A stretch of DNA of 60,562 nucleotides, counting the filler, from Hausera hauseri (Eukaryota): NCBI GenBank assembly GCA_046269625.1. It is 10 parts of 10 records of this genome, joined end to end, with 100 filler letters (N's around TTAATTAATTAA, not from the genome) between each part and the next. Parts side by side here need not be neighbours in the genome. Positions count along the whole stretch, not along the records: positions 5,869 to 10,189 come from JBJURY010636219.1; 9 more parts are not named here. One strand, written 5' to 3'. Position 1 is the first letter of the stretch, and each line of letters opens with the position of its first letter. The translations under genes and the position numbers were made by a program. A model generated the notes under the pieces. The model had not been told where the DNA came from. It saw nothing but the letters and a program-made list of their open reading frames with translations, and ran no database searches. This document shows, in pieces, positions 1 through 60,562 of the stretch.

Positions 1-429
1 ATGATGAAGGTGTGGAAATAAAAAGAGGGAGATAGATGGAACCACAAAGAGCGGCAAGATGGAAGAGAGTAAGAAGAAGTTGGAAGGTGACATGCAAGAG
101 GTTGGAATGATGAAAGGCGTAGATGGAGAGATTTGTGAAGTAAAAGTGGAGATTGGTAGAGAAAGTCTCGTAGATGAGGAAGGCAGATTGTCACCAGAGG
201 ATAAGGAAGATGTTAAGAGGCTTGAAGGTGCAGAATCAATGGGAGAAAAGGGGATGAACTATCAGAAAAAGTTGAAGTAGAAAAATTGTGAGAAAGCATA
301 GGGAAAGTGGGTTAAAGTATTAAACAGAAATAAGGGGTAAATTTTTGGATTGCTGCGCGTCGTGTAAAGATGTTGGTGGAGAAATGGTCTTACTGGGGGA
401 CGTATCGTCAACGAAGAAGGCCGGTTTAG

Positions 430-1400
430 CGTTGTTGATGTGGATTGTGACTTCTTTGTCGTCCTTGAGGATAATGACTTTATGGGAGTGTAAACAAATT
501 ACTTTGTAAGGGCCAACCTACTGAGGTTGAAAACCCCACTGCGTCTGGTTCTTTAGCCATACAAACTTAGAAGTACATAAATGATCGAGTATGTAGAGTT
601 TATTACTGTGTAACAATCTACAAAATAAATGTTTTCTGATCGCAACAAAGTGTCTCTGTGCCACTTGTATGGTTTCGTCTGCAGGAATATAATTCAGCTC
701 AGCCAGCTCGAATAATGGTCTGGTAGGAGTGCCAAATAATTCTTCTGCAGTTAAATAGCCTGTAGAAGTAGTTGGTGTGTTTCGCCAACCATTCAAAACG
801 TACGGAAGGAGTGTGGTCCAACTGCGTTTGGACTCAGCAAGGATTTTTTAGAGACGTTTTCATCGTTCGGTAGAAGCGTTCGAGAAAGCCATTCGATTGA
901 GGATGATAGGATGATATGTGTATATGGTTAATTCCCACTCGATTGGCGACAGCTTTAAACAGGTTGGATTCAATCTCTAGGCTTTGGTCTGAGATGATGT
1001 GGCTAGGTGATCCAAACCTGCTGATTCAAGTGCGGATGAAAACATCTGCGATTGTTTATGTGTTGGTGGTCCAAAGCGAGACAGTCTCTGGCCATTGAGA
1101 AGCACGGTCCATCATAATGAGGATGAACTAATGGCCGTTGTCTATGGGTAGTTGGCCTACAAGGTAAGTGTGAACAGATTCAAAACGAGACCTGCGGTGA
1201 AAATGATATAGTGGTGGCTTTGAATACATAGTAACTTTGTATTTTTGGCAAGCCTAACCCATGCCTGCACGTCAGATCGCATCTACGGCCATACTACTTG
1301 GCGTTGTAAGAGTCGAAAAATGACCTTGGCACCGGGATTATGCAACAAGTGGATGCTGTTAAATTCTTCTTTTTGAAGCGATTCGGAAAGGATGGTTTTA
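430..1400 (-). pseudogene. Gypsy integrase (disrupted)
   Basis: Manual translation gives ILIMMDRASQWPE, ISRFGSPSHIISDQ, SYHPQSNGFLERF, GWRNTP and a GPY motif near 510. Confidence 0.88.
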
Positions 1401-1639
1401 AGTTCATTAGGTTTAAAGGTGTCATAGGCCACACCATCGACGGTTTTTCACAATTTATAAGATTTAAGGATGTCAGGAGGTGGCTGGTTTCTTCGATATT
1501 TGGACTGAGGGAAATTTGTGTAAAATCAATCGAGCAGAACGATGGGAACAAAATGTCAGCTACTAGATTGTCGACTTCGTTTAAGTGCTTAATTTCAAAA
1601 CTAAATGTGCATAAATACGATACTTTTCCTCTCCTGACG

Positions 1640-2820
1640 TGGAGAAGGCGATTTCATGGTGAGAATTTGAAGCAGGGGCTTGTGGTCTGTTTGTATTGTA
1701 AAAGTTCGGGCAGCTAGTAGATGTTTAAAGTGTTTTAAGGCAAGGACCATTGCAAGCAGCTCTTTATCAAAGGTGGTATATTTTTGCTCTTGTGCTGTGA
1801 ATTTTCAAGAAGAAAATTCTAATTGCTCATTAAATCCATTTTTAACTTGATGAAGGACAGCACCTCCAGCTGTTGTAGATGCATCCTTGGTTAAGAAGAA
1901 TTCTTCATGGGAGTTAAGATAGGCAAACATTTCCACGGTTTTTAGATTGTCTTTGAGGTTATCAAAAGCGTTGACTAGATCAGCGGTCCATTGAATAGGC
2001 TGTTTTTGATTTACAGAGCTGAGTGACGCAAATGAAACAACTAGGATGGAGTAGTGTGGAATATACTTATGAATAAAGTGCAAGGTTCCGAGGAAAGAAA
2101 GCATCTATGTTGATGTACGTGGTAGCTGTATGTTTTTTAGCTGCGTGATGCGCTTTGGCTGTTGTGAATGTCCGGAGGAGCTAATAACATGTCCGAGGAA
2201 GTTGACTTTATGTTGAATAAAGGAGCATTTGGAGAAATTAATTTGCAAATTGTTTTGGTGCAAACGTTGGAAGACTAAACAAAGGTGTTCGCAGTCTTCT
2301 TTCGACGAAGGTGATGCAATTAGGATATCATCTTTATAAGGGTAAGCAAAGCCTAAACCTGAGAGAATTGTATCAATATGCCTTTGAAAGATCTCAAAGG
2401 TGCTACTGAGTCCAAAATGCATGAAAAGGTACTCGAAAAGGTCGAAAGGTGTAATGACAGCCGTTTTCGGAATGTCTGTAGGGGTTACCGGAATTTGGTG
2501 GTATGCTTTGTGCAAATCAATGCAAGAAAAAATCGTAGAACCATGGATCCTGTGAAGGATGTCATAGATTAATGTCAGAGGGTAGGCATCCATTACTGTT
2601 ATAGTGCTCAGTTGGTGGTAATCACCGCATGGGCGAAAAGTACCATCTTTTTGGAACCACGTGTAGTGGTGAAGACCAAGTGGATTTGGATTTTCTGATT
2701 ATTCCTGATTTTTCCATTCGAGAAACTCAAACTCCACTGCCTGTCTGCGGCGAGACGACAGTGGGCGGATCTTTTGACATATTGGTCTTTGATATGCTGT
2801 TACTATGAGATGGAACGTGG
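1640..2820 (-). pseudogene. Gypsy reverse transcriptase + RNase H (disrupted)
   Basis: ORF 2105-2593 has DAYPL, FSCIDLHKAYHQIP, KTAVITPF and YKDD. ORF 1805-2104 has LTKDASTTAGGAVLHQ. DKELLAMV follows in another frame. Confidence 0.92.
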
Positions 2821-3199
2821 ATTTATGTGGTACGAATGATTTGTCCTTTTGGACAAAGGAATGCAAGAAGAAGAAACATATTTCTGTAAGTTAGAGGGCA
2901 AAAATGAAAAACTTTTAGATTGTGTCCATGCATCTTGACTGATTCAGTTGAAATATGAGTTGTAGACGAGGTGTTGTGACAAGGTGGTATTAGGTAGAGA
3001 ATGTTTGTGTTGAAGATAGTCTTGGCAGATGTACTATCAGTAATGTGTGCCACGCAGTTGGCAATATCATATTTGTCATCGTAATAAAAATTTCTAAATA
3101 ATGAGTGAGTATAAAAATAATTCAAATCAGGAGTCGGTTTTTTAAATATTGACTTTCTGGCAGCGGTTGCCCGCGCAGTCACCAAAATGCTGTTAATTT

Positions 3200-3569
3200 G
3201 GTTAATATTGTTTCCGTTCTTTAAGGAACATCGTTTGCAGTCCACAATTAAATTATAGTGGGACAAAAAGTCATAACCCAATATAGGTGTACGTACATTG
3301 AATACTGTGAATTTCCATGTGAATGTGTTTCGAAAATTTGGTAGGGTAAAAGTTAATTTAGTGACACCAAAAATTTGTAAAGATTCACCGGGCGTAGTGA
3401 ACAGTTGCTTGTTAGAAGTAAAACTGTTTTGGATGTGCTGTGTTGATGGTAGTAAAGAGATTGCTGCGTCTGTGTCTATGAGAAAATTAATGTTTTGCCT
3501 TGTTGGAGTGACGACTACCGCTTCCAGCATGAATACAGCACAAAAAATGTGTCGGCCAGTTTTTTGCAA
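3200..3569 (-). pseudogene. Gypsy aspartic protease (catalytic DTG changed to DTD)
   Basis: FLIDTDAAISLLP ... PILGYDFLSHYNLIVD in ORF 2823-3569. The sister copy at 42863-43588 keeps DTG. Confidence 0.88.
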
Positions 3570-3599
3570 ATTGTTGCCTTTACTAGAACTTACCGTGTG

Positions 3600-4160
3600 T
3601 CCTAGCAGCGAAGTCAGTTTTTTGTGGTTGGTGAGTTTGGCCTACTATTTTGTGAGTTTAATAGTGTTGGATTTGTTGTGTGTGTTGTAGTTACAACCAG
3701 GCAGGCATTTTTGTGTTTTGTTCCAAATTTTGCGCCATAGAAACAAACTATGTTATCTGTATTAAAATCGGGGAATAAAATTTACAACTGATGCAGCAAT
3801 TCTGATCATTGTTCCCAAATTTGCTGTGATAGTAGCAGATAGATGACTGCGCAGGCGAAGGCGACCGTCTTTGTCGTTGACGAAATACATCAGGGGAATA
3901 AGTCCTAGGGAACATCCGTAAAGGCAGAGTTAATTCGTTTAATTTCTCATTTGTATTATTAAATGTTTTTTGCAATATTTTGTTTTCTGTGCGTAATTGA
4001 GAAATTTGTTGCTGCAGCATTGCATTTTGTTGAGAGTGGTTTGTTGTTAATGCTGCGGAGACAGTTGGTGCTGTGTGTGAGTGCAGAACTTCATAGGCTT
4101 TTTCCGCCAGTTCGGCTAATTTTTCCAGTGCCGTAGATTCTTCGACTACAGTGAGCAAAA
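3600..4160 (-). pseudogene. Gypsy gag, C-terminal part
   Basis: LEKLAELAEK, a coiled-coil-like stretch and CYYHSKFGNNDQNC..SC, a Cys/His motif typical of this gag type. Confidence 0.8.
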
Positions 4161-4257
4161 AATAGAGATAAATAGTGTCGGTTTTATGCATGATTAAAAC
4201 AAGTTCTGTCCGAGGAATCACTGCTGTTAAGGAAACCGAGATCATGCTTGTTCTTCA

Positions 4258-4407
4258 TGTAGCACTTTTCATCACCCCACAACTGTTAAACAACACCCGG
4301 AGAAAAGGGAGGCGTTCTGTCTCGGACTTGCGCGCCGCCCGGAGAACAACAAACCCCCGATCTCGTCCGGCCAGACGGGCCAGGGGGCAAACCATGTGGG
4401 TGCCACA
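4258..4407 (-). repeat. Short (~150 bp) GC-rich LTR preceded by a polypurine tract
   Basis: Minus strand reads GGGGGATGA then TGTGGCAC...GTGCTACA (8-bp terminal inverted repeat, one mismatch). It has a similar start to the LTRs at 20256 and 47387. Confidence 0.7.
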
Positions 4408-5280
4408 TCATCCCCCGTGGCTGAGTTGAAGAACTTTAAAGCACGACGAAGGGAGAAGCAGAAGCGCGAAAGGATGAAGGTATATTTAAAAGTGGACTGT
4501 TTCAAGGCGTTCAGTTCCTTTTTGGTATTTTACTCTGCAATATTTGTTGAATCTTATGGTTTTGCTTGCTCATATACGTGGTTTGTTTGTTTTCAGCTGA
4601 TTTTGGTGTAAAATCTTTGTTGGTTTTGGGATTGTGTTGGGTGAAGGTCGAAGTGAAGAAGTAAAAGGTGTCAAAGGAGGATGAGATGAAGGATGAGAGG
4701 GACTAGAGTTTGAAAGAGGCGGAAGTTGCGAAGTGGAAATGAGAGGAGTAAAAGATGGTGTGTTAGGAAAAATGGGGAAAGAAAGCACCGAATATGATGA
4801 AGGTGTGGAAATAAAAAGAGGGAGATAGAGGGAACCACAAAGANNNNNNNNNNATGGTGTGTTAGGAAGAAGGAAGAAAGAGGGTGCCGGAAATGACGAA
4901 GGTGTGTAAGGAGAAAGAGGGCTACAGAGAGGGGACGCTGAAGAGGAGCAAGACTAAAGAGAGTAAGAAGATGAAGAAGGTGAAGGAGATTGGTAAAGTA
5001 GAGGTAGTGATTGGGAACGAATGTCTCGTAGGTGATGGAAGCAGGTTGGCACCAGGGGACGAAGGCTATATTAAGAGGCTTGAAAGTGGAGAATCGGACG
5101 GAGTAAAGGGGATGAACTGTAAAAAAGTTTAAGTACAATGATTAAAAGAAAACGTAGGGGAAAGTGGATTAAAGAATTGAACAGAAATAGGGGGTGTATT
5201 TTTAGATTGCTGCGCGTCGCGAAAAGATGTTGGTGGAGAAATGGTCTCGATGGGAGATGTATCGTCAACGAAGAAGGCCA
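4408..5280 (-). mobile_element. 3' end (post-integrase Pro/Ser/Thr-rich region) of further copies of the same Gypsy family, spanning a 10-N gap
   Basis: 4794-4843 matches 1-50 with one mismatch. ~4900-5280 aligns with 1-423. Confidence 0.85.
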
Positions 5281-5299
5281 GAGAACAAACCATTTGGGT

Positions 5300-5515
5300 T
5301 CCATGCTAACACAATTTGATGAGATGAAATTCATAATTAAAAGTAGAATGTTGGATTGGTACTTAGATAATGGAATAATTTTAGAAAAAGTTTATCGAAA
5401 ATTAGTTTATAAAAAATCAAATTGGTTAAAACCATATATAGATTTTAATATTGAAAAACGAACTTAAGCAAAAGAAAATGGTGATAAATTTAGTGATAAT
5501 TTCTTTAAGTTATTA
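5300..5515 (+). pseudogene. Polinton/Maverick protein-primed DNA polymerase B fragment
   Basis: WYLDNGIILEKVYRKLVYKKSNWLKPYIDFNIEKRT*AKENGDKFSDNFFKLL is the segment leading into the KLxxNS motif of pPolB. Confidence 0.8.
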
Positions 5516-5768
5516 GGCACATTTTTGCACATTTCACAAATCGATAGCTGCACATTGAACAATTAATCGAATTTATAGGGACAGTGCTAGTCTAATGTGC
5601 ATATCAAGGCGCATCTTGATATGCACTGTGCAGGTGCGCAAAATTGTGCGAGAGTGGAAGAATTAATAATATCCATTTTCCGATAGTTCCCATATTGGTG
5701 ATTGGCACATGGCACCGGGTGCAATCCATTGAAAATACAGTGCATTATGTGAATGTGTAAATTAGAAT
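5515..5768 (-). repeat. Dispersed ~255-bp repeat, inverted copy of the unit at 15070-15325 / 15500-15760
   Basis: The reverse complement aligns by eye (attcta...cacattcat ... tgcacccgg ... aaaatgtgcc). Confidence 0.75.
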
Positions 5769-5868
5769 NNNNNNNNNNNNNNNNNNNNNNNNNNNNNNNN
5801 NNNNNNNNNNNNTTAATTAATTAANNNNNNNNNNNNNNNNNNNNNNNNNNNNNNNNNNNNNNNNNNNN
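5769..5868. other. Artificial contig spacer
   Basis: 44N-TTAATTAATTAA-44N, with stops in all six frames. Confidence 0.98.
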
Positions 5869-5949
5869 ACACTTCAGTTCTAGGTGGAATACCATCGTCC
5901 GCTGTGATCCATACTTTTCCGAATTGCCCATCTTTGGTGGTTCTAACCC

Positions 5950-6330
5950 CTTTTATCGGATCAAGTTCTATTAATTTGCCTGCATGAAAGTCTATTGTTA
6001 CATTCGATAATTATCTCAACAGATCGCATTCTAATATTGCATCATCTTTTAACTGTTCCATTACTGAGAATTCATAATGGAAAGATTGTCCCATTATGTG
6101 AATTTCAGGGTTCCATCGATATTCACTTTTTGATTACTGTCCGAAGACTCCAACTTCCTGGCTCTGTTATTGGAGGTGGATACAATTGTTTCCATAGAAA
6201 TTGAGATATCGAATCATGTTTTATCAATGATATCTCCGATCCTGTGTCTATCAGTGCATAAACCTCCCAATATTCTAACTCAATTTAGGCGAATTGTCTA
6301 CCTTCGATTACCGTACCGTAGCAATGTGGT
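5950..6330 (-). pseudogene. Retropepsin-type aspartic protease (not in the ORF track)
   Basis: Manual translation gives GRQFA*IELEYWEVYALIDTGSEISLIK (DTG at 6240-6248), then after a frameshift FSVMEQLKDDAILECDLLR*LSNVTIDF (ILGxDxL-like motif). Confidence 0.85.
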
Positions 6331-6749
6331 GCTATTTTTGGATGTCGAATCGTTGACGCCTTATAGCCGTTAATTTTAAGTTCTGTGGTGGCAACTGGTT
6401 GGTTGATTAACTATTTTAGTTCTTTATTCGGGTACAGTTCATTGTTCGCACGATTGACGGTTTCTACTTCCTTATTTCTAACGGATGTCTGCAGTTCTTG
6501 ATTTCCAAAGGTCTGTAATTCTTCGTCTCTCGCAGATGTTGATTATATTTCATTTGTTCTAGGTACTCTAGGTAAATAAAGTATTCCATAATCGTTCATC
6601 GCTGAGTATCGATATGGCGCTTATGTTCTTTTTGTTTCTTGTACCTTACGTAATACACCGTAGTGTTTTGTTCCTTCATAGGGGTCCTCGAGGCTAAATG
6701 GTTTTATATAGATATTCGTTTGGTATGAGCTCTTTGTGTCTTAATATTT

Positions 6750-8670
6750 ATTTATTTATGTTTGTAATTAAATGCGTTTCTTTTCCGATTATGATAGCCA
6801 ACATGTCGTTCGACATCTGCTTTCCATTTGCTTTCTTTGTAAGCCTTTAGGAATTTTCCGAATGGGTGATAATAGCCGTTAAAATCTTACACATTGAATC
6901 CTGTCAGAGTGAATATCTCATATCCGTTAATAATCGCTTGAATTATTGCCTTAACCAATTGAATTAAGAAATAGATTGCTAGGAATCCTGATGTGGCTTG
7001 TTTAAACATTAAAAATCTTCCAGAATTTTATATAATATTTCAGTGGTCACTGATAGTAGTTAACACCAATTAATGATTCCCTTTTTCTTGATAACGCGAA
7101 TCGTCTAGTATCGTATGCATAGCTCGGTTTAGTTCATGCGTGCACTGACGTGGAAAAGCGAGACATTGTCTAAACGCCTCCACTACTCTTGGTCGGTAAA
7201 TGCCCTCTGCTCCAGCATCTTGAAACTTATCACCAGTTATCAACTTTATTAAGTTCGTTCCAGTTAACTTGATGGACTGCGTGATTATACCACCGTTTGG
7301 TAAACTTAACCAGTCGGTTTCGCTACGTCTAAACATAGATTCTCTTAAACTTGTCTTAAAATCTTTCATAATTGTCAGTTGAGTGGAGTTTGTCAGAAAT
7401 ACTCTAGTAATCGGTGTCACTAATCTCGGCATGTCCTGATATATTACCGGCAGTTATTGTATGCATCTCTTTTCTTCCACGTTAATGAGTACATCTTTTT
7501 TTCGCATCCATAGGTCAGTAGGACTTCTCCGGTCGCTCGACCAAAAATGCCTTCTTCCACCGGAATTATTGGTGATGCTAGCTCGGGGTTGGCATATATT
7601 AAAGCCAATTTGATTCTCATGACTTCCAAGTCTAACTTACAGTCATTCGTTATGATTTTGTGGAATACGTCGGCTATTCCGGCTTGTCCTTTATAATAGA
7701 AATAATCATCTCTATTTTTCAAATAATTCTCATTTCGAATATCTTGAGTCTCAAGCTTGAACATTTTGGTATTTATGTCGGTCTCAGCTACAAATAATGC
7801 TTCATAATTAGTGGCATACATTACTACATCTCATCTGGTGAGTACGTCTATCTTCACGAATTTTAATCCATAAGTATCGGAAATTAATATGGTAGGTGTA
7901 GGCTGTTCAGCTACATCTTCTCGCGTTTTCGAGTTGACATTTATACTACTTCCATAACGTTTTCCTGTCATTTCGCTAAACTAAAATTCTTTAATTTTGA
8001 TAAAATTGCAATCGGTCTTGGCTGGATGTTCCCAAATTACTACGGAACTTCTAAAAGCACAAGTGCCGTCTTAAATGTGGCACTTTTGGTTTTCCGTGTA
8101 GAGTTTAGTAACGCTATGAAACATCACTTTTTGTGCTCGCATCTCGGTTTCATAAAAATCCGCAATTACTATATTCGATTCTATTCCTTTACCGGTATCG
8201 TATTCCGCACCGATACAATGTCCGGTATGCATACCTAGTTTTCCTGGTGCTACCTTCAATGCTCTGATTATTTTCCCTTGCCGAATTTCCAATTCCATAA
8301 CATCTCACTGTAATCTGTTTCTCTGGCTTGTTTACAATTCTGGCGCTCCAAATTCATCGGAATTGGTGGGGTCGTTGGTTTAATTATTGATGAGTGTCAG
8401 TGTATAAGTCCACAATGGAAGACACTTCGAGATCTTTGCAATATACACTTGATGCCATCTAACGGGACTAGTTCTCGTTGTTGGTACAATATGTAGTTTT
8501 TCTCATTCGTCTCTAGTTTATACGGTTGTGCACTTTCGCGTATTTCCAAATCCATCATTGAGTTTTTCTGGCCAAGTTTAAACTTGTCGCAGTCGTATAT
8601 TATAACAGCTCCTATTTGCCTTATTAACATCATCACCGTTAAAGTTAATTAGCCAGTTCGATTCGTTCCC
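6750..8670 (-). pseudogene. Chuvirus-like (Jingchuvirales G-type) envelope glycoprotein, fragmented
   Basis: Collinear motifs: signal-like LTLTVMMLIRQIGA, then VIIYDC, KCILQRSRSVFHCGLIH, GHCIGAEYDTGKG, GEVLLTYGC, LVTPITRVF and GIY. The membrane anchor ATSGFLAIYFLIQLVKAIIQAIINGYEI is at ~6915-7000. Confidence 0.85.
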
Positions 8671-8699
8671 TTAAGTATTTCCGGTTATGTTTCGTACCA

Positions 8700-9700
8700 T
8701 GTCCTCATGTTGGCTGACTCTCGAGTTGATTTACGATTGTTCTTCTTCAACAACCAACACATAAAACGATGTTAAAAGAACCAGCCGTGGCTAAGAGATC
8801 GTGAAGGGTTGGGTCTTATGGCGGTCCAACAACTGAATGTGGTCTGCGCTCGGGAGGTCGACGGATTTAGATAATGTCCTGTTGGAAGTAAAATGGTTGA
8901 TCAGTTTCATTACTACCGTAAGACGACCGGATAATATCGTTTCTATTAATAAGAGCAAAATTGTAGAATCACTAGATTGTTGGAATAGACGGAGCTATTT
9001 AGCGACTCACAATTTACATAAGGTTCAGCCCTTAACCTAATGTCCTGATCAACGGGAGATATCACATCTGTCGGTTTCACCCGAACGAGACATTGACCTT
9101 ATTCATCTCGTAAGAAATTTCTGAATGATGATTTGAGTATATACCGCCAAATTGGGCGCAATTCACTCGATAAGTAGAGAAATAACATGGTTACTTGATA
9201 GAAATTGATATATTTATAAATAGGTCATTAATTTAAACGTTATGCATGAGTCATTAAATCAGTTGTTGTGTAAGGAAGACAATATGTCCTCTTCATCCAT
9301 TCATCCATAAATTCTCCTAGGATTCATGATTTATTTGGACATATTAAGGAAAAGTTAGCGTAAGTGCAATAGTCGTATAGAAATTAGAGTCATGCAATTC
9401 GGTTTATACTCTGACAATTCAGATTTCTCGTCGACGGTTGTGTCAAGATAAGGCATCAACAGTCGATAGTTGTTCATCAGAATTGGTGTCAGTGGGATCA
9501 CCCAACACAGCTTCTGCATTCACATTCAAACTTATACCATCGTCAGACTCCATTATCCGATTAAAGTCCGGTCAGTAGGCTGACATCTCAGCAAAAGGGA
9601 AATCCTATCAATCTACCAATTGTCAGATATCACCAGCGTCTCGGTTTGTCTACATATAATGATTTTTAGCCGGGAATTTATCCTCTTGTCATGTCGTCCA
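8700..9700 (-). pseudogene. Probable gag remnant
   Basis: LKSSFRNFLRDE*GQCLVRVKPTDVISPVDQDIRLRAE (~9020-9140) resembles the capsid CTD pattern FxxGLxxExxxxLxxxxPxTLxxAVxxAxxxE. CVGC at 8750-8761 may start a decayed zinc knuckle. Confidence 0.5.
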
Positions 9701-10189
9701 GAATCTGTTTAAGCGGTGATTGCAGTGACGACTCGGGCTAGCACTATCGCACTGAATTGCTATCATTTTCTAACCTTGATTAGAGCGACATAATTCTGTA
9801 TTCGAACACAGGGCCTGTTATTGTCAAACATAATTCTAAATTCACAATTCGTCTTTCAACTTATAGTCAACAAGAACGAATCATAGAATTCATTTCATTT
9901 CGTTAAACCAATTTTATTACAAAATCCTTATATAATTTAGTAAGCGGTAGTAAACGTATCATATTTATAACTAATTATTCCGTAGTCGATCACAGTATTT
10001 ATCGTTTGATTTTTTATTAGATAATCCAACTACTAACTCACCATTATACTCTTCCTTGCTGATCCGATACCGATTCTTCTGATCGGTTCATATTGATCCT
10101 GACAGAATAAAAGTTGGATGCTCCTATCGATGGTAGTAAACAGATGTGATGATCATGATACCTTGGAATCACTTATGATTAATGTTGTG

Positions 10190-10289
10190 NNNNNNNNNNN
10201 NNNNNNNNNNNNNNNNNNNNNNNNNNNNNNNNNTTAATTAATTAANNNNNNNNNNNNNNNNNNNNNNNNNNNNNNNNNNNNNNNNNNNN
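10190..10289. other. Artificial contig spacer
   Basis: 44N-TTAATTAATTAA-44N. Confidence 0.98.
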
Positions 10290-13200
10290 CAGAACTCTGA
10301 CATAGTCTTGAAAATTTATCTTTTTGGCCAATGTAGTTCTTTGAACGCCCTTTGCTCTCTTTTGATTTAGCCACATACGACCAGAGCATACATTTTTGAT
10401 CGCAGTGCTACGAAACCCGTAATGATCTTCCCATTCACCTCGTCTTTGAATTTCCAGAGGACTTTCTTGTTGTTGGTTGAATAATTTGGATGATACTTCG
10501 GATAATCCAATGTATTCATGTGTTGAGCCAATTGGGCAAAATCTTTGTGCATGTCCTCAGTATGGATTTGATAAATAAAACTATCAGTATCAATATACAT
10601 CACCTGTATGGACTTGAATGTTGGTTCCATTATATCGTTTGAATTCAAGTGATGTTTTGAGCATATGGATGCCTACCAAGTTCTCAGCATATATGGCGCT
10701 GCTGTGGAAGTTAAGCTTGTCAATAATCTTCTTTGCCCGCTTGCAGTCACATACTAGCTCGATGTTGATCCTGTTGCGGATATTCTACATTGTCTTGCCA
10801 AAAACGCTGTTATTATACAGCTTAAATTGATCTTTCTCGAACTCGTTCTTGGCATTTTTCCGCAGCTTGGTATTCATATCAATGTATGACTGCAGCCACA
10901 TTGACCGGCTGAAGTGTGGGATTCTATGGACCTTAGTAATGCGGAGTCCATATTTAACTGCTTGCTGGAAATTGATGTAGTGGAAAACATACCTCTACCT
11001 ATTGCTCAAATGACAGAGCAACTTTTGCTGCTTTTAGGGAGGGAAGGCTGTTGTTGATGCCTTGTGTAGATGGAAGCCAGATACTCGATATCCACATCCA
11101 GTATGTAGCCCGTATCTCCAGTGGGATCCAGGCCCAGGATAGGAATGTCTTCAGGATGCTCAACCCACTTGAAGTTATAATATGGCAATGGGACGCTCAT
11201 TACCTATCCATAAAAGTTGTCAGCTTCCAGGTAGGAAATATGTGATGACTCCTTTATTAAGTCGTATTCAGCCATACACTTGTTGTTGGCCTCGCTATAC
11301 TGGTGAATGGCTTGTCACATTCCACCTCTAATGCCTCTTTTGATCATAAGGATCATATCGTAATCCTTAATGATTTACAGGCGGATACCGGCATACTGCA
11401 GCATTATGCAGCTTATCCCTGGTGCCGTGAGGAAACGAGCCGGATCCAAAGTATGGCTCTTCAATGTGACATCCCTGAAACTTTCAAAGACATCTGACAG
11501 CAGTAGCATATCGGTATGGAGATATATATCACTATATTCCTATAATGTTTTGCATTGGAATGACTGCCAGACGTTCTGAGTATGCTGGTAGTCCTCATCA
11601 TAGATATCACAGTCCAACAGCTGGCTGTAAAAGTTTTTCTTGGTCGACAATGAGGATCCATCCAGTGTTTCCCATGATGTTATATAGTCATAGGGAAACA
11701 CTCCTTTGCGTTTAACCAGGTGGAAGTTATCCGGAAAGAATCGCTTCGTTTTCTCGAGTTCTTCGGCAGGCATGAACTCGGAAGAAGCGAAGTCGGATTT
11801 TACCAACATGCTTAGTGAAAGTAATATATTTCTCCTCACTGTTGGGGATCACATCTATATTGCCATCAATGTTGCTTAATTCTCGGACTATGAAGTGGCT
11901 GTCATAGCCGCTGAGATTGTGGAATACCACAGGCACATATTTGCATGTTTAGCAGCGAAGATTAAAGTTGTTACATGCTGCGCCCCGATATGCACCTGTA
12001 AAATGGTAATGATCCTTGACTTTCCAATTTTCCTTGGTGAAGGACTTGTCTCAAAAGTATCATGATGCTGCCTTGCACCATTCTTGTTCTTGTATCCAAG
12101 ACATGCTCATGTCATACTTATGTTGTTGCTGCATTTTTTCAAGCCTATGAGCCATGTCTTCAAGTCTCTTCATGAAATGTGCTGCTGCTCCTGGACCCCT
12201 GAATAGATATGGTTCACTGTCCAATCCTTTGACATACATACAATACGATGATAGTTCATGATATTGGTATGCCGTTGTACTGCTATATTGAGGACTGGAA
12301 CTGCATGTGTGAACTGGCCTGAGAATGGCCTCAAAGTCGCAATAGACGACAATTGGGACCTTGATCTCTTCTCGAATTCCTTAAATTCGATATAGTTCCC
12401 TTTGGGAAATTCTGATCTTACACAATAACTGTTGTTGCAGTACATCTTGTGCTCTTTAAGCTTGTCCACGGTTTCTTCACCACTGAAATGGGACAAGCAT
12501 AGTTTCCATATTTCAATTCCATGTTCATGCTTTGTTATTTTGGATCTGACTGGACACTCAAAGTTCTTTATCCAAACAAAATGTTTCTTATCACCATAGT
12601 CTAGTAGGAGCAGATCCCTATTACCTTCCAATTCAGCATCACATATTTGCAAGTGATAGAATTTGTCCTTCTCATCCAATCCAAAGATATTGATGGACAT
12701 GTTGTTGATGTGGCTGAACTTCTTGATTTCATCTATGGATGGAGGGAATGTGATACACTGAAAGTCGTAGTTGTTTTGGAGATCATTATATAGCCAAATC
12801 CGATTTGCTGCATGTTTTTGATCCCGTACGAGTTTGCATAAAATGGCTTACATGAAGCACTTGTTGTAATTATTAGACATTCGTGCAAGTATTTTCTGCC
12901 GAATCCATTCCGGAAGCTGTATATATGAACTGCCTCGCATGGAGGAGTATCTGTGTACATATAGAAGCAGTCTCTTGATGGTTGCCAGAGCCCATCCACT
13001 CTTCTTATCCTGGCTCTCATCGACTTCACGGATCAGCTTCGTATGCTCTTCATGCAGCCATTCAGTTATATTTGTGTTTCCCAATATGGGCCTATTTTTG
13101 GTCTTGAAGGCCTTATTTGATTCTTCAGCATCGACATTGACGTATGTGGCCTCAATTTTCATATTAACCTTAAGGGCCTTGAGCTCACTCATATTGTCCT

Positions 13201-13651
13201 GGAGGATCCCGTTTGTTTCTTCCTTTGCATATTTCAGGAACTCCTTAATGGTTATTTGCCCAGCTGCATCAATGACATATTTGCGGACTTTTTTCTGTAA
13301 TGCAGCAGCATCAACTGGCTACTGTCTTTGGCTTTTTGGCGGAGCCGCTACGTCTGTTGAGCCTGAGGCATCTGATGGGCGTTTTAATCCTGATTCTCGA
13401 TGTACTGCAGGCAGTACTGCTGCCGGCTGCACTGCTGCAGGCTGTACTGCTGCATCTAACTGTACTGCGGACTGTGCAACTGGTCTATGTTCATTAAATA
13501 TGATCTTCTTGGACTTTGATGCGAAGTCAGTCAAATGATCCTTGTAATCTTCATAGAATTGTATGTATTCTCCTTCGTCACATGCAGTCTCACATCTGGG
13601 GCAAATAGAATAGAGGATCCTATTGAATTTGTAACTCTAATAGCTACTCAT
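10290..13651 (-). pseudogene. Polinton/Maverick (adintovirus-like) protein-primed DNA polymerase B, disrupted
   Basis: Motifs in order: GSSYIQLPEWI, endonuclease VII-like [71 protein letters not shown]. Confidence 0.93.
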
Positions 13652-13920
13652 GATATTGTGGCAACCCTGCAACTTTGGTTTTCCTTTGGCACAAAAGACG
13701 TTATTGGCATATTGGTACTGAATATTTGTTTTTTCGACTTGGCGAAGAAAATCAAGTGCTGTTTATGGATATTGTAAAATTCCTCGTACCCTGTCCTGCA
13801 CACTACTTCACATGTAGGACATATATAATACTGTATCCTGTTGAACATATGCCCAAAGTATTTCATCATAATACTATGGCCAAGCACTCTCTGTAAAGTT
13901 TTCACATCTAAACAAAGCAA
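13648..13920 (-). CDS. Small Cys/His protein, paralogous to the N-terminus of the downstream pPolB ORF
   Basis: FNRIQYYICPTCEVVC...FY..HKQHL..FAKSKKQIF. Its TGA overlaps the pPolB ATG (ATGA at 13648-13651). Confidence 0.6.
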   Translation of the reverse strand: MLCLDVKTLQRVLGHSIMMKYFGHMFNRIQYYICPTCEVVCRTGYEEFYNIHKQHLIFFAKSKKQIFSTNMPITSFVPKENQSCRVATIS

Positions 13921-14229
13921 TTATTTTGATGATGAGTACAAATAAGAATACTTACCATTCGTGGAAGTGAATTTTGAAAATAATGAAAAATATAGCTATG
14001 TCAAAGTGAACTGTCTAATTTTGATAATTGATACAGTAAAACAAAATACATTTAAGGAAATATTTTTAATGGTGGGTAAATTTGGCACTACACGCGTTTG
14101 TTTTAATGCATCAAATGCATGGACTTGTCACGTAATAATTATATTGCTTGTCATTGTTTGTTTTAATGCATCAAATGATTTGTGGCGGCGCTATATTTGA
14201 ATAAGTTTTAATATATGCGGAATCGACTA

Positions 14230-15000
14230 AAGCCATGAGATTCTTTGAATAATGCATGCTTGACCGATTATTCCAGTTCGAATCGATAATTCTTCGAGTT
14301 TGAATAAAGTATTCGATTACATAACACAAGATTCAGATTATACGTATATGCTTTCCTATCTATGTGCACTTAAAGATTTTTTGACTTCAATGTGCTTTAC
14401 CTTCAAATTCACCACCATTGCTTAAACAATTACTTAACACTTACTTAGCATTTAACAAGTACTTTAACCATATTGGACAAACCTTGTTTTTATACATCGC
14501 AATGCACTGAATTGCACTAAAATTCATTTCCATATGAGTTTTTGACCATGGGGAATCGAATGCCTCCATTAGATTCTTCAAATAATGCATGCTTGATCGA
14601 GTTTTCGAGTTAGAATCGATAATTCTTTGAGTTTGAACAATGTATTCGATTATCTAATATCATATTCAGATTCGGCATATATGCTTTTCCATCTAGCCCC
14701 GCTATTAGATTTATCAAAATCCGCTTCACTGCGCTTTAAATGCACATTTTGCTTATTTCGAAAAATTGATTTTATGCCTATATAGTATATTTTCATGGAA
14801 TAATTTTCATTGATGTAGGGCTTTTCGCATATGGGAAATCGATTCCCACTCTTAGATTTTTCTACTAGTTCGAACTTCGATATTCGAGCTCGAAAATCTT
14901 CAAATTTCGAACTTTCGACTAAAGATTCGAGATAGCCATGGTCGATTTCCTATCTGTCCTCGCTCAATGTTATAGCGAATTTTGCTTCCTTAGAGCATAA
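14230..15000. repeat. Diverged tandem repeat, about three units of roughly 300-335 bp
   Basis: gattct..aataatgcatgcttga..gaatcgataattctt..gagtttgaa at ~14240 and ~14572, with a weaker third copy at ~14853. Confidence 0.7.
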
Positions 15001-15059
15001 AGAACATATGCTAAATCGCCAATTTTTGCATTTTTGACCTATATTAATAGGTAACTAAT

Positions 15060-15760
15060 CGATAAGTTTAAATTCTAACTGCACATTCATATGCTACACC
15101 ATGTTTCCTTTCGAATGCACCCGGTCACATGTCCTAATCATCTATATTGGAAATATCGGAAATTCGATATTATTGATTTTTGCACACTTGCACAATGTTT
15201 TTGCACTACACACCACATATCAAGGTGCATCTTAATGTGCTCTATCCAATAGCACTTGACCCCGATCAATTCCGTCAATCCTACGCTGCACAACTGCAAA
15301 TATGTGCAAAGTGAAAATGTGCCCTGGCAACCGTATCCAAGAGCACACCAATATCAACTATCGCACTGATCGAAATTACATCAAGTACTGCACCTGTCAG
15401 TATATGTGCCATATTAATATTATTGATTTAAGATTTATAGCGGAAAGGCCTGTGGCGGTTCGGTCCCACTTGCGAATTATTCTAAAACCAATCAATCGAT
15501 TTAAATTCTAACTGCACATTCATATACAGCATCATGTGTGCTACCGATTTCGCCCGGTGCCGAGTAATAATCATCAAAATTGGGATTATCGGAAATTCGA
15601 TATTATTGATTTTTGCACACTTTCATACGTGCTGCACACCTGGAATGTTCACCAATCGATACGCACTGATGTGCACTATCGAATAGCACTTTGTCCCGAT
15701 CAATTCGATCAATATTGCACTCTGCAGCGATCGATTTGTGAAAAGTGCAAAAGTGCCACT
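15060..15760. repeat. Two diverged direct copies (period ~430 bp) of a dispersed repeat
   Basis: tttaaattctaactgcacattcatat and atcggaaattcgatattattgatttttgcacactt each occur twice. Confidence 0.8.
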
Positions 15761-16849
15761 AGCAACGGTGCCTAACGGTACAGTCGCCTAGCACTCTATC
15801 TATCGATAGTGCTCCATGTGCACTATCGATTGGCACATGTGCAACAACGATTCCTGCGAGGGGTAAGGCCGAACCGTCATTTTCCTCCTACTTATATACT
15901 TCTGAAAGCCAAACATCTGTGGTTAATAAGACAGATTTATACGAAGTTAAGTAAACGTTAAACTGTGGTAACAGTGGTCTAGAAATCTGTAAGGTAACGT
16001 ATCCTAAAGCTGCAGTTAATAACAAGTCTGCATGTTGTTTTGGATAATTGCGGATGCCGAAATGTTGTTCAATAATTTGTCGTAATGGGCGAGGACCATA
16101 GTTATTAGTCCAATGTACAATTAATATACGTCGATTCTGAAGGCTATTTCCTTTGTATTTGTTCGGAAGAGAAACATAGATTGATACTGAACAGTAGTGT
16201 GATGTAAAGAATGATTCATACGCATAGATTGGTAGGTATTACTTGAGCGTAACGCTTCTATAAGGAAAGGTATGGATAAGCATGTAGGTAAATACATTGG
16301 ATGTTCTGTCCAATATTATGAACTAAAGGTGATTGGTTCAAAAGATCGGTGGTTCCGGGGCAAGATGAGAGATTACGTGAGTCGATTAACAACGAAGGTT
16401 TAAGATCATTTATGGTACGTTCAACGGACGCCGATTCCGTTTCACTACGGATACTCGATCGAAGTTCAACGGCCTGAAATTATGAGTTTGAATCGTGTGG
16501 GAATTCTGCACGTCCACTAATATCAGAGGCTGGTGTTGATTTTTCAGTTCAATTTACTAAAAAAGTTAGGCGGGTATTAGGCAAAGGTAGATGGATGTGA
16601 GCATATCAGGCCAACCTCCCCCGAGGATCGATAAACAATAAATTTAAATTTTCAATTGATATTTTTAAATTTTTGAATTTTCAATGAATTTTTTTAATTT
16701 TCAATTTTTTTTCAAAGTACACTATTGATTTTAGCACTTTGTAAGTGTACAGCTTTATACGAATTCGGTACAAATTTTGAAACTTTTCGAAAAAAATTAA
16801 AAATGTGTATTTTTGAATTCTGCACAACAGTATTGGTGGAACAAATTTT

Positions 16850-17370
16850 TTGAAAAAAACTTTTTCCAACTTAATTACTTTTCACCGAGTTTTCGAATAA
16901 TTTTGGTTGGAGGGACACAAATGTTCACTTTTTCGACCTCCGTCGAATGGTATAGGTTAAAAGTTTATAAGACCTTAGGAAGCGAATATATAACAATTCG
17001 AATATTTCAAAAAAATTTTGAAACGCTATATCTAGGCACTAATACGTCGTATTGAAGTGAGATTAAGTTTGCCAGATGCAGAAAGAAATTCTCTATCTTA
17101 GACACGAATTACTCAAAAAGATTTTTTCGAAATCGATTTTTCGATTTAACGACTGTTCGAATAATTTGGGGAACTACATGAAAAATATTTAGTTTTTTGC
17201 GCTCTATCAAATGGTATAGGTTACAAGTCCATGTAACCTTAGGAACCCAATATATATCAATTCGAATATTTCGAAAAAAATTCGAAAGGCTATATCTCCA
17301 AAACCAAACATCATATTGACATGAAATAAACTTTGCCAAATGCAGAAAAAATCCTCTATCGAGGAAAATT
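16850..17370. repeat. AT-rich tandem duplication, period ~265 bp
   Basis: aatggtataggtta..accttaggaa..caattcgaatatttc..tttgcca.atgcagaaa occurs twice. Confidence 0.75.
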
Positions 17371-17436
17371 AAAATGATCGACTTTTCACTTTAGGATAAA
17401 AATCAATTTTTAGTGATTAAAATGTTTGAAAGGCTA

Positions 17437-17536
17437 NNNNNNNNNNNNNNNNNNNNNNNNNNNNNNNNNNNNNNNNNNNNTTAATTAATTAANNNNNNNN
17501 NNNNNNNNNNNNNNNNNNNNNNNNNNNNNNNNNNNN
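17437..17536. other. Artificial contig spacer
   Basis: 44N-TTAATTAATTAA-44N. Confidence 0.98.
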
Positions 17537-18490
17537 ACCATTTATTCGACCATCGACTTGACCAAAGCATACCATCAAATACCGGTGTCACCCGAAGACA
17601 TAGAAAAAACTGCTGTCACTACTCCTTCTAACCTCTACGAGTACCTGTTTATGTCTTTCGGTTTGCGAAATTCCGCACAGACCTTTCAGCGACATATTGA
17701 CTCAATTCTCTTAGATTTTCCGTTTGCACACCCTTATTAATGATATTCTGATCGTTTCGTCTTCGGCCAAACATCACAAGGAACGCCTTCGCGCAATATT
17801 CCAACGCCGTAACCACCATAATCTCCAAGTCAATTTCGACAAATGCCATTTCGTCAAAAAGCGCATAAACTTTTTAAATCACGTTATTTTACAAGACGGC
17901 CACTCTCCTCAATCAGACCGAGTTGAAGCCCTTAAAAATATCCAGGTACCACGTACAACCACTGAAATGCGCAGCTTTCTTAATACACTACACTTTGTAC
18001 ATAAATATGTACCATATTGCTCTGAATTGACAGCACCATCATCAGTCAATACAGTTGGTAGACAAATTTGATAAGTTACGCGAAGGAATTAAGACCGTCG
18101 ATATTCTTGCTTTCCCCAAGGCTGATGCGGAACTCATCCTTACCACAGACGCTTCAACCGCTGCAGTAGGTGCTGTGCTTCACCAAATCCACGAAGGAGA
18201 AAATCAACCGCTAGAATTTTTCTCTCGCAAGCTAACATCCGCTGAAACTCGAAATTCAACGTTCAATCGAGAGTTATTGGCCATTGTTCTTGCTTTAAAG
18301 CATTTCTCCCACCTACTTGTCTCTCGCCATTTTACTACAAACCGATCACAAACTTTTACTTAACATCATGGCTATGAAACATCCTTCCACACGCCAAGAA
18401 CGACAGACATTATATTGTCGACATTTAACTTAGACATAAAACATATTAATGGGGTTAATAATTTAGTTGCCTATTTTTTATCTAGGTTGG
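17537..18490 (+). pseudogene. Gypsy RT (C-terminal part) + RNase H
   Basis: ORFs 17558-17740, 17724-18071, 18055-18363 and 18415 onward carry RT/RNase H motifs separated by frameshifts. Confidence 0.9.
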
Positions 18491-18679
18491 TTAGTTCGAT
18501 TAATTTTTCACCGATTTTTACGCAAGCTCAACTTCAACAGAACCAGTCACCTCAAGACATGCTTACTTCTTCCAAGTCTTGCAAAATCGTTGACGGCGTG
18601 GCTTTAGACACTTTCAAACCAGGTCATTCCATAATAATTCTCGCACCATCATTACAAAGCAAGCATTTAATAGCGTACA

Positions 18680-19620
18680 TTCGCTACACCAGCCTGGTGC
18701 TAAAGCAACTTTTTGTTTCCTCCATTGACAAGTAATACGGCCGTCAATGCGTTTTGATGTGTAGGCATGGGTTAAGGAGTATGCGGCTTACCAAAAGTAC
18801 AAAACAACTAAGCATTTAAAGCCACCATTGTTCCACTGGCCATATACATCGCGTTTCGAATCCGTGCATACCGACATCGTTGGCCCTCTTCCTCCTGACA
18901 AAGGTCATCAATTCATTCTCACCATTATGGACCGTTCCTCGCGATGGTTAGAAGCCACTGCTCTGCGAAGCACGAACACCGATACCATAGCTGACGTTTT
19001 CATTCTCACATAGATTAGCAGGTTTGGATCACCTCGCTTCATCATCACGGAGCAGGGTCCACAGTTTGAATCTAACCTGTTCAAATCCCTTGTTAACCGA
19101 CTGGGGACCCATCACATACGTACTACGCCTTACCATCCCCAATCGAATGGCCTCCTAGAACGCTTCCACCGAACATTGAAAACGTCACTAAAAACCCTTG
19201 CAGAGTCCAACACAAGTTGGACGAATCTTCTTCCGTTTGTTCCGCTTGGCTGGAGAAACAGTCCGTCTAATTCTACGGGATGCTCACCTACTGAAGTCTT
19301 ATTCAGAGCTCCTGTACAATTATTGTTCGAACTAACTGCCCTAGACGACACTTCTACAGATGAAACGATACGTGCGGCTCAAAGTCACTTCGTTACTGTC
19401 AGCAAAGATTGGTTCTGTAGGATATTTGACAAAGACAAAACATATTTACCCGAAGACTTGTATTCGGCAAAATTTGTATGGCTAAAAAATTAGACACCGT
19501 GCGGTTTTCAGCAGCGGTATCTGGGGCTCTATTAACTAATACAGCTGCATTCACATAATGTTATTATCTCTAAAGACGACAAAGAACTTACAGTACATGT
19601 TACCAACTTAAAGCCCGCCT
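18680..19620 (+). pseudogene. Gypsy integrase
   Basis: ORFs 18828-19013 and 19176-19493 plus the intervening frame carry rve-domain motifs. Confidence 0.9.
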
Positions 19621-20237
19621 TCTTTGTCTACAATACTTTACCAATCGACACGTCAACCTCTTTTCTCACTCCTGCACTTCCTGCTGTTCCTTTATTTGTT
19701 GCTGCATCAGTTTCATTTCCTCCTTCGGCTCCTAGTTCTGCTTCATCATTTTCTACAACTTTTACTTCTATTCCTATCTCTCATACTTTCTCTACCACTC
19801 CCTTTTTCTAATTTTCTACTTCTACTATTTCACTTAATACAATTCCAATTTCCACTTTAATTTTCGTCTCTCCTCCTTCATCCACCACTTCACCTTTTGT
19901 CACTCCTTCATCTTCTAACACTCTCTTGAATACCTTTAACCATCCGTCTCCTACAATCTCTCTCCCTCCTTCACCTTCTTCTTCTCTTCCATCTGACTTG
20001 CCTTTGCACGACACAACACTCACAACAAAATCTGACAATTTTTCCCCCAACTTCAACCTCTGTAAGCAAACACATCGCATACAGAAAAAACACGTAGAGT
20101 AACATTTAGCAAGGTTATGAGGTAAAAATCAGTAGAAGGCACCTAACGTCTTGTTCACACTAAGACCAACTGACACAGACACTTTTCGTTTAGGGATTTT
20201 TTTCGTCTGTTGTTTTTTATAGCTTTCACTTTGCCAC

Positions 20238-20340
20238 GGGGGTGGGGAGGGGTGATGTGGTGCCCACAACGGCCGGTGCTCTTTAGCCTATTTGGTCGGA
20301 CGCGGCCGGGCGTCCGTTGCCGCCTCGTCGGATTCATAGT
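20238..20340 (+). repeat. Polypurine tract and start of the 3' LTR (LTR begins at 20256; end not defined)
   Basis: GGGGGTGGGGAGGGGTGA-TGTGGTGCCCACAACGGCCGGTGC. The first ~80 nt align with the reverse complement of 47310-47387. Confidence 0.75.
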
Positions 20341-20629
20341 CAAACCCAATCTCCCCACTTGAAATTTCACAAGACGATCCACCGGATTTGATTCCAGAAA
20401 GTTTCGTCGACGTCAGTGAAGAGAATCAAAAACCGATAAAAATAAAGCTGTTCAAATTGTCTAATGACGAATACAGTAGATTCCCAAAGTTTAATGTAAC
20501 GCGCTCATCCAACCTATTTCAAGAAACAGTCCGAATTGTTCAGTAAAGTGAACTTCAGAACAGGCGTCGTATTTGAGATATTACATTTCCATTTTGCCAG
20601 TGCTATTAGTAATAACTATTCAAACATGG

Positions 20630-20983
20630 TTAATAAAGCCAAATGGTCATTTGCTGCTGAACATTTTGAATTGAAAAATTTGTTTTAATAATACAACCTT
20701 TTTTGGCGATTTGAATTTTAAAGTTTACTGCTCCATTTTTTGAATTTGTCATTTTGCGATTTTGTTTGTGATATCCTTTACTGTGGTTAGATGGATATCG
20801 TGCAATTCTTAACAAACAAAGTTCATGATCACAATCAGGATATTCTATATCTTTAAATTCATGATTGCATTTTAAACATTTAAAAATATATACTCTTTCG
20901 TAGTTAGATTCAGAATATAAACCTCCTTTGTGAGATGTTTTTGTTTTACAAAATCTACAATAGTTTTCAAAATTTGTTTCCAT
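20630..20983 (-). CDS. Hypothetical 117-aa protein with two CxxC pairs (zinc-ribbon-like)
   Basis: ATG-started open ORF in very AT-rich DNA, with YCRFCK ... FKCLKCNHEF. Confidence 0.4.
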   Translation of the reverse strand: METNFENYCRFCKTKTSHKGGLYSESNYERVYIFKCLKCNHEFKDIEYPDCDHELCLLRIARYPSNHSKGYHKQNRKMTNSKNGAVNFKIQIAKKGCIIKTNFSIQNVQQQMTIWLY

Positions 20984-21721
20984 TCTTTTAACCCCAAATT
21001 TTTATGATGAAAATAATTTGTTTCTTGTTTAAATTTAAAAATTAGTGGTTTTTGGATTATCTTGGTTATTTTTATACAACATTTATAAATTGAAGAGGTT
21101 TCACCTCGGCTTTGCGACCCGTAAAATTATGTCATGGAAGGTATAATTTACCATATTTAGTTTTCAAGAATTTTGGTAAATATTTTGCAATCTTAACAGT
21201 TGCTTTTTGAATAGTACCACCTTGTTTTATTTTTTAAGTAAATATTTTAATTTAATAAAAAATCTATATAATTTGTGAGAATAGTACAGTAAAATATTTT
21301 AAAATTAACAAAACGAAATTTCGGATATGATTGGGGGTACAGAATGTATTAAATCCATATAATAAAAATTAAAATCAGTTTTTGGCAAAGTTACAATTGT
21401 CCAATCAGAATATAAACATGATATTCAGAACCAGAAATCGAATTGGCTATACAGGAAAAAATCAGAACGAAATTCGAACATAAATTTTTTATTGAAATTT
21501 TACTCATGGGGGTACCACAGGGTAAAAATCGAGTTTCTTACATTTATTATTATAATTTAATTTGATTAATCTGATATATAGTTTATATGATGCATCTCAA
21601 GGAGCTATAAAATACAGCAAAGGATCAAATCAAAATATTTAATAGTTTAGATACAATCGCAAAAAACAACTCAGAAATTCATTAAAGTTCAGAGAAATGA
21701 TCATATCTTTTTATTGCCTGA

Positions 21722-21821
21722 NNNNNNNNNNNNNNNNNNNNNNNNNNNNNNNNNNNNNNNNNNNNTTAATTAATTAANNNNNNNNNNNNNNNNNNNNNNN
21801 NNNNNNNNNNNNNNNNNNNNN
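21722..21821. other. Artificial contig spacer
   Basis: 44N-TTAATTAATTAA-44N. Confidence 0.98.
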
Positions 21822-22502
21822 GTTCGACTCGGGTAGCAAGTTGGTCTTTGATCTGTTCATTTAAAGCGTTAGAGAAGATACCTCGTAAGGCCAGTTCGTC
21901 CCATCCGGAAGTGAATGGAAAACTCTGCCACAGATTGTTGTCCTTGACGTAATGCTAGGAATTTCTTTGAGGCCATCTCCTGATGAAGAGGAAGTTCAAA
22001 AACTTTCTGGAAGTCATTCAGGAAATCAGAAAAAGTGCAATTATTAATTGGAGAGGATTGAAAATACGCATGAGCCCATCTTAAAGCGTCTCCTTGGAGA
22101 GCAGAAATGAAGTAAGTAATACGAGAGGAATCGGAGGAAAAAGTGATTGGGGCTCTATCAAAGGCAAGATTACATTGCAACAAAAAAACCACCAAAATGT
22201 TCTAGGTTTCCACTAAAAAACTGTCTTGGACGGATGTCGGGCTCACGACTACGTTGTTGAAGTGTTAGGTTGGATGAGGGAACTGGCGCGGGAGTAGGTG
22301 TCGAGGCAGAGGAAGTAAGAAAAGTAGTTAATTTCTTATCGAGGGAATCAAGTATACCTCCTAGCTGCTCCATGTTATTGGATTGCAATTGTTGTTGGGT
22401 TAAAATTTGCTGTAGGGATTAATTGTTCTTGTCAATACGTCTCTCTTGAGCAGCTAAAGATTCAAGAACTCGTTCGTTGTTGGTTTGGCTGTGAGTACTC
22501 AT
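21822..22502 (-). pseudogene. Sushi-type (PEG10/RTL1-related) Gypsy gag, teleost-like, disrupted
   Basis: REPDIRPRQFFSG...FLLQCNLAF...RITYFISALQGDALRWA...LRQGQQSVAEFSIHFR, with ATG at 22502, one stop and frameshifts. Confidence 0.88.
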
Positions 22503-22518
22503 AATGTCTGGATTATTC

Positions 22519-23267
22519 TGTTATGTTTAACAAGAGAAGTAATCAAGTTCAGGCCCAAGAACCAACAACAAAACAATGACAAGCAATAAAGTTTAAGTGA
22601 TTTATTTACAGTGCTTTTCAGGAGGGGATCAGGTCCTGAAAGGGAGGGTAAGAGATTTAGTTCATTTGTCCAGGGAAGAAGATAAATTGTTTGTAATAGA
22701 ATATTCTCGTACAGGTTCCACGGAGGAGGCAGACACAGAGGAGGAGGTAAAAAGGTTCCAGAAGGTAAGGGTTCTTTTACAGGCTGATGATTGATTGTGT
22801 GTTGGTTCCAGATTGTTGGAGAGTGACAGTGTGGAGGAGAGGAGGTGTTCCAGCAAGGGTTCCAGGAAGATCTCACCATAAAGAGGTTCCACAACCACAG
22901 CAGGCAAGCCCAAAAAACTTCACACAAAGGTTTCCTTGAAGAATGCACGATTACTTAGAGAAAACTGATATACTGATTACTGGCTGTCATAATCAGTACC
23001 AGGTAACTGAATAATCCAGCAACGGGTGGAACTTCTCCAGGACCTTAAGTAGGAGCCAGCCTCATCAGCAGGATCCAGAACAGGTGAGTAATTGATGGCT
23101 CCTCCTCCTGTCACTCAGGATCTGGAAGGTGAGTAATAACCCACACAAACACCAACACAAAAGCACAAACTCTTCATTGCGGCAGCTGGTGAAATAACGT
23201 GTGGCTGAAGGAACGTGTTAAACATAGAGTTGAGTGTCAGCACTGCTTGGCAAAATGTCACGTTACA
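22519..23267 (-). repeat. Probable 5' LTR of the Sushi-type element
   Basis: Minus strand TGTAAC...ATAACA, with internal TACTTAAG and AATAAA. It ends 16 nt before the gag ATG. The outer boundary is tentative. Confidence 0.55.
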
Positions 23268-26234
23268 AATAAAACTAAATCAAGAATAGAAAAAAATGTC
23301 AAATGGAACTCTGAACTCGTTTGATAATTTATCACATTAATTTCTTGATCTCAGCCAGCGGTGAGTTTAAAGCATGATAATTCATATGTGGACTAGTTAT
23401 TTATGAAGCCAATTATGTTTCTTATCTATTTGTGTTCTGAATATTAGAACATGGAACTTGTAAAACGATTTGAAATGTGTAACTGTGTACTTGTGATGTG
23501 TAACTATGAACTTGTGATGTGTAACAGTGAACTTGTAATTGTATTTTTTTTAATTTAATACACATACAAAACAGTAGTTACGGCTCTTCAGATTGGTAAA
23601 TACAAGTACACAAATAGTATTGTACAAGTTGCACATCAAAAAAATGTAATGTTCACAATTTTGCAACAATTGCACCAAAATAAATGTTGCAAAATGAAAT
23701 GACACTTGTATAATAACATCTTGTCACGAAAAAAAAATTAACCATATTTTTTCTATGTGCACAAACACAAATAAGTGATTGCAACTGCACAAATCTGCTG
23801 CTGTGGGTTACAAATAGTTCCATACAAGTGATGAATCTGCTGCAGTGAATCACAGATACTGAAGTACAGGTCACACCTCGTTTCTGCTTGGCTCCGCCTT
23901 TTGAAACAAATTTAGCGGAGAAAACGATCTGTAACTTGTGGGTAATGCCATGCCTGTCCAGTGGAGGGCGCTGCCTGCTCTGGACTCAGTTACTGCTGTC
24001 TCGGTGTCACCACCGTCTGCTGCTTCTAAAACATGGACCTGGACTTTTTTCTTACCAACCTCCAGCTTTGCTTTGTTGAAAGATTCGTTTTAAAGGTAAT
24101 ATTAACACTTTACTCTGATTCTTTCTACATTATTTCTTCTTTACTGAAGGCTGCTAGCTATCTGCTAACATGTTGTTTAGTAGCCTACAACATCTAAACA
24201 AAATTGTTATCTTGATCTTATTGTGATGTTTTACTTTACTTCAGTTTATTTTACTAATGAAACTCACTGTGAGGACATATACGATTTAATCTGTATATCT
24301 GTTACTTTTGATTTCTTCTCTGGATCCAAGTCAACAAGTAGTTAGCTCATTTGCTAGCCTATGCTACGTTACATACAGGAAGAACTACGAACTGAGCTCA
24401 CAAGTCCCACATGCGTAGATTAGCGCAGCTGCAAAGGCTCCTTCAGACACACTCCGGTTTCCCAAGCGAGGTAGGTGCTCTCGATGTGCTCTTCATTGAG
24501 ATCGGTTTAAAATCATATTTATGCTAAAATTATAAACCCATAAAACCTGTCATTGTTAGTCTAACCAATGTTGGTTCTGTGTTTGTAAGGCTCGCTGTGT
24601 TTGTGTCGAAATAGTTACTTTGTGTGCAAGATTTCCTCCCGTTATCATGCTAAGCTAATTGAGGCTAATCTCGCTAGCTAGTGATTGTTTTGGTAATGTT
24701 TTATTGTCTTTCTGCCCTGAACAGACTCATGCAGGCAGTTGTAACACATACTGATGGGATTCTATGTACTGTTTATTATACCAGGTAGGTTCAAATGTGT
24801 ATAGTTACATACATTTTGTTTTATAGATGTTTTACTGTAATTGTGTTAGTTGCTGTTGTTTTACACTGTTAAATGAATTTTGAATGTTTCATGAGGAAAT
24901 AAATTATGTAGTGCTCGGAAATGTTAAATTGTTAAATGAATATTTTTGGAAAAACACTATTTGATCACATCTTAAAAATAAAATAATGCTGGATGCTGGT
25001 GGAGATCCATGCATGCAGTATTAATACACACAGATGGAAATCTGTGCTGTTTATTATATCAGATCTCTACAGTAGAGAACACTGAAGAGTAGTCCTTTGT
25101 TTGTGACCTGATCTTACACACATATGGTTATACTGATGACAAGAAGCAATGTCCAGAGTTACATTAGATTATAATTAAAGGCCTTTTGGCCTGGTAGTAA
25201 GGCCTCCAACAAAATGTGTCTGTAATATGTTAAGTAGCCTACTAGTATAATTAATGGTGTTTACATTGAAAAGTACCTGTACACAACACAAACTGTAATT
25301 GTTGTATTTTGTTTAGTAAAATCACCCAAAACCACCCATACAATCGGCCAATTAAAGAAGCAGAAATCATCACCTGGCCTTGTTATTTGTTAAAAAATAC
25401 ATAAATGCATGGTTTCAATGTCATTAGTGCAAAATGAGCATGAGTTTTCTATATTTAACCAAAGTCTTAAAAGTTTGTCCTTTTGAACCTGCTGCTCCTT
25501 CAAGTTCCTATGAACCTGTTGGAAAAAGGCTTTATGTACTAAAAACACCATAAGCTCCAGGGAACAGTGTCACACTTGAATCATCAGTGAAATACAAACT
25601 ATTAGCTGACACCTGTTTAAGGAAATGTGATACTAGTGTTTATTTATTGTGGCTGCCTGGTTAGCTAGTTATAAGGAAAAAAATCATCACATTATCAGAC
25701 TATTTAAGGTAGAGCAAGCTACTTATTTTTTTAAGACATTGGCTAGAAATATAGGGTAGAAATGATAAAGTTCACTTATTGATATACAGGCAGCCTCCAC
25801 CTGTTATTAAAATGAATATCCACTGAAGTACTCGGACCATGCAGACAGAAATGCTGGGGATGCTGATAATATGTACTTGGATATTTATTTTAAATTTAGC
25901 ATTTCTTTATTATTCGTGAACAGGTGCCAAATCTGATGACCCTCTGTTGCCTCTCTGCATTTCTTCCATCATTTCCCAAACACCAGCCTCCAGGAAGTGA
26001 AGTGGCGATGTGCACAGTTAGGAACGGCACAGCAGACTGCAGGAGAGGATGGAAGTAAAGACGAAGCAAGGTGGAGTGGACATCGCTGACCCAGCTGTGG
26101 CACATTTCCCACCAGTTTAGGATGAGGGAGAGATGAACAACCACAAATGGTTGGACAGAACTGAAGGTTTATAAAATGTATGTAAATTGAGTAACATTGG
26201 GAGCTTAACAATTGCTAAATCAGTAATATGTGAT

Positions 26235-27083
26235 AAGTGGTGGAGAAAGTACCCAAATACTGTACTTAAGTAAAAGTACAGATAAACTGACAAATACATA
26301 CTCTAGTAAAAGTCAAAGTATCACATTAACATTTTACTTGAGTAAGAGTAAGTAAGTACTTGGTTTTAAAAGTACTTAAAGTATTAAAGTAAAAGTACTT
26401 TCTTAATGTATTCCCTAATGGTCTACAATATGAAGTGTGCCTACAGTGTATGTATATTTTTTAATGTATCAATGGTGTCATGTTAGTGAACAATGCTGCA
26501 CATAATGCATGTTTTTGTGCTTACCCCCTGTGACACTGTTCACACTTGGACTTCTGTGCAACCTCTGACATTGTGACAACAGCTATGGAAGCTGTCCTCT
26601 ATCAAATCTCCTTTTTTGAACAGGTTTACTTGAATAAGTCTTTTAAATAAGGCCATGATTGGCAGATTTCCTCGGGCTGACTCTCCAAGGTGGAATTGTT
26701 GGTGCTAGTGCTGCTACTGATGCTCCAGCAGGTGATGCAGAATCAGCCCACTCTTCTTGACGGAGGGTCTAATGTTATTTTACTGCTTTGCAGTGGTTCG
26801 GTGGACCCATTACAGCAATTCCCCTCCCACTATTTAGTTTCAAAGTAACAAAGAAATAAAAAAAGAATAATGTGACGTGAATGTAACTTGTACTTCAACA
26901 CATTACAGAAATGTACTGGAGTAGAAAGTACAGATACCTAATGTAAAATGTAGTGAAGTACAAGTGAAAAGTACCCATGATGAAAACTACTTCAGTAAAG
27001 TACAAATACATAAAAAATGTACTTAAGTACAGTAACAAAGTACTTAAGTGTGGTGTAACAAAGTACTTTACACCCCACCACTG
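26235..27083. mobile_element. Teleost-type non-autonomous DNA transposon (AGTA-rich subterminal repeats)
   Basis: Ends AGTGGTGG...CCACCACTG, with dense aaagtac/tacttaagta motifs at both ends. Confidence 0.7.
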
Positions 27084-29046
27084 GATAAATCTTCAAATAA
27101 TAAATAAACCAATGATGACAAAATCAAGGCAATAACAGACATGCCCGGATATTTTGATTTGTTCTTTTCATGTACATAATGTGTTTATGTTTTTTTTTAA
27201 ATCTAACAAACCTGGGTCTTTCTTCATGGATAACTTATATCGTCACAGCCATGTGTAAAACCAAAACAGTGTGAAATTGCACAAGGAACGGATATTGCCA
27301 TTCAAGACAAGGATTACAACAATGATGCATCAGTAATGTGTAGTTTTTAATGAAATGTTAATTTTATCATTTTTGTGAACAAAATAATACATTAACATAT
27401 TGTGTGGCCTGGCATTTTTGTGCTCCTGTTGCATGTCGTGATGCTCTTGACTTACGGGTACTGAGAGTTGATCATGAGGCCTCTGATCCTGACACCAAGC
27501 TTGTGGTTGTTGTTGTCATATTGGTGTACGCTTCCTAAACATCATACCAAAATATTAACATGTAATGTTTCTTAAATACACAAACATTACCTGCCATCCT
27601 GAAAGGCTTAATTATTTTTCACATTTTGCAGCTCATGGAAGCGACAAGTTATAAACATGATCCAGATTTCCCTCCCTCCTCCTGTTTTACGATACATATT
27701 TTCATCATACCCTTTATTAATTTCTAGCCAGTATCACACGAAGTGGAGAACACCAAATCGATAGAATAGCCCATTTTGGTTAGTAGGTGATGCCTGCAAT
27801 TCCAAAGCTGTTCTTGTAGATAATGTCATATGATTATGATTTTATTGTGCACTTTTGGCATAACCAACTCATAGCTGCCACCAACTTACAGTGGCTGTTA
27901 TCAAATGGATATATACTCGTATAAACCTTTTTAGATGATGGCTCAAACTGGTTTCTTAAGAAGACTATTCAGCGTAATGCATTTCACATTTAAAGCGCTC
28001 TTGTGGAGCTGACTGGGAGGGAAAACAATGACTTTGGAGTCCCACATGGTAGCAGTAATGCGCTGATTTTTCAAACTGACCAAAACAAACGGGAAGAAGA
28101 CGTACAAAAACGCGGGGATCTGTGATGAGCGCGCTCCATTCACGACTGACTCCGATGATGTTCTCTGAGTGACCGGGTATGTAGCCTATGTCACAAATTA
28201 TTTAGAACTTGCCATGTAAAAATCCATAACGCGTTATTGTTGCAATAGCAATTACTTACTGATTGTTGTCTGTTGACAACTAACCTTTTCACCACAGCTT
28301 AATATGACCTATGCTACAACAAAAAAAGAGAGAAAAAAAATCACAAGTTCTAGCCATTCCGTTATTATGGTAAAACACTAACTCGTGTCTTGGGCATCGT
28401 TGTATCTTTTTCCTGCAGCACAATGGCAGACCAAGCAAGCTCATCGCAGGTACGTTTGTATTTTGCTTTAAAATTAATCGTCATGTCTTTAAGCTTGAAA
28501 TTTTTCTGAGCTTGGTAGATATTTCTTCGATTCCAATAGCGTTTGGACATAAAGCTCTTTGGCTTCGTAGGATCACCGGTTCCAAACTGCGGTTATTATC
28601 TCACTCGTCCCAGCAGCCAATACTACTTTTTATGTCGCCAGTGTAGGCTACTGTTAGCACGGAGCCCGCCAGGGTCAGTGTGAGAAAAAAAACTGAACAG
28701 CTGCCGAAAATCCATGCGCACAAATTTTTAGGAACTTTTAGGGGGGTGTATTGCTACAACTGATGAGAGGCAACCCTATTTATGATGGTTTATTAAATGT
28801 TTTATGTTGTTGGAAAGTGGATTTATTGTTCTCGAGTTAGGGTTCACCTTTGTAACCAGTCATTGATAAACGATCGATGAACTGCCGAATTTAGATTGAA
28901 AATTAATTGGGGATTTGTTAGTAGTTCTTGCTGTAGTAGTAGTGGTTCTGCAGGTGGTGACCATAGAGCACAAGTTCTCTGTTATCATCCTTTCTAGCTG
29001 ATTTTTTTGGTCATATTTTGTCAGTGCTCTCACCCCTAGTGGTAGC

Positions 29047-29305
29047 ATGAAGCACTGTCTACAACCCACAGAATTTGCTCAAGTAGCGCAGCTCATCCAA
29101 GATGACACATCAGTGAGAGCTATACCAAGAAGGTTTGCTGTGGCAAGAAGGGTTACTGTTTGCTATACAAGTGTCCAGAGCATGGAGCAGATACCAGATG
29201 ACAGGCCAGTACACCAGGACACATGGATGGGGCTGTAGTAGAACAACAACCTAGCAGCAGGACTGCTACCTTCTCCTTTGTGCAAGGAGGAACATGAAGA
29301 GCAGT
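29047..29305 (+). pseudogene. Tc1-like transposase N-terminal HTH fragment (teleost type)
   Basis: LQPTEFAQVAQLIQDDTSVRAIPRRFAV, then in another frame VSRAWSRYQMTGQY...TT*QQDCYLLLCARRN. Confidence 0.82.
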
Positions 29306-29405
29306 NNNNNNNNNNNNNNNNNNNNNNNNNNNNNNNNNNNNNNNNNNNNTTAATTAATTAANNNNNNNNNNNNNNNNNNNNNNNNNNNNNNNNNNNNNNN
29401 NNNNN
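29306..29405. other. Artificial contig spacer
   Basis: 44N-TTAATTAATTAA-44N. Confidence 0.98.
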
Positions 29406-30575
29406 GGACGGAAATGTTTACGGTATCGTGTGCTGAGTCCTTCGGGCTTGGGGAAATTTCGTAGATTTTGTTTTGGGGTTGCTGGGAATCCATTTATGTT
29501 CCCACTTTAATTCGGCATTTATACCCCTTAGATATTGGGATCGTTGACTATCGGTAAATAGTCGGCTTATTTTTATATTTCCTCCAGTCATTGCCTCTAC
29601 CATTAACTTAAATCGGCCTTCCACGGTCGGTGGTAGATGACCCTTTTTTCTCTTTAACCTTGATTTCCATTTGTCCCATTACAGTTCGGTGGGTCTCTAT
29701 CTCTCTCATTCCGGCTATGTGAGTTATTGGTATGTTTAATTTCTCTATCATTCTTTCTACTTGATACCCCACTAAGACGTATTTGTATAGGCACTGTGCT
29801 ACTTCCTCTTGCACTAATCTGGAATCCTTTCAATGAATTAATTGTTCTCTTTTAATCCCGGTTACTTCTGCATAGGTTTGTCGTACTTTCTTTCTTGGGT
29901 TAATGATTTTCAAATAGACTTCGGCCTCGTTTTCTTCTCGTATGGATATTTGAATTGGGATATAATTTCCTTCATCTGCTTCTCCATAATTTATCGCGGT
30001 AATCCTGATATTTCAGTCATCGGTTACCAATCTTAATGAGTGCAGATGCGCGTCCTGTTCTTCTTCGTGGGCCTTTGCTTAAACTCTAGGGGTAACAGTG
30101 AAGTAGCTATTGTTTCCTCTTCGGTTATTTCGACCATCATTTTTACGGGTAAGGCGGCTATATAAAATTCCAGCTCCTAATTGTGGAAATTTCTACTGTT
30201 AAATACAAATGTGCTAAACCGACTTTGTCTTCCTAGGAATGAATCCCATTTTTGGTTTTTCAGCCGATAATAGATTTCCCCGTCGGCTAAGTGTACATAT
30301 ATTTTCTGTTCTTTATCCGTTTGGTGCTGGGTGATCTGTTTTAAGGGGTATGCTTTGGCATCCTTATCTTCTCTCCAGGCATATAAATATATAGCTCTGG
30401 CCTCTGCAGTTGTTCCTTTTAAATTGTTTGGTATGTCGTCAACTTTTTTGTACTGAATGAAGTTTTATCCTCGTAATTTTGTGTTGATTTGCCTATAAAT
30501 GGCTTTGGAGTTTGAGATCCGGACGGTTACGTACTGTTGCAGGAATTCGTCGATGCTAGGTCGACTCGTGTTCAT
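29406..30575 (-). pseudogene. Unknown extra ORF downstream of the membrane protein (decayed)
   Basis: ATG at 30575 (MNTSRPSIDEFLQQYVTVRI...) a short way after a TTTTTTTTCAG acceptor-like site. Long coding-like stretches broken by stops; includes ORFs 29608-29814 and 29418-29624. Confidence 0.45.
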
Positions 30576-30693
30576 TTTGATTCGGTTACTTACCAGTCTG
30601 AAAAAAAATATAAAGGTTAATCTTAAAACAAAGTATGGCTTTAAACCAAAACCAATTCTTTGTTTGATGACAAAATAACCTGATCTGTAATTG

Positions 30694-32110
30694 TCAGGTT
30701 ATTTTATCATATGGATCTACAGGGTTTTCCAATTCCCTTAATTCCCATTCTGAATTTTTAGGACGCTTAGAATAATGGGTTTTGGCGACTAATCGAAAAA
30801 TCGCAATTAACATAATGAGAAAAAACGTTGATGTTACTGCAATAGTTATAATTGGTAAGACGGTTAATACCAATGGTGCTTGAGTAGTAACAAAAGTTGT
30901 GGTTTCGTCGTTTTCATTCACATATACGTGCGGTTCTGCATGAATTCCGTCCGAGGTACGTAGTGTAACCGTCTGGTTTTGCTTATTCTTTGCATGCACT
31001 TGTATTATGTGTTCAAACTGTGGTTTTAGTAAGCTGCATTCTACCTGATAAGTATTTTTAATTATTATTATAATTTGAGTATTATAGGTTGTCCGACAAC
31101 TTATGTGTATATCGTAATTTTGTGTCTTTTCCACAAAGAATACGATTTTATAGCAGTGTGCCTTATATTTGATAGGGCCGTTTTCCAATTCCACTTTCGG
31201 TACGTTGTTTGCCACAACAGTTCAAGTAGTGGGATTAACCTTAGTAGTCGACTTTTTGGTCGTAGTGTCCACTGAAATTTCTCAGATTTTATTTTCTGGA
31301 TAGTAAGTTCGGAGTTGCACACTTGGTCTGCAAGGTCGTACTTCATATAAATCAAATTTATTTTGAATGCCCGATTTACAGGTACCTTACAACATTGACG
31401 TTGTACGCCCGCTCGAACAGAACAATATCTTATTTTTGGAGTCGGCCCCATCGTTGCTTCGAATGTGATACTAATTTCTCGGTTACTAGTTAGTTCGGCT
31501 CGGGCGTTCACCTGGATACATTGTTTTGCCTTATTAACAGAGATTTTCTGGTTATTCTCATCTAATAACCTTATATCCGTGTTAGTAGATCTTAACACCT
31601 CGTTAAGTTTTATTCCATGATTTCTGTTACATGCAGAAATAACTAATTGAAATTGTGGTTTCGTTTCAATATATGCTTCTACTGAATCCAGCAGGTACAT
31701 GCGGTAGGTAAGATTATAAGTTTGTCCAAAGTCGACGTCGCAAAACTGTGTATAATCTTCCGGTTCAAAATCACAGTTCTTTGCTTCTATTGTGGTTACA
31801 TCTTCTAGGACAATCTGAAATCTTCCGAAATCGTGGTGCGGTTTCCAAGCTTTGAATCCAACACATACGGAGTCTGGTGAATAATAATGAATTGTCATCG
31901 ATTGCAATAATTTAATGGCTTCTGGTTTTTGGATTTCTTCGTCTGTCGGTTTCTTTTCTATTTTAGTATCCTCCGATTTCAATCCGCTTTTCCGAATTCC
32001 ATATATGTCTCCCAGCGTAGATTCATCGTGCCACCATTGAGTTTGTGCTCTCGAAATATGAGAAGCAATTAACAATAATGGTAAAACTATCTGCACGTAT
32101 GATATAGGTC
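30694..32110 (-). pseudogene. Type I membrane protein with FN3-like ectodomain in the env position (one frameshift and one stop near 31220-31300)
   Basis: Signal-like YVQIVLPLLLIASHISRA (~32046-32100). FN3-like motifs GQTYNLTYRMY, ENGPIKYKAHCY and LLKPQFEHIIQVHAKN. TM segment LVLTVLPIITIAVTSTFFLIMLIAIF (~30795-30875) and a short tail. Confidence 0.72.
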
Positions 32111-32918
32111 TAGCAACTATCGGGGAAGCCTTGAACTCGCGTTGGCGTAAATTATAGCGTTTATTGGGTCGTATTTCAGTCTTAACAACTCTTTGTACTG
32201 ATAAGACTTCTTCTTTCCCATTCTTATTGATATATACTGCGGTTGGCGTAACTCTGGTAACTTCGTACGGTTCTCTGACTGCACCAGTTAATTTTAATGA
32301 TGTGCCTTTCCTGGATACTGGATAATGTACATAAACCCAATTTCCTTGTTTTAGATCGTGCGGCTTTGCTGTCTTATCACATTGCTTTTTAAACTGTTCT
32401 TGATATTCTTGAGATAACGCCTTGGCGATTTCCCTACACTTTTGTAGCCGCGTCTGTAGTACTTCTGCAAAATTTTGTTCTAAATCTTCGGGATTGACCG
32501 TATATGGCGTCATTCCTAAATCTGTGGGTAACACAGCTTCATGTCCATACATCATAAAAAATGGTGTAAATCCTGTCGCTGGATGTGGTGTGGTATTAAT
32601 GGCAAATTGAGTTCCTTCCAAGAATTCGTCCCGATCTTTTTGGTCCTTAGCGACTACTGTGGATAATATACGTATGACAGTTGCGTTCATTCGTTCAACA
32701 ATCCCATTACATTGAGGATGATACGCAGTAGTTGTTAGCCGTTCAATTTCAAATATCTTAGTGATCTTGTGGGTTGTAGGAAGAGGTCCTACAATATCCA
32801 TAGAAATAGCTTGCATAGGTCTCTCTGGCACATTAATTGGTTTTAATTCAGCCATGTAATTTTTCGTCTTCTTTTGTTTAGTTGCACATACTTCGCAGGC
32901 ATTTAACCAATTCTTCAC
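31101..32918 (-). CDS. 605-aa ORF: Gypsy integrase (internal deletion in the core) fused in frame to the membrane-protein ectodomain
   Basis: CEVC, MDIVGPLP, AYHPQCNGIVERMN, TGFTPFFMMYG and RYNLR, with no stop before the hydrophobic signal segment. The region holding the second catalytic Asp is absent. Confidence 0.85.
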   Translation of the reverse strand: MKNWLNACEVCATKQKKTKNYMAELKPINVPERPMQAISMDIVGPLPTTHKITKIFEIERLTTTAYHPQCNGIVERMNATVIRILSTVVAKDQKDRDEFLEGTQFAINTTPHPATGFTPFFMMYGHEAVLPTDLGMTPYTVNPEDLEQNFAEVLQTRLQKCREIAKALSQEYQEQFKKQCDKTAKPHDLKQGNWVYVHYPVSRKGTSLKLTGAVREPYEVTRVTPTAVYINKNGKEEVLSVQRVVKTEIRPNKRYNLRQREFKASPIVARPISYVQIVLPLLLIASHISRAQTQWWHDESTLGDIYGIRKSGLKSEDTKIEKKPTDEEIQKPEAIKLLQSMTIHYYSPDSVCVGFKAWKPHHDFGRFQIVLEDVTTIEAKNCDFEPEDYTQFCDVDFGQTYNLTYRMYLLDSVEAYIETKPQFQLVISACNRNHGIKLNEVLRSTNTDIRLLDENNQKISVNKAKQCIQVNARAELTSNREISITFEATMGPTPKIRYCSVRAGVQRQCCKVPVNRAFKINLIYMKYDLADQVCNSELTIQKIKSEKFQWTLRPKSRLLRLIPLLELLWQTTYRKWNWKTALSNIRHTAIKSYSLWKRHKITIYT

Positions 32919-33299
32919 ATCAATGTAGATACTAGGCTAAAAGTATTTATTCATTATTCTCTCTAATGTTTTCTTCCTGGACATGTATCCGGCTAGGTAC
33001 GAGTCATGTTTTGACGTTAGCACTTTAGTTCGTAACCCTTTGGGTATGACTATCAATTTCCTTTCTCTGCTCGTAATATAAAATATCTCCATCGCTCTTG
33101 TCATTCAGGACGCAGTATTTATGTCCATGTCTGTGGAAATGCTTCTTTAGCTGTCGTCCCTTCGGTATGATGTCCTTTTTTGCAAATTCTATATTCTGCT
33201 TAATAACTTTATCCTTTCTCTGTTCTGAGGAGATTTTAATGGCTTTATCCAGCGCTAAAGCGCGTTGGCGGTATACTATTGCTTCAAGTTGACTTTTCT

Positions 33300-34497
33300 T
33301 TATTACCGTGATTGCGCTTGTTTTAGTTTTTAATCTTGATAGTGCATCGGCGTCTACATGTTTATTTCCTGGCTTATATTGAAATTCAATATTTTATCTC
33401 GATATTTCTTCGATCCATCTGTTAAGTCTGCATGTCGGGTTGTTTGCTCGGCCTTTCAAGGTCGTAGCGGCCTTGTGATCATTGACGATTATAATTTTCT
33501 GCCCGTGAACGTAAACGTTGAAGTGGAAAAGTGCTTCTTTTACGGCTAGAGTTTCCAATTCGGTAACAGAATAGTTTTTCGCGGTCTTCAAGGAACGTCC
33601 TCCATAAGCAATCGGGTGCTCTAATTATTCATCTTCTCTTTTCTGCGCTAATTCATATTCAATACCTTCTTTACTGGCGTATGTCTTGATTATGAAAGGT
33701 AAGCTAAAGTCTGGATAACGTAAAACGGGTTCGCTTTTTAATATCTTTTTCATCTCATCAAAGGCTTTCTGTTCGACGTCATCCTATTTCCATTTAATTC
33801 CTTTTTAAGCAGACTATATAGAGGTGCGTTTATCTTTGAATTATCTGGCACAGGTTGCATAATAACCACAGAGTCCTAGCCAGTGCCTTCATTCTTTTTT
33901 GTTTTGCGGTTCCGTGCAGTCTGAAATTTTATTTAATAATGATTTATCCGGTTTCGATCCTCCTTCTCCAACTATATGGCCGAGGTAGGATACGGTATTT
34001 TGAGCCCATTTGCATTTCTTTGGATTTAACTTCAATCCGGCTTGTTCTATTCTCATCAGTGTGTGTTCAATATCCTTTAAGTGTTCCTTTTCGGTCTTTG
34101 ACGCTATTATTACATCGTCTCAGTACGCAAAAGCGTGATCCAATCCCATTAACATTTTATTCATCACTCTCGTAAATATGGCCGGCCCGGTAGTAATACC
34201 GAACGGCATGACGTTGAATTCGTAAACACCGTCGTGTGTTTTAAATGCTGTCTTATAACGGTGTTCATCCTCAATCTCTACTTGCCAATATTTGGATTAT
34301 AAATCTAGAGTAGTAAACCATTTTGCTCCTGAGAGTCTGTCTAGGGCCACTTTGACTGACGGTAACGGAAAGGAATCTTTCATCATAAGATTATTTAAAG
34401 CTCTGTAGTCAATACAAAATCGATGTTTTGTGGTACCTTTCTTGTTAACCATGAGGATCGGTGAGTACCAATATCTGTAGCTGGGCCTGATTATATC
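33300..34497 (-). pseudogene. Gypsy RT + RNase H, disrupted
   Basis: RFCIDYRALN, WFTTLDL, KTAFKT, MPFG, Y*DD and NYSVTELETLAV. Confidence 0.92.
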
Positions 34498-34597
34498 NNN
34501 NNNNNNNNNNNNNNNNNNNNNNNNNNNNNNNNNNNNNNNNNTTAATTAATTAANNNNNNNNNNNNNNNNNNNNNNNNNNNNNNNNNNNNNNNNNNNN
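34498..34597. other. Artificial contig spacer
   Basis: 44N-TTAATTAATTAA-44N. Confidence 0.98.
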
Positions 34598-34936
34598 GAA
34601 CAAATCAAATGATCAAAAAAAAATATTGCTCCATGATTTCATCTACCGGAAAGAGAAAGAAAAAATAATTTAAATTTATCTACAATTTAATTTGAAATCA
34701 TTCGGTGACATTAGTTGACAGTATTGTGAAAGTATTTAAAATTTTATGGATTTATCATAAAAAATTACAGTTTCTTTCACATTATTTTTGACATTCTTTA
34801 TTGAAAGTGTCGTTTCATAATTAAAATCAAACAACAGAATTGATACCCAGCGATCCAAATTGTCACAAAATACTAAAACTTGACATACTTTGTATTTCTT
34901 ATCCAATTCTACCACATTCGAAAATTTTTTGATATA

Positions 34937-36683
34937 CATTATTTTATCGAATAAGCGCACTCTCTTGATTAAACGCACCCCTCAAATAAACGCACTTCCT
35001 TTGTTACTCCGCTTTTAATAAACGCACTCTCTTAAATAAATGCATCTCTCTTTAACTAGGTAGAATAAACCTTTTCTACAAAAGCAGCTCAAATGATTAT
35101 AATTTTTATTAGATATAATATGCATTAGTTAAGTAATATAATATTGTGATAAGCATGATACAAGTCCAAATACTTAGGTATTGCTAATTGTCAATGTTTA
35201 CAAGAGACCGTAAAATACAAATTTAGTAGTCTGATTTAGTCAAATGCAACCTCCGCATCATCATTAACGTCATAACTTATTTCCTCGTCATCAATGCTGA
35301 TGTCGTTAGAGCACGTAGCAAGACAAATGTTCCAGTTCAGTAGAGATTCACGAGCTGCATTAGCTACTCCTCCAACCTTTGTGCAGTGGACGGCGTCAAC
35401 GTCAGCTGTAGTAATACCACAGGCATCAAAGGATTGAGTGATGGATTCACTAGACAGTAAACACCAAGCCTCTTTTATCATTGCAACTATCTTCTCCTTT
35501 GATGGGACATGCAAGTTGCCTCCAACAGTATATTAGTGGTCACCATTAGCAAGCCAGTCATCATAGAGAGCTCTGTATTTTGCTCCAAATATCTTATTCC
35601 ATGACACATCGGCTGGCTGTAGCAATGTGGTGCATCCACCAGGTATCGCGGCCATCACAGTTTTCTTCGTTTTCGGGCATTCTAGCTGCGTCTGAAATGT
35701 GGAAGCAAACGTGTCCCAAACCAGCATACGCTGACTAAAAACCAATGAACCCCGCACTCTATCCAACCACGACAAAGTTCGTTTTTCATTCATCCATCCA
35801 TTTTCTGACATTTCAATCACGACACCAGTGTCATTTTTAACCCGATTAGAAAATTCTTGCCTTTAAAGACTGAGTGGGGATAGTTTTCTCCCATCGGCCA
35901 TAGCTGACAAACATACAGTAACTCTCCTTCTCGTGACCAGTTGTCTCACGTGGCACTGACTTCACATCAACAACGTCAAAAGTGCTGGCACCCGGCATAT
36001 CAACCCAAATGGCTATTTCATCCATATTTCAAATTGATGATGGGTGAAGACTGTGTATTGAACGCTGTTCAGCACAGAACTTGATTAAATTAATCACTTT
36101 TGGCAGAAGGATTGCTGGTAAAGTTTGTCAAAATGTTGTTCTTTGGCGCAAAGTAAAATTCCATCTTTTCATAAAATTGTTCACCCAGCCAGTACTAGCT
36201 TTGAAGTAGACGTGATTTAAGGTTGTCACAGCTCTATCAGCGATCATTTTTATGATGACACGATGATACTGCTTATGATGATGCAACTCCCACTCAGCAA
36301 TTTCTTCTTCCTGCTCAAACTGAGGCTTACGTCAAGCCTTTTGCGCTTGTTGCTTTGCTTTTCCGCTGATTCCATCATCTTAACCCATTTTTCCTTTTGT
36401 GAGCGCCACCCAATACTCCTTTCGCGGTGAATATTCATTGCCTTTGCAACTGCGTGGTTACCTTCTTTTACAGCTTGTTCAATAACTTTTACTTTGAATG
36501 ATGGTAGGTAATGTACTTTACGTCTTAAATACTGAACCAATTTTGCTTCTTACCTGGTTAATAATGATGTCTGATAAATTAAGATCATTAAATAAACGCA
36601 CCATTTATATACTTAATATATACTTATTATATACTTATACGCAATAAATAAACGCACTGGTGCGCTTATTCGATAAAATACCG
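34937..36683 (-). mobile_element. pogo/Tigger-type DNA transposon, full length, decayed
   Basis: TIRs TATTTTATCGAATAAGCGCAC / GTGCGCTTATTCGATAAAATA flanked by TA on both sides, with repeated AAACGCAC subterminal motifs. Confidence 0.9.
35236..36540 (-). pseudogene. pogo-family transposase (Brinker-like DBD, CENP-B HTH, DDE_1)
   Basis: YLPSFKVKVI, FKASTGW, NMDE, NGWMNE, MLVWD, IPGGCTTLLQPADVSWNK and SFDACGI. Confidence 0.9.
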
Positions 36684-36685
36684 TA

Positions 36686-39600
36686 CTATGATGTCTCACT
36701 TCGGCAATTTTATCGTTCATTTACGGATGAAGCAAAACGATGGCTGGAAGATATGATACACGCGAAAAAATTTTTCAGCGGCCATTTGTGGAGCTATTCG
36801 AATTCTTTTTAACGGATCAAGCCAGAATTCTGTAGCCTGATTTTAAACATAAAAAGGGGAACCAACCGTCGGACGAAGAGGCCATATTATGGTTTAAAAC
36901 TACGTTTATGAAGAAGGTGAAGCTTCTCGATGAGGTAATCGAATTGGCCAGTGTCACAAAGAAGAAAAGTTTTTGACGTCCGATAAAATTTCTGAGCTGA
37001 ACAAAGAAGAATTCGTTCAAGAAGTTCTGAGAAAAGGAATTAGCTAAAACATGCTAAGATAGTGGTTTGTTTTCAAACCAAAAATGATGGTAAAAGAGAT
37101 GAGGAAGGAAGCTAAAAACTTGGAGGATATCCAAACCGTAGAAGAATACGAAGAAGTTGCTCTAGTGAAGAAATCCTTCCAGGATGCGGTAAAGACTCCC
37201 AACAGAAATCTTGGAAAGACACCGTACATGAAACCTATGGAATATGACAGAAGACCGGTTATACACAACTGTGGAACAGAATATCCGAGGAAAGAGGTTC
37301 GAAACCACAAGAAGCCACCTTTCAGTTTGATCAGATAGGACAAGACAGGCTCCGCAAACTCTGCGTATCATGAACCAGAAAGCTCTACTGTCGCGTGAAA
37401 CACTTAGCAGCGTCGAAAGAGGAAGTTCTATCTAATGGTGATTGTTTTTGCTGTGGAAAACATGGGCACATTAGAAGAAACTGCCCTTTAAACAACTTAT
37501 GTTTGATATGTGGAAAAAGTGGATACCGATTTAGAAACTGTTTCAAATTACAACAGGTAAATCCGATATGTGTGAGCATTTCGCCAGTGGAGTTGGCGTA
37601 GAAAATTTACAAAATCGAGATTCAGCAATGGTAATAGGGAAAGACAGACGGTGGTGGAGTAAAATGAGTTTGAACAAGTGTGGATTAGAAATGATGTTGG
37701 ATAGTGTTTCAGAAATCCGTGAAAGATTTGAAAAGCGATAGGACAACATAAGCTAACTAAGTACGCTTTAATATGGAGTGGAGCCTTTTCGAAAAGTGGT
37801 GGTTGTTTGTAGAAGGTAAAAGTCAACGTGGAATGGGATACTGAAGTACATAAGATTGAATTGATAGTACTAACAACAATCGGATTGGAAGCTATTGGGG
37901 CTATAGATATTTTAAAGGCATTTGGTGTGAAATTAATGAAAATCGGCGTTAGTGGATCTCGAACGAGAGATAGCAGCGATAACAACCATGGGAAAACCGG
38001 AAATCGTGGAGGGTCAATTAGTAGTTGTAAAACGCTATGAGGAAATGTTTATGAAACATTAATACGATTTAAGGTTTACGGATCTGGTAAAACATAGAAT
38101 TGAAACTGAGGGTAAACCAATTTTTTTGAATCCTAGAAGGCAATCAGTACATCTGGAAGGTAAATTTTAAGAATTTTTGAAAGACCTGGAGAAAGCGGAT
38201 ATTGTTTGGAAATGCAAAAATGAATGAAATTCGCCTTTAATGGTCGCTCAAAAGAAAGATGGAGGAATCCGAATTTGTTTGGATTTTAGGAAGTTAAATG
38301 AAATAGCAAAGAAAATTTATTCTCCAATGACGGAAAATCAGACATTATTTGATGCGTTAGGCGGTTCAAGAGTTTTCTCAAGTATAGACTTCGGTAAAGC
38401 ATATCACAAAGTTGCGTTGGATGAAGACTCCTAGGAGAAAACAGCTTTTTTCACGAAATCACAACAATATTGTTTCAACCGAGTACCATTTGGCCTCTCA
38501 ATGACCTCTAAAACTTTTCAGCCACTGATAAATACACTATTCGAAGACTTGCTGTTTGCGGATATCGTCATATATTTGAATAATGTGCTGCTTTACTCAA
38601 AGACGATTTTGGAACATTGCAAACTACTAAAAGTGATAATGAAAAAATTGAAAAATGAAAATCTAAAGTGAATCCCAAAAATGTAGATTTGGTGTTTCGG
38701 AGTTGATATTTCTCGGACATACCATTAATAATCATGGAGTGTCAACAAATCAACTAAAAGTTAAAGAGATCCAGAATTCCTCAGTCCCAAAGTCTACGCG
38801 GTCGTTAAGAGCATTTTAGGTCCGGCCAACTATTACAGAAGGTTTATCAAAAATTACGCTCTCATTGCGGTGCCGTTACATCAGGCTTGCAACAGTACGT
38901 GTAAAGAGTTATTTTGGTCAAAGGAGTGTGAAAAAAGTTTCAAACTATTGAAATTGAAGCTATGTGAAGCGCCAATATTAATCTTCATGGATTTAACGAA
39001 GGATTTTATTTTGGATACAGATGCATCGTTTGGTGAAATCGGGGCAGTACTTAACCAACAAATAGGAAACGAAAAAAAGTAGTAGCGTATGCGTCTAGAG
39101 TTTATGCTGCATTTTAAACAATATCTGTATTATAAGCACTTCACGGCTAGAACAGATCATAAGGCATTGGTATATACGAAGACCGCTACCAAACCAATAA
39201 CACCACAATTCCAGACGTGGCTAGAAGACAACAGATTTTTATTTTACACTATAATATAGAAAGGGCGAATGGTATGGAAGTGCAGATGGATTGTTGCGCT
39301 TTTAGAGAATGTAGGCTCAGTGCCAAACAAGACATACCGATCGGAAACAAAGGCACGTGTAAAGCACATTAATTCCTTATTGTTCAGGTCAACCTTGCAA
39401 CGGGAAAAGGACAAACCAAAAAAATGTACAAAAACGCAACATGTAAAATATCGGTTAGACGGCTCAACGATGGAAAACGTACGACTCTCTAAAGAGATTC
39501 TCAATATAATCGATAAATTGGAAATCACAAACGGCTTTGTAGCATATAAAAATCAGAACTACAGTCTACCAGTAATTCTAAAAACATGCGGAAAGATTTC

Positions 39601-40785
39601 ATCCGGAAGATACACTTGGATTTATGCCATATAGGCATGAAGAAGACAAACGATATATTCAACATCACTTCGCAGTTTCGAGTCTACCAATAGAAGTAAA
39701 TGAGATCATTGGAAAATGTGAAGAATGCTTTCGTTGGAAAATCCCAACAGAAAAGACAAAAGAAAAGTTCATTCCTATTAAGGGTGATAATTTTCTGGAC
39801 CAACTGATTACGAATATTGTGTATGTGGGAGACAAAGATAGCATGTATCCATATATGTTGGTTATTATTGATCGGTTTTCAAAGCTGGTGTTTAACAGAA
39901 ATAAGGACGCAGAAGAAACAGTTATCGAGTGCATGTTAGTGAAATGGATTTACAGATTTGGAAAACCGAAGTCAATCTTGACCGACAATGGAAGGGGTTT
40001 TTCGGGAATCAAGTTTGGAGAGTTTTGCAAAGAATACGGAATTTAAAAAATATTCAGCAGTCCGTTTCAACATTAATCTAACGGATTGGCAAAAAGGGTC
40101 ATCCGAACTGTTCTAGATATGTTGATAACCAGTGCTGCAGGAACGTTGGGCAAAGCATGGTGGAAGTCACTACCGAAAATAGAATTTTCGATAAATGCCA
40201 CAGTACAAAGCACAACGGGACACTCACTGTTTGAAATTGTTTTTAAACGAAAAATCAACTTGCACGAAGCTGGAGGAGTCACAAGACAGACCGATAATGG
40301 CAAACTGACACAAAGTATTACAAGATATATTACAGAGGCAGCTAACCGAATGGAAAATTTCGAGGGGGGAGAAGAGAGGGAAACAAAATTTTGAAATTGG
40401 ACAGAAAGTGTTGGTGAAAGTAGACCCTCAGAAAAGAAGAAAATATGCTTATACGGTTCGAAGAACCGTATCAAATAATTCGAAAATTTTGCCGCATCAA
40501 TGGGAGCTGAAAAATATAAAAGATGGTAGAGTGAGTCAAACAGTGGAATGGTTGAAAAGAGTGAACAAGGATCATAAAAGAGAGGGGAAAGTGATTAAAT
40601 ATTAAATAAATATTAATTAAAAGTATTTATTTTTAATAAACTGAAAATTTGTTTCAAATTTGTTATTAATAAATTATATTTCAAACTTTAACTCTGTGAT
40701 ACTCCTGATTTCGATCCGCCGATTCTGCTGAGTAAACCGCTCTTAACTGTCGACCAATCCAAGACCATTGAACGGTGTAATATCA
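36686..40785 (+). mobile_element. Degenerate Ty3/Gypsy element, 5'-truncated (gag-PR-RT-RNase H-IN-PPT-LTR)
   Basis: Two zinc knuckles CFCCGKHGHIRRNC / CLICGKSGYRFRNC, then KKDGGIRICLDFRKLN, FILDTDAS and WIYRFGKPKSILTDNG. Confidence 0.92.
40592..40785 (+). repeat. 3' LTR (~194 bp)
   Basis: Follows the PPT AAAAGAGAGGGGAAAG. Termini are TGAT...ATCA. Confidence 0.7.
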
Positions 40786-40819
40786 GTCCCCCGGACAATA
40801 GCGAATATTTCCGTAAATA

Positions 40820-41215
40820 CTTTATTTTATCGAATAAGCGCACCCTTTTGATTAAACGCACCCCTCAAATAAACGAATTGCCTTCGTTACTCCGCTTTAA
40901 ATAAACGAACTCTCTTGAATAAACGCACCCCTCTTTAACTAGGTAAAATAAAACTACTATTAGAATACTGACAAAAAGCAACTTAAATGATCATAATTTT
41001 ATTAGGTATAATATGCATTAGGTATGTAAAATAATACTACGATAGGCATACTATAAGTCCAAAAACTTAGGTATTGCTCATTGTTAATGTTTACAAGAGA
41101 CCGTAAAATCCTAATTAAGTAGTCTGATTTTGTCACATGCAATCTCCTCATCATCATTAACGTCATCACTTATTTCCTCGTCATCAAAGCTGATGTCGTT
41201 AGAACACGTAGCAAG
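40820..41215 (-). mobile_element. Partial second copy (one TIR + transposase 3' end) of the pogo element
   Basis: Aligns with 34937-35325, including the TIR and the preceding TA. Confidence 0.88.
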
Positions 41216-41459
41216 AAAAGCTTTCAAATATCATGTAATCTCAAACAACTTAAATTTTCCTAACATGCCGAAGAATTTCCTAAATTATTAGTTGTTTTTA
41301 AACGAATATTCTACTTTAGTTCGATTTCCAGTGTGTCGTTCATGTTTAGTCAAAGTATAATGCATAATAGTTCCTTTTCTATGTAAAAATTTTGGCTTTA
41401 AACATGAATGACGACAGATTTACAGTGAATATTAGATGAATATTTATTAGTTGTACAGA

Positions 41460-41780
41460 ATAACAAGAACATTATATCACTCAAATATCAAGTCTTATTA
41501 AACCACTCAAATGTCATGTCTTATTATTTCCTCAAATATCATCATGTAGTGTCACTCAAGTGTTACGTCGTCTATTTCACTGACGTGTCAAGACGTGTCA
41601 CCCAAATCTTATTAAAATCATTCAAATTTCATGTTCTATTATATCGAGCAAATGTCTTTGATGATATGGTCCAAACGTCAAGCTTTATCATATTATTTAA
41701 GTGTGAACTCTTGGTATATGACTCAAACATCAAGTCTTATTACACAACTCAAAATATCATTATCAGTTGCCAAGGTGTGC
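41460..41780. repeat. Degenerate minisatellite
   Basis: Recurring actcaaa(t/c)atca / caagtcttatta motifs. Confidence 0.55.
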
Positions 41781-41996
41781 AATAAAGGCTGTCAGCAAGG
41801 ATCTGGATCTCTCAGGATTCCCGGTGTCCTCAATCATCTATGCTGTTGACCCACTTCCGAGTCACTCACGTAAACCGTTCAGACACTTCATTCTCGATCG
41901 TCCACTATTACTATTTCCTAGTTTTTGTCTTCGGTGGCCAAGTTTTCCAGACCTTCTTTTCTTAAAACATGGCCAATCATAGACGCTTGTCACGTT

Positions 41997-42096
41997 NNNN
42001 NNNNNNNNNNNNNNNNNNNNNNNNNNNNNNNNNNNNNNNNTTAATTAATTAANNNNNNNNNNNNNNNNNNNNNNNNNNNNNNNNNNNNNNNNNNNN
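41997..42096. other. Artificial contig spacer
   Basis: 44N-TTAATTAATTAA-44N. Confidence 0.98.
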
Positions 42097-45073
42097 GGTT
42101 AGAGTGGAACAGTGCGGAACGTACTTATGAATAAAGTGCAAGGTTCCGAGGAAAATACGCATCTCTGTTGATGTACGTGGTAGTTGAATGTTTTTGAGCT
42201 GTGCGATGCGGTCTGGCTGAGGTGAGTGCCCGGAGGAGCTAATGACATATCCTAGGAAGTTGAACTTATGTTGAAAAAAGAGCATTTAGAAAAATTGATT
42301 TGCAAATTGTTTTGGTGCAAGCGTTGGAATATCAAACGTAGGTGTTTGGAGTGCTGCTTCAAGCAGGATGGTGCAATTAAGATATCATCAATATAGGGAT
42401 ATGCAAAGTCTAAACCTTAGAGAACTGTATCAATATGCCTTTGGAACATCTGGGAAGCGCTACGGAGTCCAAAAGGCATAAAGAGATACTCGAAAAGGCC
42501 GAAAGGTGTAATGACAGCTGTTTTCAGAATGTCTGCTGAGGCCACCAGAATTTGGTGGTATGATTTGTGTAGATCAATGCAGGAAAAGATGGTTGCACCA
42601 TGGAGCCTGTGAAAGATATCGTTGATTAATGGTAGAGGGTAGGCATCCATTTTTGTTATGGTATTGAGTTGGGGGTAATCACCGCATGTGAAAAAAATGC
42701 CACCTGTTTTTGGAACCACATGTACTGGTGAAGACCAAGGGGATTTTGTTCTTCTGATTATGCCCGATCTTTCCAGTTCGTGGAACTCAGCCTCCACTGC
42801 CTGTCTGCGACGAGGCAATAGCGGACGAACCTTTTTACGTATTGGTTTCTGATTTGCTGTTACTATGTGATGAAAGGTGGATTGAGGTAGTACGAATGAT
42901 TTTCCCTTCTGCAATAGACGCGTGCAGGAAGACGAAATGTATTGCTGTAGTCAGAAGGCAAGGAGGCGACGTTATCTGATTGTGTAGATGCATCGTGACT
43001 AGTTGCAGTCGCGGTATGAGTTGTAGACAAGGTTTTGTGACTGGGTGGTATTTGGTGCAGGATGTTCGTGTTGAAGATGGTGTTAGCAGCTGTGCTATTA
43101 GTAATAGGTGCCACGCAATCGGCAATGTCGTATTTGTTACCGTAGTAAAAATTTCTGTACAATAAGTGATTGTAAAAATAATTCAAATCGGAAGTCGTTT
43201 TCTTCAGTACTGAGCTTCTGGAAGCGATCGCCTGGGTGGTCACCGAAATGCTGCTAATTTGATTAAAATTATTTCCGCACTTTAAGGAACATTGTTTGCA
43301 TTCTACAAGTAAATTGTAGTGGGACAGAAAGTGTAAACCCAATGTAGGTGTGCGTGCATTGGCTATTGTAAATTTCCACGTGAATGTGTTTGTGAAGTGT
43401 GGAAGAGTTAATATTAATTTGGTAACTCCAAAAATTTGTAAAGGTTCACCGGATGCAGTGAACAGTTGCTTTTTTGAGGTGAAATTGTTTTGCATATGTT
43501 GTGTTGATGGCAGTAGCGATATTGCTGCGCCGGTGTCAATAAGAAAGTTAATGTTTTGCTGTGTTGAAGTGACGACTGCTGCTTCCAACGTGAATGCAGC
43601 AAAGGAAATATATCGGCTATCTTTTTGCAGGTTAGTGCCTTTGCTAGGACGTGCCGTGTGTCCTAGCGGCGAAATCAGTTTTTTGTAGTTGGTGAGTTTT
43701 GCCTACTGTGCTGTGTGAATTTAGTAATGTTGGTTTTATTGTGTGCGTTGTAGTTGCAGCCAAGTAGGCATTTTTGTGCTTTTATGCCAAATTTTGATTG
43801 ATAGATGCAAACGATGTTGCTTGAATTAAAATCAGTGGAATACAATTTACAACCGATGCGGCACTTCTGAGCATTGTTACCAAATTTGATATGATAATAG
43901 CAAATAGACGACCGCGCGGGCGAAGACGACCGTCTTTGACGTTGATTAAATACATTAGGGGAAGCAGGCCTAAAAAAACTTCGTCGAGGCAGCGTTAATT
44001 TGTTTAATTTTTCGTTTATGGTGTTGATTGTCTTTTGTAACATTTCATTTTCCGTGCGTAATTGCGCAATTTGTTGCTGCAGCATTGCGTTTTGTTGTTG
44101 TTGGTCTGTTGTTAATACTGCAGAGATAGTTGGTGTTGTGTGTTAGTGCAGTACTTCGTGTGCTTTGTCTGACAGCTCGGCTAGCTTGTTCAGAGCCGTG
44201 CAGTCTTCGACCACGGTAAGCAAAGCTCTTATTTGAAGGGGCAATGCATTTGAAAAGTAGCGACGAATAAGTTCGGGACTGTGCTCAGATGTTACGCCAA
44301 GGGTGTTAAGGTGAGACAAGGATGTGCGTAAAATTTAAAAGGCTTCTGAAGGCCCATGGCGTTGTCGTTATAGAATCTTTGAATGATTGAATCGATTGAC
44401 GATTCAGCAAGCTTGAGAACAGCATTGTAAATTTGAGCATATGGATCGAAGTGCTAAAAGATTTTAATGATGTTGGTAATTTTAGTTTTAATGGAAGCTG
44501 GTAAGTGGAAAAAAGGATGTTGGCTTTGGATAAAGAGTGGACGACATTTTGTGATTGGAGCCAAAATTGATGCATTTTTAGCCAAGTTTGAGTACAGTTT
44601 TGGCTGTCGAGGAAGTATTCGGTGCAGGGTGAATGAGTTAGAAGTGTGTTGTGTAGGGGTGTTTGAAGCGCTTTGTTTGGATAAATGAATGATTGGAATC
44701 TGTGGTTTGGTGCGTTTGTCCGTGGTATCAATTGTGGGTGACGAATCCATGCCACCACGGATAAGGAAATGAATGTGAAAGCAGACGCAAGTTGTAGAAA
44801 GTTGGAGGAGTTCAGCGAAAGGTACTACACACCCATTGTATGTGAGGTAGAAGTCAGAGGAGTGGAGTAGGGTAGAGATGAAATTATGAATGGTTGCAGT
44901 GTGTAAATGCAATGCTGTGTATGTGGGTATATATTTGTTATGTAGAAAAAAAGATGGAGTAGGGAGAGGTGATATGCCCGGGAGCGTGTTGTGGGGCGGC
45001 AACAAAAGGCGCCGTCTGACCTAATTGCGCAGAGTGGTCGGCCGGGACCTCAGCCTCGCCGAGGTGTGCCTCA
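42097..45073 (-). mobile_element. Degenerate Ty3/Gypsy element (5' LTR-gag-PR-RT), same family as 1-4160
   Basis: Gag from ~44750 with CYYHIKFGNNAQKC, then FLIDTGAAISLLP, SPWSSPVHVVPK, MPFGLRSASQMFQR and YIDD. A GC-rich LTR-like segment ends at 45073 (TGAGGCA...TACCTCA, ~44843-45073, tentative). Confidence 0.92.
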
Positions 45074-45249
45074 AATTTTGGGGTATCCGTGTTTCCCTTC
45101 AAAGGTCCTTCTCTAACGTGCCAGTGCACAAAACTCGTTTTAGAAAATAAAGTGTCAAAGAACATACAGAGGGTATTGGTGGCAGAAATCCCGACTTTTC
45201 GAGCTTTTGAGTTTCATAATATCAACATATCCTTTTTCCAAAAGAGAAA

Positions 45250-45900
45250 CTGCAGCTGTAGATGGCGATGAAGGTGGACCTGATGGTGGAGTGAGAGATG
45301 TTTCTTGAGAATTTATATAATGAGAGGTAAGTGGTTGAGATGCTGCTGTTGACAGATCCAATACAGTTTCTATTACTGTGGAATCTCCAAACTAATATTG
45401 AAGAGTGACTGTAAGAATTGTGAACACGTATTTGGATAACTCACAACGATACTTATGGACTAGACGATTATACAAACATAGAGCAAATCCAAAATCGCTT
45501 TTACGATCATGCAAACAAGCTTCAAGTGCAACTGCTAAAGTATATTGATCAATTTTATTCCCCTCCTCCAAATGTTTATCGAGCATAAGGAAACATTCCT
45601 TCATTAATCCGGCTCTGGTCATAGCCAACAACAGTGAATTCGTTGCTGCCAATTCTTTACATGTGTTTTAAAAGGAACACTGTATGTAACAGTAGATGGT
45701 GAAATTCCAATTTCTTTTTCACGGTAGAAAATTCTAAATGCTGCTTGACTATACCTGTGCTTGTCATCATCATCTGCTAATATTAGATCTAAGTTACTTT
45801 TTCTAACACGCTTCTTAAAATGCGGTTCAGAAATCAATTTTGATTCATCAAATTTATCCAGCTTATAGGCCTGATTTTCTTCGGCTAAATTCATGGAGAA
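45250..45900 (-). pseudogene. PTCD1: Pentatricopeptide-repeat protein fragment, PTCD1-like, frameshifted
   Basis: AAFRIFYREKEIGISPSTVTYS, NSLLLAMTRAGLMKECFLML and ACLHDRKSDFGFALCLYNRL...QY*FGDSTV parallel the PTCD1 segments GCIQDKKTGFRYALQVW...DCGLGDP, as recalled from memory. Confidence 0.68.
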
Positions 45901-46680
45901 ACTATTTTGTGCAGCAAGTGTTCGGGCATTTCTGCTGGCCTGTTCGGTAGTCGTGCAGACATTTGCCACCGAGAAACAGCACCTGGGACAGGAATCTGTC
46001 AACAAAGGCGGACTATGAGTAAGTAAGGGTTTTATAAATGTGCATTCGAGTTTTGCAAAATATTTTATAAGAAGAGCTTTCTTTTTATGCCGTTCATTGG
46101 ACACAACCTTTGCCGACGAGTTTGTATTAACATTCGTGTCGATAAGATATACTGACACGGAGCTCGTTGGGGTTATTTTACAGATACTAGACTGTGACGG
46201 TGTTGTACGCAGAACTATGGAGCTGCTAGGAATACAGGAGTTTTTTATAGACAGAATCTTTGTGGGCCCATAGGAATCGGTACCAAGAGTAACGGAGCTA
46301 CGCAACTTAGACAAATTAATTTTACTCCGTTGAGCATGCATCTGATTCATGACCTTAGACGCCATGTTGTCAAAAACTTTAACAGTTCCCGGCGTTCCAA
46401 AGCCACTAGAGGAATGGATTGTCGATGGGAAATAGAACTGATCTGAATGTTGTGTGGGAGTCTGATTCATGCTGTGAATGACCGATGGATTGTTATCATC
46501 TGAACAAAATGACCGGTTTATAATGAGCGAATGGGCCGCACGTACTGGAATTAGTGTGTTGTACATGCCAAACAACGTCATACCACCGTTTGTCTGATTG
46601 GTCTGTAAAAATTCTGGCGGAGTCAGCTCCATTGAGTCGAGATTTTTGTCTTTCTGATCTTCATTGTTGCTGCTTGGCAT
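45619..46680 (-). CDS. 353-aa ORF: Ser/Thr-rich N-terminus running into the PTCD1-like PPR segment
   Basis: ATG-started long ORF. Only the last ~60 aa are recognisable. Confidence 0.4.
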   Translation of the reverse strand: MPSSNNEDQKDKNLDSMELTPPEFLQTNQTNGGMTLFGMYNTLIPVRAAHSLIINRSFCSDDNNPSVIHSMNQTPTQHSDQFYFPSTIHSSSGFGTPGTVKVFDNMASKVMNQMHAQRSKINLSKLRSSVTLGTDSYGPTKILSIKNSCIPSSSIVLRTTPSQSSICKITPTSSVSVYLIDTNVNTNSSAKVVSNERHKKKALLIKYFAKLECTFIKPLLTHSPPLLTDSCPRCCFSVANVCTTTEQASRNARTLAAQNSFSMNLAEENQAYKLDKFDESKLISEPHFKKRVRKSNLDLILADDDDKHRYSQAAFRIFYREKEIGISPSTVTYSVPFKTHVKNWQQRIHCCWL

Positions 46681-47228
46681 GTACAGAGCGAAATTGTTTG
46701 ACAGATTATTATACGGAGAAATACCGAGTTTAAAAAATGTTTGAAAGAAATTTATTGGTTGAAGTGCCCATTCATACGCTTGACATATGATACGGCTAAC
46801 ATTCGTTTAATTTACATTTCGTTTAAAATCTTCGTGATATTTTTGTATTCGTTTCGTAAAATATTTCGGATATGCAGCAAAACACGAACTTTCAACGCAA
46901 TGATTATAATGAGGATGAGGAGGCAGAGGAAATAACAAGACATTGTCCTTTATTGCTTTTTTAAGCATCCTGACGGTAACGAATTGAAGGCGCCCGTCGT
47001 ACACAAGTATAGAAAATGTGTGTGGAAAATATGTACAATATATCACACAGTTATGGTACTTCTCGCATACTGACACACGGCATTAGCACACACGCATTGT
47101 TTTGTTCCATGATATTCTTGAGCTTTTTGAAAAGGAGGTAATATGCTCCATTTTGCTTTCAGATAAAGTCATTGTATACTCTTATTTCTTTACGATCGAC
47201 TGGCTACAGAAGTTAAGAATTGGTCGTG

Positions 47229-47387
47229 TGTTGTGACGAACATATTGGACACATTGGTTCAAATATCAAGTGGTTTATTTGAGTTGCGGTTAACCAGTCA
47301 AATCGTTGGGCCCGACTCGACGGCAGCGAAAGCCCGGCCGTGCCCAACCAAATGGGCCATAGGGCACCGGCCGCTGTGGGCACCACA
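47229..47387 (-). repeat. Solo LTR (~159 bp) of the short-LTR Gypsy family
   Basis: Minus strand TGTGGTG...CACAACA with an internal AATAAA. Its 5' half matches the LTR at 20256. No TSD recognised. Confidence 0.72.
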
Positions 47388-47499
47388 ATGAATATACAGA
47401 AAAACTATCGAAATGTATTGATTTCATGCATACATTCCCAATGCATGCAGTCTCCCCGCATTTTCCCGGTGATTTCCCAAAAATTTTGAAAAGAAAAGT

Positions 47500-48030
47500 T
47501 TTGAAATCAATTGTTTTGGATTAGCCATTTTGTGCAGAATTTAATTCCACATCGACTGTTACCTATATTTCTCGGACAAAAATGTTTCTGATGTGTGCTA
47601 CAGCACAAAATAAGTGCTAGCACAAAATTGTGAAAAGCTATAAACATTTCCTCAACACAAAACGTGTAGAGAATTTAATTCTGCGTCGATTGGTATAAGT
47701 TTCATAAGTTAAACCGATTTACATGACCGATTGTTAATGAAAAAAATTTCTATATATTAAACTTAAAAATTTTTTGAAAATTATTTCATTTAATTCTTAT
47801 CGAGAAAGTCTTTTTGTAAAGTAAATAAAATTCTTTTAATACATTTATCTTGTGCAAAATTTAATCCCGCATCGACTGGTGCATAAATTAAATTATTTTG
47901 TGTTATCTAAGTTGTGCCGCAGCACAAAATTGTGCAATTTTTTCACTTTTTGCACTTTTCAGTCAAGAAACCACCATACTTTTATTAAAGATTCTTGTAA
48001 AGAATAAAATTTTACATCTCTTATATCACA
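47500..48030. repeat. Diverged AT-rich repeat array
   Basis: tgt..a.aatttaat.c..c.tcga.tg recurs at ~47532, ~47665 and ~47852, and weakly at ~47997. Confidence 0.6.
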
Positions 48031-48196
48031 ACAATTTTATTCAAATTTTGCTTAGTGTTTGAACTGAATTGAAAAACTGTTAAATTTTGACTCAAAATCG
48101 TTGCATCATCTCTACACACATGAATAATCACTGCACACATATGTGTTATATATCATTCGAAAGCTGGGAAACGGGACATTAGACGGGTGTTACTTG

Positions 48197-48296
48197 NNNN
48201 NNNNNNNNNNNNNNNNNNNNNNNNNNNNNNNNNNNNNNNNTTAATTAATTAANNNNNNNNNNNNNNNNNNNNNNNNNNNNNNNNNNNNNNNNNNNN
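48197..48296. other. Artificial contig spacer
   Basis: 44N-TTAATTAATTAA-44N. Confidence 0.98.
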
Positions 48297-48720
48297 ACAC
48301 TGATGAACGTCGAGATGTTTGTCGGCCTGTGGTTCTGGTAGTCGCTTACAGTGACTGGCATGAATCCAAGTTGCTCTCTCTGCAACTTTAACAGCCGTGT
48401 ACGTGACGGGGAGCACCTGAAATGGTCCCCGTCAGCGTCTGGAGTTCCAGTGCTTCAGTCTGAAGTCTTTTATCACGACCCAGTCTCCTGGTCACAAATG
48501 GTCGTGGAAGGGAGGATCTTCATGTGAGGTTCCAATCTCAAGGCAGGAGGCCTAGTTTCAGGCACAGTTTCACACAGATTGGAACAGATCCAATCCAAGC
48601 AGCGACAATGTCACACAGTGTCCGTGATTTTATAGCAGAAGGAGTTGTGAGGTATGGCCCCAACCCCCGTATGGTTCTCCAGGACAGACAAACAAGCAAA
48701 GACAAATGTAACAAGAAAAC
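48297..48720 (-). pseudogene. Fish endogenous retrovirus (epsilon-like) integrase C-terminus
   Basis: PGDWVVIKDFRLKHWNSRR*RGPFQVLPVTYTAVKVAERATWIHASHCKR. Confidence 0.85.
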
Positions 48721-51700
48721 AGAAAATTAAAATGGAGCATAAACTTAAAGTTATACCCAAAAGATCAGTTATGATTTCAGATTTTTGAAAACATGACAGG
48801 CTTGTAATGGGTACAGTCACCAGTTAGTTTCCCAATATTATGGCCATTTAGGTCCATCTAGGTCAAAGATAAAATCAACAGAAGTAAATACAAGTTGGAC
48901 AACATAAATAAGAGTCATGATAGACTAAATCATGGCAGAAGATCATCAAAATGAACTTCCCCTCTTTAAAACAGATAAATTCATTCAGCCCAGCAATGTA
49001 GTTCTAATCAATAATATGTTGTCATGGTGATAATCAACTCACTTTATGAAACGAGGTCTCGGTGTCCCACCTGGAAGGGTCCCTCCGGGTAAATCCCATC
49101 AGGTCAGTTGAGCAAAAAGCCCCTTTTTATTGTCATGTTAGAGCCGAGTTACCTCCTCACTGCATCTCGTCTTGTTCTGATGGCAAATAGCATTGTCCAC
49201 TGATTGATCCAAGGGTTCAGTCTTGGCCACGCCCCTACGAGAGACTGGACAGCTGTAAACCTGAGCTTGCTCTCAGCAGATAGACAGATCGGACACTTCT
49301 CACATATTTTCTCTGCAACAGGTTAGTTGTCTCAACAGACTTCAGGGCAGGACAGAGGCACAGGTACCTGTCTCCTCTTTCTCAAACCTTTTTGCAGATG
49401 TTGTCCACGCTACATTCCTGCAGCTCTCAGTGCACCAACCTTCACGCCAACATCTCCCAGGTGTCGATAGTTGTGAAGTTGTGCTAAGCAAGAGGTGTAA
49501 TCTGTCCACTTTGTCGGCAGTGAGAAAAAAGTTCTGAGGTGGCTGACCTTTAGGAATCCCGGATTGACCCTTTCTGTGGGAAACGTAAGCCTTTTGTTTA
49601 AAAAGAGAACACAAACAAAAGGGAAAATGAAGTTAGCAAACAGCTTCAGATAGGTGCCTCTTAAAATGTGCTTGTTTTGAACATACCTTATCTCTTCATG
49701 TTTTTTAAGAAACTTTTAAATTACACCTTAATTAGAAAAATGGAATAAGAGTAAAACAGGAAAATAATAAAATTAAAAACAGTAAAACTTCAAATCAAAC
49801 TTTTGTGGTTTCAAATTACTTTTCTCTTTTTGCAGCAACTGACAACCATTTCTTTGTTACACTGAACATTTCTTCCACAGAACTGAAAAAGAACAAATTA
49901 CTCAACCCAAAAAAAAACCAAATAAAATAAAATAAAGGATGGACAAACGCTTTAAATCATATGGAAGACAGTTATGTTTTTGGTTACCTTGTCTTCCCCA
50001 GAACTGAAATCTCCCACAGTCCTTAGTTTACTAAGAGTTAACAGAACAAACAAAAAAGTTTAGAGCAAACAGTGAGTATGGTTTGAATCTCTCTTGAATG
50101 CGTACCCCCATTTCAGGATTACTCCGAAACCAAAAAAGGCAAAATAACAAACGAGTGACCATTGGAAGGGCCGAGGCCCAGCTGGAACACTTGTTAAAAC
50201 ACCACTAACAACCACACTCAAACTGTTGTTAAATTAATAAAAATAAAATTAAAAGAGAGAAAAGAGAAAAAATAAAATAAAAATAAAAAATAAAAAAATC
50301 TGAATGTTTTAAAGATGTTCATTTGTCCTTATAATTTTGAGCCTATTATGTAAATTTTCTGATTTTCCAACCTCACAAATAAGCACACCGTAAGAAGAGG
50401 AGTTGGCAGAACTCAAAATTCTAATGCAACAAACTTCAGGACATTTTTAAGTTTTGGACTTCAGCTTTACTATTTTAGTGTTGCTTTTGAGTTTGCCAGA
50501 CTTTGATTTGGGTGCAGTAGACAGAATTTCTACATTTTTGTAACTCAACCAAAACTTGCAGGAACCCAAAGTTCCAGATTGCAAGAACCCTAAATGCTGA
50601 GTTTATTTTTTATTCTTTTTTTTTCTCAACATAAAAGTAGCAGTAACTAAACTTTAAGTTGTACAACCCATGAATCTTATATTTCTCCAATTGTATTATA
50701 GTTTGCAAACACTTAACCAGATTCTAACAACTATCATTAGTTATTACTGTGAACTTAACTATGAGTTATAGTAACTTAAATTTTTACATTGCAGCAACTA
50801 TTTATTTTTTATTAAAAACAATAGGTGGAATATAATCTGCTAATATTTATAATATTAGCATCCACCGTGTGTCAGGACAGCATCTTAGTGAATCATTAGG
50901 GTTAGTTCTTGAACACAATTATCTGTCCTGGCCATCTTCCTTCCATACACCTGTGACACAGACCTTTCAGTCATGGTGTCAGATACAGTCAGGAATCAAA
51001 CCTTCAACACAAATGTCTAAAGATTGTTATCTTCCATCAACTCTTTAACAAAAACAGCTGAAACCTGTAAGAAAGTTTTAAATCAGAAATTATGTCGCTT
51101 GCGCACAAGATATATTTTCACACAAAAAGAAAATTCATTATGACCGTCAGCTCTGTGGTCCTGTAAATAGAGATCATTAATTTCACCACTTCAACATAAA
51201 ACTTTTACCGATTTGCATTTTGTAATTCAAATCTTTAGTTGAAGTCTGCCATTCAAACCTGTGGAATATTTGTTATACAATCAAAAAAAAATCATAAAGT
51301 TAAATGTTAAACACGTTATACATTTTCTTTCAAACTTGATTACTACAGTTGTCCTCTGTTTCTCCTGTAATAAAATGCACCACACCCACATTTGTGTTTC
51401 CATTAAACTTGTCCATGTAGGTTGTTTGCTGACCTGCAAGAATGCTGATCTGAGTTCTCATCACAGATCAGAGTTCTCACAGAATCAACTCACCTTTCAA
51501 TGGAATTGAACTGTGTGTGCCCTTTAAAATGAACCTTTTTAGCATACATATACCACATTAGGACTATCACACATTATATACATTTTTAAAACCTTAATAA
51601 GTCATCTCAGTCGGTCAGATTAGTGTCAGTCAAGTCTTTTCTTTCCCCCCTTACAATTCAGATTCTTTGATTGACCAAAAACCCCATTTCAGTTCCTGTA

Positions 51701-52199
51701 AAACAAAAAAAATGTCATCAATATCAAATCATATGCAAAAAAAACAGTAAAACACTATTAATTTATTCTTCACCCCAAATTCATCTACTCATTCTGTGTA
51801 GTTGAATTTATCTAATATTAGACTTTCACGTGGGTTTTGTTTTTCTATAAGTTTCAACTTTTTCCTTTCAAAGCTTGAATTGAAATAAATTAGTTGTTTA
51901 GATTCATTTTCTCTTTTTAAAAGTTCTTTTTAAAAATTCTTTTTAAAATTTCTGCTGCAGCAAAGTCCAATTAATATTTCTTATTTAGCCTGTAACAGAT
52001 TTTCAATCTGTTTGAGTTTATGTATATCATTTCCACCTCCTGAATTTATACACAAAGTCATATTTTGTTGGGAGACTGCATCTGTTTAAGATAGTTCAAT
52101 ATTTACCAACAGTTAGCTAAACCACATCTGTGTACTCTCCCGACTAAGTAACCTGTTAGCTGTTTCAACTTGTCTTTGTGAAAAATTTTCTCCAACTTA

Positions 52200-52524
52200 A
52201 GATCCTGTACAAATCTCCACTCCTGTTTCTCACCAGGAATGCAAGCTTTCTTCACAGGAAATATTGGTGATCGAACCGGAGAAACATGACACGGAACAAT
52301 AATGCCAGCTTTCTGCAGAGCATCAAAAACTGGTTTAATGACTTTTAACAGCTTCAGGTTTGAGAGGGTATTGTTTTTGACATGGTCGGTAATTAGATTT
52401 AGGGGTAATTTAACACTGGTTCACATCCTCTAATTAGACTAACGTCATATTTGATTTTTTACCCAAAAATCTGTAGGAACTTCAGATAGAGTTTTAGTAG
52501 GGAAGACAGATCTGTTTCTGACAA
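52200..52524 (-). pseudogene. Fish endogenous retrovirus RT N-terminus
   Basis: YDVSLIRGCEPVLITPKSNYRPCQKQYPLKPEA...IKPVFDALQKAGIIVPC..SPVRSPIFPVKK. Confidence 0.85.
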
Positions 52525-52624
52525 NNNNNNNNNNNNNNNNNNNNNNNNNNNNNNNNNNNNNNNNNNNNTTAATTAATTAANNNNNNNNNNNNNNNNNNNN
52601 NNNNNNNNNNNNNNNNNNNNNNNN
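52525..52624. other. Artificial contig spacer
   Basis: 44N-TTAATTAATTAA-44N. Confidence 0.98.
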
Positions 52625-52692
<68 letters not shown>

Positions 52693-52710
52693 TATCATCA
52701 TTATCATCAA
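52625..52710. repeat. (ATC)n microsatellite
   Basis: Direct reading; it lies at the contig edge. Confidence 0.97.
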
Positions 52711-52732
52711 TATCATAAGCATCATCGAGATC

Positions 52733-53830
52733 ATGAGTATTTACATGGTATTGCCGAGCAACAGTTGTCCGACGACTCGTCCGAACAATTTCGCTAGTGA
52801 ATACGTTGTAGATTGGAACAATCATTTGGATTTATCAACTAGACAATGGGACGTTGTACTGAAGGAATTTAACTTTCCCTCCGCACCGATGATATTGAAA
52901 GGTAGTATGAAAATAACGTACACCAAGACTGTTACTGAAACCAAAACACATTCGTGTCCTCTGATACTTACTAACAATAAAATAACAGTTGGAGAATCGG
53001 CCATTTGCACGACGAAAGCAAATTACGGTTCACACTGCAAAATCGGTGTTTTTATTTTACATCAAAACTTATATTTTGTGGCAGATTTTGAATTTACCGT
53101 TACCTTTAAGTCCTCTGAGGTGGCGCAAAATTTTGGATTCAAAAATACAGAGTACAAAGGTCAACATATTAAAAGTAAATATGTGGTTGGTCCAAAATTA
53201 AGTCCCGTATATTACCAGACAACGGAGAAATTTACCTATACAACAGTAAGGCTGTCCACGTCATACGTATCGATTAAAAACAATATCTATTTCGAATCTG
53301 TAGCACAGCTCTGTCAACACTTTTCTTCTTCTTCTTCAGATCAAAAGTACAAGGCGATATTGAAAGTTTTCGAGTCAGATACCAATGGGTACATTAAATT
53401 TGAACTGGCTAAGGATAATGTCTACATTTCATTGGAAAAAGCTTTGGCCATGGTTTTGGGTTTTGAAAAACAGCGGTTTGAGGCATCAAAGTCGGCGGCG
53501 GCGGCACGTGTTGAAACACTTAAACCCAAACTGAAAACGGGACTAAGTCAAATGTATATTTACGTGAATGTCACCGAACCGATTTTGGTCGGTTGAGTAC
53601 GTGTACCGCTACTCCATGCAATTTATCCGGAAAGCAGCAAGTATACTGCTGGCGAAAATGTCACTGTCAAGCTCGATAATCCAATGTATCTACCTGTGGT
53701 ATCTACATCTATAAACAATTTTGAAGTGAATATCCGATGTGACGTGGAGTAACTTATTAAATTTCCGTTCGGTACAACAATTAGTCTAACGCTTCATTTT
53801 CGTCAAATCCAACAACAACAATATGATTGA
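52733..53830 (+). pseudogene. Polinton/Maverick minor capsid (penton-like) protein with in-frame stops
   Basis: N-terminal YMVLPSNS...NFASEY...WDVVLKEFNFP. C-terminal MYIYVNVTEPILVG*VRVPLL...NPMYLPV...LTLHFRQ. Confidence 0.85.
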
Positions 53831-54187
53831 TTCTGAAATCGCTTCCATTTACAGTAAACCACAGCAGGGCGAGGAACTGCCGTATTTCGTTGGTAAACAG
53901 TATGGCTCTGGATGGTTGCGTACATTGGCACGTTTAGCATATCCGGTGTTAAAGCGTATCGGTGCCGTGGCAGCAAAAACAACACAGGACGTACTATATG
54001 AAATCAAATCGATTTTACCATGACTGAAGGAACACGCCTTGTCCGAATTAAAAAGAGTTCCACCGGGAGTCGTTTATTCAGTCAAAAACAATTCACTGGC
54101 ACGGACTTGATGATGAAAAAACGCCGTAGAGCATCATCGACCTCATCAACTATAAACAAACGTCGTCGTCGTACGATTTTCGATTGA
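53823..54187 (+). pseudogene. Polinton basic core-like protein
   Basis: FVGKQYGSGWLRTLARLAYPVLK (QxGxG protease-site motif) and an Arg-rich end KRRRRTIFD*. Confidence 0.75.
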
Positions 54188-54189
54188 CA

Positions 54190-55398
54190 TTGTATCAGCA
54201 AAATCTGAATTGTGTATATTTGACAAAGGCGCGCCATAAGTTGTTATTGACAATGCGGCATTTGAAGAAATCTACCCCGTTGATTCGGTTTCAATGGATG
54301 ATAACATTGACATTCAATTCAGCATTATGGCATCGGACAATGAACACGTGGATTTGAACGATAGGTTACTCTATGTATAAGTCATTGTTAAAAAGGATTC
54401 GCCAACGGTTCTCGCTGCAACAGACACTGTCACACCGGCCAATTACTTTTTTCTCATACTGTTCCAGGATGCTACACTGACTCTGCACAGCGTCAAAATC
54501 GAATGCAACACCAGTCTGTACAGTATCAAAGCACTCATTGAAACGGCTCTAAATTACAGCGCAGACACGAAAACGAATCATTTGACGAAAACCATCGGAT
54601 ACGATGCCACAGCGGCAAACCATCAGGCATTGGTGGCAGAATCAAAGCCGCTTATAATGTGTGGACCGCTGTACTTTGATATTTTCGATCAGCCCAAATA
54701 CCTAATGCCCGGTGTTAAAGCCATGATTCAGCTCAAACGCAGCGGCAATGTCTTTTGTCTGAAAACCACCGTTGCAAATCTCAAACCCATATTGAAAATT
54801 ACCGAGGCACAATTATACGTACTTCGTTTAAAGCTAGAACCATCCGTGCTCATGGGACATCGATTGGGCTTGGAAACGCAGAATGTCTGTTATCCGATAC
54901 AACGCACAGAACTTGTGTTTTATACCATATTCAAAGGTTGGACAACGTTTTACAAAAATGAACTGTTTGCGACATCAGATTGCCGAAATTTGTGCTCGTT
55001 ACATTTCAAGCGACCACTCAACAAACGGGCAGTTATACCACCGATTCGGAAACGTTTACACATAGTAATGTGAATTACATCAGTTTGAGTCGAAAAGTGG
55101 ATTTCGTTGAGACGTACAAACAAGACTTTGAGTCTAGTTATTACGTTTGCACATATATACAATCTATAGTGCGCAACATGCGTTTGCTCAACAAAAACAT
55201 CAACAATGGCATGCCGATGAATTTGCTCAAGTCCACCTATCCATTCTTCTCAATCGTACTGGCTCCGAATTACTTCAGGGAAACCTACGACTGGAGGTTC
55301 ACTTTGCTAAAGCGTTGGAGCAATCTACCGTGATGTACATTTACGGTGTATTTGATGCCGAGGTTGAAATAACGAAAAACGGAACCGTCATTGTATAA
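54190..55398 (+). pseudogene. Polinton/Maverick major capsid protein (double jelly-roll), disrupted
   Basis: AKSELCIFD, GPLYFDIFDQPKYLMPGV, YPIQR, PKFVLVTF and GNLRLEVHFAKAL...EVEITKNGTV. Confidence 0.88.
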
Positions 55399-55499
55399 AT
55401 GATATCCGGTGTGTCTCACCCTTTCTTCTTCTTTGTCGTACTATTAAGTAATTTTTTACTACTATTACTATTATACTTAATTCACATTTATCTCCACTG

Positions 55500-55845
55500 A
55501 GCTAAGTCACTACAGAAAAGTGCTCTTCCGCGTGAAATTTCGTGGCGTGTTTCCACTTACCGTGTGCCACGTGATTTACGACAAACCGGCGGCTTTATTG
55601 TCATTATAACCACTTCATCGTTGCCGGGCGAACATTGGATTACTGTTTACGTTCACCATCCGACCAACGTCGTCAGAGTATTCGATCCGCTTGGATTTTA
55701 CTATCCGTCATCGTTAGTTCCTCAAATTGAACGGCAATCATCATCATACCGTGTTGAATATAATCGAGTTCATCATCAACATCCAATGACTATGCTGTGC
55801 GGACATTACTGCTTATTGTGGCTTACATTACAATCACTTTTGTGA
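55500..55845 (+). pseudogene. Polinton adenain-like cysteine protease (start region damaged)
   Basis: FRGVF, PGEHWITVY, FDPLG and HQHPMTMLCGHYC (His/Asp/Gln/Cys catalytic set). Confidence 0.88.
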
Positions 55846-56454
55846 AACATGTGTTATTTTATTGTTGTTGTTTTGTGTACCAAAGAAGGAACAAATCTTG
55901 AGAAATAAAGTGGGGGGGGGACTATATTCGACAATTGGTTAGCTGAATTCTGCGATTGTCTAATGAGTGAATTAAAACAATTTTCGTTGACTAAAACAAA
56001 AAAATTATCTTGTGAATTATATCAACAATTTCGATTTGACGAGATGTTGGCAATTATTAATTATTGGAATAAATATCTTTTCGTACTTTGGATATTGTCA
56101 ACATTCGATTTGGTTGATAATCGACTTCGATTTGTGTATCTAATGTTTTTGTTATCTTTATTTATGTGCTACATTCGAAAATGTTGTCGACAGTCCTAAA
56201 ATTGGACATTTTCAATGGGGTCAGTTTAGTGTTGCATGTTTATTTTGTGGAATGCCTAATTTTAGACTTGATTATTATGCCGTATTTGGGACATTTGCCA
56301 TTCTTATAAACTCGAATTTATAAACTTTACGTCAAGGAAATTAATTATTAAGAAAGAATTATTTTTACAGATTATTGCAATGACAAAAAAATCAGTAAAA
56401 TACTATATAACAATACATGAAATAAAATTTATGTTTGGTCAGTACTGCACCTTT

Positions 56455-57500
56455 GCGTTTGTTCTTTCGTTTGTTCGTTCGTTTGATTGCATTTTTCACC
56501 CCGATCCATTGGTCTGATCGTGAGGCGGATATAATGTGAAATTTTCCCCAACTTATGGGCAATGTAACAGATCAATTTCCATCACCGCAGACTTGAACAT
56601 GGGAAAATTTTATCCATTTTAAATTTTCCAATCGATTTTTTCCCATGTTCCCATGGTCTTACCGAGTTATGAAAGTGTCCATTGCAAATGCCAGTATCGA
56701 TTTAACTCTTGTACACATTTTCTCAGTGCTAGCTACATACTTCGCGTTACACGTGGAGCATTTCCAGTTTTGATTCTTCCTCTTCTAGCGCCTTTTCTTT
56801 ACATTTATCGTATACCCCACCTGTATCAACTTTTGCTCACCTCGTCAAGGGCTATCGATGTCGCCTGGTCCAACGTCCATTGCTCGACCTACTTTTAGGC
56901 CGGGGGCGGTGGGTGGGTATCCGACATTTTATTGAAATGTTCAAAATTCGTAGTACAAAATAAAATCCTCACGACATTTTACAAAACAAACGAACGGACG
57001 CATTTACAACGATGATTATTTTGATTTTTTAACAATGCCTTTTCTAGTTCGTTTGTTCGTTCGTTCGTTGCATTTTTCGCCCCTATCTGATCGTGAGGCG
57101 GCTATAATATGAAATTCTCAACTGCTGATGGGCTACGTGCTCAAACCAATTCTACAGCCAACAGACTTTAACAGTGGGAAATTTTTACAGTTTGAAATTT
57201 GACAGTCAATTTTTCCCCATGTTCCCATGGTCGGACAACGTTGAAATTAAGCGCATTTGATTTTCCGATATTAATTTGACATTTGCACCAAACATTGAGC
57301 AATTCGTAACTCGTATTTTGTTTTTCATAATACATTTCCTGTTTTGCTTCTTTTGCGTCTAGCGCCACCCAGTAAAATTTTGGATTCTTGCGGCGCCAGA
57401 AAATTTTTCTCGCCTCATCAAGCTCTATCGATTTCAATCGGTGGCATGTGCGACATATGACATGTGCTTCTGCCTCGGGTGGGGGGTCACCGGCCACAAA
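56455..57500. repeat. Two diverged direct copies (period ~585 bp) of a repeat that begins with a TTCG microsatellite
   Basis: ttcgtttgttcgttcg..gcatttttc.ccc, tctgatcgtgaggcgg and cccatgttcccatggtc each occur twice. Confidence 0.8.
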
Positions 57501-57599
57501 ACATGAAATGATCAGAATTGTAAGATAGGTGGGGAAAACTTTGTCTGAGTTCCATCTGAGCACTTTTCGGGAAGTGTGGTAGAGAGCGGACTTTTACCT

Positions 57600-58244
57600 A
57601 CTAATTCAGAATTCAAGTGCAGAAGTATCATTAATTGTGAGATTAAAACTAATAAACCAATTTATGTTGATTACCTAACTAGAATAAATTTTGAACACAT
57701 CATTCCTGAAGGAACACTTTATTCAAACTCAATAGGAAATTTGGCATACAAACCACATTATATAATAATTGGATTTAAAAATCCAAATAATGACTTTAAA
57801 ATTAATAATGCAAAATTTATTCAGAAACAAGCAGTTGGAGCAGGTACTGCTGCCAATCCTGAAGTTGACAATAAATTACTATCAATTCAAATTAGATTAA
57901 ACAACACTTATTATCCAATCAATCCAATTCAGTTTGATGTGACAAAGAATAATATTGCACTTCCATATCAAGAATATGTTAAGTTGTGTAAAAAGTTCAA
58001 GGTTGAACCACAATTAAATGCAAGAGATTGGAAAGATTTATATTCTGTATTTTGTATTGATACAAGTGATTCAGATGATAATTTAGCCATAAATTCAGTA
58101 AATGCATCAGTCATTTTAACAAAAGATACTAATTTTAAACCAAGAATGTATGTTTTGATATTAGAAGAATGTAAAATTAAAATGAATATAAATGGAATGC
58201 AGATTACGGTTATTGAACCAGTAAGAGGTGATACACATGCTTGA
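57600..58244 (+). CDS. Second Polinton/adintovirus-type major capsid protein, C-terminal part (5'-truncated)
   Basis: KPHYIIIGF, IQIRLNNTYYP, YQEYVK and LYSVFCIDTS, with the frame open to the stop. Confidence 0.8.
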   Translation, partial: TNSEFKCRSIINCEIKTNKPIYVDYLTRINFEHIIPEGTLYSNSIGNLAYKPHYIIIGFKNPNNDFKINNAKFIQKQAVGAGTAANPEVDNKLLSIQIRLNNTYYPINPIQFDVTKNNIALPYQEYVKLCKKFKVEPQLNARDWKDLYSVFCIDTSDSDDNLAINSVNASVILTKDTNFKPRMYVLILEECKIKMNINGMQITVIEPVRGDTHA

Positions 58245-58356
58245 GATTAAACTATTTTATTGTTTTGTAAAGCGGTGACTTTTTCACATTATTTTTTTAT
58301 TCTTTTATGATTGAGGCGAAGCCAGTGCCAAAGGCACTAAAATTCTGAATATAAAA

Positions 58357-58881
58357 ATGAGTGAAATTGAAAAACAACTCAGAGAAATTATTGATAATAC
58401 AAATCCAAAAACTATAAAAATTAATGGTATAAAATATTATATTAGTAAAAAAATTATTAATGATATTAAAGAAAAAGAGGAGAAAGAAGGTGGTATTCTT
58501 CCATTAGTAGCTTTAATTCCTTTAATTACTGGTGCTATTGCAGCAGCTGCAGGCACTGCAGGTGGAGTTGCAACTGCAGTTAATCAATCAAAACAAGCAA
58601 AGAAAACAGATTTGGAAGCAGAAAAACTTAAAGAAGAATTGAAACAAATGAGAGAAAAAAATGGTGCAACTTCGTCCAATAAGGGGGAGGGCTTGCATCT
58701 TGATCCATATCAAGGAAGAGGTATAGGAAAATTTTTAAAAGAACAAATCAAACAAGATGATTCTTTAACTAATGATGAAAAAGAAAAATTTTATAAAGTA
58801 TTGAGGGCGTTTAATGGTGGATGCAAGTGTGTTAATGAAGGACATGGAGTAGTTCTCAATCCTTTACCAAAGCATAATTAA
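58357..58881 (+). CDS. Polinton/adintovirus core/membrane-active-type protein (pX-like motif)
   Basis: KEGGILPLVALIPLITGAIAAAAGTAGGVATAV and the GxG motifs KGEGL / QGRGI. TATAAAA lies immediately before the ATG. Confidence 0.78.
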   Translation: MSEIEKQLREIIDNTNPKTIKINGIKYYISKKIINDIKEKEEKEGGILPLVALIPLITGAIAAAAGTAGGVATAVNQSKQAKKTDLEAEKLKEELKQMREKNGATSSNKGEGLHLDPYQGRGIGKFLKEQIKQDDSLTNDEKEKFYKVLRAFNGGCKCVNEGHGVVLNPLPKHN

Positions 58882-58904
58882 TCAGTATAATTATTATATA
58901 AAAA

Positions 58905-59792
58905 ATGGAAAATTATTTAGATTCTAGAAGAGAATTATTAATAAAAGTGATTAAAAATTATGATGAATATAATAAGCAAGCAATACAAGTTAAAAATCAA
59001 AACATTTTAACAGATGAAGAGATACAACATTTTCAAAAACCCGTAACAAAAGAATTAGACTTCATTAAAAAATCGATGGAATCAAAGATTCCTGTGCAAA
59101 GCACAATTGATAGACAAACTGAAATAATAGATAAAGGGACTTCATCCACTGAAGATAAATATCCAACTCTTTATACACCTTTCCATCTTGAACAGTTTGA
59201 AATAAATGAGAAAATTAAAAATGTTAAATCAATAATTCCAAAATTAGGTGAACAACAAGTTAGAGGTATAAAATATCAAACAATAATTATTAATGAAAAT
59301 TCTTTTATTTTAACGAAGAATGAAGAAGACAACATTGAATACATTTGTAATTATGATACATCCTCTAAAAATTATATTCCTCGAGAATTTTCTAATGAAT
59401 TACTTAATTTAATTACTGGTCATGGAAGCACTAATGAAAATGAAATAAATAAATATTACAAAATTTTAAAAGAAGCTCATGTTTTTTCACAAGCAAAGAA
59501 ATCAGCTTATTTAAAGGAGTTAAGTAATATAGTTAAATTTGATAATGAATTAATTAAAGAACAAATTAAGAGAGGTGAAGGCCAAAATCGGAGCTTCGCT
59601 CATTCTCCGATTCAGTTATTCATCGATTTGTATAAATTTATTGCTGCAAAAAAGGCCGGACATAATAATGTTGATAAAGATATTAAGAAAATTATAAACA
59701 AATTAAAAAGATTAAAAAGTGGTAGCGAAGCTCCAGTCAAAGACTCTATAAGTGGCATCAAATATAATAAAATAATTAAGAAATGTCTGTAA
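58905..59792 (+). CDS. Polinton/adintovirus conserved hypothetical protein
   Basis: Intact 295-aa ORF. RGEG is followed by LFIDLYKFIAAKKAGHNNVDKDIKKIINKL, resembling the L..L.ASK.AGN...NEI..I...L motif of these elements. TATAAAAA precedes the ATG. Confidence 0.7.
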   Translation: MENYLDSRRELLIKVIKNYDEYNKQAIQVKNQNILTDEEIQHFQKPVTKELDFIKKSMESKIPVQSTIDRQTEIIDKGTSSTEDKYPTLYTPFHLEQFEINEKIKNVKSIIPKLGEQQVRGIKYQTIIINENSFILTKNEEDNIEYICNYDTSSKNYIPREFSNELLNLITGHGSTNENEINKYYKILKEAHVFSQAKKSAYLKELSNIVKFDNELIKEQIKRGEGQNRSFAHSPIQLFIDLYKFIAAKKAGHNNVDKDIKKIINKLKRLKSGSEAPVKDSISGIKYNKIIKKCL

Positions 59793-60562
59793 CAAAAAAC
59801 AATTTTAGAAAGTGTCATGATCATGGAGTAGATACAAAAACAAGTGAGGGATGGATTTCCTCCTGAAACAAACAATTATGTACGGGATGTTAAAAATAAG
59901 AAAAACACAGTTTAAAGCTATCCAATGTTTTATTTTTCTCTAAGATTTTGGGTCATTTCATGATGAAATCATCAATATCACGAGGCTTTCTATAGAAATG
60001 TTCGTGGATCCCAAGAGAAACATCATTTGACCGTGCTCACTGATAGGTCGAGTTTTCAGAATTGCTTCAGTACGTTGTAGTGTGCTTTGCTTGCCCGTTA
60101 TCAGTAACTCTCCTGTACCTTAGTCAGTACTTCGTCTTTTTCTATGAACAGTACGCACGTATCAGTGACTTCGCTGGCATGTTTCTCATGGGGGAAAAAC
60201 CGTGATACGTCGGGAAAGAAATCTCAAAGTGAACGGCATTTTTTTAAAAAAATCCCGGAAAAGTTATCGAATTTGGAAAGAGAATTTCAGACATGGAAAA
60301 ATCATGAAATATTTGTCTTCTGCGTTGAAAGTGTTCTGGCCATGCAAGATCAACAATCCAGTTACAAGACACTTTCCACAGTTTTCTTTAGATAAAGATG
60401 TGCACAATTTGCTTCGCGTCTGTTCTCATCCACCCAAAAAGACCTAAATGCGTATAATGGTAATGTGAATTTGGTGCCCGCATGTTTATTGACCAACGGC
60501 TTATATGAAACGTATAACAAAAGGCTGGCTTTATACTTGTTAACAGAATTTCTCCAGTGCCC

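Follow-up and report, generated by a model that had tools for sequence, protein, structure and literature searches.

The contig at positions 5869-10189 (JBJURY010636219.1) of the window, which is the whole analysed stretch of 60,562 nucleotides from Hausera hauseri, is a single one, bounded on both sides by 100-base N spacers. Its minus strand carries, in this order, a signal-like segment, a PF24664 glycoprotein (G) broken into three frameshifted pieces, a transmembrane (TM) segment and a Ty3/gypsy protease (PR), all on one strand of one contig as originally noted. The contig stops before the reverse transcriptase (RT), and the Pfam, pairwise and repeat checks detected no gag, RT or LTR on it. 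No repeat partner of its 4.3 kb was found inside the window, and no convincing PBS or LTR was seen upstream. The features of this contig and of a second one are the following (proteins related to G are given as P-numbers):

8650..10189, minus strand: upstream DNA, claimed as a gag remnant; either linker/accessory sequence that has eroded or a unique flank
8598..8648, minus strand: signal-like hydrophobic segment directly before the YDC start of G; Kyte-Doolittle (KD) 17-mer 1.98
8313..8648, minus strand: glycoprotein piece 1; PF24664 profile 7-118, E 1.4e-9; 1 in-frame stop; tblastn with relatives
7483..8304, minus strand: glycoprotein piece 2; PF24664 profile 151-385, E 6.8e-7; other frame; 3 stops
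6890..7474, minus strand: glycoprotein piece 3; PF24664 profile 393-585, E 8.8e-11; third frame; 4 stops
6929..6991, minus strand: predicted TM anchor of the glycoprotein; KD 2.05; aligned to the conserved TM of 12 relatives
6303..6928, minus strand: amphipathic tail and linker; about 250 codons from the TM motif to the protease active site
6200..6302, minus strand: first half of the retropepsin; DTGS at 6248-6237; relatives' profile iE 0.0035 (6284-6200); tblastn to P0005
5872..6112, minus strand: second half of the retropepsin and the conserved pre-RT stretch of the relatives; relatives' profile iE 3.6e-7
32112..34497, minus strand: RT-RNase H-integrase of the same clade; Pfam RVT_1 and RT_RNaseH; tblastn; on the other contig (29406-34497), physically unlinked
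30799..32105, minus strand: second signal, ectodomain and TM after the integrase; signal 32055-32105, TM 30799-30849, one frame break; contig 29406-34497

The three pieces of G were searched in Pfam as consecutive single-frame translations with stops read as X, and all of them exceed the curated cut-off of PF24664 (Monjiviricetes_fusion), 27 bits. The YDC, HCG, GxCxG, GEV and TPxTR motifs are found in G, and together with the hydrophobic segment and the TM anchor they bear out this part of the original prediction. Piece 2 gave 59 phmmer matches at E<=0.001 with a top identity of 32%, and a word-index protein search with it among longer proteins gave nothing. The signal cut site was assumed to lie three residues before YDC, a position chosen after the sequences were seen; a small residue stands at -1 of this predicted cut in the window G, as in 12 of 13 relatives, and at -3 in all 13 relatives (background 0.24 and 0.46, respectively). 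The structure model of the relative P0010 (mean pLDDT 61) has HSV-1 gB as its best match, with an E of 4.4e-12 and a TM-score of only 0.22-0.27. On sequence evidence, the Env between the signal and the TM is of the HSV/gB (chuvirus-like, class III) type. The copy is as heavily decayed as had been noticed: the aligned G has 8 in-frame stops, and the frame breaks at least 3 times (near 8300-8316, near 7465-7500 and between the protease halves), so that the protein cannot be made from it.

The retropepsin, also expected from the first inspection, is recognized by its DTGS and by the profile matches of both halves. The profile was built from the RT-proximal proteases of 8 relatives, and the second half (6112-5872) is its top match among 3024 window pieces; Pfam on the protease region gave nothing at E<=0.1. 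The G homology stops at 6890-6770, the farther limit being reached by tblastn with the relative P0015, and the protease begins near 6300. Env and Pol thus share a strand, with Env immediately upstream and a gap of 470-600 nt (<2000 nt). The linker had been put at about 400 nt, which is less than measured; the claim that it is too short to hold a gag stands, and no gag or LTR was seen in 6303-6928. No slippery heptamer occurs in the linker, and a candidate second protease remnant inside it was rejected as not significant (iE 6).

The gag-like remnant proposed at 8700-9700 was not confirmed. Three frames of 8688-9589 gave no Pfam family at E<=0.1, and the contig is absent from the top 12 matches of a capsid profile of 5 relatives, which is itself weak, as the window's real gag fragment at 21872-22201 reaches only iE 2. 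When 8620-10189 was compared with the pre-G regions of 14 relatives, only 3 of 42 pairwise tests gave p<=0.04; one of these is the signal segment itself and two are not collinear, while the positive control gave z 25-33. The upstream stop density is that of shuffled DNA, with no ORF excess (P 0.50-0.68, against 0.0 for G), and a word-index protein search with one upstream frame, other than the fewest-stop frame, gave nothing. One degenerate knuckle-like string near 9518, in a frame rich in stops, is probably a chance match. A Bcl-2-like accessory domain precedes G in P0008, P0010, P0022 and P0024 (Pfam E 0.001-0.2 in three). The assignment of 9000-9300 to such a domain was rejected, since a 4-sequence profile gave no match there.

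The gene order was followed in the relatives. The window G belongs to a 22-row clade of the G tree (SH-aLRT 100); the tree was made by a quick method, with 21 of 65 hits dropped as fragments and a window branch of 1.82 that carries a long-branch warning. A protease motif lies downstream in the same ORF in 14 of the 21 clade relatives (11 of 18 clusters at 90%) and in 0 of 23 members of the second clade; the other 7 clade relatives end at most 215 aa past the compared region, too early to reach a protease. Such clustering of the PR-fused relatives in the clade of the window G supports the polyprotein topology. Among 15 long hits, Pfam found G followed by an aspartic protease in 10, with RT/RNase H added in 5 and integrase in 4, and P0064 and P0068 likewise continue from G through the protease into pol domains. 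The relatives' uninterrupted ORF comprises a CCHC knuckle, signal, G, TM, one to several proteases, RT, RNase H (RH) and integrase (IN), behind which a second signal, ectodomain and TM often come; in P0026 and P0009 knuckle-G-PR-RT-RH-IN are found within one ORF. In P0064 an extra signal-like stretch lies among the proteases; some 20 residues behind it come another hydrophobic stretch and basic residues, in keeping with an unchanged parity of membrane passes. Gag marks stand in frame with G in P0009, P0011, P0014, P0021, P0022 and P0026: Retrotrans_gag in P0021 (E 1.7e-4, below the cut-off), zf-CCHC in P0014 and P0022, and CX2CX4HX4C ahead of G within one ORF in all 6 proteins that were checked. 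The one-frame arrangement suggested for the lineage is encoded by the relatives, as (Gag)-signal-G-TM-PR-RT-RH-IN.

The choice between Gypsy and BEL/Pao, raised at the outset, falls on Ty3/gypsy by the relatives' Pfam families (RT_RNaseH, Integrase_H2C2, gag-asp_proteas) and their PR-RT-RH-IN order; the unlinked contig 29406-34497 is classed in the same way. No BEL/Pao-type family appears in the Pfam results of the relatives, judged by family names that we assumed to be of this type. For the DNA context of the relatives, pattern searches gave 131 matches in metagenome collections, 275 in viral and 60 in genome collections, of which none was confirmed. In run X1, 3526 contig records fall on the stretch and 2184 of them are <90% alike, which indicates that the family is multi-copy. 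The depth in this run, a contig depth that gives no copy number, is about 5-22 over 8769-10073 and in the thousands over G, and every linker bin lies above the locus's own depth (at least 55 vs 5-10). From the comparison of sequences, the order of G before PR is heritable and the G-PR junction is no isolated event. The copy is probably a dead genomic member of a Ty3/gypsy family with a gB-type (chuvirus-like, class III) env directly before the protease; in intact members of this family, Gag, Env and Pol are likely translated together, as a single membrane-threaded polyprotein.

In the proposed mechanism, Gag would be made in the cytosol, and the internal signal would open translocation into the ER. 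Signal peptidase would cut just before YDC, and Gag or an accessory tail would stay anchored by the hydrophobic core. Gag had been expected to be set free by this cut. In the processing of the flavivirus capsid and the HCV core, the lumenal signal-peptidase cut leaves the upstream protein anchored, and its release needs a second cut; by this general knowledge the expectation does not hold, and Gag would be left tail-anchored until cut again. The G anchor would stop the transfer, and PR-RT-RH-IN would hang from the cytosolic tail of Env. Clustering of the Env trimers would activate the protease, which would then release the enzymes and trim Gag at the membrane where budding occurs. Such an arrangement would couple the capsid, fusogen and enzymes and need no spliced env mRNA. 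Behind the G anchor, P0009 and P0021 have another hydrophobic stretch (KD 1.8 in both). A membrane passage at this point would make Pol lumenal, and therefore the model needs this stretch to be amphipathic.

Five relatives (P0005, P0008, P0010, P0013 and P0064) begin only 150-210 aa before G and bear no gag mark, so either the Gag fusion is not universal or those gene calls are cut short. They speak for the same element with the same Env-Pol fusion, in which Gag would be a separate upstream ORF, or one reached by frameshift, and Env-Pol would carry a short leader of its own. In that case the window's family would lack the three-part polyprotein. Measured by tree path, the rows closest to the window G include P0008 and P0005; the 1.5 kb upstream gave no gag, and the part of PMC13524379 considered here describes three ORFs and contains neither the word fused nor polyprotein. 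Against this stand the in-frame Gag marks of the six relatives named above and the knuckle-signal linkers of the relatives, which are 200-600 aa long, so that the capsid may lie at or beyond the contig end; we consider a separate Gag unlikely.

It is very improbable that the two genes are chance neighbours, with G as the 3′ env gene of a conventional element (gag-pol-env) and a protease that comes from a nested or adjacent second element. The window's TM-to-protease spacing falls inside the range of the relatives (124-384 aa, 12/13 measured), the protease profile of the G-fused relatives scores higher here than on the window's other gypsy proteases, the window G belongs to the PR-fused clade, and Pfam found no integrase upstream of G. 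The points in its favour are the fragmented assembly, the linker depth, which is the lowest multi-copy depth within the G-PR span (55 vs thousands), and the lack of a G-to-PR bridge in another copy among the 8 pieces listed of 3587, in a run that may be the window's own source. Still less credence is given to a one-off insertion of a chuvirus glycoprotein (EVE) into a gypsy copy, or to a BEL/Pao element resembling Anakin, a reading that is largely refuted. Although PF24664 is the family of the Monjiviricetes, and chuvirus G is known both alone and from mosquito Pao elements according to the part of PMC7642597 considered, thousands of diverged records of run X1 cover G, and the closest protein matches, polyproteins of retroelements, carry RT_RNaseH and Integrase_H2C2 in the PR-RT-RH-IN order, with no BEL/Pao-type family in their Pfam results. 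A solo chuvirus EVE, meaning G without linked retroelement genes, was rejected, as a protease of the family type follows and G lies in the PR-fused clade.

The abstract of the 2022 report of nematode endogenous retroviruses (NERV) by Sacco et al. in J Gen Virol is said to describe a continuous gag-env-pro-pol ORF. Chary and Hayashi (eLife 2026, PMC13524379), in the part considered, cite NERV (Sacco 2022) as a metavirus-type element with flipped ENV and POL, and publish GAG-ENV-POL with an HSV/gB-type Env for Nematoda, Bryozoa and Platyhelminthes. A position 3′ of pol as the norm for such env genes is therefore an outdated premise. The GAG-ENV-POL elements, "ancient errantiviruses", are reported as non-monophyletic in the same part; among them, Smed_errantivirus_1-6 of Schmidtea mediterranea have the configuration C1a, with 45 and 215 copies of Smed 1 and 2. 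These six resemble the present family in the Ty3/gypsy Pol, the gB-type Env, the position of Env before Pol and the multi-copy state. By eye, their Env domain I rows look homologous and have the YQES/EC/HCG..S pattern of the relatives, which is weaker in the window G; 15 nematode C1 Env rows, also by eye, are unlike the window G. Unlike Smed_errantivirus, the window copy is decayed and about 30% identical to the best library relatives. The considered part of PMC13524379 does not take up fusion into one ORF, repetition of proteases, processing or a membrane protein after the integrase. In Anakin (Dezordi et al. 2020, PMC7642597), the same glycoprotein family was captured by an LTR element, but its Pol is Pao and not gypsy; the part considered places the BEL-Pao envelope-like genes downstream of the polyprotein for Roo, Tas and Cer-7. 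Atlas virus (Belpaoviridae), with a single 2828-residue polyprotein including Env (PMC9094657), is a precedent for the one-ORF expression of Gag, Pol and Env. It differs in its Gag-Pol-Env order, its class II phlebovirus-like fusogen and its BEL/Pao affiliation, and its enzymes are not behind a membrane anchor.

The RT of contig 29406-34497 falls into a 98/98 clade with 5 env-pro relatives, in a tree built without named reference RTs. The signal, ectodomain and TM that follow the integrase there are also present in five relatives (P0005, P0009, P0016, P0064 and P0068). The post-integrase region of 4 of these 5 relatives contains an L-x-P-x-T-x-Y/H motif, which we take to be typical of FN3 domains. 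The ectodomains show a weak pairwise likeness (4 of 21 pairs at p<=0.025); Pfam gave only IL17R_fnIII_D2 (E 0.24), the Atlas hits were all <0.9, the single-sequence fold was uninformative (pLDDT 31), and a word-index search with the P0068 region among shorter proteins gave nothing. No published account of such a post-integrase arrangement was found, Sacco 2022 aside. As a tentative possibility, the clade may represent a two-surface-protein retroelement, with a multi-spanning polyprotein of Gag, signal, gB-type fusogen, TM, repeated proteases, RT, RH, IN, second signal, second ectodomain and TM, in which the FN-III-like type I protein would be the receptor-binding partner of the fusogen.

Since the gene order is already known, the contribution of this dead copy is one further host record and a divergent branch (about 30% identity to the library); what is useful is the relatives' anatomy. 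With the enzymes behind a membrane anchor, the Gag:Pol stoichiometry, protease activation and budding would be solved differently from the gag-pol-env elements. As Schmidtea, a laboratory animal, is reported to have intact multi-copy members, the membrane-anchored arrangement of the enzymes can be tested in its native tissue. Should the post-integrase protein serve as an attachment factor, the family would be a retroelement with separate binding and fusion proteins.

The window is composed of short contigs strung together with 100-base N spacers, and the element is confined to one of them, at 5869-10189. The pieces of its glycoprotein (G) are minus-strand translations, each in one frame with stops written as X, and were scanned against Pfam. 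Three consecutive pieces match the Monjiviricetes fusion glycoprotein family PF24664 (profile positions 7-118, 151-385 and 393-585), all of them above the curated cut-off. The aligned G carries 8 stops and 2 frame breaks, near 8300-8316 and 7465-7500. The main features of this contig and of a second, same-clade one are the following:

8598-8648, minus strand: hydrophobic stretch ahead of the YDC motif at the start of G, from hydrophobicity
6929-6991, minus strand: transmembrane segment (TM), from hydrophobicity
6248, minus strand: protease motif DTGS
29406-34497, minus strand: 3′ half of a same-clade element, with reverse transcriptase (RT), RNase H (RH) and integrase (IN), then signal, ectodomain and TM

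The DTGS protease (PR) has no Pfam match. A profile was built from the RT-proximal proteases of 8 relatives (proteins related to the window G) and searched against 3024 window pieces. With iE 3.6e-7 the second half of the protease outranks every other piece, those from the other gypsy proteases of the window included; the first half is found in another frame (iE 0.0035). The TM and the protease lie about 250 codons apart, and 12 of the 13 relatives have a spacing of 124-384 aa. The original prediction of a glycoprotein placed ahead of the protease is borne out, as G in its three PF24664 pieces, the TM and a family-type protease follow one another on one contig, and the junction recurs in relatives. 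It is very probable that this junction is real and heritable. The contig ends ahead of RT, and no such polyprotein could be expressed from this copy. In the public run X1, which holds 0.67 of the sampled window words and may be the source of the window itself, 3526 records lie on the stretch and 2184 of them are less than 90% alike; the G-PR part therefore exists in many diverged copies. The X1 depth is about 5-22 over 8769-10073 versus thousands over G and PR, contig depth being no measure of copy number.

A full HMMER search with the second G piece (7483-8304, minus strand) gave 59 matches at E<=0.001, with a best identity of 32%; the relatives are mostly proteins from ENA assemblies. G is followed by an aspartic protease within one protein in 10 of the 15 long matches scanned with Pfam, RT/RNase H being also present in 5 and integrase in 4 of the 15. 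The full domain set is likewise present in two cluster members, P0064 (4844 aa) and P0068 (3003 aa). In frame ahead of G, Pfam finds zf-CCHC in P0014 and P0022 and, below cut-off, Retrotrans_gag in P0021. A CCHC knuckle precedes G in frame in all 6 proteins checked; 5 other relatives begin 150-210 aa ahead of G, with no gag mark. Based on the in-frame gag marks and the Pfam domain sets, P0026 and P0009 each form one ORF of knuckle-G-PR-RT-RH-IN; P0009 is labelled as coming from a Flavobacteriaceae bin and is taken to be mis-binned eukaryote DNA. Since the relatives' Pol contains gypsy-type Pfam families in the order PR-RT-RH-IN, the element most likely belongs to Ty3/gypsy rather than BEL/Pao. 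The proposed single Gag-Env-Pol frame is seen in relatives, and for the window family it is likely.

Retropepsin-like domains are repeated within one polyprotein in P0064, P0014, P0005 and P0008, among which ankyrin and C2H2 zinc-finger inserts also occur; DTG motifs number 8 in P0064 and 5 in P0014, some of them past integrase. Accessory domains lie between Gag and Env among P0008, P0010, P0022, P0024 and P0016, with weak Bcl-2-like matches in P0010, P0022 and P0008 (Pfam E 0.001-0.2) and, by eye, in P0024, and a weak ubiquitin-like match in P0022 (E 0.03). Part of P0016 resembles an exonuclease, by eye.

The G tree was made by a quick method, with a long-branch warning, and splits into two clades. 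Its 45 rows include 44 of the 68 proteins; of the others, 21 were dropped as fragments and 3 gave no match. The window G falls within a 22-row clade (SH-aLRT 100). Of its 21 relatives there, 14 run on into protease, and the remaining 7 stop too early to show whether they would. In the other clade, of 23 rows, no G runs on into protease. The AlphaFold model of the natural relative P0010 (mean pLDDT 61) has herpesvirus gB as its best match (E 4.4e-12), with a low TM-score.

The gag-like remnant predicted upstream of G is unsupported. A Pfam scan of 8688-9589 and searches of 8650-10189 with capsid and Bcl-2-like profiles gave no match, and the stop density of 8650-10189 equals that of shuffled DNA. 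Comparison with the pre-G parts of 14 relatives gave no convincing match in 42 tests; p<=0.04 was reached in 3, one being the signal itself and two not collinear, and z was 25-33 in the positive control. Because the capsid profile is weak, scoring a genuine gag fragment from another part of the window at only iE 2, the absence of gag from 8650-10189 is not proven. This region is either linker sequence that has eroded or a unique flank, and gag, if present, would sit at or past the contig end.

The order in which domains and hydrophobic segments follow one another is seen directly, and from it we infer the processing steps. The internal signal would open translocation, and signal peptidase would cut directly ahead of YDC; at this site, picked after inspecting the sequences, small residues occupy -1 in 12/13 and -3 in 13/13 relatives (background 0.24 and 0.46). 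In flavivirus capsid and HCV core, a lumenal signal-peptidase cut leaves the upstream protein tail-anchored. By this analogy, and contrary to the original suggestion, the cut would not release Gag, which would therefore stay bound to the membrane until it is cut again. At the G anchor the chain would re-enter the cytosol, so that PR-RT-RH-IN would be tethered to Env, and the protease could be clustered through Env trimers. This topology holds only if another, moderately hydrophobic stretch past the anchor is amphipathic. P0064 has an extra signal-like stretch among its proteases; another hydrophobic stretch, with basic residues, comes shortly after it and would keep the enzymes cytosolic.

Past integrase, P0005, P0009, P0016, P0064 and P0068 encode a second signal, an ectodomain and a C-terminal TM. 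The contig 29406-34497 has the same layout and is not linked to contig 5869-10189. Its RT forms a 98/98 clade with 5 env-protease relatives (10-row tree, none a named reference), and the window's two other gypsy RTs fall apart from it. An ORF-like stretch past its TM (30039-30572, minus strand) has no Pfam match. A motif of fibronectin-III domains occurs in 4 of these relatives, but no family could be firmly assigned by fold, Atlas, Pfam or homolog searches. Small TM-bearing ORF3s past pol are described for rotifer elements in PMC5408684.

Other elements are also present in the window. Polinton/adintovirus-like genes lie at 52525-60562 (plus strand) and 10290-13600 (minus strand), with a weak double-jelly-roll match at 57549-58241, an Adeno_PX match at 58315-58878 and, by eye only, protease-like and DNA-polymerase-B-like ORFs. 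Another gypsy family is represented by three related, decayed copies (1-4840, 17537-19500 and 42097-45020; 2000-4100 and 42100-44100 are about 80% alike), whose RTs cluster apart from the env-protease clade. On the minus strand, 21869-22201 is a Ty3-capsid gag fragment (E 5e-12), 45619-46806 a Ser/Thr-rich open frame of 395 aa with no convincing Pfam family, and 52103-52420 presumably a fragment like vertebrate retrovirus RT, with no Pfam match.

A continuous gag-env-pro-pol ORF was reportedly described by Sacco et al. in 2022. Building on Sacco et al. 2022, Chary and Hayashi (PMC13524379) report GAG-ENV-POL elements whose ENV is of HSV/gB type from Nematoda, Bryozoa and Platyhelminthes; six Schmidtea Env rows from their supplement look homologous to the window G clade, compared by eye only. 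Anakin is covered by PMC7642597, and Atlas virus is a single-ORF element (PMC9094657; bioRxiv 10.64898/2026.03.22.711591). The literature search gave no further report of a post-integrase protein or of a polyprotein with env ahead of pol. The window element is a new, decayed member of this already published element type.
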